Positions 1-64,000 of a DNA stretch of 64,000 nucleotides are shown here, piece after piece. The stretch comes from Microbotryum violaceum (lineage: Eukaryota): positions 744,001 to 808,000 of the forward strand of contig CDLV01000009.1 of assembly GCA_001244265.2 (NCBI GenBank), read 5' to 3'. Numbering within the stretch: the stretch's first letter is position 1; every line of letters begins with the position of its first letter. The notes under the pieces are model-generated. The model had not been told where the DNA came from. It saw only the letters and a list, made by a program, of their open reading frames with translations, and did no database searches. The position numbers and the translations under genes are program-made.

Positions 1-1
1 G

Positions 2-322
2 AAGAATAAATCGGTCACATTCCAACCTTCGGCCAACACGGTCAACACCAAATCGATCGTTGAGGAGACGCAAGGGATCGGGTTGAACAAGGCCAATGCG
101 AAGAAGGCCAAGAAGGACAAGAAGAAGCTTAACAAGGTCAACAAGGAGGCGAGCGAGTTTGAGAGTCAGTTTGGCGAAGAGGCGGATATGGTTGGGAATA
201 AGCCGAGGAAGAGCAGGGTTGTGGCTGGGGGCGTGGTTGGGGAGGCGTATTCGTTTGAAGAGTTCTTTGGGAAGAAGGATGGCGAGATTCTTCAGCCTGA
301 GGATGACGAGGAAGAGTTGTGA
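2..322 (+). CDS. 3' end of a gene entering from the left; Lys-rich then acidic C-terminus, possibly a nucleolar GTPase (Nug1/GNL3-like) tail
   Basis: Open frame from window start (KNKSVTFQP...KKAKKDKKKLNK...EAYSFEEFF...DDEEEL*), followed by AT-rich 3' UTR-like sequence. The family guess rests only on the C-terminal Y-x-F motif. Confidence 0.5.
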   Translation, partial: KNKSVTFQPSANTVNTKSIVEETQGIGLNKANAKKAKKDKKKLNKVNKEASEFESQFGEEADMVGNKPRKSRVVAGGVVGEAYSFEEFFGKKDGEILQPEDDEEEL

Positions 323-624
323 GGATAAGGTGTTTTATCCTGGATTTGTAGTCTATTCTTTTTTCCATTCTCTCTTCGTCCATGCATGTCATGTATATCT
401 AGTCGCGCTCCTTCCTATGCCATGGGAGCAACCGCACAAGTTCGACTTGCGGTCTCTAATGCAGACCAGCGAGCAGCCCTCTCTAGAACATCTCTACCAC
501 ACCAACCAGCCCAAGAGCAAAAACTAAAACTCATGCTTCGACGTTACAGAAAAAGAAACTCCATCCATCATTGCCAGCCTTCCGGCCATACTCGACCCTA
601 CTGCGTCCAAATCCTGCTCGTCTC

Positions 625-1328
625 CTACCCATCACGACGACGTTCGATCTGCAAGAACGGGCTGTCAATTTTCTCTGTCTCCCAGACGGAGTTTGTGGCG
701 AACGCTTTTGGGGCTTTGGGTTCGGTCTGTGTGTGCGCGTCGGGATATGGGATAGGAGGTGGTTCCAAGCGGTCGAGCGGTGGTGGATTTTCGCCGGGAG
801 GGAATGGGCGGACCGAGCAGGTGAGAAAAGGTATTTCGTTAGGGTCCGTGGTAGGATTTCTGAATGAGTGGTATGCGTGTAATTGAACGTACAGACTGTC
901 CTCGCAGACTGCCGGTCAATCGTCGATCGCGCTCCATCATATTGACCTCCCACGTATCCAAGGTGTGTCGAGCGGGCTATGTGCGAGAGAATTACGGTAA
1001 TCAGTATAGAGCGTTGTGTCATGCACCGTGTGAAGTGGATCGGTCGTACCTTGCCATCGTTGGTCATTCGACGGGCGGCGGAGAAGAGCGTGCCCGTCGC
1101 GGCGAACATGACCGTCAACAGGCCTGTGAGAAATCAAGGTGGATGGAAGCGATAAGCACACAGATCATATCATGCATCGCGCTAGAATAGCTGCCTGGCC
1201 TGAACGGACGGACCAAAGGGGATCAAGGCTTCAAAGGGGACAGGCTGCGATGCGGTCGGCCATGACAAGCGGGAGAGTGTTTAGCTCAGTTCCAGCTGGG
1301 ACAGTCCAAGCGATTGGTCACTCACCAT
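625..1328 (-). CDS. NDUFA1: NADH:ubiquinone oxidoreductase subunit NDUFA1 (MWFE / fungal 9.8 kDa subunit), 5 exons
   Basis: Spliced by GT-AG introns: M|PVPFEALIPF|GLLTVMFAATGTLFSAARRMTNDGK|PARHTLDTWEVNMMERDRRLTGSLRGQS|TEPKAPKAFATNSVWETEK...*. MPVPFEAL and MMERDRRLTG are typical of fungal NDUFA1. Confidence 0.9.
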
Positions 1329-1442
1329 GGTCGTAGATAGTGGATCGAGCTGCGATTGAGCTGTATGTGCGAGATGTGGACCAGGGAATGAGCGGCGTCG
1401 GGAAGTCGTCGGGAAGTCGCTCGCTCTCGCACCTCCAAGTCT

Positions 1443-1585
1443 CCAGATCGGCAGGTCCGTTAACCCAGCCAAATGAGCTCCCCCGCGCGGCGAGTTAAGG
1501 CAGCTTTTTTGTTTTTTGGCCCGGTTGGAGGTTGGTACAGGTCGGGTGCACCAATGCCCTCCCCTCCCCATCCCACCCCGGCGCA
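1443..1585 (+). repeat. Left terminal inverted repeat of the KDZ element
   Basis: Begins CCAGATCGGCAGGTC, versus CCACCTATGCGGGTC for the reverse complement of the right end. 1531-1560 GTTGGTACAGGTCGGGTGCACCAATGCCCT matches revcomp(12891-12920) GTTGGTGAGGGCGAGGTGCACCATTGCCCT at 23/30. The block CGCGCGGCGAGTTAAGGCAGCTTTTT...TTTGGCCC also matches. Confidence 0.8.
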
Positions 1586-1590
1586 GTGCA

Positions 1591-1594
<4 letters not shown>

Positions 1595-1625
<31 letters not shown>

Positions 1626-3890
1626 ATAGACTTCATTAACAGCATAATTATATTAATACCTAGAAATCTTCGGAAAAATCGGAGGGAATGCTGTTACGCA
1701 CACTGGCAGAAGCCAGTAGTGTAGGACTCATTGACCCTGAACCAGGATCAACCATACCCACTAAAACCCCTTTGGTGTCTTACAGAGACACTAGGCGACC
1801 CTTGGACTCCTGGATAGAGGCTCGAAGCCCCTCGAACTCCGTTTCGGTGATCGGTTCCAAAAGATCCGACGAGAATCGACGACGGCGACAAAGCTTCCAG
1901 ATCGAGTGAAAGAAGAGGACTCGTAGTTCGACAAGTCGACGTTCCGAGCGAGACACGACCGGGCATACAAAGTCCACAAAGACTGGGTGGGGGTCGGGGA
2001 CAGAGCAGACCAGAGGCGCCGGGCAAATGGGCAGCCGACCGCGAGGTGAACCAGGCACTCGGTGCTTCCGAGAGGCACATCACACAGGAGGTAGATCGAT
2101 TGTTGCGATGTGGGCTGGTTGGGGAGGCGACTTGGCTTCCCGGATGGAGGGACCCCAGGGAGAGAAGGTGGCCGGTATCCTCGGCGTCCGAGTGAACCCG
2201 GCGAACCTTGCGCAAAGCCTTCCACCAAGCGTTCCAGCTGCTCAGGCAGATCGAATACCTTCTGGTGTCCCTTGGGGAAGATAGGGGGGAAGATGAAGAC
2301 TTGGTGGCGTTTGGACGCGTTCACAAACGAAGACGGGGTCATCACCTCGCCATCGGGCCCTCGAAAAAGCGTCGGGTTTACCGAGAGTTGTATCCCGTGG
2401 CCCGCTGGGAAATAGAGTACGTGCGTCGCCCATTGCTCGAAGTTCTGGCTCTTGGAGAGTTCCGGGGGATTGAGCGTGGTCACCAACGCCCAGGCTTCGA
2501 AGTATCGGACCCAACGAGCAGGAAGAAGTTTTGTCGTCTTTCTCACCGCATGGTCCCACTTTGGGGAGGATGGCAAAAGTATGCCCACCGGATCCAAATC
2601 CAAGGCAACGATGCTGGTTGGGGGCCGGTCTGGACAAGGTGAAAGGGGTTGGTTCGTTTGGTGCCTGGAGGCGGATGCGGATGTCGAAGAGGTGGCGTGT
2701 GAAGCAGCCGTCCGGGGCCCGGAGCTGGAAGACCCACTTCGCGTGATCGATTGCTAGACGCCGAGGCAGATCAATCAAACCGAAGCCGCCGTGATCAAGA
2801 GGGGTGCAGAGGCGCGACCGGGAGACCTTCGGACGTCGCTGAGTACCATCCGAAGCTCGACCGTGAATGGCGAGCATTGCGGCCTCCTCGATCTCCTTGA
2901 CAACGCTCTTGGTGGCGGGAAGGAATCGGCTGTAGTACAAGATCTTTGTGTAGCAGTAGATGTTGTTGATCGAACACTTGGCTGCATATGGGAGATCGTA
3001 CATCGGAATTGAGCGTATCCGAGCGATGGTCGAGGCCTTGACATCTTCCCAGCCCGCATCCTCGGCGATCTCCACCCCGACCTGAATACCAAGGTAGCGA
3101 AACTGCGAATCGCTGAGACGCCAGGTCCCGAGATCTGGGGCGATCGACCGATCCCGAAAAGCTCCAAGGGGGTAGAGGAAAGATTTGACGTTGCTGAGCT
3201 TGCTGGCACTTGCCCGTTCGTAAAGCTCGATCGCCCGATTGAGGTGGTCGAGGTCCGAGAGGTTGTGGAGTGCGCAGCAAGCGTCGTCGGCAAAAAGGAG
3301 TTCGCGAACGTTTTGGAGGCCCGCAATATCGACGCCCTTGACTCTCAATCGAATCTGACAGGCAAAACCTTCGATCGCCAGGACGAAGAGAAACGGAGCC
3401 AAAGGATCACCTTGCTGAACGCCCGACAGGATGTCGAAAGTGGCAGAGAGCCAACCGTTGAGGAAGATCGAGGCAGATTGGTTGGTGTAGGTCGCTCGTA
3501 CCATTGGCGGGCTTTGGGGCCGAGGCCAACGGCGCAGAGGACTGCATCAAGGTACGGGTGGGAAAGACGATCGTAAGCCTTTTCAAAGTCCATCACCGCT
3601 AGCATGCCAGAGAGCCCGGAAGTCCAGGGTCCATGAGACATTGGACTTCAGCGATGTTCGTGCCGATCCAACGGTTCGGAACAAAGCCACGTTGGGTTGG
3701 GCCGATCAGGGACTCGAGCAAGGGAGCGAGGCGCTGGTTGTGGGCTTGCGAGATGATGCGCTCGTCCGCATTGATGAGCGTGGGGCGTTTGTTCGAAAGC
3801 TGATCCCTCTCGCCGCGTTTGTGGATGAGATCGATGTGGGCGGTGTTGCGGGGAAGAGGTCCAGGCTGACGGGCCTCAAATGGTCATAAG
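1595..3890 (-). mobile_element. 5'-truncated non-LTR retrotransposon (L1/Tx1-like LINE) with poly(A) tail; RT ORF frameshifted
   Basis: 30-nt poly(T) at 1595-1624 is the minus-strand poly(A). RT motifs LIHKRG...QRGFVPNR, DFEKAYDR, GVQQGDPLAPFLF, LFADD, FRYLG and GGFGL, plus a degenerate C-terminal CCHC-like knuckle, are spread over several frames. No endonuclease or ORF1 present. Confidence 0.9.
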
Positions 3891-4469
3891 TAATAAGGGG
3901 CCACTAGTTCGTGTAAAACTCACCATCATCACGAATAACACTTTCCGAAGACTCCGTCGTAAGTTCGAATTATGTCATAAATGTCATACAGCTTGTCGTA
4001 CTCAGTCCATTCAATTCGTGTAGTTCCGTATAACATCAACTGATATGTGCACGACAGATCCTGTGTAGACCTTTTCTCATATTCGACGGAGGGAGTACAC
4101 ACCGCGTCTATTGGGCCCGAGGGAGGGATCGGTCGTGGTCCCTGAAATCCTGGATCGGTCCTCGAGCAGACAAACGCTTATTCTGAACGGTGTGCACCTT
4201 TTTATATAAAATGGATATCTAGTGAAGCCCCTTCGGACGATCGACTTGGGTCCAGCACCAATCAGTCCTGCATCAATTCCTAGAGAGTCATTGAAGAGGC
4301 AAAATTGAGGCGGGGCTGTGCGGCCGCACGCGGAGCTCAGATTGGCGAGCGCTCTGCGTTGACACTTTGACCTCTGCGCACTCACGCCAACGCGACAACG
4401 CGCACCCTTGACCCACGCCACGCCCCGCATCTCACTACGTTGAAATCTCCCTGCGCCTGTTGGACGAAC

Positions 4470-6596
4470 ATGGATGCTATTACCGTATGGAGGTATGTGG
4501 ACGCGTTTCCCCGCCTCACATCTCCCTCCTCATGGGCCTAATTGTGTTGCTCCACCATGACGCGACCGTCAGACATACGCGTGGGATCTAGGGAAGGTTC
4601 TCCAGCAGAGTCTATTTCCTTTGGCGCTCATCCGAGTGAGTGCTCTTGTCTGGTGTGCCAACTGAGATCCCTTGTAGCAGGGCTGAGAGCAGAGTGCCAG
4701 TCATCAACCTCATCCTTCTATCTACTCAATCCTGACGGACAGCTGAAGAATTCTCAGTTCTCTCACACCTCTTGCAGGTCGGAGGGACGATCAAAGCCGT
4801 CGAGCCTCCTCACAAGCCAGTACAATTCTGGATGAACCGTCTCGGCGCCCGACTCGGAAGAGAAAGCGGCGCATGCCCGTGCCCCAAACCCCTTCGTCCG
4901 ACTCCGACTCTGACGAGCCCAATTTGGGCGATTCCAGTCAATCCTCGGCTGACGACAGTGACAGTGAAAGTGACAGTCACAGTCACAGTGAGAGCGAGTT
5001 TGAAGATATCGCGATCGACCATCGAAGAGCTATCAGGCTCTGGACGGCCATACATGGCTCGCATCGGAACGCGACCGGTCGTATGAGTCAAAGAAAGTGG
5101 ACCTCGCTGAAGCGCTGGGCCGCTCGAAGATATTACTCGGAGCTCAAGATGGCCGCGAAACTCGGCATATCTCATGCAAGGCTCGTTCAGGCCGTCAAAA
5201 AGTTCGACAGGCTCGCTTCGAAGGGCAATGCGTGGTCTAGATTTCTCTCGGACCCTGTAATCAAGGTTTTACACTAGCGAGCAAGCAAGGGTGAGTGGTC
5301 CTCCGGGCGCTTCCGGTCATGCCCACTCCACTCTCCTACGCTCTCGCTTATGCTTACCGCTGCGTCCGCAATGTCTGTTCTTACATACCCTGGGTGTGTC
5401 AAACGTGCTCAGAATCGGATCAGTCGAAATCGCAATCCATCACCAAACTTGCCGCTCACCTCTGGAACTTCCTGAGAGATCAGGGGGACCTCGCATCTGC
5501 CCAACTTGGCGAGGACGATGAAGAGCTTGTTCGCGCGGCTTTTGCAGCGGCAGAGGCCGGAGGTAATACGACTTTCACTTCGATAGTACCACCCACCATC
5601 ATCACACGGTCGCCATCCGACATTCCTTCCCCAACTCGGATGGAGCAATGCAAAAAGTACATTGCAGAGTTGCGAGACCTGGCGCAACGCATGTCCAAGC
5701 TGTACGGAGTGGAAACCCTGGCCTTTATTGTCCCTCGTTATCAAGACGACGTGTCGCCAGCGACGAAGGCGACCGTGCATTCGATAGGTGGGCTCAGATT
5801 TGCAGCTCACTGCAACGACTTCAAGGATCCATCCGGCAATTCCTTGTTGTCTAATTTTGCTTCCAAGATGAGCTGGGATGAGACACTCAAGGCCAATGAA
5901 GCGGCAGATCTGAAAGAGGGTGAGCCTTTCATCGCAAGTTATACGCGCATGAGACCAAGTTACCGTTACCAATTATGTGACATATGTTTTCGTCTCATCT
6001 ATCAGCAAAAACTCGCTCGATGGACAGTGCTACTCGTGGCGTTCTTGGCAAATGGCACGGCACTCTGTTCCGCGCCCAACTCAGTAAGTAGTCTGCATCT
6101 GATCGGGCTCGACTCCGTGCTAATCATTTCCGTCTTTACAGACTCTGCCCTCGAGACTATACATCGCCGTTCCGACACGGGATCATCGACAGGCGCTTTC
6201 ACACCTCAGAAGAAGATGATATGGTCTACCCAGGGCTTGAAGGCACTGGGTGTCAAATTGCGGATCAAGCCCGGAACGAAGAGTAGATACGAAATGGCTC
6301 TGCATCATAGTGCAGAGACATCGCCCAAGCAAACCGTTGCTCAGCTCAAGGCTATCATTGACGACCTCCGTCACGGCCGCCTCGCTATCGTACCCTCGGC
6401 GGACCCGAACGACAACACGGAGGCAGAGGCAAGCGACAATGACTTGAATGGCGGAGAAGGACCCCTGAGCCCAAGATTTGGTGGAGCCGGGGACGAAGGC
6501 GGAGAGGTACGCGGCGGAGAAAAAAGCGGAGAAGAAGATAGAGAAAAAAATAGCGGGGGGGGGGGGGGGTGGCGGAGGAGACCGGAGGATGAATGA
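4470..6596 (+). pseudogene. KDZ accessory gene, multi-exon, with an HMG-box-like region; one in-frame TAG at 5275-5277
   Basis: ATG at 4470 (MDAITVWR|gtatgt), basic NLS-like RKRKRR and an acidic Ser-rich tract. Then ...KGNAWSRFLSDP...SITKLAAHLWNFL (HMG-like helices), and LAQRMSKLYGVETLAFIV. Lies between the TIRs, convergent with the transposase. Confidence 0.6.
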
Positions 6597-7409
6597 AGCA
6601 AAACATCCTCGATGTGAGACCGTTCTTATGTCTTTCTTTGGGCATACTATGCTCTGAGTCGGTCTGCAAGATGACCGATATTTGTTATGTCTCTGTGGTT
6701 TGTGACGCGTCTTTCAATGTAGATCCTTGAGTTTAGTTTCAGACGATTGTCATGCACGCATACAGCGTCTCAGCTGCCATCTTGATTGTGGCAATTAATC
6801 TTAACAGGATTGTAAATCAATACGATCAAAACGCTCATTCTGTCAGGCTCCGCCAAGATCACTGGGCATACTCGAAACCGCCCCCCCCCCCCCCCCCCCC
6901 AGCGGACCGTTTCCTACGTCAAGGCCCGGGGCCCCTGTGTGCTCCGGGCGCCGGCATCCCGTTCATCTACGGCCACCCTTCCAGAGATTACGCTGGAGTC
7001 TTTCTTCACAACCAATCGTTCCGCACCTTTGTCCTACAAGGACTCGGGCGCACCGCATGGGCCGCAGCACAATGGTGTGGCGCTCGCATCCAGGCAAGGC
7101 GACATCTCTGCGCATCTATTTACCTTTGGGTCAACGAAATTAGAATAGCTCTCGGCCGACGCATCTCCTCTTTCTTCTTCTTCTTCTTCTTCACTTGTGA
7201 TGTACAACCAAATGGCCATACACCTTTTCCAACTTCGACCTCATCGCCGTTTCTTGCGCCTCCCGTTTCAAACACACGTGCGAACCGATCCCTCCTAATC
7301 ATTATCATATCCATGTATCCATGCTTCGTCCGAAGGCACCGTACCATTGACCGGGTCTCGTTGCACAAGTCTGTTTGACCTTTTGGCCTACCGTTGTCTT
7401 CTTCCCTTA

Positions 7410-8420
7410 GATACAATCTGACTTCACCTTCAGGTCGGACCGGTTGCCACTGCATAACCCTTAACTGCCTGCGCGCCGCAAAACCGGACGGTGGACAACT
7501 GTGAGGGCATTCGGTGGGACTGCAATACAGGGGTCAGACGACAGCTCGACCTCTCCTTTCATGTCTCATCCTGAATTCACCCATCGTCGCAACTATAAGA
7601 CCCAACTGAAGACCAAGAAGATGACCATCACAATGATGACAAGACGGTATGTCTCGTTGAAAAGAACTCTGAAAACACCCTCCCGGTTTGGGTACTTTCA
7701 GTCTGACTCCAACACGACGCGTTGTCCACCTTGGGTTTGAACCCTGATTGGTGTCACAAAATACTATATGACCTGCCATCGCCGAAAACCACGGCAGGGC
7801 AGTCGGTCGGTCGATATTAGAAGGAGGCCTAGGCCACAACAGCGTGCAGAACTCTCAAGCCGCCTAATGCGATGAGAAAACGTAGAGCAACGACAGAGCA
7901 AGGGGTGTATCAAGGTGAGTCTGACTCGCTCGTGGCTTTGTTCAGTCAAATACAGCACAATACTTTGGGTATGGGTGACTATGACTTGCTGCAGTTCGAC
8001 TGTTGAAACGCAAGCGCCCGTGATGACGTACTTCGCATCGAGATTACAGTGAGCGTGTGAACTACGCAGGAAGGAATTGCGACAAAGCAGTACGCTGGAT
8101 CAGGACTTCTTTCAAGTATACATCAAAATGTAGTCGGCAGTGTTGGAATATAATAAGTACTTTTGAAATCCCTGCTGACTGTTTGGGAAGTGTCACCCAA
8201 GGCACGACGCGGACTGCGCATGTGCCTGACTGGCAGGGAGCGCGATCTACATGTAGGAGATCTCAGTGCAGTCAGTGCAACAAAGATGCAATGGACGCTT
8301 GTGTTCACTCCCTCAGCGTAGCGCGCTCTTCCTCTAAATCTTACCGGTCGTGTTGGGCTCCGGCTGCCAGCTTTACTCGAGCGACATTAGGCGAGCCACC
8401 GCAAGATCGAGCGATTTAGC
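7410..8420 (+). pseudogene. Decayed third cargo gene inside the KDZ element
   Basis: Exon-like blocks bounded by cag/gtatgt/gtgagt give protein-like peptides broken by stops (VGPVATA*PLTAC...EDQEDDHHNDDKT; LGLNPDWCHKILYDLPSPK; ACELRRKELRQSSTLDQDFFQVYIKM*SAVLEYNK). Confidence 0.35.
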
Positions 8421-8574
8421 GATGCCGGGTCTTGGATGTCTGATCGCTCTTGTTGCACTTCCTGGCGAAGCGTCGTATAACGGGTAGAATTACTAGCGAA
8501 ATGAACGCATAATTTATCTCTTTACTAGTGCAAGTAGCAACTGGGCAAAAGACTGCAACTATATATGATCAATA

Positions 8575-11500
8575 TCAAATCCCCCAAAAAACATCGCCAT
8601 CGCCTTCATCAAAGTTCTCGTTGATCTCGTCACTGAAGGCGCCGTAATCGGTAGTGTCGACGGAATGATGACTCAGATCATCGCTCGAATGATCACTGAT
8701 GTCAAGAAGGGTGTCATGATCCGTGGTGATGTCGTCTGACTCTCCGACCATCCCATCATTGATGCAGTCTGGCCATGTGTGATCCGGCAAGCCACCCGCT
8801 GTGGTTCGTTGAAAAACATCAACGTCGTCGGTGCACCACATTCGAAGCTCGACCCACTCCTCCACTTGCGGTTCGCCGGTTTGCCGGGTGCATTCCCACA
8901 GGTGATCTAGGCCGCCCTTCGAAAACCATCGGCGCGCAATATTTCTAAGACGCTCTTCTTCTTGCTCGAGCATCATCATCGCAGAGTCATCCTGCTCATC
9001 TCGTTGGAGTGATTGCTGGCGAACTTGCTGAAACCGTTTGCGACGGCTTATCAGCCACCGTCCAATGCGACGCACTTCCCATCCAAGTCGCTTGATTTCT
9101 TGCTGGCATCTTGCGCGAGACAATACTGCTGGAATGCCGACACGAACATCATTATCGTAGGCCACGGCTCAGTGGGATGACTATATAATCCGTTGTTCCA
9201 GAGCGGCGCCAAGATGTCGAGTTTGAGCAGTTCGTTGAGATCCTCTGGGGCTGACGGCGGTACCCTTCGGGTTCTCAAGATCGAATGGGAATCCTCAGAA
9301 TTGGCGAGGATGGCAGCATACTTTTTCACCTCGTCGTTATACATCGCCACTGCCTTCATGAGTCTTGGACGCAAAGAATTAAGATTCTTGACCAGGAGAC
9401 CAGCCGCTTTCGTACCTATGAGCTGGCATTGCTACACATCAGCGTTCCTTCTGCCGGCGCAGAAGACTCGTACCATGGATTTCCTACCGAGGGCTTTACC
9501 GCCTAGGCACGGGAGCCGCAGCTTCTCAGCTCCCTGTCGATATTGTACGACCAAGTCCCACAGCGAGCGAGATGCGATAATCAAGGTGCAGGCAAATTCA
9601 TAGTCCGTGCCAATCAAAGGTATTGAAATATTAAGCGAGGACAACGGGGATCACACCAGAGGGTCAGAATCGAAGAAGGGAGTGACGTACCAGGGTCCAG
9701 GACACTGATGTTTATGTCCGACGTGCGTAAGGAGTTAAGTCGATCATCAAGAACCTGCCGTTGTTTGGCCAGCTGTTGAAGTTTAGTCGACTGTTCTATA
9801 AGCTTGTTCGTATCTATGGTGTTCACGCAGGCTAGGTCTTCCCTGTAGCAATCGAAAAATGAATACCGAAGTTAGGTTACCGGTTCGTGTCTCACTCCCA
9901 AACGACGACGATAGCTCAGACCCACCGGCATGCTGCGATGTCTCTGTTAATCAGCTCAAGCTTGAACATGACGTTGCGCATCTCGGCTACCTCTTTGCGC
10001 TGCTCTTTCAGAGGGATCTGCTTGGACGCTGCACGTTGCGCGTGTCATTGTTCAAGGAGGGTAGCAACCGTCCATTCGGCGGAGCGATTAACGACCTCAG
10101 CAATGACTCTGTCGGCTTCGGCCTTGAGCTTGATTGCGTTTTTGAGTCGAGAATTAAGTTTGGTCACTGGGCATGATCGATACGCCAAAGATCAGCGACA
10201 TGGTAAGGTAGTGCATGAAAGACTGGACGCTTAGGCGAACCAAGTTCGGCCAGATGCTGCTTGTTATAAGCAGACGCTCGACGATTGATGTTCTCCAGCC
10301 GATGGGAGGCACTGGATGATCGATTCATGGGTATCATGCCTCGAAGCTGCGACCACAAGCGCTCGGCTCCCTCGGCATCAGTCAAACCAAAACTGGGTAG
10401 AAAGCGCGGATCAAAGTCAACCTGGCAGGACCACTTGTGCGCATAGGCATGCATCGACGAGAGAGCAAATTCTAGACGCGGTAAGTGGTCTGCCAGAAGA
10501 TTGCGCTGCGCATACCGGGGAGAGATGAGCTGTTCAGCTACGGACTAAGCCAATGCTCAGGCTGAGTGTCACGAACAAACTCACACGGCGTAAGTGCGAC
10601 GATAAGTTGCAGGCGATATCATACGCGACTCCAACGCGACTTCGATCCTGCCTCGAACTTTGGTGGGAGCCCGATCCCTAGCTGGATCCGACGTTTGTAG
10701 CGTCACTGGTACGCGCAGGTCCCGTAGTACAATCCGTTTCTCCGACTTCAACTTCTTCGAGAATCCATTTCAACAGCGACACGGGATATACTAACCTGCG
10801 GTAGACCGAACTCGCTTATTAGTGTCCTTGCCTGGAGTCACAGATGGCCGGTCCACACATACTTTTCACCTGATTGATGAAGGTTGCAAAGTCGCAGGCA
10901 ATGATCATGACGGCACACTGCAGCAACGAGGCCTGTGTCGGCTACTACATTTGACGAAGCGGAGGTCACACCACCATCTGCGGCCTTCCAGTTCGCTGTG
11001 CATTCGTCCTATATGATAGAATAGCCCGTTTAGCAATCACAGACAGTCGGGTCAACGCATTATTGGGTTCGGGTGACCCGACACCAGCAGCACCAAGTTA
11101 CCTGCTCGCCCGCTTCAGTCGATCCGTCGATCAAAGCTTGCTCGCTTCGAATCTTGTCTGGTGACAGGAATAACGCTGGACGTGACTTGAGAGGATCAGC
11201 AGTTGCCCGCGCGAATCGTCGATGCTGAAAATTGCCGTCGACAGCAATGATGACATCGAGGTCATTCTCGCTCTTGCCGGCTTCATCGATCCGAGGCCCA
11301 AAACATGCCGGACAAACGTCGGCCAGACGCTCGCGCGGGGAGAGGCTGATAAATTCGGCGGTCAAAGTTGCCTGCAGCTGTTGCATAAATCGATATTCAT
11401 CCATTGCGGCTTGAAGATGCTGACGCACGGTTGGACCCTGGGAAGCTTCCAATATTTTCTGTAAGAAACAGTGAATGTTTCCGGCCTGTCCCTGTCCCAG

Positions 11501-12741
11501 AGCCCACCTTGTTAAAAGGATCCTCCGGAGATAATTCAGAGGACCAAAAGAGAATGAGCGCTTTGGACATGTCATAGATACCAAAAGGATCTACCCTCCA
11601 GTAGGTGTCGAGATATTCGATCGTGCGAAAGGTGAATGCGGTGATGCCTTCTCTTTTTCGGATTGAAGATGACGACGTCGGGAGAAGACCGTGAGCTGCC
11701 AGGGTTTGGATCTCGGGATAGCATGGGCAGTATCGTAGTTCTCGCATGCCTGCTCATGGTTGGGGGTATCAAATCAGTCCAAGACGATAGCGTAGGGGTG
11801 ATTGACAAAAGATGTGCAGCAGAAGCACCTACCTGCAAGAAACAGGTCGACAACCCGGACCTTTCTGGTGACTCGGCGTTCATGACATGCGTCGCACCAC
11901 CCCTCGTCGTCTGGGGAAGGGACAAACCCGCTCTGTCGAAGCACTTCTTTGGCCTTTTTCTTCAGCAATAGGTACGCCTGGAGAAGTTCAGCTCGTTTTG
12001 ACGCCCTAGTTTTAGCTTCGGCCCTCGCATTCCGGCGACGATTGCGCTGCTTCTTGGCGTTCCTCTCGATCTGCGATCGCTTAAGGGAAGAGGGCGCTTG
12101 GTCTTGAGAAGCACCGTCTGGGTGGAATGGCGAATGCTCCGGTCCAGATGAGTATCCACCGCCGAAATCGCGACCGAAGTCGTAGTCGGGCTCAAAGTCG
12201 GGCGCGCTGTTAGGCTTGAAATTGTGCTCGAAGCCGCCGGTCTCGGTGTCTAGAGGCCACGCCGTTGCGCCATCGGCAATGTCAGTCCAAGGCTCGGACG
12301 ATGATTTGTGGAGGCCGGCAATGAATTTCTCCGAATGCTCCTTCCGACGACGCGTTGACCTCTGGACTGATGGTGATGTGGGAGGGCTCGGCTGACGTTT
12401 CGGACGCCTCTTCGTTGGAGAGCGGAAAATACCGAAATTGAAGCCGAACGTCTTGTCGAACAGCTCGCTATCCGGGGACAACGATGGCTCCCTTTTCCGT
12501 ACTCGCTTGGTCCATAATTTCCTCTTCTTATTCTTCGTCTTCGCCTCCTCCTCCGTTCCGACCGACGTCGTGGCCCCATTCTCGCACGTGTCCTTGTTGC
12601 TGCTGGTCACCTTCTTCTTCCTCCTCCTCACGGTCGTGCTCTTCTTGCGCTTGGTCTTGTCAGGCGTTTTCCCTTCTCTGTTCCGACTGGCGATGCTGAG
12701 CGAGGTTGTAGAGGTGGTGGTGTGTGTGGTAGGATGTCCAT
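8575..12741 (-). pseudogene. CxC1-KDZ (Kyakuja) transposase, multi-exon, disrupted
   Basis: CxC1 (WCDAC...VRVVDL...YCPC...LAAHGLLP...TAFTF), CPACFG, VDGNFQHRR, DTGLVAAVCRHD, GEK, YDIAC, MHAYAHKWSCQ, GLTDAEGAERLWS. In-frame TAG at 10680-10678 and a probable 1-nt frameshift just after the ATG at 12741. Confidence 0.88.
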
Positions 12742-12869
12742 GCTTGAAGCGGTGGGTGCGAGCCTGCAAGGCCTTGGTTGGAGGGAAGTGGGGGGAACTC
12801 GTGGTGCTGAGGCAGATGGACCATGAGCGGGGATAAGTAGCAAGTGCCCGGATTAGTGACCACTTTTGC

Positions 12870-13011
12870 CTCCGGGGGCTGGGGGTTGGCAGGGCAATGG
12901 TGCACCTCGCCCTCACCAACGTTTTCCTGGGCCAAATCTTCAAAAAGCTCCCTAAACTGCCCGCGCGCGGGGTAGTATATTTGTTAGGCTTATTTTGACC
13001 CGCATAGGTGG
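12870..13011 (-). repeat. Right terminal inverted repeat of the KDZ element
   Basis: Imperfect reverse complement of 1443-1585. Ends ...GACCCGCATAGGTGG, directly followed by the TSD CAAGTCT. Confidence 0.8.
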
Positions 13012-13130
13012 CAAGTCTCCGCCTGTCTCCGCTTCTCGTTCACCGGCGCTTGCTTCTTGCCAGCTCATTCGCCGCCCCGTCCCATCAGCCCCACTCCGCA
13101 GCTCTCTACACCTCCATCCCCTCTCGAGAC

Positions 13131-13366
13131 ATGGCTCTCCCCAACCTACGCAACATAGTGAGCATCGTACAGATTGAAATACTGACCCCTTTTCTCGCCC
13201 CAACTCACCCAATCCCCTGCCTCAAACTCTTCAGTTCGCCTCCTTCCGAACCGCGCACGAAGAACGACAATACTCCCAGGCCGCTTTTTATAAATTCGTT
13301 GGCTTCGTACTTGTTTCACTTGGGATGAGCTTGGTCGCTCATAAAGGGAGGAGGGCAATCAGATGA
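13131..13366 (+). CDS. 52-aa single-pass membrane microprotein, 2 exons (13131-13157, 13235-13366)
   Basis: MALPNLRNI|FASFRTAHEERQYSQAAFYKFVGFVLVSLGMSLVAHKGRRAIR*. The 77-nt phase-0 intron has a GTGAGC donor, CTGAC and a CAG acceptor. C-terminal hydrophobic helix followed by a basic tail. Confidence 0.7.
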
Positions 13367-13399
13367 GCCCCCACGGGAACGGATCGGACTCGATCAATC

Positions 13400-14620
13400 C
13401 TCACGAGGGCACGAGCCGACGACTGAGGTGTTCTCTTGGGGTGTAAGAAGCCCCGGGGGGAGCTCTTGAAAACCATACAAAAAGTAAGTCTGCTCTATCA
13501 TACCTTGCTTCGTTCCCACCGACCACCAAAACAATCATGATGATCTCCAATTCAGCAAAAGGTAGACCCCCCCTCTTTGGGAGGTCAAACAAAAGTGCCG
13601 AAACACCATACCCCTCCAGCCTTATCCTCGTCTATCTCGAAACGATCCCTCGACTTGCTCTAACCCCCTGACGGACCGATCCAGTCGACCTCGAACGCAA
13701 TGACTAGAAAAGAGCAGGATCTTCGGAGGAAGAGTAACCCGATGCTCTTTCGTTTTGGAAGAGTACCGTGCGTTTCTTTTCTTACGACGACCTCCGCTTC
13801 TCTATCAAATTTCGGTTCAACCGGCTCCTGGCTTTATTCGTGGGTGCGAGTCGATTCGTTTTTTTGAGATTCATGAACATCGGGTCGTGTGAGGGTGTCG
13901 GTTCATGTCGACTTTTTCAAAAAAGGCCAGAACTGAATTATGTACTCCGGAGGCGGACTTGGCTCTCTCGCTTCTTTGTGTGTTCGTTTCGGGAATAAAA
14001 CGAAAGCTGATCCTGTTGATTTTTCGGAACTTCCGGCACTATGCTTTGAACGACGCAAAGGATCGATCCTTCAAAGACGAGGTTGAAGGGACGCCCGCCG
14101 CACCCGCCGCTCAAGCTTCCTTTCTTCGGCGGGGGTAGGAGGAAAACCCCGACACTGCCCAAGTCAAGGTCGATCAACCCAAGACGCATGATTCGCAGGC
14201 GCCTACACTGGGCCAGTTTGATTTCGAGTGAGAACTGCAAAGGGTTTTTCTGGCAGCAATTTCGACCCTTGCTGGATGATAGCGTTGGTCAGTACTTTTG
14301 GCTAGGATTGACGAACTCGTGTTCTCAAAAGATCTTGCACCCAGCAACTTGAAAGCTACCCCAAGTTTCAATTTGGTGATTCGCGATCTTTTGGCCCGCG
14401 GAGACTAGAACATGAACTTCAGTTCACCGTCGAGAGCGAAAGCAATGGTGGGTTTTGACGGTGAACTCGAATGGTAGTGCAAGAACCCTTCGAAACCCAA
14501 TTCGTCCACCTTGACGAAAAAAGGCATGATCAACACTGTCCGGGGAAGGGCCGAATTGCCACTGCAGTAGGAAACAATGGCCGTTTTACTCGGCAACGGG
14601 CCAATTTGGGATTCAGTTTC
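13400..14620 (+). pseudogene. Possible decayed multi-exon gene relic
   Basis: Intron-like segments (gtaagt near 13484, gtcagt...aag near 14288-14331) and protein-like stretches broken by stops and frameshifts. No recognisable family. Confidence 0.25.
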
Positions 14621-14788
14621 AGTTTCAGTATCATGTCAAAGATTAATTACGGATTGGGTCTTTGCGAGAGGAGGAAAGGGTTGTAATATCTGTCCCGAGT
14701 CCTCTTTTTCTCAGCACTCCTATCTGCCAACCCTTTGCCTCTTCACCACCACCACCACCGCAAATTATTTTTCTGTCCCGAGTTGGGA

Positions 14789-16212
14789 TCAAACGTTGAC
14801 ATTCGGCTTCTCGTCCGGTGCATTCGTCGTCGTCGTCTTCGCAGTAGGATCGGCAATGGTCATCGTCGTCGTCACCGCCGGAGCGCCGACCAAAGTGGTC
14901 GCGACGACCGTTGGGCATTCCCTCGCGATATGTCCCTCCACACCACAAGCATAACACGTCTTGGGTGGACGAGGCGCACCCATCCCCATCACTCCAACCC
15001 CCTTGACACCTCCCCCGATCGCTCCATTCTGTTGAGGAGGTGCGGTACAGAATTTGGCTAGATGGTTCGGTTGACCGCAATTGTAACAAATCGATCCGGG
15101 GCGACCGACGAAACCGACGTGATTATTCAATCCTCCTCGACTACCACCGAAAGGTTGGAATCCACCTCGGAAACCGCCTCGGAATCCACCTCGGAATTCA
15201 CCTCGGAATCCACCGCGCGGTACGAATCCGTTACGTTGGACGGCGTTGGGCGGCGGTGCATTGGGGTGCGAAGGGACGGCACCACCTTCGGCGTTGGGGC
15301 ACGATCGGGCGATGTGGCCGAATTGACCGCACGAGTAGCACTTTTGACCACCGATCGAGGCGCTGCGCGAAGGGAGGAGAAGAGAGTAAGTGATGGGGAG
15401 ATCGTTCGCACCGAGATGAGAGGTGGGGGGACGCCGAGACTGACTTTTGGCGCAAGGTGGGACACTCTGAAGCCAAGTGACCAATTCCACTGTGCGACGA
15501 TAAAAGGTCTGCATCAGACTTGGTCACTCGATTGATAACCCTCCAGCCGAGCACACACACCTGCATCCATAGCACTGCTTGCTGTCGTTGGAACGGGGCT
15601 CGGGGCAGACGTTGGACTCGTGGTCAGGGCTCTTGCAGTTGTAGCTGGGAGGGGGAGGCGAATAAAAATGAGGTTAGCTTGATCTGATGGCAAGTTGATA
15701 TGGGACATGGACTCCAGGACCAGTTCGTGCTGCCGGCCGCGACAACTCGGACTTTCGAAAGTGAGAGAGTGTTATGAACACTTACCACAAGCGAGTGGGG
15801 CTACTGCAGTTCTCGGCGATGTCTGTGGAAAGTCGATACATAGATAAGTGTTTGCCCATTTCGCTGATGAACGTGGGTGATTACGGAGCCTTACGGGACA
15901 AGGAACCACACTTGAAGCAGCCTTTGCGAGAGAGAGGGATCGACCTGGGGTGGGAGGCGAGGCGAGGGGGAGGGGTGTCAGTTGCGGGGATCTTCAGAGA
16001 GGGGGACCAAAGGGATTTAGTGATGTCGCTGTAATGATGGGCTCGTTCCAGGTCGAGTGTGCTCCGGTGGTGAGGTCGTCGCTCGTCAAGGCCGAGGTGG
16101 GACGAGCCGAGGAGGTTGCCCGAGGTGGATCATCGCCGAAGCACGAACCCAAGGCAGCGCGAGACGATCGAACCTCGAAACAAGTTCACCGAGGAGAATG
16201 ATCGGCTCACAT
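14789..16212 (-). CDS. GIS2: CCHC zinc-knuckle / RGG RNA-binding protein (Gis2/CNBP family)
   Basis: Spliced MSIPLSRKGCFKCGSLSHIAENC...CYNCKSPDHESNVCP...CYGC..GHLASECP...CYSCGQFGHIARSCP, an RGGF repeat tract and two further CCHC knuckles. Start codon inferred to be split by an intron (AT|G). Confidence 0.85.
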
Positions 16213-16922
16213 GTTGACCCAGCGCGGGTGCTTACGGTCCGGGTTCTGGTGTAAAGATGCGGGGGTGGTCGGTTGAGCGCGAAGACGAGATCTTGGATGC
16301 GCGAGGAGGCGAGATCGAGCTCGTCGTCTGCTAGTCTGCTAGTCTGCTAGTCTGCTGCTGCTACTGATTCTACTTTCTGCTTCTGTTCTTCTCTCTTGCC
16401 GTCCTGCTACTCTTCCTTCGACCCTTTAAAGCGTGGAAAGGGGTGCAAAAGAAGGGGTCCGAAGGTGTGAGATGAAAGGGGGAAAAAAAAAAAAGAGGTG
16501 GCGGAAGGGAGAGAGGGGCGAAAAGGAGAGGAATGAATGCCTGCCCGCCCGCATCGCCGGGAAAGACGTCAGAGAAGCCGAGGCGCGCGCGCGGGGAATG
16601 AGAATCCGAATTCCAGCTAATAGTCTGGACCCATCGAATTACTGATTTCCAATTCGGATGCAAGCGCATCAGCCGGCCGGGGGTGAAACTTTGGATCGTC
16701 ATGCTCATTGATTGGAGGCAGAGCAAAGGGCTCGAGTAAAGTCTGAAGAAATACTGATTTTAGAAAAGGGCGCCAAACTTGAAATAGAGAGAGAAAATGA
16801 TCGCGCTACAAAACGAGAGAGAGAGAGACGCCCGCTATCAGCATCAGCAGCGGTCTCTTGACCCCCCACCACCCAAACGGCCCGGCATAAGTCGGCGACG
16901 CCAAGCTCTCGAATCAATCAAC

Positions 16923-17942
16923 ATGTCGAGCGGATTAGAGAGTCAGTACGCCTTTCAACGCTTTCGAGGTGGTGTCTGTTGACTGACCTTGCTTTATCGA
17001 CTGCACAGAGTCCTTGTTCCAACTCAAGGTCAGCCTCCTGGCCCCCCCCCACTCCACGACAATCGTATGGACGATTCCACCCTCCCGGCCCAACACTGAC
17101 TGGAGCTCTCAATCACCTGCACAGTTTACGACCAAACAACTTCAAAAACAATCGCGTAAAGCAGCCAAGGATGAGACCGCGGAGAAGGCCAAACTGAAAA
17201 AGGTACGTCGATCCGAATGATAGAAGATTCACATCCCCGATCTAATGATCCAAGCTTAATCCTTTCGCTTCCGTTTCACGCATCAGGCTCTACAACAAGG
17301 CAACACGGAAGGAGCTCGGATCTATGCGTCGAACGCGATCCGTAAGAAGAACGAGGCGTTGAATTTGCTAAGGTTGAGCTCGAGGATCGATGCCGTTAGT
17401 TCGAGGGTCGAGACCGCCGTGACGATGCGTCAGGTCAGTACGGGGCGAGGGCGAGGGCGATCGATGGGGATGTGCGAGTCGAAGAACTGATCGATTGGGT
17501 TTATCAGGTTACGGGTTCCATGACGGCTGTGGTGAAGAACATGGATCGCGCGATGCAGGACATGAACCTCGAGAGGGTACGTTTCCGTTTCGACCCCGGT
17601 CGCTCTTTCATCCCCACTTCTCTTCGCTAACTCTAACCTGAATAGATCTCGATGGTGATGGACAAGTTTGAAACCCAATTCGAAGACCTCGACGTCCAAA
17701 CCGGATATCTCGAAGGCACCTTGTCCTCCGATACGGCGATCTCGGCCCCGACGGACCAAATCGACTTACTGATGGCCCAAGTCGCGGACGAAGCAGGGTT
17801 GGAGGTGCAGCATGAGTTGGGGCAGAGCGAGTTGGGGAACAAGATGCCCGAGTTGACGACGCCGGTCGCGACCGAACAACAGGAGGATGCGTTGGCGGCG
17901 AGGTTGAGGGCGCTTAGACCGGCTGCGGCGACGAGTATGTAA
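16923..17942 (+). CDS. DID2: ESCRT-III-associated Snf7-family protein Did2/Vps46 (CHMP1)
   Basis: [30 protein letters not shown]...[28 protein letters not shown]...[14 protein letters not shown]...[12 protein letters not shown] across GT-AG introns. Confidence 0.93.
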
Positions 17943-17981
17943 GGTGGCTGAGGGTGCATAGGTGTTTTCTTGTAATACTTT

Positions 17982-17983
<2 letters not shown>

Positions 17984-18045
<62 letters not shown>
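17984..18045. repeat. (CT)n microsatellite
   Basis: About 31 uninterrupted CT units downstream of DID2. Confidence 0.95.
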
Positions 18046-18050
<5 letters not shown>

Positions 18051-18253
18051 GCCCTAAAAGCGCCGACACCGGGCAAAGATCTTCTTGAAGCGCGAGTTCT
18101 CCTCTGCCAGAAGGCTAGTCCTGTCCACAAACGGCGAGATGAGATGAGGTGGGTTGATTGGAGTTGATTCATGAATCAGGAAAAAAGGTCATAGGTGGTC
18201 GTACACGTCAAAAGACTCGAAGGGTGGTCATCAGTTTCAGTTGAGCCAAGAAT

Positions 18254-18700
18254 TTATGCCAGAGGCGAGATCAACCTGGGTCGGGTTCGTACGCCGTACG
18301 CGACGTTCAGCGGCGAGATTCAAAAAAGAAACCAAGAGGCCCATGCAAAAGACGGTTGGCTTACTTGATAAGGTTCGGTCTCGGGGTCGAGTTGGTGTAG
18401 CCGACCCAAAGGATCAACGGAATCCAACCATAGTGAGCGACCGTCTGAGGGGGGGTTAGGGTGTGGAGAGGGTCAGTGGTGGGTGGTTTGGGTAGGTGAG
18501 GTAAGGAGAAGGAGGTACCTTGGCGTATTCGACCGTTCGGACGATGATATCCTGGGTAGTGTGGCCAGATGGTGGGTGTGGCGCGCAACCGAGCAGCAAG
18601 CAGCAGCAGAGACCATGTCGGATGGTGTGTCAGCAGTCAAGTCAGAATGGGAAAAGTCCTGGGGGACGATGCGACGGACCTTGGTATCCTCGGAAAGCAT
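18254..18700 (-). CDS. TOM7: Mitochondrial outer-membrane translocase subunit Tom7, 4 exons
   Basis: MLSEDTK|DIIVRTVEYAK|TVAHYGWIPLILWVGYTNSTPRPNLIK|LISPLA*. HYGWIPLIL..GY...P..L.SPL is the Tom7 signature. Confidence 0.92.
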
Positions 18701-18931
18701 CGTGTACGAGTTTGGGGGGTGTATGTGGTCCAGGTCAGAGCCGCGAATCTGCGGCGAGCTTGTCAGGACCTCTGGCTGTCAGGCATGTCAGGAGCGCCTC
18801 GCAGCCGGCTGCACGCTCAAATTCGATGGGATTCTAATTCAGAAAGCTCCGGTTCGATTCGCGGCGCTTCGACTGTCCGTGCTGATGCGCTTTCCTCTCA
18901 CACCCTACCCTACACACCCATTCGACCCCTC

Positions 18932-21079
18932 ATGTTGAGCCCGACGGCGTCGCTGTCGCTCCAACTCTTGTCGAGGAGGACAGCGCTGTATGCGTATGCG
19001 TCCAATGCTGCCTCCACCACCCCCGCCGCCGCAGTCGGACCCGCGATGACGCGCACTACCCGCAACGCGGCCGGCCTACTCTCTGCTTCGTCCTTCGCTG
19101 CACGTCACCGAGCTTATGCGACCCAGCAGAGTGGAAACCAAGCAGCTCCAGCCGGGGAGAACACGCCCATTGCGGATACCACGCCTGCCACAGCGACGGA
19201 GGCCCCTTCGCAGCCAGCCGGCTCACCAGCACCCACCTCCACCTCCACCTCCACTGCCACTGCCACTGCCACTCCTAGCGATCCAACCCCCGCACCTTCT
19301 GCCACAACACCCTCCGCATTGGACCCTATCTTAAGTACCTCCCCTACCCCACCCGCCGCCGAGGCACCCCTCTCTACCTCCTCAACCTCCCCCTCCTCTT
19401 CCGAATCCGCCCTCTCCCGCTCGAGTTCCCTCGCCGAATCCTACCTCGACTACACCGAAGTCGTCGCGAACCCTACCCAAACCCGAGGTTCGACCTTCCC
19501 CGGCGATACCACCAAAGCCAAAGCCAAAGGATCGGGCACCAAATCCTCGATCGAACAGAAACGAGCGAATCTCACCCGATTCTTCATCGGAGCCGGCCTC
19601 CTTTCCCTCGGCTACGGCGCTTGGTCCTTGGGCAAACCCTGGGAGAACGAAGCAGAGAGGCTAAAGTTGTGTGGTAGGAGCGAGGACCAGGATGCGATCA
19701 AGGGCGCAGAGTTGGGTGGCTTCCAGGGTTGGGTCGCGAGGACCAAGTTGAGGGGGTTCGACATCCTCGATGTGAGTGTCGATCTCGACCGCTCGCCACC
19801 ACCTCCTCCTCGAGCAGAACCTTACTTTCTGTTCGTCCCCCCCCCGCATACAGTACTACAACAAACCGGCTTGGGACCCTCTCTTGCCAAGGCCCCTGCC
19901 CGAACCCCATTACCGACCCTATACGCTCGTCATCGACCTCGACGACATGCTCATTCACCCGATATGGGATGTCAGTCAACCCCTCGAGAAGCGAAAAAAA
20001 AAAAAAAATAAAATAAAATAAAAAATCTCACACCATGCCAACTGATTTTCCCTGTCTTTTTCCTTTCTCTAGACCAAACATGGTTGGAGGACGGCCAAAC
20101 GTCCCGGCGTCGACTACTTTCTCGCTTATCTCTCCCAGTTTTACGAGATCGTGCTCTTCACCTCTCAGCCTTCCTATGTACGCCGTACGCGCCGGCATAC
20201 GGTCAAACCCGATCACGAGCTGACTCTTTGTCTTGGTGATGTAGACTGCGGCGCCCATCGTTGAACAGCTCGACCCTTATGGCGCTTACATCCCTTGGAA
20301 GCTCTACAAAGAGTCGCTGAGGTTCAAGAATGGCACCTACATCAAGGTGCGTTCTTGATGCGATGAATCCTCTCCAGCAACTTGTGCTTACACGCCCATC
20401 ATCTTATAAACAGGATCTCTCTTACCTCGACCGACCGCTTGAACGTACCATCATCCTCGACACCGACCCCACTTACACCCAACTCCAACCGACGAACGCG
20501 ATCCATCTCACACCGTGGAAAGGGACGCGCGGGGACCCGACCTCGAAAGAACTCGTCGCTCTGATCCCGTTCCTCGAAGCTTTGGCGGTCAGGAGAGTGC
20601 AGGACGTTCGACCGGTCATTCAACACTACGAGGGGAAACATATCCCGACGGCCTATGCCGAGGTCGAGGCGAAGATGAAGAAGGAGCTCGTGGACAAGTG
20701 GGAGAGGGAGAGGCAGGCGATGGGTCAGGGGTGGGGGAGGTGGGTGAGGGAGGCATTTGCGGGAATCGCAAAGGTTCGTCATATCGCGAAAACATACCGT
20801 GTTGGGTGTGATGATTCACAACTGATCCTTCAACCCCGCGACCTACAGAAACCCTCGGACCAACCCCCCGAATTGGACATTGAGAAACAACGCCGCATTT
20901 CGCAAAAATTGTACGAGGAGGAACAAAAGTATTGGAAAGACAACGAGGCGTTGATCAAGAAGCAGATTGAGGAGGACAAGGAACGGCAGTTGAAGGAGAT
21001 GAAGGGGAGCTTGTTGACGTTTATGGGAATCGCGCCACCGCCGGGACAACAGGCGCCGGAAGCGCAGGCGGGAAGATAA
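18932..21079 (+). CDS. TIM50: TIM23 complex subunit Tim50
   Basis: Arg/Ser/Ala-rich presequence, TM segment ([15 protein letters not shown]), [68 protein letters not shown] (FCP1-like domain). Confidence 0.93.
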
Positions 21080-21350
21080 GGGTTGAATGAGGCATTGTCT
21101 GTGTGTGTGTTTCCAATTTGTCGCATCATGTTCAACAATGACGGCCTTGGGCAAATAACTTTTTGATGTGTAATCACCAGAATCCCCCATCACATGAACC
21201 TATCCGACACAGGTGTTCGCGGAATATCCTGAACCCAGCTTCGTTACACAGAAAAAAAAAATCAAAAGCCAATGAGAGAGGCCTTGCAGAGAGGAGACAT
21301 GAGCCACATAAAGGAAGAGAGGAAGACAGGAAAGAGAAAGGGTGGCGGTC

Positions 21351-24300
21351 CTACTCCTCGAGACTCTCGCGCACTTCGGACCAGTTGTCCATCGGTTTCA
21401 CCGCCGCCGCCGACGAGTGGTTCGACGACGACCATTGACCAATCCCACCGGCTTCCTCATCCTCCTCTGCCTGATGATGAGCATACCCACCCCCATTCAT
21501 CCCCTCCTCGTCAGCATGGTGCGCATAGCCCCCGTGCTGTCCCACCTCCTCATGACCCATCAAAGCTTCTTCATCCTCCAACTGCCCTCCTTCCTCTCCA
21601 ACATCGACCAATAAACCCTGAGCTTCTTGTTCAACCATCTGAATCTCCTGTTCCAAAATGAACGCGTCCTCCTTCTCCCTCTCCAAAGCCATCTCCCAAA
21701 CCTCAGCTCCACCAAATTCATCAACATGTTCGACGGGGTCCGCGATCGCCGAAGCTTGTTTAGGTTTCTTGGCTTGTTCCAACATATTGCGCCATTGAGC
21801 GACCGCTTTGGAAGTTTGTGAAGGCGCATAAGTCCTCGAGAACAACGCCGCTTCGGGTGCTCGATCGGCGGCGAGTAGAACGTCGACGCAAGCTGACGGT
21901 TCGGAAAGTTGTAAAGCGCAAGCGAAAGCGATATTGTTCAACCCGGACGTACTCGCCAATTCCTTCAACTCGCTCAAACCTTGTCGATCGCCCGTGGAGG
22001 TGTAAATCAACAACAAGGCCGAGAGGTCGTTGGCCATCTTGAAGCATTCTTCAGCGAGTTGAATCTTCCAACTCGCCAAAGCCCGATCACCCACCGTTCG
22101 CCATTTGGATTGCGAACCCAAATGGGGACTCGTACGCGCGAGCGCCAAAGCGGTGTCAAGGTCGTCGAGTTGGATCGCGAGTTCAAACTTGTGGTCCGGA
22201 TCCGTAGAGACTTGCAACGCAAGTTCCTTGAGGTCTTGTGTCTCCAAGAAACGAGCGAGACGATTTCGTTGTCCGGGCGCGACCTTAGGCAAGACCTCGC
22301 TCGCGGCTTCAAGATCGCCACGCAGGATCGCGGTTTGGTATTCGATCACCGAGAGCGAGAGAGAGAAAGCGTAAAAGTTGACCCCCTTATCGCACAGGTA
22401 AATGCGGCTATGCGATGGCAAGTATCCGAGCAAATACATTTGGCTGTGGGTTTAGTCATCCAGAGCACCGCTCATTAGTTTCTACGCAAAGCAAGCGCCT
22501 GGGGCAGCGATTCGACCTCACCTGTCAAAGTGAGTAATGGTATGGGTTTGACCACCGACGCAATAGTTCAACCGGTTCGCATCGGTCGTGTACACGAAGC
22601 AGTCGCCGATCCATTTCCCCGTTCGCACGACATCGGCAATGTCAGCCTCGACCTCGAACGCCTCTTCGACCCCCTCGTCGTCCAACTCATTGCCACTCTC
22701 GACGTAATTGAGGTAAGCGTCTCGGTCGTACTTGAGTACGTAGAACGAGTCGGTCCCGGCGATGGCGACAAAGTTGCCCGTGCCGGACCAGTACACATTC
22801 CTCACATCGACTTCGATGCGACGCACGATCGCTCCCGAGTCCCAGTCGTAAAAGACGACAAAGCCCATCCCTTTGACACCCAAAAGTGTTCCACCGTAAA
22901 TCCCATCGGTCGTGTAACCGACGTTGACGAGGTTCGGGCGTTCCTTGAAGTTGCGGAAGACCTTGATCTTACTGTTCGCCTCGCGCACGGCGTACGTGTT
23001 CGAGTCTAAGGCCCAAGCAAAGCCGATACCCGGGCCGAACGACTTGTTGCGCCATGCGAGCGCGGTGTAAATGATGTACTCGCCATCACCGCACACGGTG
23101 ACGAATCGACCGTTTGGCGAGTGCTGCAACGACTGCGCGTAGACCTCGGTATTGCCCAACTCGCGTGGGGCAACAGCAAGCTGTTGTCCGTCGGGGACGT
23201 TGTCATCGACGGCCGATTGCATCGTCGCGGTCAGAACCTCGGCGTTGCGCGTAAAGACGACTTTACCAGCGCCGTCCATCGAGATGGACGGTTCCTCACG
23301 ACCAAGCTTGACGACAACGGCGCCTTCATCGAAACCGAACGCAACGTCGTTGCCCTTTTTGGAGTAGGCAATGCACCATGCTCGCTCGAGTCCATAGTCG
23401 AGCGTGTTCTCTAACCGGTACGTCGACGAGTGCCAGATCTTGACGGTGCCGTCCTCGGATCCAGAGATGAGGATCGGTAGGGAAGGGTGGAAGATGGCGA
23501 ACGAGACGTTGGACGAGTGGCCCTCGAGGGTCTGGATGCATGATTTGGAGAGGTAGTCCCAGATTTTGATCTGGCGGTCGTCACCGGTCGTGACAAGGTA
23601 CGGCTTGTCGCCACCGTGGTAGTACTCGACGTAGTTGACACCCTTCTCGTGCGCGTCGAGGGTGAAGTTGGCCGCGGCCGATCCGAGGGACCAGACCTTG
23701 ACGGTGCGATCCAAGCACGCCGAGGCGAACGTGTTGGCGTCTTTGGGGTTAAAGGAGAGGTTCATGATGTAGTGGGTGTGTCCCTCAAAGACCTGGGGCG
23801 AGGGGTGAGAGAGTCGCGTCAGTCACGCTGAAAGTGGTGGAACGGTCTGTGTGGACCCGAGGACTGACTTGGATGCACTTCCATCCCTTTTCCCAGTCCC
23901 AGAGCTTGATGGTCATATCATCGGATCCGGTGAGGACCAGGCTCTGGGTCGGATGCACGGCCAAGCAGCGGATGTAGTCCGGATGGGCCTCGAGCGCGGT
24001 GACCTTTTCACCCGTGTTGTAGTTGAAGACGCGCAGGTGGAAGTCGTCGGATCCGCAGATGAACCAGTTGCGTCGGGCGATGAAGCGCACGCATCGTACG
24101 GGGACCTCGGTCACTTCGAACGTCTTGATCACGACCTGGAGCGAGCAACGGGGAGACGTGGCGGCGTGGGTTCGTACGAGTGAGATTAGGGCAGGAGGGA
24201 GCGGGTCAGCTGCGTTAACGATACAGACTGCTGGTGGTGATTGACGTACGCCTGTGTCAATGTGGTAGATGATGACGTTTCCGGTGTAGAGACCAGCACT

Positions 24301-24624
24301 GCGAGGAGGAACGAGCCAAGAAGGCGCGTGGTCAGTTGTTGGTGGAGCTGTTGGAGCGAACGGTAGCGCATCCGGCGCGTCTTACATGAGCCCTGTAGGT
24401 GCAAGTGAAGGGATACCGTATCGTGTCAGTGGATGGTCGCATACGTCAAAGTGGACAGCGTGTGGCAGTACTGACATGGTTCTGTCGGATGGATGTCGAG
24501 GGACTTTACCCTGTCGGACCTCGCCAGCAGTTTGCCTGTGGTGCGCCAGCGTTCTTGTCGGTCAGCGGAGGCTTTCAGCGCCTCTGAACAGAATCGTGGA
24601 CTAACGGTTGATCTCGAGCAGCAT
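21351..24624 (-). CDS. SEC27: Coatomer beta' subunit (Sec27)
   Basis: [28 protein letters not shown]..., WD40 repeats (AHPDYIRCLAVHPT, HEKGVNYVEYY), LENTLDYGLERAW, SLSVIEYQTAILRGD. Multiple introns including a 7-nt exon. Confidence 0.95.
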
Positions 24625-25096
24625 CGTGGGGCAGCGTGAAGGCGTTCAGTCGGGTCGGGTTATAAAGCTCTAGCTCTCTCGAGGCGCGCGGGTCGAACAC
24701 GTCGGCGGCGGGTCACTCGTCACTAGTCACTGGCGGGTGACACACACGGGTCTGCTGGGCTCTGCAACGTCGAGAAGGGGGTCTAGCTCGCACGCCGGGA
24801 GGAAGGAAAAGAACAGGCAAGAGCGAGATCACGTTGGAGGCTCCCAAGATTAGACGTAACGAGGTGGTGTAGGTCGTCGGTGGCTGAGTGGATGTGCCGA
24901 GTAAGAGTTACCTAGTGATCAGGCGCGCGTCGCTTAGCGGGACTTGGGGTTTATTACCGATGCCCAATTGTCACTTAGCCCAGTGTGCGATCGTAATTCA
25001 ATTCGCAAGGGCTGCCTTCGCGCAGGCTCGCTCGTTTCTCCTTCCCGCCTGCTCATCCGACCGATTCTCTCCCCCCTCCCCCCCCCTCTCCCAACC

Positions 25097-26165
25097 ATGT
25101 CGTCCAAGATCAGCGTTTCCAGCGTGCGAGGTTCGATCAAGGCCCTTATCGAAGAGTCGACCGGCGAGAAGAAGCGCAACTTTGTCGAGACCGTAAGTTG
25201 GGAGCGCTCCGCAGACTGAATGGCCACCATTCACGGGCTTTAGGGCACGCACTCGCGCACCGCGGCGCAGTCTTCAAAGCATGATCCGCATTCGCTGATA
25301 CAAGCCCTTCTGGTATCCATCTCATAACAGGTCGAGTTGCAAATCGGCTTGAAGAACTACGATCCTCAACGAGACAAGCGTTTCTCGGGAACCCTCCAGT
25401 GAGTGGTCGCGTAAGCGTCGAGTGTCTACGGTGTACGGTCTGGGCCCGGCCGCCCGTCGCCGTTCTTGGGCTGGTTTTTTTCCGCGGGCAACTGCGACCG
25501 GGCGCGCGCGTGTGCGGGTGGTGGTGCAGCGCTGGGGGGGGGGGGTGGCTCCTCTTCTCGGCCGAACCAGCTGCTCGACGCCCTCCGCCCACGCCCCCGT
25601 TCAGGCTCAACACAACCCACCTCAATCTGTGAATGTAAATGCTTACCCGTACTCCTCTCCCACTCCTCTCAGGCTCCCCCACACGCCCCGCCCTCGCATG
25701 TCGATCTGCATTCTCGCCGATGCGGCCGACATCGATCGCGCCAAGCTGATCGAGCTCGAGTACATGTCCGTGGACGACTTGAAGAAGCTCAACAAGAACA
25801 AGAAGCTCGTCAAGAAGCTCGCGAAGAAGTACGACGCCTTCCTTGCCTCCGAGGCCTTGATCAAGCAGATTCCTCGTCTGCTCGGCCCCGGTCTGTCCAA
25901 GGCCAGCAAGTTCCCGACCCCCATCTCGCCCGCCGAGGACCTTGGCAAAAAGGTCACGGACGTGCGCTCGACGATCCGCTTCCAGCTCAAGAAGGTCTTG
26001 TGCCTCGGTACCGCCGTCGGCCACCTCGAGATGCCGGACGACCAGCTCGTCGCCAACACCATGTTGGCCATCAACTTCCTCATCTCGCTCTTGAAGAAGA
26101 ACTGGCAGAACGTCAAGTCGTTGACGCTCAAGTCGTCCATGGGCAAGCCCCACCGCATCTTCTAA
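25097..26165 (+). CDS. RPL1: 60S ribosomal protein uL1 (L1/L10a), 3 exons
   Basis: MSSKIS...[30 protein letters not shown]|...[38 protein letters not shown]...KKNWQNV...[11 protein letters not shown]. Confidence 0.97.
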
Positions 26166-26678
26166 ATCGACCGTTCTCTTGAGATCCACTCGACCTCGCT
26201 CGTCAAATTCTTCTTCTCCCGTTCGATGGCTTTTCTCTTTCAACACACATCAACCGCAGGACTCGACAAGACCGAAGAACATTTCAAGTCGTGACCCCTT
26301 ACACAACAGACCATCATTCGCACGCTGGGTACCAACACGAGGCATTAAGTTGCTACTTCGCGCTTGGGAGCAGGGGGTTCTTCGGCCGATTCGTTTTTCT
26401 TGACTTTTGTGGAGCTTCCGAGGTGGGTCTGGGTCGGAGGGGAGCAAGCTTGGGAGGAAAGAAGTTTGCCGTTTCTCTATTTTTTGTAGGGACGATGTTG
26501 GCGATCTTTTTTTGGACCTAGATTTTGAATGATATAAAAAGCTAAAAGACCAGCTATACCCGTTAATGTCGAGAAACGAGTTGTGCGTGCCTCGCTGCTC
26601 TGACATTCTTTGAACTCACGCCCACACGTGATCGATCCCACACCGACGCTGGAACGGACCACAACGGGCGGGTAGACC

Positions 26679-28887
26679 ATGTCGACGACGCACATCTCCT
26701 TGGAACCACCGGCAATCACAGCTCAAGATGGCTTGGACGACGATCTCTTCGCCCCAGCCGCCAGGTTGTACGAGGTAACGCATGACGGGCAACAGGTCTT
26801 GACGAGGCGAGTGGGGTATTGAGCTTGATCAGGACCGCGCATTGTGCTGATCAGGGTTGTGTGTTGGGGCATTCGATAGAGAGGATTCGAATAAGCTCCC
26901 AACGGAACGCTTGTTGCGGATATGGCAGGAAAGAGGCGACTTTTCACAGTTGACGAGTCAGAGGATTAGGGACGAGCAGAACAAGGATCTCACCAAGACG
27001 TCGTCGACAGATGAACACAGTGGAGAGCAAGACGAGCACAAGGACGACGTGCACGAGTTGGGCATCACACCGGAACAGATGAGCGAACTACGGATGACCA
27101 TGATGCGGCAGTTGGAGTAGGTCATTGCCCGCTATCGCTGAGTCTTTGCAGGGCCAGTCCACTGATGGACTCCCGTCCTCTCACAGACTCGCTCGGGGCG
27201 AATTAACCACAGCTTTGGACCTGCTGTCCATCATCGCTGCACCTACCGTAGCCACGACCGTTGATGCCGAAGCTCTACCCCTACCTCAACAAACGCTCAC
27301 CATCGTTCCTTCCGCGCCGCCCATTCCTTTACCCTCCTCCGAGAACGACGATTCGACGAACGAGCATACTGGTGCTTCAACGTCCCTCCTTCCTTTGGCA
27401 ACTTCCTTGGCATCATTACGAGAATCAGCCAACTCGTTCTTCTCCGCTTCGAGCCAAGTCCTCGCTTCCACCTCCAACTCCACTACGTCCACTTCGACCT
27501 CCCCATCGCGCAACCCCACCTCGAAACAATGGTCAACCCTCTTACACCTCCACACCTCCACACCCTTCCCTCTCATCCCCTTGGGAGCCCGATCCAATGC
27601 CTCCTTCTCGGGTCAAGGTGAAACCCGTCTGGCCAAACAAGTTGGAGTGTTCTATGGATGTGCCGAGGCGGCTCCGTCGTTTAGGAGGGCTGGGGTCGCT
27701 CAGGTTGAGCAGGTTTTGCAAGAGGTTGAGGAAGGGAGGGAAGGGTTGGGGAAAGGTGTGGGGAGGAAGACGGGGAGAAAGTTGGTCGTTGAAGTGGAGA
27801 TGGAGGGGAGGGGTAGAGATTGGTGCGTATGGACTTCTGGAGCTGCGGAGAAGGAGGGGAAGGAGCAGGGCGTCGAGGACATGCTGAAACAACGAGGGCG
27901 GAACGTATTCGCGGAGGAGTTGTTTGCTGTCGTACGTACTATGTTTGGCTTCGCGGTATATTCTAGATTCGGAGACTGGGGAAGCTGATTCCAGTTTCGT
28001 CTCTGACAGCTATCGAACGAGGCTAGGTCGGATGTGAGCGTCAAGTCGCGACTTGAATTGGGCAAGCGATCCCAGGGCGACTCGGTCATCACAGAGGGGC
28101 ATGGTTGGAAGCTCAAAATCACAATGGTTAGTGCCACGTGTTGCACAACACGAAGCCCGTCTTCATGTTGCTGATGCGAGCGAGCAAACACATACAGGTT
28201 GCCGTTCCGGAACCCAAACTCGAGGCACCTATACCAGAACCAAATGCGATCGCGCCGCTTTTGGTGCCCCTTCTGCGACTCTTACTCATACAAGAATACG
28301 TCAGACGGAGATCTCCCACCTCGTTCTCGACTTCGATCCCAATCCTTCCGACCGTGTCCGCCTTCCTGTCCTACCTCTATCGGCTCAACTCCCTCTGCGG
28401 AGTCTTGACGACCCTCACATCGACCATCGACCCTTCGATCCCTACGTCAACGACTTATCACCCTTCATTGGCATCAGCACCTCTTTCAGCGGTCCGCAAA
28501 ATCCTTTCCCCTCCTACAACCTCAAACGAACTCAAAGAACTAGGCGGTCGGATAGTCCTTCGCATCGGATCTTCACCTACCTCCCTGTTCCACATCTCTC
28601 ACTCGACTTTACTCCCTCAACCTTCCTCAACTTCAACAACTAACCCAAGTACCAGTCCTAGTCCATCGATGGGCGTGTCGGCGTTCGCTTTGGCTTCGCA
28701 TCAGGGTTTGGTATTGCAGGCGCCGAGGAGTGCTCCAGTCGTGGTTGGGTCGGTGGGACAGTTAAAGGGATTCTTGCAAGAGCAGATAGGGGAAGTGCTG
28801 AAGGGGTGTGCGGGCAAGGAGGAGGTGGAGGAGGTCAATGGGAAGGAAAAGGAGGGTATGGAAGTTGATCAGAGTAGCTTAGTGTAA
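26679..28887 (+). CDS. MED17: Mediator subunit Med17 (Srb4)-like protein
   Basis: HISLEPP...LYEVTHDGQQV...ERLLRIWQERGDFSQLT...QMSELRMTMMRQLE|LARGELTTALDLLS...W..LL.L...GVFYGCAEAAPSFRRAG...FAEELFA matches the basidiomycete Med17 layout. Confidence 0.75.
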
Positions 28888-29773
28888 TAAATAAGGGTGA
28901 AAAACCCTTGATGTGACATGTCCCCGACCCCTCGTGAGCAAAGTGGGGATTGGTTCCATTTAGCTGAGGGTTTGGCGTACTGTATCACTTTAACAACCGG
29001 GTCGAAACTGGCCAAAGCATGGGCAGTCAGAATGTTCGCCCACTGCGATAACGCTCGGGACTCTTCCCGCCCCGCCCTCACCCCCTCAACCCCCTCCGCA
29101 CCTCCAGCACAGGCCGTGCGCCCAAGCCTCTTTCATGCCCCTCAAAGGGCACGTCGGCTAATCTTACGTAAATAATTGACTTGATGCTTGGATGAGCTCG
29201 CACGCGTATAGGTCCGGCTCTGACGGGCCGTGAGGAGGGGGTGTGAACGTATCAAAACTGTGCTCTGTGGATTGGACGCACGGCGGTTGCTTCTCCGAGA
29301 TGGGAGAGAGCTGTGGCGACGTATAAAATATTGATTATTTAGTACAATGATTTATTGCAGATGCCAGGATCCAGAATTCAGGGCTCGCCCCTACAGCTCC
29401 CGCTCTGCATGTTTTCTGCACCCCGTGCTGCTCGTGTTCCACGCGCATAGTTTTGGGTGCTCTTGTCAAACATTCTTCGGAGGAGAGATTGTCCATTAGA
29501 CATAATGGTGAACTTTCATCAATTATATCCTCTATGCAAGTCGTCGGATGCTGCGCCGGAAGGGGCCTCAAAGGAGGAGAGGACGAACGGCCCGGTTCTC
29601 GCAATGTTCAGGCTAGGACGGACCGAGCCCTGTGCATGACCAGCACGCAGTTCGGTGGTCACGGTACTAGAAGCCTCTTAAACTGATCGCACATCTTTCG
29701 ATTTTTCTTTTACCTCATCATCATCCTTGTCTTGCTTCTGCCCTCTGTCTGCACCCACACTCGTTTACACCCA

Positions 29774-31438
29774 ATGACTGCGCGCCAACAACACAGCGCC
29801 AGAGCCACCGTTCTCACGACCCTCGTACTGTCCATCCTCACCTCCACCTCCGCCAAAGTCTCACAGCATGAAAAAATGGCTGTATACCCTATATACCCCG
29901 TTAATGGAGCGAAATACGGCTACATCATCGTGGGAGCCGGTACAGCCTGCGCGACACTCACAGCTCGTCTTTCCGAAGATCCCCCCGTCACCATCGCCGT
30001 TCTTGAGGCAGGAGACAATCAACAATATCTAAATTCTTACGCTTTCCTCCCTGGTGCTTGTGTACTTGGTGTTGCGCAGGAAAATCAGACCGCGAATAAT
30101 TGGGGTCCGATCACGCAGCCTCGCGCTTTCCAGAGTCCTCAGCTATTGATGGTGTCCGGCATCGGTCCCAAAGACCAGCTGGCTCAATTTGGGTAGCACT
30201 GAAGGCAGCCTCTCATTCCTCGAACACGAATCACTCACGTCCCGCATTTGGAAATGCGCAGAATCAAGCAGCTTGCCGATTTTCCTGGCGTTGGCCAAAA
30301 CTTTCAAGATCACGCATTCATCTCCCCAGGCTACAAGATCGACAACAACATCTACAACCTCGGTGCTCCCAACCTGCCAGCGTAGGACGGGCCGAAGGCC
30401 AAGTCCTCAATCACAACCTCGGTTCACTCACCAATCCGGTCTCGGACTACATCGCCTGGGATCGTATGAGCTCCAACTTCTTCAACGAATATCCTGCGGC
30501 GGCTGCAATTAACGACCCCGAGAAGGAAAAGCTCTACCAACCACTACGAGTCTATTTCCTTGGCGGGATTGACGGGCGATCTCAGCAACCTGAATAAGAT
30601 GAACTCGGGTACTTGCCGCTCAGAAGCCTCTGCGTCTCTTTTACGCTCTTTTGGGCGCATTGGTCGCTCCGCTTTCACGAGGTCAGTGCGCGCGGCCTCT
30701 CCCTCGTGGCCCGGACCCAAGTGGGCGAAGGGCGGGGCATTGATCATCCTGATCTTTTGAGCAGGTACCGTCACCCTAGCTTCGGCCGATACGAAAGTCA
30801 CCCCAAGATCGAATCACCCCTCTTGGGGGCAAGGCCGTGGCGATCGAAATCTACAGGAAAATCCGCTGAATCTTCAATACCCGAGCTTTCAGGGAGGTAG
30901 GGCCAATGACGAAGAGTACTACCCTGGTATATTGTTCTGACGCTCGATTCACTTCACAGAAAGCACCCTGATCCTATCACCTCTACTCTAGGTCTCAACG
31001 TCTCGACTGACGCTCAAATCCTCCAAACGATCGAAGCTTCGGTCCAAAAGGTTTGGCGTGCGGTATGGTCAGTTCGAGGCCGCGCCTGTTCATTGATTTG
31101 CTTCGTAGCACCTGCGCCACGGGTTCTCGTTCAAAAGGCGGGATTCTTGACCCCTATCTCCGGGTCCACGGTGTGAACCGTCTCCGTGTCGTCGACGCCT
31201 CAGCCTTCCCTATGCTTCCTCCTGGACATTCTCAATCGGTCATGTGTGAGTACACTTATTAAACCGCACGAGACTAAGATCTCAAGCTAACCATGCCCTC
31301 TCTCGACGATCAGACATGCTTACCGAACGTGCAGCCGATTTCATCAAAGAGACCCGCGGCCGCACCGGGGTGCGCATCCCTGCTCCCCAGGTCACACTTC
31401 CCACAGGTGATTTCGGGGCTCCTTACACCAGTAACTAA
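29774..31438 (+). pseudogene. Internally deleted, frameshifted tandem copy of the GMC oxidoreductase
   Basis: YIIVGAGTAC (third Gly of GxGxxG lost). WGPITQP joins directly to [15 protein letters not shown], and later exons are frameshifted. Same exon layout as 32525-35186. Confidence 0.85.
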
Positions 31439-32524
31439 TTTGGGATTGCTTTTTTGAGATCGAACCAATACACTGGATACTCTCGCGCCCTTTGAAGCTT
31501 TTTCCTGTTGCCTGCGAAAAATTTGAATCGTGTCCGTAAGATCGAGTCTTCGACTTCTTCGCGCTATCCCTCTGGTGTACCCCTCTTGTCTCAGGTGTAA
31601 TATAAGCCCTAATACTACTATACTAATTTTACACACCATTTGGTCTATTCCATGATCAATTGTTGGGGTCGCAATTGTCACGACACGCGTGCCTAGATTT
31701 ACATGCCCCCTGAGCCGACAGGGTGAGACTTTCCTATTCCATCACCGGCTTTTCTTAGACAGTCGGTCTCGGGGAAATCGCGTCATGATATATAAACCTA
31801 CCCTTCAAGTCCCCAGCGGGTAATAGCTCAGCGAAGACATCAGCCGTCGGCAGATGCCCACACAATAGGACGGTCAGTGTGAAGGGCTTACGTACGCAAA
31901 TTCGGCAAGCAAGCTAGGGAGCGCTTGCACGCGGACCCCGTTGGGGGGGGGGGGGTAACCTTCATTCTGAGGATGTAAGAGACATTCTCAGAATATCTCT
32001 GAGATGCGGAGCTCTCGAGCACACTTTGGAAAGTCTCGAGCCCTCGGCTTGGCTGCCCGACGCCCTTGCCACCACCCCATCGAGAGGATTCCTCCCCGCC
32101 AGACGGGAAAAACGGCGTCATGTGGGGTGGTACTCCTCAGTACCCTAGTCCGTATCTTAGTTGGTCGGGGTGCGCCGACCCCGGATTTGGTTTCTAGCCA
32201 TTTTCAAGAAGTTGCGCATTGGGCATCATGAGGCCTGAGCACCTCACAAGGGTCGTCGTCTGGGACGGCCCGGACGTTCCAGAAAGGTCTTGGCCCCAAC
32301 TCCGAGGACTTCAGCGCGCATCCCTTTTCCGAATCGTCCGGAACAGCGGTCGTCCGGCGCTGACTTCTCTCAATCGTCTGTATCCTCTTGATCGTGCCTG
32401 TATGTACTAGCTACCTATCAATCTCTCCCTTCGTTTTATACCTTTCATCCATCACCACCTACCTTGTCCTCTCGTTTCAACCTCCTCTGCTGTCACAGCA
32501 TCGCTCAGCACATTACAGTCCATA

Positions 32525-35186
32525 ATGACTGCGCGCGTGACGGATCCTGCCCGTATCACCATCGCTGTGACACTCCTTCTGTCCTGCTTCACTTTGGCTT
32601 CGGCCAAGATCACGCAAGAGAAGAGGGCCATTCCCTTGCCAGGCGCGACGTATGATTACGTCGTCATTGGAGCTGGTACGGCAGGCGCCACCATCGCCGC
32701 TCGACTGGCCGAGGATCCTTCCGTTACCGTCGCTGTGATCGAAGCCGGCGATGGTCTACAGAACATCAACCCACTTGCGTTCATTCCCGGAGCCGATGTG
32801 CTTGGTGTTGGAGCGGACTCGTCCGATAAGCAGATTTTGAACGACTGGGCGCCGATCACGCAACCGCAGCGGGGGGCGGGTAACCGCCAACTCCACTACG
32901 CCCGAGGCAAGGGAGTCGGCGGTTCCTCGATCAAGAACTTTATGGTCAGTGCAGCAGCAACCGGACGGGAGAAGGAGGCGATTTGTTGATATGGAAAGAC
33001 TGGCCAACCAGATTTATCAAAGACCGGACAGGACGTCCTTCGACGCGTGGGAGCAGGCCACCGCAGGTCAAGACTCTCCCGGTTGGACTTGGGAGGACGT
33101 CTACCCGTACTTTACGTGAGCAACATACTCCATATTCTTCCTCGCGCCATACTTGGTGAACCTGCTGCTCATGCGAGGACTTGCCTATTCCTCCACCCTG
33201 AGCAGTAAGAGTGTGGCCATCACTCCTGCAAACAACGAGAAGAGAGGGGCTCAATATGCCCCCCGCTACAAGTGAGTCGACTCACACTGAGGAAATCATG
33301 TATCTTACCCCGTGCGCTGATCAGGTGTGACCGCACCCGCCGATAGCCCAGCCGCGTTTCCTCAAACCGACTCCTCGCAGGCGCCGCTGACACTCGGTTA
33401 TCCCAATTTTGCCTTCGAGTACGGCACGACGCTTGCCGCCGCGTACGACGAGCTCGGATACCCAGCCGCATCCGACTTTTCCTCGGGCACTCTCAACGGC
33501 TACGCTTACAACCCCTCGACTATCGACGCGAGCAACGGGCACCGTGCAACCTCACAGAAATTCATCAAAAATGCCCAAAACAATGGACTGTCAAACCTCA
33601 AGGTCATCTCGAGTGCGATGGTCAAGAAGATCAATTTTGACTCTGAAATGAATGGTGAGTGGTGTACCAAGCTGTGGGGTTTTGCGCCCATTTAACCAAT
33701 CTTCGACACGTGGTGGTCCGTGCGCAGCTGTCTCGTGCACCTATACGACCTTGTTTGGGGCATTTCGAACGACTGTCTCGGCACGAAGGGAGATCATCCT
33801 CTCGGCCGGGGCCTTCCAAAGCCCCCAGCTGTTGATGGTCTCTGGGATTGGACCAAAAGCCCAGTTATCCAAGTTTGGGTGAGTCAGTTATATATCGGGT
33901 GAAGTACATCCGCCGTTCGACAGCATCCGTGTCACTAATGCACATTCGTCAACCTCTTCGTGCTCAGTATCAATCAGCTGGTCGACTTGCCTGGCGTCGG
34001 GCAAAATCTTCAGGATCACGTTTTCTTCTCGCCTTCGTATGAGATCAAGAACCACATCTACAATCTTGGTGGAGAAACTCGGCTCTTCAAGCTGCTGCTG
34101 GCTGGAGCTTCGGCTCTGTTTACGAATTCGGACTCGCTGACCAACCCCGTGGCGGATCATTTGAACTGGGGAAGGTTCAACGACTCCTTCTTCGAGTCAC
34201 ACCCCGAGGCGGCCGCTCTCAGCAACACGTCCCAATATGGCTCGCTATGGCCCCATTACGAGTTCCTCGCCGCTCCCGGCTTGACCAAGGACTTCAGCAA
34301 CCTGTTTACACTGAACAGCGCTCTGGCATCTCAGAATCCTCCGCGGTTCTTCTACTCACTTCTCGGTGCACTGGTGGCACCACTATCACGAGGTCAGTAC
34401 TATGAGACCCCATGTTCCGGCAGGTAAGACCGATTCATTGAAGTTTCGATGCATTAAACGTATAACGCAGGTACCGTTAGCCTCGCGTCAGCGGACTCTA
34501 GCGTATATCCCAAGATCGACCCCAATTGGATCACCCACCCTGGAGATCAAGCCGTCGCGATCGAAATCTTCAAAAAGATCCGCCGCATCTTCAACACGGA
34601 AGCTTTCAGGGCCGTGCGCGCCAACACCGAGGAGTACTACCCAGGTAAAATACGGCATGCCTTGCAGTGTACGGGGCGTAGGTCAAAACGTGCTGACTGA
34701 CGTGTACCCCTAAATGTTTCAGGTCTCAACGTCCAAAGCGATGCGGACATTCTCAAAACCATTCAAGCTTCTGTACAGACGGTGTGGCATGCAGCTTGGT
34801 GAGCCTGGATGGACTCAAGACTATTTGGAAGTATGACATTGACCGCAAGCCATTCCTTGGCTTGCAGTACCTGCGCCATGGGGTCTCGTTCAAGTGGCGG
34901 TGTTCTCGATCCCTACCTCCGCGTGTACGGCGTGAACCGGCTCCGAGTTGTCGACGCTTCGTCCTTCCCCATGTTGCCGCCCGGGCACCCCCAATCCAGT
35001 GTTTGTGAGCAGTATATCTGTGCCTTGAGAGCGTAGCCTGCACCATAGCTGACTCTGAGTTCGGCTTCAGACATGCTCGCCGAGCGTGCGGCAGACTTTA
35101 TTAGAGCCACCCGCACCGGCGCCATCACTCCTCCCAGTGTCACAATGCCCGAGGGCGACTCTGGTTCTCCTTTCACGGGGAACTGA
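32525..35186 (+). CDS. Secreted GMC oxidoreductase (CAZy AA3-like FAD-dependent dehydrogenase/oxidase)
   Basis: Signal peptide, [80 protein letters not shown] (His/His catalytic pair). Confidence 0.92.
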
Positions 35187-36284
35187 GCAAACCCTAATAC
35201 CTACCATAAGTACGAGTCAGTATCTCGCAATGACGCTAGCCACATTCAGTATCATGTGTCCACTAGTATGTGTCCATAAAGGGCGTAGTTCTAGACCTGG
35301 GTCCTGATAGGCTGGAGGGTACATCAGTGGTTCTGCTATTCTGGCTGAAGGGTCGGCGATTATCATCGATCCCCGAGTGATCTCCGAGACGTCGACTAGT
35401 CCCAATCCACGAGCCAAAGTATTTCAATTACACTATTCCATGACCATGATCAGATGACCGAGAGAGATGGGCTTTCATTTCGAGGCCATGACAAGTCGAA
35501 ACTTCACTCAGTTGGGTGGGTATCATGTCGACAGGCGAGCCCCTGCAGGGCAGGCTGGATTCAATTGGCGTGGACGATTTTGAGACATGCTAAATAGGAC
35601 AAGCCGAGGCGAAGAACTCTGCAGGACGGTGATCACCGCAGAGTCCGGACTCATGTGACCAGCTATTTTTATGGAAAACACCGCTTTGATCCAACAATGC
35701 TTGGAGGTAGCGCTAGCAGAAAGTTCGGCCTCAGTCTCTAGTACATCGCGTGCTCGCCGAGACCCTGAAGGGCTCTCGAGATGGAAACTCCTTGTTGTCG
35801 AAAGAATCCAGCCCCTGACCTTGCGGATACGTCACTGCACAGCAATCAAAGCAAGGCTGGGCCAGCTTTGAGTACTCAAGTTTACACTGCTTCACCTGTA
35901 CTCAAAGTTACACTGCTACTGTCGAGATGGCCGCGAACGCCAGGACCCCCCCGCGGCTTGAACCGACTCGGGTTCCGCGGCTGCGAAAAATAGGCTCACC
36001 GCATCAAAGTTTTACAATTTTTCCAGAACATGCGCCAGAATCTCAAGGCAATAACCTGGAGTAATTGAGCTATATCTGCGCTCGATGCTGGGGAGCGTGT
36101 TGACCCATGCATACAAAGTGTCTGACGGCTGGCATGGTCTCACTGAGGGTTCGAAACACCGAAAACGCCCGCGGCTCTGGGGAACTCGGCTCGGCGATGT
36201 GGGGCGTGCGATCGCCGAGCATGTTGTTGCAAACCTTGACCGAGTCTCGTATATTTCAAGCTAGCTCAAAGGATTCGCAATTCG

Positions 36285-39241
36285 TCACGCACCCTGCGTT
36301 GTCAGACTGACGAGGTCCCCAACCTTGATCGAAGGTCTGACGCCCTCGGGACTTCGACTTAGATCCTTCCTCCAAATCATATGCGTGCCTAATCAAGCAA
36401 CAGTTCATCAAGATCCTGATCAACCTCATGTCAAGCGTCCTGACTAGCTCACCAAATTCGATCCTTCCCTTAATCGACTTCCTCCTCCTCGCCAACGTAT
36501 TGAAAGGTACGTTCGTCTTGATCCCCGTCTCTTGATTGACGCCAATCATCAAACATCGCCTACATGCCCCTAGAGCTTGAAAGAATTCGTCCCCGATACG
36601 GAGTAGGTCGATCGAATCTTCGAAGAATGGTGGTAGGTCGATGTCCTCGTCATCGACGCGGGAGGGCTCGGCGTTCGAGGTGGTGAGCTCAAAGTTGGCT
36701 CTGAAACAAGCTGATGAGATCGGTGTGGGGGAGGTCGACGAGTGGCCCGATTCGTTCGAGATCCATTCGTTTACTCGTTTTGTGGAAGAGGAGCTGATGA
36801 GGAGGAAAGGCGATTCGTTGGAGAGCAGGAGGGCTCGAGGCGGTCCTTCGAAATGCGCATGTCGTGAAGACGTCGTCGAGCCTGACGGGAATCGACGTAG
36901 TTGACATTCGAGGCCGAGAAAGGTTGAGAACCATCGGTCGAGATCGGCGTCGACATGTTGTGTCGATACGAGACCACCGCACAGTTGAGCTTCTCGAGTC
37001 GAGGCATCGCAGGTCGGTTCGTCGAGAGGCAAGTTGAGAGCCGGCATGTCGGCTGCGGTGATGTGAAGTCGACGGGTGATGAGGTCAATGCGGGGTCGGA
37101 TGAGGACCATACGAGGATAACACTTCTGCGAAAGGGCTCGACCGGTCCCTGCATCGACTAGCATCCATTCTCGATCGTGCTCGAGCCCTGTCGTGGACAG
37201 GGGCCACGAGGATCCCTCAGGTATCTGCTGACCTCCGCAGGATTTGATTGGGTCTGTATAAACCTCACAGATTAGGGTCAGCAAATCCAGCCTTGCGGTA
37301 TTGGAAAGAAAAAAACTTGCAGACCGTCATGGTGCCCAACCTGATCTGCGGTTGACCCTTCTCGACGAGCGGCGTTCTCGCTCTAACCAACATCATCTCT
37401 TCCCAACTCTCCAAAAAGAAGCGCTCAATAAACTCGACGAAAGAATCGACGTCTTCCCGACTTGAGCTTGCGCCGAAGGAGATCCTTGCCACACCCAGGG
37501 GTCGACCCTCGTCATCGAATTCTTCGTCGTCCCAGCACGCTCTCCCTTTTTCATGCAAGCGCAGCAAGTCTTGGTCGGTGTATTCGAACGCTCGTGTCCA
37601 TACACCCGTGTTACACAGCCCTCCTGTCCGGATTTGGAAGCCATTCATGGTGGCCAGTCGATCTAAGTGCACATGACCGACAGGCGAACCCGCGGCGTCG
37701 TAGAGCGTAAAGCCGATAGTGGGGCCACATCGTTCGTACGAATCGTTGTGCTGGATCGAAACGACTTTAGAACCATTCGTGTGCTTCAGTTGTCCAAGTC
37801 TGGACCGCGCATAGTCGGTCAAGGCCAGAGCATGCGCCGAAACACGTTGATGGGACCCGTAGAGTCGGTTGTGGGTGTCCATCGAGTGCCCTAGAGCGAT
37901 GATGTCGAGGAACGGTAGAGTACCAGCCTCGATTCGTTCATGGCAGGTTGGGTTGGAGGCTCCGGAAGACCCACGGGGGTGAACCCATGCGGGGGAGGAC
38001 ACCGAGAGGGACGAGATAGATCCCCCTCCGAAATAGGGGTCCGATTGAAGCAAGTGAGCCGAGCTTCGCTTGACGATCAATGCTCCTAGTCCAGTCGGCC
38101 ATCCCTGAGCAAACATAGGCATAGATTTAGGCTATGGACTGCATCCTTGCCTCCGTAGGATCCCGGGAACTCACGAAGCATTTGTAGAATGAGCACGCCA
38201 CAAAATCGGGCGCCTCTTCAAGGGGGATCGAGCCGAGATCAAGAACCGACGTAGAGAGATATGCGGCAGCATCCACAAGGACAGACGTCTTTGGAGAGCG
38301 CCTTTTGATGCGGCGTGCTAGGTCAAGACCAATACGAGACCCTGTTGCGTTACATTGCGCTGGGTACCCGATCAGAGCGGCGTCCGAGGTAATGAGGTCT
38401 CTAGTCGAATCGAGGCAGGAAACTGAAGCCCCTCGTGAAGTCGCCACTCCGCGCATTCCGACGAGACTAGCAACAAGAGGGATGTGCTAGCGGTCAGCAA
38501 TTGGTTGCGCGAGACAGGTCGACACCGCGAGGAAATACCTGGTGTGTGACCGTGTCAAATAGGCCAAGCTGGCTCGCTCGCGCTTCCAATCCCAGGCGTT
38601 CGCAACAAGCTTGATGGCGGCTGTGGTGCCACTTGTCCAGACGACATCCCATTCTTGACTCTGCTGCGCATCCTCGAGACCAAAGAGGTGGGATAGGACG
38701 CGGGCCCTCGTGCGGGCGATGTCGATGTCGGTCTGCACGGAGGCCGTCGATCGCGAGTGGGGGTTCGCATACAAGGTCTTTGAGAGGGCTGCATGGAACG
38801 CGAGTACGGATGCGGGTGCAACGGGAGGCGAGGCCGCATAGTCGAGGTAGTGCGTGCCTGTGGTTGATGAATTGGGGTGGGTGAGCAATGTGGTCTAGAC
38901 TGGACTGGACGGGATGACGGTGAGCGCACGAGCTCACCTTTCAGACTGGGATACTCGTCTGCGCGTTGCTTGTCGAACGCGGTCACATCGCCGTAACCGT
39001 AGCTAGTACAGTCAAGGGTTAACTTGGACGTTGAAGCTATGGGACCAGTGTTGTAACCATCGTGGCACTTGTGGCCGCGCGAGGATGGTGGCGACGATGA
39101 CGGGGAGCGGTTGTTCGACGCCGTCGGCGATAGCACCGATCCGCGGCTCGAGGACGACTCGGACGTTGACGATAGTGGCAAGGCTTTGTCTGTGGGTCGA
39201 GATGTGGTCATGATGGGCCAAGCGCCTGGAGATGCTGCCAT
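36285..39241 (-). CDS. hxB: Molybdenum cofactor sulfurase (HxB/MOCOS/ABA3 family)
   Basis: NifS-like domain YLDYAAS...ANPHS, WTSGTTAAIKLVA, LVDAAA, SFYK.FG.PTGLG, RTGGLCNTG, plus C-terminal MOSC domain PIKSCGG, DREWMLVD, FRANF, CRRCLMI. Confidence 0.92.
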
Positions 39242-39489
39242 GGGGAGGAGTTAGGGAAGGTGGGTGACCATGAGCAGGTAGTCGTATCAGCCGAACCCGA
39301 ACCCGAACTCCGCCGGGCCTCGGCCGAGTCGAACGCCCGAGCGAGTGAGAGCGAGTGGGGGCGCAGTCCAAACGGGCGAGCGCTGATTCGCTCGAGCTGG
39401 ATGCCACCAGTGGCACTGCACTCTCTCGTAGAGTGTTGCAGCCCTTACTCCTCTCGCAATCGCTCTTCTACGCTCAACTTTCCCCAATC

Positions 39490-42400
39490 ATGCCAGACGG
39501 GTCCTTTGTCGAGCCGTTCGAGACCCAAGGATGGTCGTCGCAACTCGTCTTCTACCTCAACGGCACCCGCATCGCGCTCGACGGATCCTCGATCGACCCC
39601 GACACCTCGCTGCTGTCCTTCATTCGTTCCCAACCGGGGTTGACCGGCACCAAGCTCGGATGCGGTGAAGGAGGATGTGGTGCTTGCACCGGTGAGATAT
39701 CGTTGTGGCTTTTCAAGTGCCAAGTGATGCAGTTGTGGCTAATCTCCTTGGCCGTTTTGCTCTGGGGCGCGCTTATCATCATGCTCAGTCGTCGTCCAGT
39801 CCAAGCATCCCGTACAAGGCCACATCCAGTCCGCTTGACTATTTGAAGCGTTGCATCATCATCAAGGTTCAATCCTGACCTCTGAATCTCCAACCCTACA
39901 GACATCTCGCCGTCAACGCATGCCTTGCACCTCTGATAAGTGGTTAGTAGCCCCCTCCGACGCCTCACGTCGATTGCCGAATCTCGCTCTCCGAGGACTC
40001 CGAGCTGACCCCAACTTTCCAATCTTGCGGGCGCGCTCAGTCGAGGGGAAGCACGTCATCACTGTCGAGGGCCCGTCAAAACTTGCACTCTCACACTAGT
40101 GACCGATTTGTCAAGTAGCTGACATCACACCTTTCTCCTCAGCCCTCGGCAGCTCGGATAACCCTCACCCGCTTCAGGAGCGCATGTGGAAATTGTCCGG
40201 ATCCCAGTGCGGGTTCTGCACGCCCGGCATCGTCATGTCCGTCTATGCTCTGCTCCGCGAAGCCGCGTACCGTGGTCAGCTGACCGTAGAGGACGTCGAG
40301 CTTGAGGGTGTACTCGATGGCAATCTCTGTCGATGGTCAGTCCATCCCATGCTCCGATCAAAAGCCTGATGCTGACGATCGGTCATCTCGATACACTGGC
40401 AGCACTGGCTACGCTCCAATTCTCGTCGCGGTCAAGTCCTTCGTCGGAGGCTACCTCACCAAGGTGAACGGAAATGGCGCGGAAGCCTCCTCAGGAGCCA
40501 AGGTCGATGACTCGCTTGTCGTTCCATTCAATTTTGACGCTTCGGGATTGGACAATGAGGATGCGACCAAGAAGGCCAAAGCCGGCGCGTGCTGCGGATC
40601 GAACGGATGCTCCAAAGAGGCCAGTACAGACGTGTCGATGCCCGTCCCTTCGGGTAAGGATACTTCCGAACCCCCGATCGATGCGACCGCCGGTGCAATG
40701 GGTCGAACAGCGCCGACCGGCTCAAGCACCGACATCAAGCCTACCAAGCCAAAGGGGTGTGGCCGAGCCGATTGCTGTCAGCTTGACGGAGGCGAAGGAC
40801 CCGCTTCGACCGCCCCTACACATTCCTTCCCTCGATTCGAGTTCAAGCCATATCGGCCTGGCGTCGAGCTCATCTTTCCCCCGGGTCTGCAATCGCACAA
40901 GCTCGCGCCAATCAAATTCGGCTCCAAGGGCAGGATGTGGCTACGACCGACGACGCTCGACCAGCTCCTGTCGCTCAAGGCTCAGTATCCTGACGCCAAG
41001 GTCGTTGGTGGCTCGTCCGAGATGGCGATCGAAGTCGGTATTCTCGGTCGAAAGTACCCTGTCTGCCTCTTCGTTTCGGACATTCCCGAGCTGTACGCGA
41101 TCGAGTTGCCGGACCTCAAATCGAACAAGCCGACGTTCACTTTTGGCGCCAACACGCCCTTGAGCGAGATCGAACAGGTCTGCAAGGACCTGACCAAATC
41201 GTTGCCCAAGAATCAAGCCGGTCCCTTCAAGGCGATCAAGGATCAGCTACGTTGCTTTGCCGGACGACAAGTGCGCAACACGGCTTCCGTCGCCGGAAAC
41301 ATCGCGACCGCATCGCCCATCTCGGATTTAAACCCTATCTGGCTCGCCACCGGGGCGACCCTGATCGCGAGGAACGAGTCGCAGGGCGAGTTTGAACTTC
41401 CTCTTGCTTCCTTCTTTACCGGGTATCGCAAGACAGCATTGCCTGCGGATGCGATCATTGTGAGGATCATCGTCCCCGTCAACACGTCGAGCGAGACCGA
41501 GGTTGTGCGCGCCTATAAGCAAGCCAAGCGAAGGGATGACGATATCTCGATCGTCTGCGCGTGCATGGCGATGCGAGTCGATGCAGATGGCACCATCAAG
41601 TCTGCCAAGCTCGCCTACGGCGGCATGGCTCCCTTCACAATCGCCGCCACCAAGACGCAGGATTACCTCGTCGGCAAGAGCATCACCTCGGACACACTCG
41701 AAGGTGCCCTGGATGTCCTTGCCAAGGAGTTCGATCTCGCGTTCGATGTCCCCGGTGGAATGGCGGCCTACCGACGGACTTTGACGCTGTCCTTTTTCTT
41801 CAAGTTCTTCGTCACGGTCTCGATCGAGTCGGGTCGACCCCTCGACGTCGCCAAGGAGCTATCGAGTACGGAGGAAATCACCGAGTCGATTCATCGCTCC
41901 ATCAGCTCTTCAACGCGTGACAACTCGGACCCCTATGCCCTTGAAGTGGTGGGCAAGCAAGAACCGCACATGTCGGGATTGAAGCACGTGACGGGAGAAG
42001 CGATTTACTGCGACGACATTCCTTCCATCGCCAACGAGGCGTACGTCGGACTCGTCCTGTCGCAGCGCGCTCATGCCAAGATCGTCTCGATCGATGCGTC
42101 TGACGCGCTCGAGCAAGACGGTGTCGTGGGCTTTGTCGACCACAACGATTTGCCGAACGAACGAGCCAACTGGTGGGGATCGGCCGCGATCGACGAGACG
42201 TTCTTCGCTACCGACGAAGTCATCTCCCACGGTCAGATCATCGGTGCCGTCGTCGCCAAAACCAAGTTAATCGCCGCCAAGGCCGCTCGATTGGTCAAAA
42301 TAGAGTACGAGGACCTCCCTGTCATCTTGACAATCGAGGAGGCCATCGCTGCCGGGTCGTTCCACCCTCAGTACGAGCGCAGGATTTCAAGGGGTGACGA

Positions 42401-44467
42401 GATCTCGAAAGCTATGTCCGAGTCCGAGTGCACCCTTAAGGGAGCGACTAGGATGGGTGGGCAGGAGCACTTCTACCTCGAGACGATGGCATCGTTGGTA
42501 GTTCCGAAGGGGGAAGGTGGTGAGGTCGAGGTTTACTCGTCGACCCAGGCTCTAAACGACACTCAGCGATGGGTCGCACAGATTATGGGCGTACCTCGCA
42601 ACCGCGTCGTCGCCAAGGTCAAGCGACTTGGTGGTGGTTTCGGTGGCAAAGAGACGAGGAGTGCCATGTTGACCGCGGTGTGTGCCTTGGCGGCCAAAAA
42701 GACGAAGAGACCCGTTCGAGCCATGTTGGATCGAGACGTCGATATTCGAACGACCGGTCAACGCCACCCTTGTCTCGGAGAGTGGAAGGTTGGCTTCACC
42801 AAGGAGGGCAAGTTGACCGCATTGGACGTGCAGTTCTACGCCAACGCTGGCTACTCACTCGATATCTCGGGAGGGGTGTGCGATCGAGCTTTGGCTCACC
42901 TCGAGAACTCGTACTGGATCCCTCACGTCGACGTCCGTGCTCGATGCTGCAAGACCAATACCGTGTCCAACACCGCGTACCGAGGTTTCGGCGGTCCGCA
43001 AGGCATGATCGTCGCCGAGCATTACCTCGAAGCCATCGCCGAGCACCTCAACCTCGACATCGACCACGTGCGTAAGATCAACCTCTACAAGGAAGCTCAA
43101 AAGACGCCTTACCATCAAAAAGTCCTCGATTGGCATGTCCCTCGATTGTTGGAGGATTGCCGAAAAGAGAGCGATTACGATCAGAGGAAACAGGCTGTTG
43201 ACAAGTTCAACAAGGAGCACAAGTATAGGAAGCGTGGGATCGCGCTTGTGCCGACCAAGTTTGGTTTGGCGTTCGGTGTCAAGGCGATGAATCAGGGAGC
43301 TGCTTTGGTCCATGTTGTGAGTTTTGCGGGTCTCCTAGCCTGAGTGAGAAGGGGAAGCAGTTGGCTGACGGAGAGGCCCGATCATCCGCAGTACATGGAC
43401 GGGTCGGTCCTCGTCGCTCACGGTGGAACGGAGAGTGAGTCGTTCTGCAGCTATCCCTGACAATTGTGAAACGAGTTCTGAAGCTCGTGTACGCCTCATA
43501 GTGGGCCAAGGCTTGTATACCAAGTGCTGCCAAGTCGCGGCGCAGGAGCTTCAAGTACCTCTCTCCTCGGTCTTCACGTCCGAGACGGCGACCAACACCG
43601 TGCCAAACGCGGTTCCCACAGCTGGTGAGTTCGAAAATCGCTGCATTCAATTGATCGATCGCGTCACTTACACGCGAGAGAGTACTCGACTTCATAGGAT
43701 CGGCCGGTTCGGATCTGCAAGCTCACGCGGTGTACAATGCTTGCGCCGAGCTCAACAAGCGCCTCGAACCGTATCGGCAAAAGCTCGGACCCGACGCCTC
43801 CTTCGCCGCCTTGGCCGGTGCAGCATGGGGTGATCGCATCTCGCTCTCCGCAACGGGTCATCACGCCATGCCTGACCTAGGCTACGTCTGGAACGAGCAG
43901 AAAGAGACGGGCAACTTGTTCCACTACTTCACTCAAGGTGTTGCCGCTGCCGAAGTCGAACTCGACACTTTGACCGGCGATCACACCGTCCTGCGAGTCG
44001 ATCTCAAGATGGACGTTGGCAAATCCCTGAACCCTGCCATCGATTACGGTCAAATCGAAGGCGCTTTCGTGCAAGGTCAAGGCTGGTGCACGATCGAAGA
44101 ATCGCTTTGGCTCAAGAACGGCGCGATCCAAACTGTTGGTCCAGGGGCGTACAAAATTCCCGGCTTCGCCGATATCCCCCAAGTGTTCAACGTCGCTTTA
44201 TTGAAAGATGCCGAATGGCCCAACTTGGGGTCCATCAAAGCTTCGAAAGGGATTGGTGAACCGCCATTCTTCCTTGGGTGTTCGGTGTTTTTGGCGCTGA
44301 GGCAAGCGGTCAAATCGGCGAGAATGGATCAGGGCATTCAGGAGAGTGCCGAGTTTAGGTTGCCGTTGACGAGTGAGAGGTTGAGGTTGGCGTGTGGGGA
44401 TCGGTTGGTGCAAAAGGCCAAGGTGGAGCAGAAGGAGGGGCAGAAAGGGTTCTTTGTTTATATTTAG
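39490..44467 (+). CDS. hxA: Xanthine dehydrogenase (molybdo-flavoenzyme)
   Basis: GTKLGCGEGGCGAC, QCGFCTPG, GNLCRCTGY, FAGRQVRN, GGQEHFYLE, RLGGGFGGKETR, TAYRGFGGPQG, GQIEGAFVQG, SKGIGEPP. Confidence 0.95.
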
Positions 44468-44701
44468 GAGCGCGAATTTGTGTGTACATGTAGGCCTTGC
44501 TATGATTTTCGCGCTTGACTTCTTATCTGTGCAATCGGAACGGTGTTCATATCCGGCCCGACGCGAGCTCAGGATAGTCCAGAGCGTTGTCCGAAAAAGA
44601 TCTCATCAAATGTCAAAACGGGATCTGAACACACACAAAAATATAAAGAGAATCATCTTCGTCTCCATTCTTCATCTCTTCTACAGCTCCAAATCCTCGA
44701 C

Positions 44702-45863
44702 CTAATAGCCGGCAGCACCAGGAGCGTTCTCTCCCTCCCTCTTGAGCGAAAGGAGCACCTCCTTGAACCGGGTCAGGTCGTTCTTGCTCTTGGTCGAAGT
44801 CTTTGATCGCGAGTCGTTGAGGTCTACGAGCGCGCAAACGCGTTCCCATGTCGTACCCTTGGCCAAAGCGTCCGTTTGAGCGGCGTTGAAAGCGGCTTCT
44901 TCCTCCCTGTTTTCGAAACATGAGGGGGGTCAGATTGCGGGTTATATCGCACAAAGGCCAACGCTCTCCCAACGCACTTGTTGGCGGCGATGTTCTTCTC
45001 CTTCTTCTGGTTGTACTCTTTGTAAAAGTTATCGATCGCGTGCTGGGCCTTGACGATGGTCTCCTCGCGCTTGGCCGTGGACGCCTCCTCCCTCCGCGCG
45101 ATCTCCTCTTTTTGTTTCACGCGCCAGGATCTGTGAACGCATACGTGTCGGCTACGGTTAAGAAGGGGGTTACTTCGTATTTAGCGTTTGAAGCGCGTGG
45201 AGCTGCTGACTGTATGAATTCAGAGTCCTGCTCTGATGCTGGTGCGGCGGTGCCGGGTTGGAAGGCGGGTGTGGAAGGGGATTGAGACGAATGGAAGAGG
45301 TTGTTCTTGTTTGAAGAAGAGTTGAAGCCGTTCGACTGTGAGCGGTTGGTGAGTTGTCGAGATGGGATGAGATGGGCGGGGTTGGGTTGGGTTGGTTGTG
45401 GGGTGACACGCATGCCGGAGACGGAAGCGATAAGAGAGAGGAGAGAGCCGGCGTCAGTGTGATCTACGATAGAACGATCCAGCTTGGAGCTTGGACTAAC
45501 CTGCTGAGAAGGGAGCTCGATCTCGGGGTAATCCTGCTCGAACGCGGCCAACTCGGTATGGTTCGTCACGCTGACCGCACCCGTCCCATTCGATGTCGGT
45601 GCCCCAACCGGCGCCGATGATGCACCTCCCAAGAAATCCAAATCATCGTCGTCGTCCTCCTCATCGTGCTGAGCACCAGGGACATCCAAATCGGGGAAAG
45701 CGGAGGCGGACCGTTCATAGTCCTTGGCAGAGCTCGAGGCAGCAGCACCGGTCGTCGTCGCGTCACCAAAGCTTTCGCCCAACGCGGCCCGTTCACGAGC
45801 GAGGAAATCGGCGGTAGGGTCCGACGAACTCGATTCGGTAGGCGGGTTGAAAAAGTCGTCCAT
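44702..45863 (-). CDS. CLC1: Clathrin light chain
   Basis: DPTADFLARERAALG...FPDLD...WREKQKEEIARREE...AIDNFYKEYN...GTTWERVCALVDL...DLTRFKEVLLSLKREGENAPGAAGY*. Confidence 0.92.
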
Positions 45864-46197
45864 GTTGGCCGGGTTGAAGTGTGGGATCGGTGCGGGTTGA
45901 GGTCAAAGTGGACTCGTGGGGTGAGGCGGTGGCAGCGCGCGCGTGTCCGGCCCGTGAGCCAGCCTGAGCAGTGCCTGAGCCAGCCTCAGTGTGGGCAGGT
46001 GTGGGCAGGTGCGGGCAGTGTGCGGGCCCGCCCAGCCAGGCCCAGCCGAATGAGAATGAGAATTTGGCTGCCACAAGATGAGCGCGTGCACACGCGGCGG
46101 GCGCGGCGGGGTGGCAGGCCTGAGGCGGCGTTCGCTCCTTCGCTTCCCGGCCTCACCTCCTTTGACTCTGCGGCTCGCCCAGGTGGTCAACTTCATC

Positions 46198-48628
46198 ATG
46201 GGTCAGTACAGTTTGCGTTCATAGCCCCTTCGCACCCTCCGTGAAACCGCGACTACCCGCTTTGTCCCCTTCCGCGGCACGCCCACCCGCTGTTCCAACC
46301 CCCTGTATGCGCGTCAACCGAGTGCATGTACTGACTGACCCCTGCGGGCTCTCCCTTCCTTTCCCTCCCTACAGGCATCTGGTCGCCAGCCGCCTACGAT
46401 GCACTCCTGCTCGAAAAGATAAAAATGATGCTGTAAGAACACACTGACCGCATTCACTGCACTGCACAATCACTCGCACAAGTCCCCGCGTGCCTTCCCA
46501 CCTGATACTGACGTCTCGCCTCCAAATGACGAACAGCTCGTCGCATCTCAACTCACTCAAACACGCTACCATTCGTACCACCTACGAACAGTTCGTCCTC
46601 GACCTCGACGTCCAGGACGAAGGCAGCAAGAATGCCGTAAAGTCACTCATCCGCGTAAGCTACGTCCCTCGCCAAATCTTCCGCCTCTTCCCGCCCACCT
46701 CTGACCTGATCCAATCACCCCCATCACAGGAAACCGTCGTGAGGAGAAGGTTATTACCCCATAGTCAACCGAGCCATCCGAACGTCGCCGAACCAGCCCT
46801 GACATCCGCTCCTCGATCCGGCTTACTCTTTGGCCCGAGCGCTCGGACATCTGCTGCTGCATCAACTTCGAATGAACCGGCTCTTCAGTTGGAGGCTGCT
46901 TCTAGAGCAGCTTCCAACGCGTGGACTACCACCTCCGCTAGTAGTGGTCGAGAAACGAGGATCCAGGCCCCCTCTGGTCCTATCATCAGCATCGCACCTC
47001 GTCGATCGACGACGGGTGCAGAGGCAGCGACGTTGTCGACGACTCGCCTACCTCGTCCTGCCCGAGTGAACGACGCCACCGATTCGCGAACCACTTTGAA
47101 CGACGATCCACGCTTATCATGGCAGCAGTTTCTGTCTGAGAGTACGGGCGGCGACCAATCGACGTTCGAAACCACCTTGGGCTCGTCCTCATTCATCCCC
47201 ATTCAAGTGCCGACCCCATCAACGAGGGAGATTGTCGATTTACCTAGACCAGGTGGTCACAACCACAACGGTTCCGCCAGTCCACCTTCCACAACACCGA
47301 CCCTTCGGACGACCGTCACACTCCGACCTCGACCTCCCCCACCACCTCGGGTAGCGACCCTTCGACCACCCCCAACGGCCGAACAAATTTGGTCCACGCT
47401 CTTCGATGACGTTCCCTTCCCCCTCGACGACCTCGTACACATCCCCTTTGAAGTCTTTCTCCTCTCCTTGAACGAAGTGATGAACCCTCCGATCGCGCAC
47501 GCGACGACCTTCTCGAATTTATGCGATGAATTACAATGTCGTGATCCGGGCTTCAATACGCGCTTGAGGAGGATCCAAAGAGGGGAAAGTGCTTCGAGGT
47601 TGTTGTATCAATTGAGGAATGTGGCAAATTCGGAGGGACGGGGAATGGGTGAGCGTATTTCGGTTGAGGAAGCGACGAGAGAAGATAGGGAACGGGAGAG
47701 GGAGAGGGGTAGGGGTGTTGCGGAGGAGGCTGAAGCGGACGCGAGGGCTGATGATGCGAGGGAGAATGTGAGGAGGTTCATGAGGGAGGCGGCAGGGAAT
47801 GACGATGAGGACGATGAGGACGAGGAAGAGGAAGATAATACACTGAGGACTGACCCGTTCTTGGATCCGGACTTCAACTACGATCAAGACATGTCCGATC
47901 CACTGGACGGCGAAGAAGAAGAGCAAGTGGCGAATGCGGAAGAGAACTTCAGGGAATATTCGAGTCGGTTGAGGAGCTTGTGGAGGAGTGGGGCTTACGA
48001 GTGGGTTCAAGAGGTATTGAGGGTCGAGGGGGGGGCGACTTCGAATACGGGTACGGAAGATTCGACACCTGTTTTGGAAGCGACGACGACCGCGGCAACG
48101 TCGACGACTGTTTCGCCGCCACCGATGGTAGCGACCACGAGGGAGTCGGAGTGCCCGACTGAAGGATCGAGTCCCAGAAGATTGACCTTGTCGACGTCGA
48201 TGCCGACGCCGAGGAGCTCAGCAGAGATTGCAGAAGCCGCACAAAGAGCAAACCGCAGGATACGGCCCATCCCCTCACGAGCTCAAGCTATCCCTACTTT
48301 ATCCTCCTACTTGGACACGACGACAACGAGGAGGCCTACAGCACCTGCGACGGATGCGAATACCAGTGGTCCTGGGACGATGGGTGCGTTGAGGAGACGT
48401 TTGAGGCTGGACCGAGGGCCCGAGTTCGAAGGGGATGGTATGGGAGGCACGAGGTGGACTTGGAGTGATCGGGGTCGTAGGGAGGAAGGGGTTGAGGAGG
48501 GAGCCGATGCGTATCCCCGTTTTAGTACGAGGATGGTGACGATGACGGAGGCGGGGACGGGGAATGGGAGGGATGATGATGACGCGGGGGAGGATGTATA
48601 TGAAGGCTCGAGGGTGTTCCATTTGTGA
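46198..48628 (+). CDS. Uncharacterised, largely disordered protein with a small N-terminal helical domain (DEK-C-like by eye)
   Basis: Spliced MGIWSPAAYDALLLEKIKMMLSSHLNSLKHATIRTTYEQFVLDLDVQDEGSKNAVKSLIRETVVRRR, followed by a long S/T/P-rich and acidic exon. Confidence 0.6.
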
Positions 48629-48817
48629 AAAGTGGGGACCGGACGAAGATCCGTTCGGGTGACTTGTGTTGTGTTCTTCGTTCGTTTCATGTATGTGTGT
48701 TTGTGATACAACATTCTACTTCAATTTTGAAGTTCGTACTCGAATAGATTTGTACTACAGGCTTATATCTAGTGAGTTCGTCAGATGGCCTAACGCTGGC
48801 GGTCGCATCGATTTCCT

Positions 48818-50026
48818 TCACTGCGAGTCAGCGGCCTCTTCTTCCTCCGGTACCTCTATCGAATCAATCAAATTTCGATAGGCCGTCTCATTCGTTTTGG
48901 ACTGGTGCATTGAATGGTCCAAAAAAACGCAGGTGTGAGCCTCGGAGACGAGAATTCGCAAACTCTTATCCCTTGTCTTCGCTTTGAGTTTGCCACTCAC
49001 CTTGACCTGTAAGAACCCTTGTCTGATTTCGTTGACCATGGTTGAAAGAGGTTGTTTGTATACTTCCAATGTTAGGTTGACGATGTAGGTGTACCCTGCT
49101 TGAGCCATATTTAGTAATCTAATCCGGGCGTTGAAACTCCTCCCGATCTGGTCCCACCGCAAAAACTAACCAGGTATCAACCACCTCCTAGGCCCTTTAA
49201 CACCGCCTTCATCAACCTCGACGACTTGCCCCTCCCCCCCTTTTCCTCCCTGAGCTTCCCTCGTCACGACCAACCTAACAGCCTCTTTGAACCTTCTCCG
49301 ACATCGATTCCTCACCACCGCCGAGTTATGCACCCCTTTCTTGGACGCCATGATCGTTAACTGGAGTTCGTACGGATCTAAGCGGTTTTTGCGGGGTGCG
49401 ACGAGGTGGTGATAGAGAGGATGGTCTTTGGGGAGTTTGGAGGAGAGGGAAGGAAGTAGATGAAGAAGGGGCGGGGAGAGATGCGTGGCTTTGCCCTTAG
49501 GTTTGAGTGGGGAGGATTCGTCATTTGATCGGGGTGAAGAGGTGGGAGAATGTCGTGCGATCAGACGTGGTTGGGCGGGAAAGCAGCGGAGAGACCAGGC
49601 GCGGGAGGGTGGGGTGTAGGCTTGTCTGGGCGCATGGTTCGGGGGAAAGATAAGGTTCGGTGGGGAGGAATAGGATAGGGAGGCGAACTGCGCGCGTGTG
49701 AAGGGGAGGGAGGACGGTTAGGGACCGGGTAGGGACCGGGTAGGGGGTGAGGCTGAGGGGCGCGGGTTGTGGGTGCTTACTGTGAGGGACGTTTGGGACG
49801 GTGGGAGGGTGGAGAGTTGGGTGTGGCGCGGTCGGGGGGGAGGGGGCCGGGTTGGTTCGGAGGTGCCCGGGGAAGTGCCCGGAGAGGGGGACGAGGAGGT
49901 GGACGAGGAGGACGAGCTGGTCGGGGTGGGAGAGGCCTTGGGACGCTCAGAGTAGTATCGTGGATGGGGTTGGGTGATCGTAGTTCGCAAGGGGGAACAA
50001 CATGTCCATGGTGGTCGGACTCGCAT
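48818..50026 (-). CDS. Bacterial-type RNase P protein (RnpA)-like protein with putative mitochondrial presequence; 313 aa, 4 exons (50026-49781, 49687-49171, 49095-49001, 48901-48818)
   Basis: LQLTIMASKKGVHNSAVVRNRCRRRFKEAVRL (RNR motif), then WLIPG|YTYIVNL and a terminal helix. N-terminus MRVRPPWTCCSPLRTTITQPHPRYYS is Arg-rich with no acidic residues. All three introns are GT-AG and keep frame. Confidence 0.75.
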
Positions 50027-50864
50027 GCGCGTCGGTTGGGGTAGAAGGTGTGGAGGAGAGAGCAAGAAGCAGCTCGCGAATCTGCGGAGCCCAGGTCGTT
50101 TGAATCACGTGACAGGCGTCGATCATGACTCGGATCAACAATCGAGCAACCTTTCTTACGGTGTGAGATGATGCATTGCACTTTTACTGCGGATTTTCCC
50201 AGCAGAAACTAAAGATGGCTTTTAGGACGCAACTGACAAACAGAGAAACGAAACCCTGGAACATAACGGTTTAACGGTGTCCCCACGACTCCGAGTCCGC
50301 CTCTCTCCTTCCCATCGGATTCCATCCGACCATTGTTGCAAACGAGAACCCCTTTACGAAATTTTGCGGCGGTCTGGCCGGCAAGGCACATCATGGACTA
50401 CATCGCGAATTAGTACCAGGGTCTTCGAAGGGGTTTGGTGAGCAAAGAGGGACGGAATGAGAGGTCGGGGACCACTCCTGGCTGAATAGTCTTCGGCCCC
50501 TCCGGTGTCATTGCGGAGATCTCACTCCCCTTCAGCTGAGCCTCTAGACCGCTGCTCCCATCTCCGGAAAAAGTGACACTAAGCTCGCGAGGTGCATCAC
50601 CCGCCACACCAACTTATGGGAGCGCCATCAGTGAGTCGGATCGCTCCCCTCGGCACTCACTCCGAGCGTGGATTGGAGATGCCATACTCCCAGGCCGAGT
50701 TCCCAGGCTTGGCAAACGGACATCACACCAAGCACGAATACGTATTACCTTTGGTTTACTTTTTCTCTCTCTGTGCTCAGGGCAGCTGATGCCCCTCGTG
50801 TTCTAGGCTATATTGTAGTGCGTCGAATCGGCTCAGCTCGAATTCTGCCGGTTCGGCCATGAGA

Positions 50865-50948
50865 TGTCGGCACAACCTGTCGGCACACCCTGTCGGCACA
50901 ACCTGTCGGCACAACCTGTCGGCACAACCTGTCGGCACAACCTGTCGG
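50865..50948. repeat. 13-bp tandem repeat (TGTCGGCACAACC) x6.5
   Basis: Six full units (one with A>C) and a partial unit, head-to-tail with no spacers. Confidence 0.95.
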
Positions 50949-51729
50949 GAGAATTTGATACATTTCGCATCGATTCGACCATTTCAAGGTGGTGTTCATC
51001 GAGTTTATCAACCATGCTTATCGGCATCCCGTTCCCTCTTGTCTGAATGACTCGTCAGCCTCAGCATGGTCAAGCGAAGGCTGAACGAAGAATGACTCCT
51101 CTCCTTCTCGGCGACGGGCCAATTGGGCCCGACGCGCTCACCCTTGGATCCGGGAGGAAAAAAGTACTCCTATGGGCTTGTCAAACCGTGCAATGTCTCC
51201 TCTCGTAGAATTTGACCGTTTATCTGTACACATGATATCGTTGCACATCGATACAACGCCGCGCACGGGCAGTTGACGGTGTCGCCTGCTCCGAGGTGTG
51301 TGGGTCAAGCCACTGGGTCGCACGCTCGGCAGCATCCGACATCACTCTTGTTCTTGAGCATTCGGCGATGCGCTTCCGTGGGCCTTTAACAAAGCTACTC
51401 CCTCTCTGATATCTGTTGGTCACCAACCTGCCGAAACTCCAGAAATTGATCCTCGTCGCGATCGCCATCTCTCCGTTGGCTCAGAGGGCAACAAGAACAT
51501 CTGGCCCGGGATCAAGTACGTCACGGAATTGTTACCGACCTATCTCGAGCTCAAGGATCGGGATGGATGGGTCGGGACTTTGCCCTCCGGGTGCGCTTGC
51601 ACTCGCGACGGTTTCGCCGTGTCAAGAGACCACCGTCCGACGGCGCCCCGGCCGGTGGCCACCTAAGATGGCTCGCACTGCATCTGCACATGATATTACA
51701 GCCCTTATTACTCTATGAAGCTTTGGTCG

Positions 51730-51748
51730 TCACCAAGCTCTTGTTGTG

Positions 51749-51782
<34 letters not shown>

Positions 51783-52421
51783 TCGTACGCCACCATGTCT
51801 CGGGGACCCTTTTCGCCAATGCCGTCCCGAACCAGAATCGTTTGTCCCCGAATCCGAACCATTGCCATCTCCCAAAGACTGAAGGGGAGCGGTTCAAACA
51901 CGCTCGTCAGACTTCAGTGATCGACAAGAGTAGCGTCAAGATCGTTTTTGCTGAACTCAACTCCAATAAGCACATTTTCTGCCGGCCCATTTGGCAGCAA
52001 AAGGCAGCGCGACGACGTTCCAGATCAATTGCAACTGTCGCATCGATGCTTGCCACTGTTGTTCGTCTTCGTACGCGATGCGCGAGGAAGTCCACGAGGA
52101 TTCGGAGGAGAGGTCGGAGAGATCGTCTTCGTCTTCTGAGGAGGAGGGGGACGCGAGACTTGAGCTGAATGAGGAAGAGGAGCTGAGAAACGGATGGGGT
52201 GTTGGTGTGGGATGGGATGTCGAAGCGTAGGGTGTGGGGTTGTAGGGCCATGCTGTTGCGACGGTGGAATTTGTAGGCTCTATGCGGGTATTGGTGGAGG
52301 TGGAGGTGGAGGCTGCGGCATTCGATGAAACGGTAGAGGTGGACGAGGTGGGGGTGTCAATTGCGGAGGGATCAGCGTCCAGCTTGAGGTACCCTGTTGT
52401 AGGGGAAGTGGGGTGGGCCAT
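51730..52421 (-). CDS. MIM2: Mitochondrial import (MIM) complex subunit Mim2-like
   Basis: Acidic Ser-rich stretch, then EQQWQASMRQLQLIWNVVALPFAAKWAGRKCAYW|IFGRW, the Mim2 core pattern. Start codon and last exon uncertain. Confidence 0.7.
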
Positions 52422-52695
52422 CCTCGTGCCGCATGTGAAAGGTATATGAGGCTCGACGGTGGTTGACAAAAGAGTAGAACGCAGAGATGTGGTGAAGTAT
52501 GGCGTCGTAATTTGGCCGGCATGATGTGGGTCCTCGCTGGCCGGCCGCCGCGCTCTGCCGCGCTTCGATCGGACAGAATGGGCAGTCGGTCTGAGCGCTT
52601 GGGCGCGCTACGCTCAGGCGCGTCGCGTCGCCGGGGTTGGCTTTCATCCCACACACTCGCACTCGAACTCGCGGCAACAGGGGGAACGAGACGCG

Positions 52696-55600
52696 ATGGA
52701 CACCCCGCCCAAGGCCTCATCGTCCCAGGGTCGTGCGCTAGACGGTGACCATGAGTCTTCTCAACCCTCTACATCCACCACCACCCCCACGGGCTCCACG
52801 TTGGACCTAGCTCCTCTCCGACTGTACCTCAACCAACTCGTGCCCCTCATACTGGGCGCACGGCCCTCGGAACTTGAACCCATGTACAAGGACCCTTCGT
52901 TCGAAGCGATCGTCACCAAGTGGGCGAATGAACCGAGTCAGGGGAGTGTGTACATAGTCAAGTCGAGGATCGAACCTGACGACGATGAGGATCAGCTCGA
53001 GCAGTCACGAGGTACGCGCCGGAGCCTGCCTGAACCACACGGTTGTGTGCACTCTTCAACACGGGGAAAGGCACAAACACAATTCGCAACAAGAACTGAG
53101 CCGAGGTTCTACTCCCCAGCAGACGCCTCGGATGCACCGACCTATTCGTTCCTGCTCGCTCCCGTGCTCTCCTATTCTAGCACCCAAGCTGCGACCTTGG
53201 CCCTGATCAAGCACTCATCGACGCTCGACCTGAGTCTCCCCCTCTCGACCCAACTCCATTGCCTCAACCTTTTCGGTCCCGCAGCTTCGACCTCCTCCTC
53301 ATCCAGTACCTCGGCTCTGAACCCATCCTCAGAATCTTCAGCGACCAACGTCGGATCAACCGTCTACGAGGGTTTGCATCGACTTGTCCACTACGGCGTC
53401 GCACCCGCTTTCGAGGCGTTCGTCGAGAGTAAAGCGATCAAGGAGAAGCAGTTGGAGTTGGCGAGTGGTAGAAGTCGACGGCGGCAGGACGACAACAAGG
53501 AGAACGACTCCAAGTTGGGCATCCCCATGACCAAGAAGAAGTTTGCCGAACTCGAATTGAGCTTGTTGCACCGTACGTCATCCGAGTTCGTCATAAAGCT
53601 TACGGGGGAGCAAACAAAACTGAGCTCTCCATTGGAACACAAACAGTGCAACAAAATGTCGAGATACCCGACATCGTCTTGTCGATTCACCCGACCATCT
53701 CCGCCGCCATTGCTTCGGCGCAGGCAGCCGGGGTCCGACCCTCGGTCGACCTGATCGACGCCTCGATCCTCGAAGACTCGACTTTCCTCAACAAACTACA
53801 GTCCGAAGTCAACTCGTGGATCAAGGAGATTCAAAACGTCACCAAACTCTCACGCGACGTTGCTTCGGGTACGGCTTCGCAAGAGATTAATTTCTGGCTG
53901 GCGATGGAGAAGGCGTTAGAGAGCATCGAGGAACAACTCAGGAGCGACCCGATCGTGTTGACGTTGGATATCCTCAAGACTGCAAAGAGGTTCCATGCGA
54001 CCGTTTCTTTCATGTCTGATACGGGGTTGAGGGGCGCGACAGAGATTGGTGGGTTTGCTCGGAAAGCTGGCTCACCCTACGGGAATCTGATTCAACGCAG
54101 AGGAGTGCTCCCACAGTCACCAAGTACAACCAGTTGATGAAGGACTTTCCGTTGAACGAGTTGCTTTCTGCAACGGACCTCGCCAAGGTCCAGGACTCGT
54201 TACATATGATCTTTGGTCATGTCAACAAGAAACTCAAGCTTTCGTGAGTGCCCGAGTGGTGAACCCACTTAGACAGCGTTTCCTGACTGAGCCGATTCTG
54301 TGGTCCCCCGTCGCAGACCTTACCCGATTCGACGCGCCTTACCTCTCGTCGAAGCCATCTCCCAGGACCTTAATGACCAACTGCTCAAAGTACTCGGCTC
54401 GCAACGTCTGGCCTACCTCGACTACGCCGCTTTTGAACGTTCCATGTCGGCATGTTCGGCCGTCTTCCACGCGTGGGACGAGGGGCTCAAAGAGTTCACG
54501 ACCGTTGCGCGTGACGTGACGAGGAAGAGGAACGAGAAATTCATTCCTATCAAGATCAATGCTCGGCATGCGGCTTTGCAGGAGAGGGTTGGATATTTCA
54601 GACAGTTCAGGAAGCAGCATCATCAGCTGCAGGTCATGGTTGGACCGCTTGGGACTGAGGTCGGTGGTGCCAAGAGGATCACGACCGGTGCTACGGCTGA
54701 GGGAGGTCAGGAAAGATACGCGAGCGTCTTGAACGATGTCGATATGGATGCCGAGGTCAAGCTTGCGTACGAGAACGTCAAGAACGTCGATGTGTTGGAT
54801 GTCTCTTCTGGTGAGGTGCTACTGCGCGACCGTGGCTACAGCCGCTTTGTAGGCTGACGATCTGATCTTTCTAACAGAGGGAACCGAGATTTGGGTCACG
54901 GCCGAAACGAGCTACAACGAACGCGTTGCGAGAGTCGAGAATCAAATCATCGCTCGACTGAGGGACCGTTTGGCGAGTGCGAGAAACGCGAACGAGATGT
55001 TCCGCGTGTTCAGCAAGTTCAACGCCCTCTTCGTACGACCCAAGATTCGAGGTGCGATTGCTGAATACCAGTCCGAATTGATCGATTCGGTCAAGGAGGA
55101 TATTCGCGCCTTGCACGACAAGTTCAAGCGCTCGTACGCGCAGTCCGAGGCTTACCATATGTCGCAACTTCGTGACCACCCACCTGTGTCGGGCGCGATC
55201 GTTTGGGCCAAGCAGATCGAACGTCAGTTGTTGGCGTACATGAAGCGCGTCGAGGACGTATTGGGTAAAGGGTGGGAGTTGTATGCCGAAGGGACCAAGT
55301 TGCAAGCCGAGTCGCAGAGTTTCCGTCGCAAGCTCGACACTCGACCCATCTACGATGCTTGGTTGCACGACATTCAACGCCGCAACTTGCAAATCACGGG
55401 AAGGTTGTTCGACATCACCAAGAGTCGAGCGCAAGGTGGGCTATTGCAACTCGTCGTCAATTTCGATGCGCAGATCATCACACTCTTCAAAGAGGTTCGC
55501 AATCTCGTTTGGTTGGGCTTTTCGGTCCCTCATACAATCTCCAATATTGCCAAAGATGCTAAACGCGTATACCCGCACGCCGTATCGTTGATGGAAACCG

Positions 55601-58600
55601 TCCGAACCTATTCGCAAACAATCGCCAAGCTCCAAGCCAATCCTGGCATCGCGGCGCTCGTCGCCGAGTTTCGAACGAACGCTCAGCAGCAGATCACCAA
55701 GGGAATGAATGTGCGATGGGAACACGTCGTCAACTCGTTCGATTCGAGACATGCTCTATCGACGTACCTCCCTAGCTCGAGCTCGACGACGGGCACTTCG
55801 AACGAAGTTGCGATCGGCGGCGGAAAACATGGCGTCTACGTGCGTGAATTCGCCAGTGTCGTCTCCGCGTTCCAAGACCGCACGGATGCGCTCATCGACA
55901 TGTACGCCGAGTTGACGCGCACGATCGACAACCTCGCGACGTGCGCTTATGACCCGACTGCGTTTGCGGCTTTGCTCGAATCGGTGCAAAAGACGATTGA
56001 TCAGCTCAATCTTGAAGGGTACGCAAATTTGGACGCTTGGGTCGCCGAGTTGGATACCAAGATTGAGGCGATCTTGTTGACGCGTTTGAGGGCGGTCATC
56101 GATCGATGGTGCGTCGAGTTCCGACGAGACGCCGAGCAGGGACAGAGTGGTGGAGGGGAGGGGTCCGCCCCGAGGAAACGTGTCGCGACGAATGCCGGAG
56201 GCGTGGTCAAGGATGGTGTTGCCACCGCGACGACGGCTGGAGCGCCTGCTGTTGAAGGAGATGGTCTGCAGCTCGAATCCGTTGTCCATGAGATCCGCAT
56301 CCAGAATCAAGTCATCTACCTCGACCCTCCGATCGAACGAGCTCGCCAGAGCTGGTACTCGCAACTTCATCGATGGCTCGGCGTCGTATGTGGTCTCAGG
56401 CGCATCCAATCTTCGCGGTACGAGATCGGTCTCAAGTTGCGCTCCTCGGCTGCTCAACAACCCGCCAATTACATGGGCTTGTTGAGTCAATTGACGGATG
56501 GTACGCTCGAGAAACCCTTCGCGCTCGTCGAGGACAAGTTGCGCAAGATCTTGCAGTACGTCAACAAGTGGCTGCAGTTCCAATCGCTCTGGGACCTCGA
56601 GTCGGACTTCGTCTCTGCACGCCTGGGCGACTCGCTTGCTTCGTGGCAACAGTTGTTGCTTGAGATTCGCAAGACGCGTGGAACGTTTGACAATTCAGAG
56701 ACACAGCGCTCGTTTGGTGTTGCCGTCATTGACTACGAACAGGTTCAGAGCAAGGTCAACGCCAAGTACGATACGTGGCAGCGCGACATTCTTGGTCGTT
56801 TCGGATCCAAGTTGGGTTCCACGATCAAGGAGACCCATGCGGCGATCCAGAAAGCTCGACATGACTTGGAGCACCATTCGATCGAGGGGTCCTCAACGGC
56901 TGCGACGGTGTCGTTCATCACGTACGTTCAGGACGTCAAGCGCAAGGTCAAGCAATGGGCGCCCATGGTCGAAATCTTCACTCAGGGGCAAAAGACGCTT
57001 GAACGCCAGCGCTACCAGTTCCCCAACGATTGGCTTCACGTCGATCAGATCGAAGGGGAATGGTCTTCGTTCAATGACATTTTGGCGCGCAAGAACGCGT
57101 CCATCCAGGACCAGTTGGCGGGTTTGCAGCTCAAGATCGTTGCGCAAGATCAAATCTTGCACAACCGCGTCAACGAGGTTGTCGTCGATTGGGAAGCAAA
57201 CAAGCCGATCCAAGGGTCGCTCAAGGCTGATGCGGCGATGACGGCGATCAACATTTTTGAACAACGCGTCGAACGCCTCAAGGATGAATTGGACGAAGTT
57301 GCACGCGCTAAGGAGGCGTTGGATCTTGATCTCGTAAAGGACGATCGACTCGAACCGGTTCGGGAAGAGATTCGAGACCTCAAGGCCGTATGGACTGCGT
57401 TGTCGGGCGTATGGGCCCAAATCGCCGAAGTGAGGGAGACATTATGGACCTCTGTGCAAGCTCGCAAATTAAGGCAGTTGCTTGATGGTCTCCTTGCGAC
57501 GACAAGAGACATGCCCTCCCGCATGCGCCAATACGCCGCATTCGAATACGTGCAAGAGGCATTAAGGGCGTTGCTCAAGTCGAATGCTCTGATCGGGGAC
57601 CTAAAGTCCGAGGCGCTGAGGGAGAGGCATTGGAGGCAGTTGTTCAAGTCCTTGAGGGTCGGGGCGACGTATTCCCCTAGTTCGATGACGTTGGGTACGG
57701 TGTGGGATTTGGATCTGAAGAGGAACGAAAGCATCATCAAGGAGGTGATCGTGCAAGCCCAGGGGGAGATGGCCCTGGAGGAATTCTTGAAACAGGTCAG
57801 TTGGCGATCGATGAAACAAGGATTTGAGCTCGAAGACCTGAACTCACCCAAGGGGTTTACCTTTGTTTTATTTTATTTATTTTTATTTATTTTATAGGTC
57901 AAGGAGACGTGGACCAACTACACGCTCGACCTCGTTAACTACCAGAACAAGACGCGCCTCATTCGCGGCTGGGACGACCTCTTCTCCAAGTGCGGCGAGA
58001 ATCTCAACTCGCTCACGGCGATGAAACTCTCGCCTTACTACAAGGTCTTCGAAGAAGACGCGTCGTCGTGGGAGGATCGCTTGAACCGCATCCACGTGCT
58101 CTTCGACGTCTGGATCGACGTGCAACGCCAATGGGTCTATCTTGAGGGCATCTTTTCCGGTAGTGCTGACATCAAGCACCTGCTGCCTATCGAGTCGCAG
58201 CGTTTCAACAACATCAACGCCGAGTTCCTGACCGTGATGAAAAAGGTGTTCAAGTCGCCGTTCGTGCTAGACGTGCTCAATATCCAAGGCGTGCAGAAAT
58301 CGCTGGAACGCTTGGCCGACCTCTTGTCCAAGATCCAAAAGGCGCTCGGTGAATACCTCGAACGCGAGCGTTCGTCCTTCCCCCGCTTTTACTTTGTCGG
58401 TGACGAGGATTTGCTGGAGATCATCGGCAACAGTAAGGAGATTGTGCGCATCGGCAAATTTCTCAAAAAGATGTTTGCGGGGCTTTCGTCGATCAAGCTC
58501 GACGACGAGATCACGCGCATCGAAGGGATGGCCTCGAGAGAGGGTGAAGAGGTCATGTTCTCGACCCCGATCATCTTTGCGGAACACCCCAAGATCAACG

Positions 58601-61600
58601 ACTGGCTCACGCGCCTCGAGTCCGAGATGAAGGTCTCGCTCGCTAAGCTTCTTGCGCGCGCTTATGCCGACCTCGAGGCGTTCTACGTCGCCGATTCGGG
58701 ACTCGATACGGCCAAGTTCCTCGCTTGGATCGATGAGTACCCTGCTCAGCTCGTTGTTGTTGCGGTACAAATTGCTTGGACGCGCCTCGTCGAGTCTGCG
58801 ATCGAAGGCCGCAAGTCGCTCACAGATGGCCCCCTCGCCACCACCTTGCGCGGTCTTGACGTCCTCGCCGACACGGTCTTGACCGAGCTGGCACCCATCC
58901 AACGACGCAAGTGCGAGCACCTCATCACCGAGCTCGTGCACGAACGTGACGTGCTTCGTCTGCTTGCGGCCAAGGGTGTTTCCTCGACCAAGGACTTCGA
59001 GTGGCTCTACCACATGCGCTTCTACCTCGACGTCTCGCGCGAGAACCCGCTCGAGCAGTTGAGCGTCCACATGGCCTCGGCGACCTTCACTTACGGGTTC
59101 GAATACCTCGGCGTCCCCGATCGATTGGTCCAGACGCCTCTCACCGATCGTTGCTACTTGACCTTGACGCAAGCGCTCGACTCTCGACTTGGTGGATCGC
59201 CCTTCGGTCCTGCCGGTACGGGTAAGACCGAAAGTGTCAAAGCTCTGGGTGTCGCGCTCGGTCGCTTCGTGCTCGTCTTCTGCTGTGACGAGACATTCGA
59301 CTTCCAGGCCATGGGTCGCATCTTTGTCGGCCTGTGTCAGGTGGGAGCGTGGGGCTGCTTCGACGAGTTCAATCGACTGGAAGAGCGCATTCTTTCGGCT
59401 GTGTCGCAGCAGATTCAGAGCATTCAACTCGGTCTCAGTGCGGGTTTGACCGACCCCAATGCCGAAGTCGAGCTCGTTGGCCGACACGTCAAACTCAGCC
59501 AGGACACGGGCATCTTCATTACAAGTAAGTGAAGCGACGCACTTCAAAGCTTTGCATCTCAAGCGAAAACTCATGATTTTGTCGGCCGTCTTGACAGTGA
59601 ATCCTGGCTACGCTGGTCGATCGAATCTCCCGGACAACTTGAAGAAGTTGTTCCGCAGCATCGCCATGACCCGACCCGACCGCGAGCTCATCGCGCAGGT
59701 CATGCTTTTCTCGCAAGGTTTCCGCACTGCTGAGACGCTCGCTTCCAAAGTCGTTCCCTTTTTCAATCTGTGCGCGGAACAGTTGTCGTCGCAACCGCAT
59801 TACGACTTCGGTCTCCGGGCGCTCAAGGCCGTCCTCGTCAGCGCTGGTCACCTCAAGCGCGAGCGATTGCAAGCCGCTGCAGCCGCCGCTGCAGGTGACG
59901 AGGACACGACAGCCACGATCTCGAGCGTCGACATCCAGGAACAAGAAATCTTAATCCAGAGTGTGACCGAGACGATCGTACCCAAGCTTATCGCGGACGA
60001 CGTTCCACTCTTAACGAGTCTGCTCGCCGACGTCTTCCCTGGCATTGATTACGTGCCCGTCAATCTCGACAAGCTCAAGGAACACGTCCTCGCGGTCAGC
60101 GCCGAGCGCCATCTTGTTGCCGACGAAGCATGGCTCCAGAAAGTCATTCAGCTCTACCAGATCCAAAACATCCAGCACGGTCTGATGATGGTCGGTCCTT
60201 CGGCGACGGGAAAAACCTCGGCTTGGCGCGTGCTGCAAGCTGCGCTCGAGCGCTTGACCGGCGTCGAGGGTGTTTCATATGTTATTGATCCCAAGGCGAT
60301 CTCCAAGGAAGCGCTGTACGGAACGCTCGACTCGACGACCCGCGAATGGAACGACGGTCTGTTCACACACATCTTGCGCAAGATTGTCGATGATGTTCGA
60401 GCCGAGAGCACCAAGCGCCATTGGATCGTGTTTGATGGTGATGTCGATCCCGAATGGGTAGAGAATCTGAACAGGTGAGCGCATGGATGTGCGCTGGAAT
60501 TGCGAGTTTTGCTTTGCTTTGCTGCCTCTTCTGAACTCTCGGCATCCTCACAGTGTTCTCGACGACAACAAGTTATTGACGTTGCCAAACGGAGAGCGCC
60601 TTAATCTGCCCCCGAACGTTCGCATCATGTTCGAGGTCGAGTCCCTCAAGTACGCCACTTTGGCGACCGTGTCACGTTGCGGTATGGTCTGGTTCAGCGA
60701 GGATGCGGTGACCCCTTCGATGCTCTACCGCAACTACCTAAACTCGATTCGCGCCGTTGCGATCGACTCGGTCGAGGACGATGCCGCTATGTCTCGCCCC
60801 TCTGCGCGCGGCATCGGAGAAGATTCGTCAGAAGTCTCGTCCAACCTCGCGACCCAATGCCTCGTCGCCGATAAGCTTGAACCGCTGTTCCTTGATGCCG
60901 ACGGCCTGGTACCGAAGGCGCTCGCCTTCGCCTCGCGCATGGACCACATCATGGACTTCACAAGTATCCGTGCCATCACGACGCTCTTCTCGCTGCTCAA
61001 CAAGACGATTCGCAATGTCGTCGAATACAATGCGCAACACTCGGACTTCCCTCTTAGCCCCGAGCAGGTCGAGTTGTACGTCATGAAGCGATTCCTGCTC
61101 GCGATCGTATGGTCGTTCACCGGTGACTCGAAGCTCGACACGCGGGCGAACCTCGGCGACTTTTTGCGACAGAACTCGAGTCTTGACTTCCCTCCCCTCG
61201 GACCGGGGTCGTCGCTCATCGACTTCGACGTTCACGTTGGGTCCGGCGATTGGACGCCTTGGCAGAGCGCTGTGCCGACGATCGAGATCGAAACGCATGC
61301 TGTCTTGTCGGCCGATGTCGTCATTCCTACGATCGATACGGCTCGTCACGAGGAGGTCCTGTACTCGTGGCTATCGGAGCACCGCCCCTTGATGCTCTGC
61401 GGCCCCCCCGGTTCGGGTAAGACGATGACGCTGTTCTCAGCGCTGCGCAAGCTTCCCGACCTCGAGGTCATTGGACTCAATTTCTCGAGCGCGACGACTC
61501 CCGATCTCATTCTCAAGACGTTCGAGCAACGCTGCGAGTATCGCAAAACGCCGAACGGGATTATCCTTGCCCCGGCCCAGATCGGTCGGTGGATCGTCTT

Positions 61601-64000
61601 GTTCTGCGACGAGATCAATTTGCCGACGACGGACAAGTACGGTACGCAAAAAGTCATCTCTTTCATGCGTCAACTCGTCGAGCAAGGTGGCTACTACCGC
61701 ACCTCGGACAAGGCCTGGGTCAAGCTCGAGCGCATCCAGTTCGTTGGTGCCTGCAACCCTCCCACCGATCCCGGTCGAGTGCCGCTCAGTCATAGATTCT
61801 TGCGACACGCGCCTTTGGTCATGGTCGACTACCCGGGCGAAGCCTCGCTCAAGCAGATCTACGGCACGTTCGCGCGCGCCTTGCTCAAGGTTGTGCCGAC
61901 GTTGCGAGCCTATGCCGAGCCCTTGACGGCCGCCATGGTCGACTTCTACCTCGCCTCCCAGCGTCGCTTCACCTCGGACACTCAAGCGCACTATGTCTAC
62001 TCGCCTCGTGAATTGACGCGCTGGACCCGCGGTATCTACGAGGCACTTCGCCCTCTCGACAGCCTGCCCGTCGAAGGTCTAGTGCGCGTGTGGGCTCACG
62101 AAGCTCTGCGCCTCTTCCAAGATCGTCTCGTCACGGAGGAGGAGCGTCGATGGACCGACGAAACGATCGATGCCCTGGCGCTCAAGCACTTCCCGACCAT
62201 CAGTCGCGAGGAAGCGCTTGCTCGCCCCATCTTGTACTCCAACTGGCTGTCGAAGAACTACGTCCCCGTTGACCGCGAGCAGCTGCGGGAATACACCAAG
62301 GCTCGACTGCGCGTTTTCTACGAAGAGGAGCTTGATGTGCCCCTCGTGCTCTTCAATGACGTGCTCGATCATGTTCTTCGCATCGATCGAGTCTTCTGTC
62401 AAGTGCAGGGGCATTTGCTGTTGATCGGGGTCAGCGGTAGTGGAAAGGTAAATTGCGACTGTCCAGATCAACGCGCTTTGCGAGCTCAAAGCTGACCCTC
62501 AGTACCTACTTCTCAGACGACCTTGTCGCGCTTCGTGGCCTGGATGAACGGGCTGAGCGTGTTTCAGATCAAGGTGCACAACAAGTACTCCGCCGAAGAC
62601 TTCGACGATGATCTCCGAAGCGTCCTGCGCCGCTCCGGTTGCAAGGGCGAGAAGATCGCCTTCATCATGGACGAATCGAATGTGCTCGACTCGGGCTTCC
62701 TCGAACGCATGAACACGCTGCTCGCCAACGCCGAGGTCCCTGGTCTGTTCGAAGGGGACGAGCACGCCGCGTTGATGACGGCGTGCAAGGAAGGCGCACA
62801 ACGTGATGGTCTCATGCTTGACTCGCCCGAAGAGCTGTACCGCTGGTTCACGACCCAAGTCGCCCGCAATTTGCACGTCGTCTTCACGATGAACCCTCCC
62901 GCTGACGGGCTAGCGTCTCGTGCGGCGACCTCGCCCGCGTTGTTCAACCGGTGTGTGCTCGACTGGTTCGGAGACTGGAGCGATCAAGCCTTCTTCCAGG
63001 TTGGCATGGAGTTCACCAACACGCTCGACCTCGACACGCCATCGTACGCGCCGCCTGCAGCTTTCCCCGTCGCGTATCGCCAACTTTCCCTCCCGCCCGT
63101 GCACCGCTCAGCGATTATCAATGCGCTCGTCTACGTTCACGCGTCGATGTACGAGACGAACAGGCGACTGTCACGCCGCCAAGGCCGGACGAACCACGTC
63201 ACGCCGCGCCACTACCTCGACTTCATCAATCAGTACGTGCGCATCTTCAACGAGAAGCGCGACGAGCTCGAGGAGCAACAACGCCATCTCAACGTTGGAC
63301 TCGACAAGCTGCACACGACAGTCGTGCAAGTCGAGGAGTTGCGCAAGAGCCTGGCGATCAAGCGAGGCCAACTCGAGGCCAAGAATGCTGAGGCCAACGA
63401 CAAGCTCAAGCGCATGGTTGCCGATCAGCAGGACGCCGAGCAAAAGAAGGTTGCTTCGATCGAGATGCAGGCCGCGCTCGAGACGCAGAAGAAGGAGATT
63501 GCCGAGCGCAAATCGCTCGTCATGGGCGAACTTTCCGATGCCGAACCGGCCGTCGAGGAGGCGCAGTCCGCCGTCAGCAACATCAAGAAGCAACAGCTAA
63601 CCGAGGTGCGATCGATGGCAAATCCTCCCGAGGCGGTCAAGCTCGCGATGGAGTCGGTCTGCACAATCCTCGGATTCCAGATCGACAGTTGGAAGACGGT
63701 GCAGAGCATCATCCGTCGTGACGATTTCATTGCGAGCATCGTCAACTTTGACACGGCCAGCTCGATGACCCGTCAGCTGCGCGAGAAGATGCGCCGCGAG
63801 TACCTCAGCCGCCCGAACTTCAACTTCGAAACGGTAAATCGCGCTTCCAAAGCCTGCGGTCCGTTGTGCAAATGGGTCATCGCGCAAGTCAACTACTCGG
63901 ACATTCTCGACAAGGTCGGACCCCTCCGTGACGAGGTCATGGCGCTTGAGAACCGCGCCGAGACGACGAAGCACCAGGCATCTGCCATCATCACCATGAT
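52696..64000 (+). CDS. DYN1: Cytoplasmic dynein heavy chain (3' end beyond the window)
   Basis: Tail ([38 protein letters not shown]), linker, AAA1 [11 protein letters not shown]2 [11 protein letters not shown]3 [11 protein letters not shown]4 GVSGSGK|TT, stalk coiled coil and MTBD ([13 protein letters not shown]). Confidence 0.97.

Follow-up and report, generated by a model that had tools for sequence, protein, structure and literature searches.

Ends, gene content and decay of a probable KDZ-superfamily transposon copy in Microbotryum

Genes and features of the locus

The DNA analysed here (64 kb, hereafter the window) comes from the genome of Microbotryum, an anther-smut fungus. Between 1443 and 13011, it holds two convergent genes, each beginning near one end of the interval (a transposase gene on the minus strand and an accessory gene on the plus strand), within long terminal inverted repeats (TIRs) and a directly repeated motif read as a target-site duplication (TSD). 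The transposase is of the KDZ (Kyakuja/Dileera/Zisupton) superfamily. The features are as follows.

1436..1442, no strand: left TSD copy, CAAGTCT, read directly; the direct repeat continues to 1444 as CAAGTCTCC
1443..1586, plus strand: left TIR, about 144 nt, imperfect, beginning CCAGATCGGCAGGTC, from terminal alignments
1595..3877, minus strand: non-LTR (LINE) retrotransposon, 5'-truncated, just inside the left TIR
1595-1624, minus strand: LINE poly(A) tail, a T-run on the plus strand
2242-3546, minus strand: LINE reverse-transcriptase remnant (Pfam RVT_1, E = 2.2e-7)
4557..6596, plus strand: accessory gene, exons 4557-4635, 4778-5290, 5413-5919, 6006-6083 and 6142-6596, from joints in run X20
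6553-6578 / 6878-6903, no strand: poly-G / poly-C inverted pair, from the repeat search
6597..8574, no strand: non-coding spacer between the convergent genes, with no Pfam match in its ORFs and low X20 depth
8575..12775, minus strand: KDZ transposase gene, multi-exon, with CxC1 cluster and KDZ DDE domain, from Pfam, tblastn and splice joints
12861..13011, minus strand: right TIR, ending ...CATAGGTGG, from terminal alignments
13012..13018, no strand: right TSD copy, CAAGTCT, read directly; the direct repeat continues to 13020

Pfam places the KDZ domain (PF18758) in window exons 10167-10544 (E = 8e-19) and 10841-11008 (E = 1.3e-11), and CxC1 (PF18802) weakly on exon 11400-11753 (E = 0.0046). 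Full-length homologs, 81-97% identical per segment, match KDZ with E = 4.9e-48 and 5.7e-48 at profile positions 2-215 of 217; one of them, P0004 (1227 aa, KDZ E = 4.9e-48), also carries CxC1 at 28.8 bits (cut-off 26.9). tblastn with the full-length homologs P0004 and P0007 covers 12772-8578, and intact transposase copies are about 1200 aa long (1195-1227 aa in sister species). At E ≤ 1, P0004, P0005 and P0007 show KDZ and CxC1 only, besides one chance-level match. Among 48 scanned relatives, 36 have CxC1 at E ≤ 1e-3, and CxC4, CxC5, CxC6 and SWIM are absent from all 48. Alignment A2 (n = 28) has an invariant D442 and E660 and a D595 conserved in at least 90%; D442, D595 and E660 sit in DGNFQ, YDI.C and DGEG.ERLW, and the window exons carry the matching motifs IIAVDGNFQ, AYDIACN and DAEGAERLW. 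Following the literature, we take the conserved D, D and E to be putative catalytic residues of an RNase-H-like core. A word search with the transposase exon returned Microbotryum proteins in 13 of 13 matches. The KDZ domain, the CxC1 cluster, the D/D/E residues and the mobile-unit features described below bear out the assignment to KDZ-superfamily DNA transposons made in the initial annotation.

Both genes are spliced in X20, a run of unrecorded kind that we call RNA-like from its splice-like joints: eight CT..AC joints mark introns in the minus-strand transposase gene and four GT..AG joints fall in the plus-strand accessory gene. After splicing, ORFs 4747-5277 and 5295-6596 share a reading frame and are separated by one stop only, and the accessory product would be about 543 aa long without that premature stop. 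X20 depth is 9-92 at 7001-8500, versus thousands across the genes. A deletion derivative lacking 5928-7960, which is most of the spacer, is seen as a 5927->7961 joint in X9 and X14.

The accessory gene is linked to the transposase in the family. All 19 of the homologs found in a word search with the accessory ORF were from Microbotryum, and in that genus the locus-tag numbers of transposase and accessory gene differ by no more than 2 in five pairs. Its exon ORF gives a weak helix-turn-helix signal (HTH_50, E = 0.0013) below the Pfam cut-off. The initial annotation had described a cargo-carrying three-gene element, with the background that fungal KDZ transposases carry extra genes (TET/JBP, HMG-domain). 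The count was wrong, the two ORFs being exons of one gene, so that the element consists of two genes and a non-coding spacer; an extra gene is indeed present, although it is doubtful as cargo, being a constant partner of the transposase. TET/JBP and HMG Pfam domains were not found in the element ORFs, and TET_JBP had no match in 64 element-region ORFs (24 + 40) scanned at E ≤ 0.01-0.05. A TET/JBP-carrying KDZ element was therefore rejected as a candidate, no TET/JBP dioxygenase gene lying inside.

Both genes are defective in this copy. The transposase gene lacks a usable ATG and has in-frame stops (TAG at 10678-10680, TGA at 10045-10047) and a frameshift caused by a 1-nt deletion at 9161; the entire contig depth of X1, X9 and X14 has a C after this position. 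In the accessory gene, the in-frame TAG at 5275-5277 replaces a position read as Q in intact homologs. The LINE is truncated at 3877, past which other LINE copies continue (seen as loose contig ends), and contig depth over it is far above that of the rest of the element. With stops or frameshifts in both genes and a later LINE insertion inside, the copy cannot move on its own; at most, it could be moved in trans by intact copies. That the copy is dead had been missed by the initial annotation.

Ends, target-site duplication and an empty site

The two termini are inverted repeats of each other, beginning with CCA at 1443 and ending with TGG at 13011 (read directly). A repeat search paired arms 1480-1569 and 12882-12971 (90 nt, 71%), and blastn of the ends gave 73.6% identity across 91 nt (E = 7e-7). 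Local alignment of the ends scored 59 against 17.7 ± 2.3 in shuffles (n = 200, maximum 28), i.e., 18 standard deviations above them. When the exact ends served as anchors (1443... aligned globally with the reverse-complemented ...13011), 102 of 139 aligned positions were identical, colinear across some 145 nt; past the LINE insertion, the end alignment shows no further TIR-like similarity. CAAGTCT stands directly on both flanks, and the probability of seven identical bases at two fixed positions by chance is about 6e-5 (hand arithmetic). Thus the inverted termini with their CCA start and TGG end, the CAAGTCT repeat and its extension to CAAGTCTCC, and the two ends with a size of about 9.3 kb once the LINE mapped inside is left out, all stand as first described.

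The element is a multi-copy unit with sharp edges at both ends. In run X1, summed contig depth, which is not equivalent to copy number, was 10-11 in bins of the flanks but 101-186 across bins 4001-13000, and in run X9 it was 22-27 in the flank versus 229-470 inside the element; the jump from single-copy level to about 10-fold occurs in the bins holding 1443 and 13011. Within the 64-kb window, blastn found no other copy of the element or its ends. The site is filled in both runs, with contigs 1-1472 and 12953-14108 in X1 and 1-1478 and 12984-15000 in X9.

In contrast to these filled sites, the related strain of run X14 has the empty site that the initial annotation had suggested looking for. 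A 43,697-nt contig (record 9, depth 27.7) joins both flanks without 1443-13011. It aligns to 1-1408 and 13025-14046 with 17 letters between, where the aligner cut; the breakpoint was placed by eye, and so read, the 17 letters and the sequence that follows match 1420-1444 and the right flank, with the target motif present once, as CGAGTCTCC. Over 1408 nt, the X14 flank has 64 differing letters and 19 gaps, a divergence of about 4.5%, and small indels lie beside the site: to its left an 11-nt repeat unit, to its right the 10-nt GTCTCCGCCT. The X14 allele might be a product of excision or deletion rather than an ancestral empty site, in which case the 10-nt indel immediately right of the site and the other small changes could be a repair scar (by eye). 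We consider this improbable, however, as the motif is single, with neither a doubled TSD nor a footprint, and indels are so common along the flank that one beside the site is not special. Under either reading of X14, these are the ends of an element that acts as one discrete unit.

It is also conceivable that the inverted and direct repeats arose by chance and that the region is a cluster of nested repeats without defined ends, since identity between the TIR arms is only about 73% and the window contains no second copy. Against this stand the alignment score far above shuffles, the X14 contig joining exactly these flanks and the rise in depth in the very bins holding 1443 and 13011, which together make chance extremely unlikely. 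The TIRs, the TSD, several copies and an empty site are those of a discrete mobile unit of the KDZ superfamily, and we conclude that 1443-13011 is very probably an old copy, now inactive, of a cut-and-paste KDZ-superfamily DNA transposon present in several copies in the Microbotryum genome.

The length of the TSD is less certain. One copy is readable base by base, and the stagger length and exact terminal bases rest on that copy. Since only the register 1443/13011 makes both ends symmetrical, 7 bp appears to be the best reading; this register gives 10 of 20 terminal matches, and eight other registers give 4-7 of 20. The initial annotation had likewise allowed for a longer duplication, and a TSD of 8 bp (CAAGTCTC, element 1444-13011) or 9 bp (CAAGTCTCC, element 1445-13011) is a serious, if less favoured, alternative. 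The direct repeat itself is 9 bp long (1436-1444 and 13012-13020) with CAAGTCTC on both sides, and published TSDs measure 8 bp in KDZ1, Zisupton and Dileera (Zisupton-1_PGr) and 4-8 bp in KDZ2/3 (PMC12730594, PMC11343200, 10.1101/2025.05.19.654958); CxC1+KDZ and long TIRs are common to our element and KDZ1-3. Furthermore, assuming random flanks, several other copies and contigs built from 31-letter words, the X1 flank contig end at 1472 is no less compatible with a start at 1444 or 1445 than with one at 1443. The four contig ends (1472 and 12953 in X1, 1478 and 12984 in X9) fit starts 1443, 1444 and 1445 about equally. However, a longer TSD leaves the ends asymmetrical, CCA occurring at both ends only in register 1443/13011, and the extra CC, which the empty allele does carry after the heptamer, may be a 1-in-16 coincidence of the target with the element's first two bases.

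Clade placement, proposed mechanism and significance

The initial annotation had placed the element in the Kyakuja clade, a label that we find doubtful. In its favour, a 7-bp TSD and CA...TG-containing termini are reported for Kyakuja-1_LB and Kyakuja-2_LB (PMC12730594), comparable to the 7 bp preferred here and CCA...TGG. However, those families are described as lacking TIRs, and TET-carrying Kyakuja are reported from Agaricomycotina only, with Dileera in Pucciniomycotina (PMC12730594); our element has CA/TG one base inside CCA...TGG, clear TIRs of about 145 bp and no TET/JBP gene. Its transposase groups with Microbotryomycetes sequences (14 rows, support 98), and the clade next to theirs contains all the rust proteins looked up. 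Cryptococcus CxC1+KDZ transposases are assigned to Dileera (PMC11343200). Among 30 of the 150 best representatives, looked up by name, the own and rust clades are Pucciniomycotina and a third clade is mostly Agaricomycotina; these 30 included no Cryptococcus proteins. The Zisupton clade was also tried and rejected: a CxC4 cluster and a SWIM zinc finger would be expected there (PMC11343200), and P0004, P0005 and P0007 have only KDZ and CxC1.

By analogy, transposition would begin with the transposase binding conserved TIR blocks and excising the element, probably with the accessory protein's help; the element would then insert at staggered cuts most likely 7 bp apart (possibly 8 or 9), whose repair would duplicate CAAGTCT. 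The catalytic mechanism is inferred from DDE transposons, for which such steps are established, and from Cryptococcus KDZ1-3, for which they are reported to be shown experimentally (PMC11343200; 10.1101/2025.05.19.654958); the stagger is the one favoured by end symmetry, and the role of the accessory protein in transposition is a guess.

We tentatively suggest, as a possibility well short of probable, that the family, though not this dead copy, represents a KDZ lineage found in Microbotryomycetes alone and active to this day, with a private two-component transposition system; it would join the 7-bp stagger and CA/TG-type ends of Kyakuja-like elements to the long TIRs and CxC1 architecture of Dileera-like ones. 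If so, neither the length of the TSD nor the presence of TIRs would cleanly mark clades of KDZ. The suggestion of activity draws on some 10 or more copies, intact sister-species transposases, splicing of both genes in the RNA-like run and presence/absence differences between lineages. The two components would be a CxC1-KDZ transposase and a partner of about 480-545 aa, helical and HTH-like, without known family.

Microbotryum serves as a model of how transposable elements build up on mating-type chromosomes that do not recombine. The element adds a member to a known kind of transposon, and its annotation is solid and otherwise confirmatory. Bounded, cargo-bearing KDZ elements were already published in 2024-2025, making the initial premise that KDZ boundaries are usually unknown outdated (PMC11343200; PMC12730594; 10.1101/2025.05.19.654958). 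Among the papers listed by a literature search, judged by title and abstract, none described KDZ elements in Microbotryum; we provide a base-level annotation of one, with ends, duplication, intron-containing gene models and an empty site. The termini and the two-gene structure could seed family-wide annotation, and the accessory gene, constant in the family, may encode a cofactor of KDZ transposition.

Comparison with known transposons

PIF/Harbinger elements are two-gene DDE transposons made up of a transposase and a Myb-like DNA-binding partner. They resemble our element in having a second, family-specific gene always linked to the transposase. Their transposase superfamily is, however, unrelated.

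Within KDZ, the Kyakuja families of Agaricomycotina (Kyakuja-1_LB, Kyakuja-2_LB and others) share the superfamily, CA...TG in the ends and, on the favoured reading here, the 7-bp TSD (PMC12730594), but differ in host, ours being Pucciniomycotina, in the TIRs that they are reported to lack, in the TET/JBP dioxygenase that they carry and in the consensus start of Kyakuja-1_LB (CACA... versus CCAG...; PMC12730594). Rust Dileera such as Zisupton-1_PGr of Puccinia graminis are likewise KDZ elements of Pucciniomycotina, yet are described with an 8-bp TSD, a consensus beginning GACC... and TET/JBP (PMC12730594). The rust proteins looked up in the neighbouring clade carry CxC1, and transposase identity to named rust proteins, which may or may not belong to the published Dileera families, is 32-36%.

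Similar in form are KDZ1-3 of Cryptococcus neoformans, which measure 9.2-10.9 kb, with TIRs of 139-241 bp and a CxC1 + KDZ transposase (PMC11343200; 10.1101/2025.05.19.654958), and which were assigned by their authors to Dileera (PMC11343200). As reported there, they differ from our element in the 8-bp TSD of KDZ1, as against 7 bp as our best reading, in the three coding genes of KDZ1 versus two here, and in that KDZ1-3 jump in the laboratory, whereas the Microbotryum copy is dead and its mobility is read from the empty site only. They are otherwise alike in being large elements of basidiomycete hosts, with additional ORFs lacking known domains and TSDs of a few to 8 bp; judged from sequence, the size, the long TIRs and the CxC1+KDZ architecture of the Microbotryum element appear to be those of KDZ1-3.

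Termini, target duplication and empty site

The KDZ transposon copy occupies window positions 1443-13011, and the inverted termini, CCA...TGG ends and flanking CAAGTCT reported in the initial annotation are all present in the sequence, where both junctions can be read directly:

Left flank and element start: ...CACCTC CAAGTCTCC AGATCGG...
Right end and flank: ...CATAGGTGG CAAGTCTCC GCCTG...
1436-1442 and 13012-13018: direct repeat CAAGTCT, extending to 9 bp
1595-3877, minus strand: 5'-truncated LINE, directly inside the left terminal inverted repeat (TIR)

The segment between the direct repeats starts with CCA and ends with TGG, and a global alignment anchored on these exact ends gave 102 identities in 139 aligned positions across approximately 145 nt. 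Specifically, a repeat search recovered inverted arms at 1480-1569 and 12882-12971 (90 nt, 71%), blastn aligned the TIR arms at 73.6% over 91 nt (E 7e-7), and their local alignment score was 59, compared with 17.7 ± 2.3 for shuffled sequences (n = 200, maximum 28). Conserved blocks within the TIRs include GGTGCACCAWTGCCCT. The similarity ends at the LINE start and does not resume past the LINE (score 19 vs 19.2 ± 1.9 for shuffles). Apart from one T-run, blastn detected no further copy of 1301-13200 within the window. We noticed that one contig of run X1 (depth 8.9) passes from 1465 back to 1444 with a single A between. This looks like a 22-nt tandem duplication right where the left TIR begins, unless it is an assembly artefact.

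Parts of window 8012-18011 occur in 21 of the 22 listed public sequencing runs. Contigs of four runs were aligned to window 1-15000 at 80% likeness, and the best-supported rows were read. In run X14, a single contig of 43,697 nt at single-copy depth (27.7) covers 1-1408 and 13025-14046, and the 17 letters between, CTCGCTGGCACCCCCGA, together with the following GTCTCCGCTTCTCG, match by eye window 1420-1444 and the sequence to the right of the element. Thus joined, the flanks wholly lack 1443-13011, and the target motif is single, as CGAGTCTCC. The empty site is the check that the initial annotation had proposed, and its bounded KDZ transposon with a target site duplication (TSD) proves right in substance. 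The alignment breaks at 1408 and 13025 because of two small indels, which adjoin the site on either side: one GGGAAGTCG repeat unit to its left and GTCTCCGCCT to its right. The insertion site is flanked closely by short tandem repeats (two GGGAAGTCG units at 1400-1419 on the left, two GTCTCC units at 13014-13030 on the right), and the empty-site lineage differs from the window by one unit in each. The X14 flank has 64 letter differences and 19 gaps relative to the window in 1408 nt and therefore represents a diverged lineage.

The site is filled in X1 (organism A), with contigs on 1-1472 and 12953-14108, and in X9 (organism B), with contigs on 1-1478 and 12984-15000. The insertion is therefore common to two labelled organisms; X9, with 2 differences from the window in 1478 nt, may not be independent of it, and X1 comes from a separate study. 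Summed contig depth, which is not copy number, was 10-11 (X1), 22-27 (X9) and 20-29 (X14) in flank bins and 101-186, 229-470 and 40-196, respectively, in bins 4001-13000, and the step is located in the bins containing 1443 and 13011. A deletion derivative, in which 5927 is joined to 7961 with AT between, reached depths of 83.5 (X9) and 72.4 (X14), about three times the flank depth; it lacks 5928-7960 and with it most of the spacer and the accessory gene's 3' half.

In the empty allele the heptamer is followed by CC, so the 9-bp repeat could be either a 7-bp duplication plus a chance match to the element's own CC, or a true duplication of 8 or 9 bp. Among nine registers, a symmetrical terminus occurs solely in 1443/13011, with CCA at both ends and 10/20 matches vs 4-7/20, and from this symmetry the duplication is probably 7 bp. 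Published TSDs measure 7 bp in Kyakuja; those of Dileera, Zisupton and Cryptococcus KDZ1 measure 8 bp, with a range of 4-8 bp in KDZ2/3, which speaks for 8 bp; the symmetry of the ends points away from both longer forms, and we regard 8 bp as rather unlikely here and 9 bp as more doubtful still. The contig ends at 1472, 1478, 12953 and 12984 are equally compatible with 7, 8 and 9 bp.

Gene content and decay of the window copy

The transposase is encoded on the minus strand, where exons match Pfam KDZ at 10167-10544 (E 8e-19) and 10841-11008 (E 1.3e-11), with a weak CxC1 match in 11400-11753. When exon 11063-11590 was used in a word search, 13 proteins matched (65-95% identity), each belonging to Microbotryum silenes-dioicae or M. 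saponariae, which places the window in Microbotryum or a very close relative. Full-length homologs among them, of 1195 and 1227 aa, match KDZ at E ~5e-48 and CxC1 at 28.8 bits (cut-off 26.9), and align to window 12772-8578 with 81-97% identity per segment. The window exons retain the motifs bearing D442, D595 and E660, which are invariant or near-invariant in a 28-sequence transposase alignment. In the RNA-like run X20, eight CT..AC joints fall in this gene (e.g., 10166/10241, 10505/10585, 10790/10863, 11007/11101), and depth runs to thousands over both genes of the element and 9-13 at 7001-8000. We take X20 to be RNA, with both genes of the family transcribed and spliced from one or more copies.

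Three genes had been proposed initially; we found two, since the plus-strand ORFs 4747-5277 and 5295-6596 belong to a single accessory gene and join after splicing. X20 shows GT..AG joints at 4635/4778, 5289/5412, 5918/6005 and 6083/6142, and with the introns removed both ORFs lie in one frame with a lone TAG between them (5275-5277), at a position where homologs carry Q. The element therefore has two convergent genes, each beginning near one end. The earlier "cargo" label is doubtful. A word search returned 19 relatives of the accessory protein, all from Microbotryum (296-493 aa), and in five cases the locus-tag number lies at most 2 from that of a transposase match (C001g00911/00913, C010g05987/05986, C045g12205/12203, C045g12227/12228, Chr6-3g09011/09013). 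In Pfam, the accessory protein matched only HTH_50, below threshold; its best E against PDB sequences was 0.099, its AlphaFold2 model had a mean pLDDT of 39.6, the best structure match (Z 6.7) was non-specific, on a helical segment, and its ESM Atlas matches were unnamed Basidiomycota clusters only. A pattern resembling an HMG box (NAW..F ... I.K....W..L) was seen by eye, had no support from any tool, and is not claimed. The spacer of about 2 kb between the genes has no Pfam match and almost no X20 depth. It contains a poly-G/poly-C inverted pair (6553-6578 and 6878-6903, ~300 bp apart), over which reads were skipped as repeats, with 8 letters missing at 6555 in one run.

The window copy is dead, a fossil, a point missed by the initial annotation. 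Compared with intact homologs, its transposase gene carries the following lesions:

10678-10680: stop TAG, where homologs have S
10045-10047: stop TGA, where homologs have W
9161: frameshift, 1-nt deletion

An extra C at 9161 is carried by all of the depth in X1, X9 and X14 and by about half in X20. A usable transposase start codon is absent: the ATG of MDILPH... (12739-12741) opens a frame of 39 codons that then meets a stop, and in the main frame AAG stands at the position of the start M of the relative P0007. Further damage comprises the premature TAG in the accessory gene and the LINE within the element.

Three features mark the LINE: an RVT_1 match (E 2.2e-7), a poly(A) tail (1595-1624) and the continuation of other LINE copies beyond 3877; no clear TSD was found for it, only CCTC microhomology at the 5' junction. 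In all four runs aligned, its family exceeds everything else in contig depth by a wide margin (in X20, ~20,000-122,000 vs thousands for the KDZ genes), and it looks like a very abundant, strongly transcribed non-LTR family. Elsewhere in the window, a minus-strand ORF 1.8 kb to the right of the element (14792-15523) encodes three zinc knuckles of the CCHC type (Pfam zf-CCHC, E 2.3e-20) and may represent either a CNBP/GIS2-like gene of the host or the remnant of a retroelement gag. On the plus strand, 18560-20025 holds a 483-aa ORF without a Pfam match that ends at an A-run (19994-20025) matching the LINE T-run, and may be a further retroelement, or a retrocopy, with a poly(A) tail.

Relatives and published KDZ elements

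At E ≤ 1e-3, a HMMER search with P0007 recovered 1959 relatives, of which the closest from other clusters are 37-42% identical; a word search with the transposase profile matched almost solely the same Microbotryum proteins. Among 48 relatives scanned, all carried KDZ, 36 CxC1 and seven a C-terminal Ulp1 peptidase, and none carried CxC4, CxC5, CxC6 or SWIM. The FastTree tree (no bootstrap) covers 136 core domains; 17 of the 153 starting sequences spanned <200 profile positions and were dropped. Names were looked up for 30 of the 150 representatives listed. The Microbotryum family falls in a 14-row clade (support 98), in which the five members looked up (P0035, P0036, P0037, P0039 and P0044) are from Rhodosporidiobolus, Microbotryum, Microbotryomycetes sp. 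and Phenoliferia. P0040 and P0041, looked up as well, are likewise from Microbotryum. A second clade contains every rust protein looked up (Melampsora, Puccinia) with Atractiella and Phenoliferia; a third is mostly Agaricomycotina among the names looked up.

In metagenome contigs, the 22-nt left terminus had no exact match, and a transposase profile scan retained 80 distant loci (23-34% identity), none with a detectable accessory-protein relative (tblastn at E ≤ 0.01 and an HMM of the accessory-protein alignment). Inverted repeats were sought in the 24 loci that reach 7,000 bases, among 25 listed of at least 6,991 bases, and long-range ones occurred in L054/L055 and L057 only. The repeats of L054/L055 do not flank the transposase match, those of L057 are tandem arrays running off the contig, and no TSD was readable at these loci. 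In L057 (11,965 nt), the KDZ relative lies between inverted arrays of ~106/212-nt tandem repeats (1-566 vs 10310-11965) extending beyond either end of the contig, a terminus style unlike the TIRs of the window element.

The initial annotation considered KDZ boundaries usually hard to call; however, complete Kyakuja elements are already defined in PMC12730594, with a 7-bp TSD, CA..TG ends and no TIRs, alongside Dileera elements with an 8-bp TSD, the elements described carrying TET/JBP. Among the papers listed by a literature search, none, judged by title and abstract, describes KDZ elements in Microbotryum. The window element is a further KDZ transposon of an already published type. Its probable TSD and its ends lean towards a Kyakuja-like element; indirect evidence, from the architecture and TIRs, which match Cryptococcus KDZ1-3, and from its Pucciniomycotina relatives, leans towards a Dileera-like one, and the Kyakuja label of the initial annotation is doubtful. 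According to PMC11343200 and 10.1101/2025.05.19.654958, KDZ1-3 are 9.2-10.9 kb long, with TIRs of 139-241 bp and TSDs of 4-8 bp; they encode CxC1+KDZ transposases, carry additional ORFs whose function is not known, and were observed to insert into FRR1. Their CxC1+KDZ architecture and long TIRs are matched by the window element.
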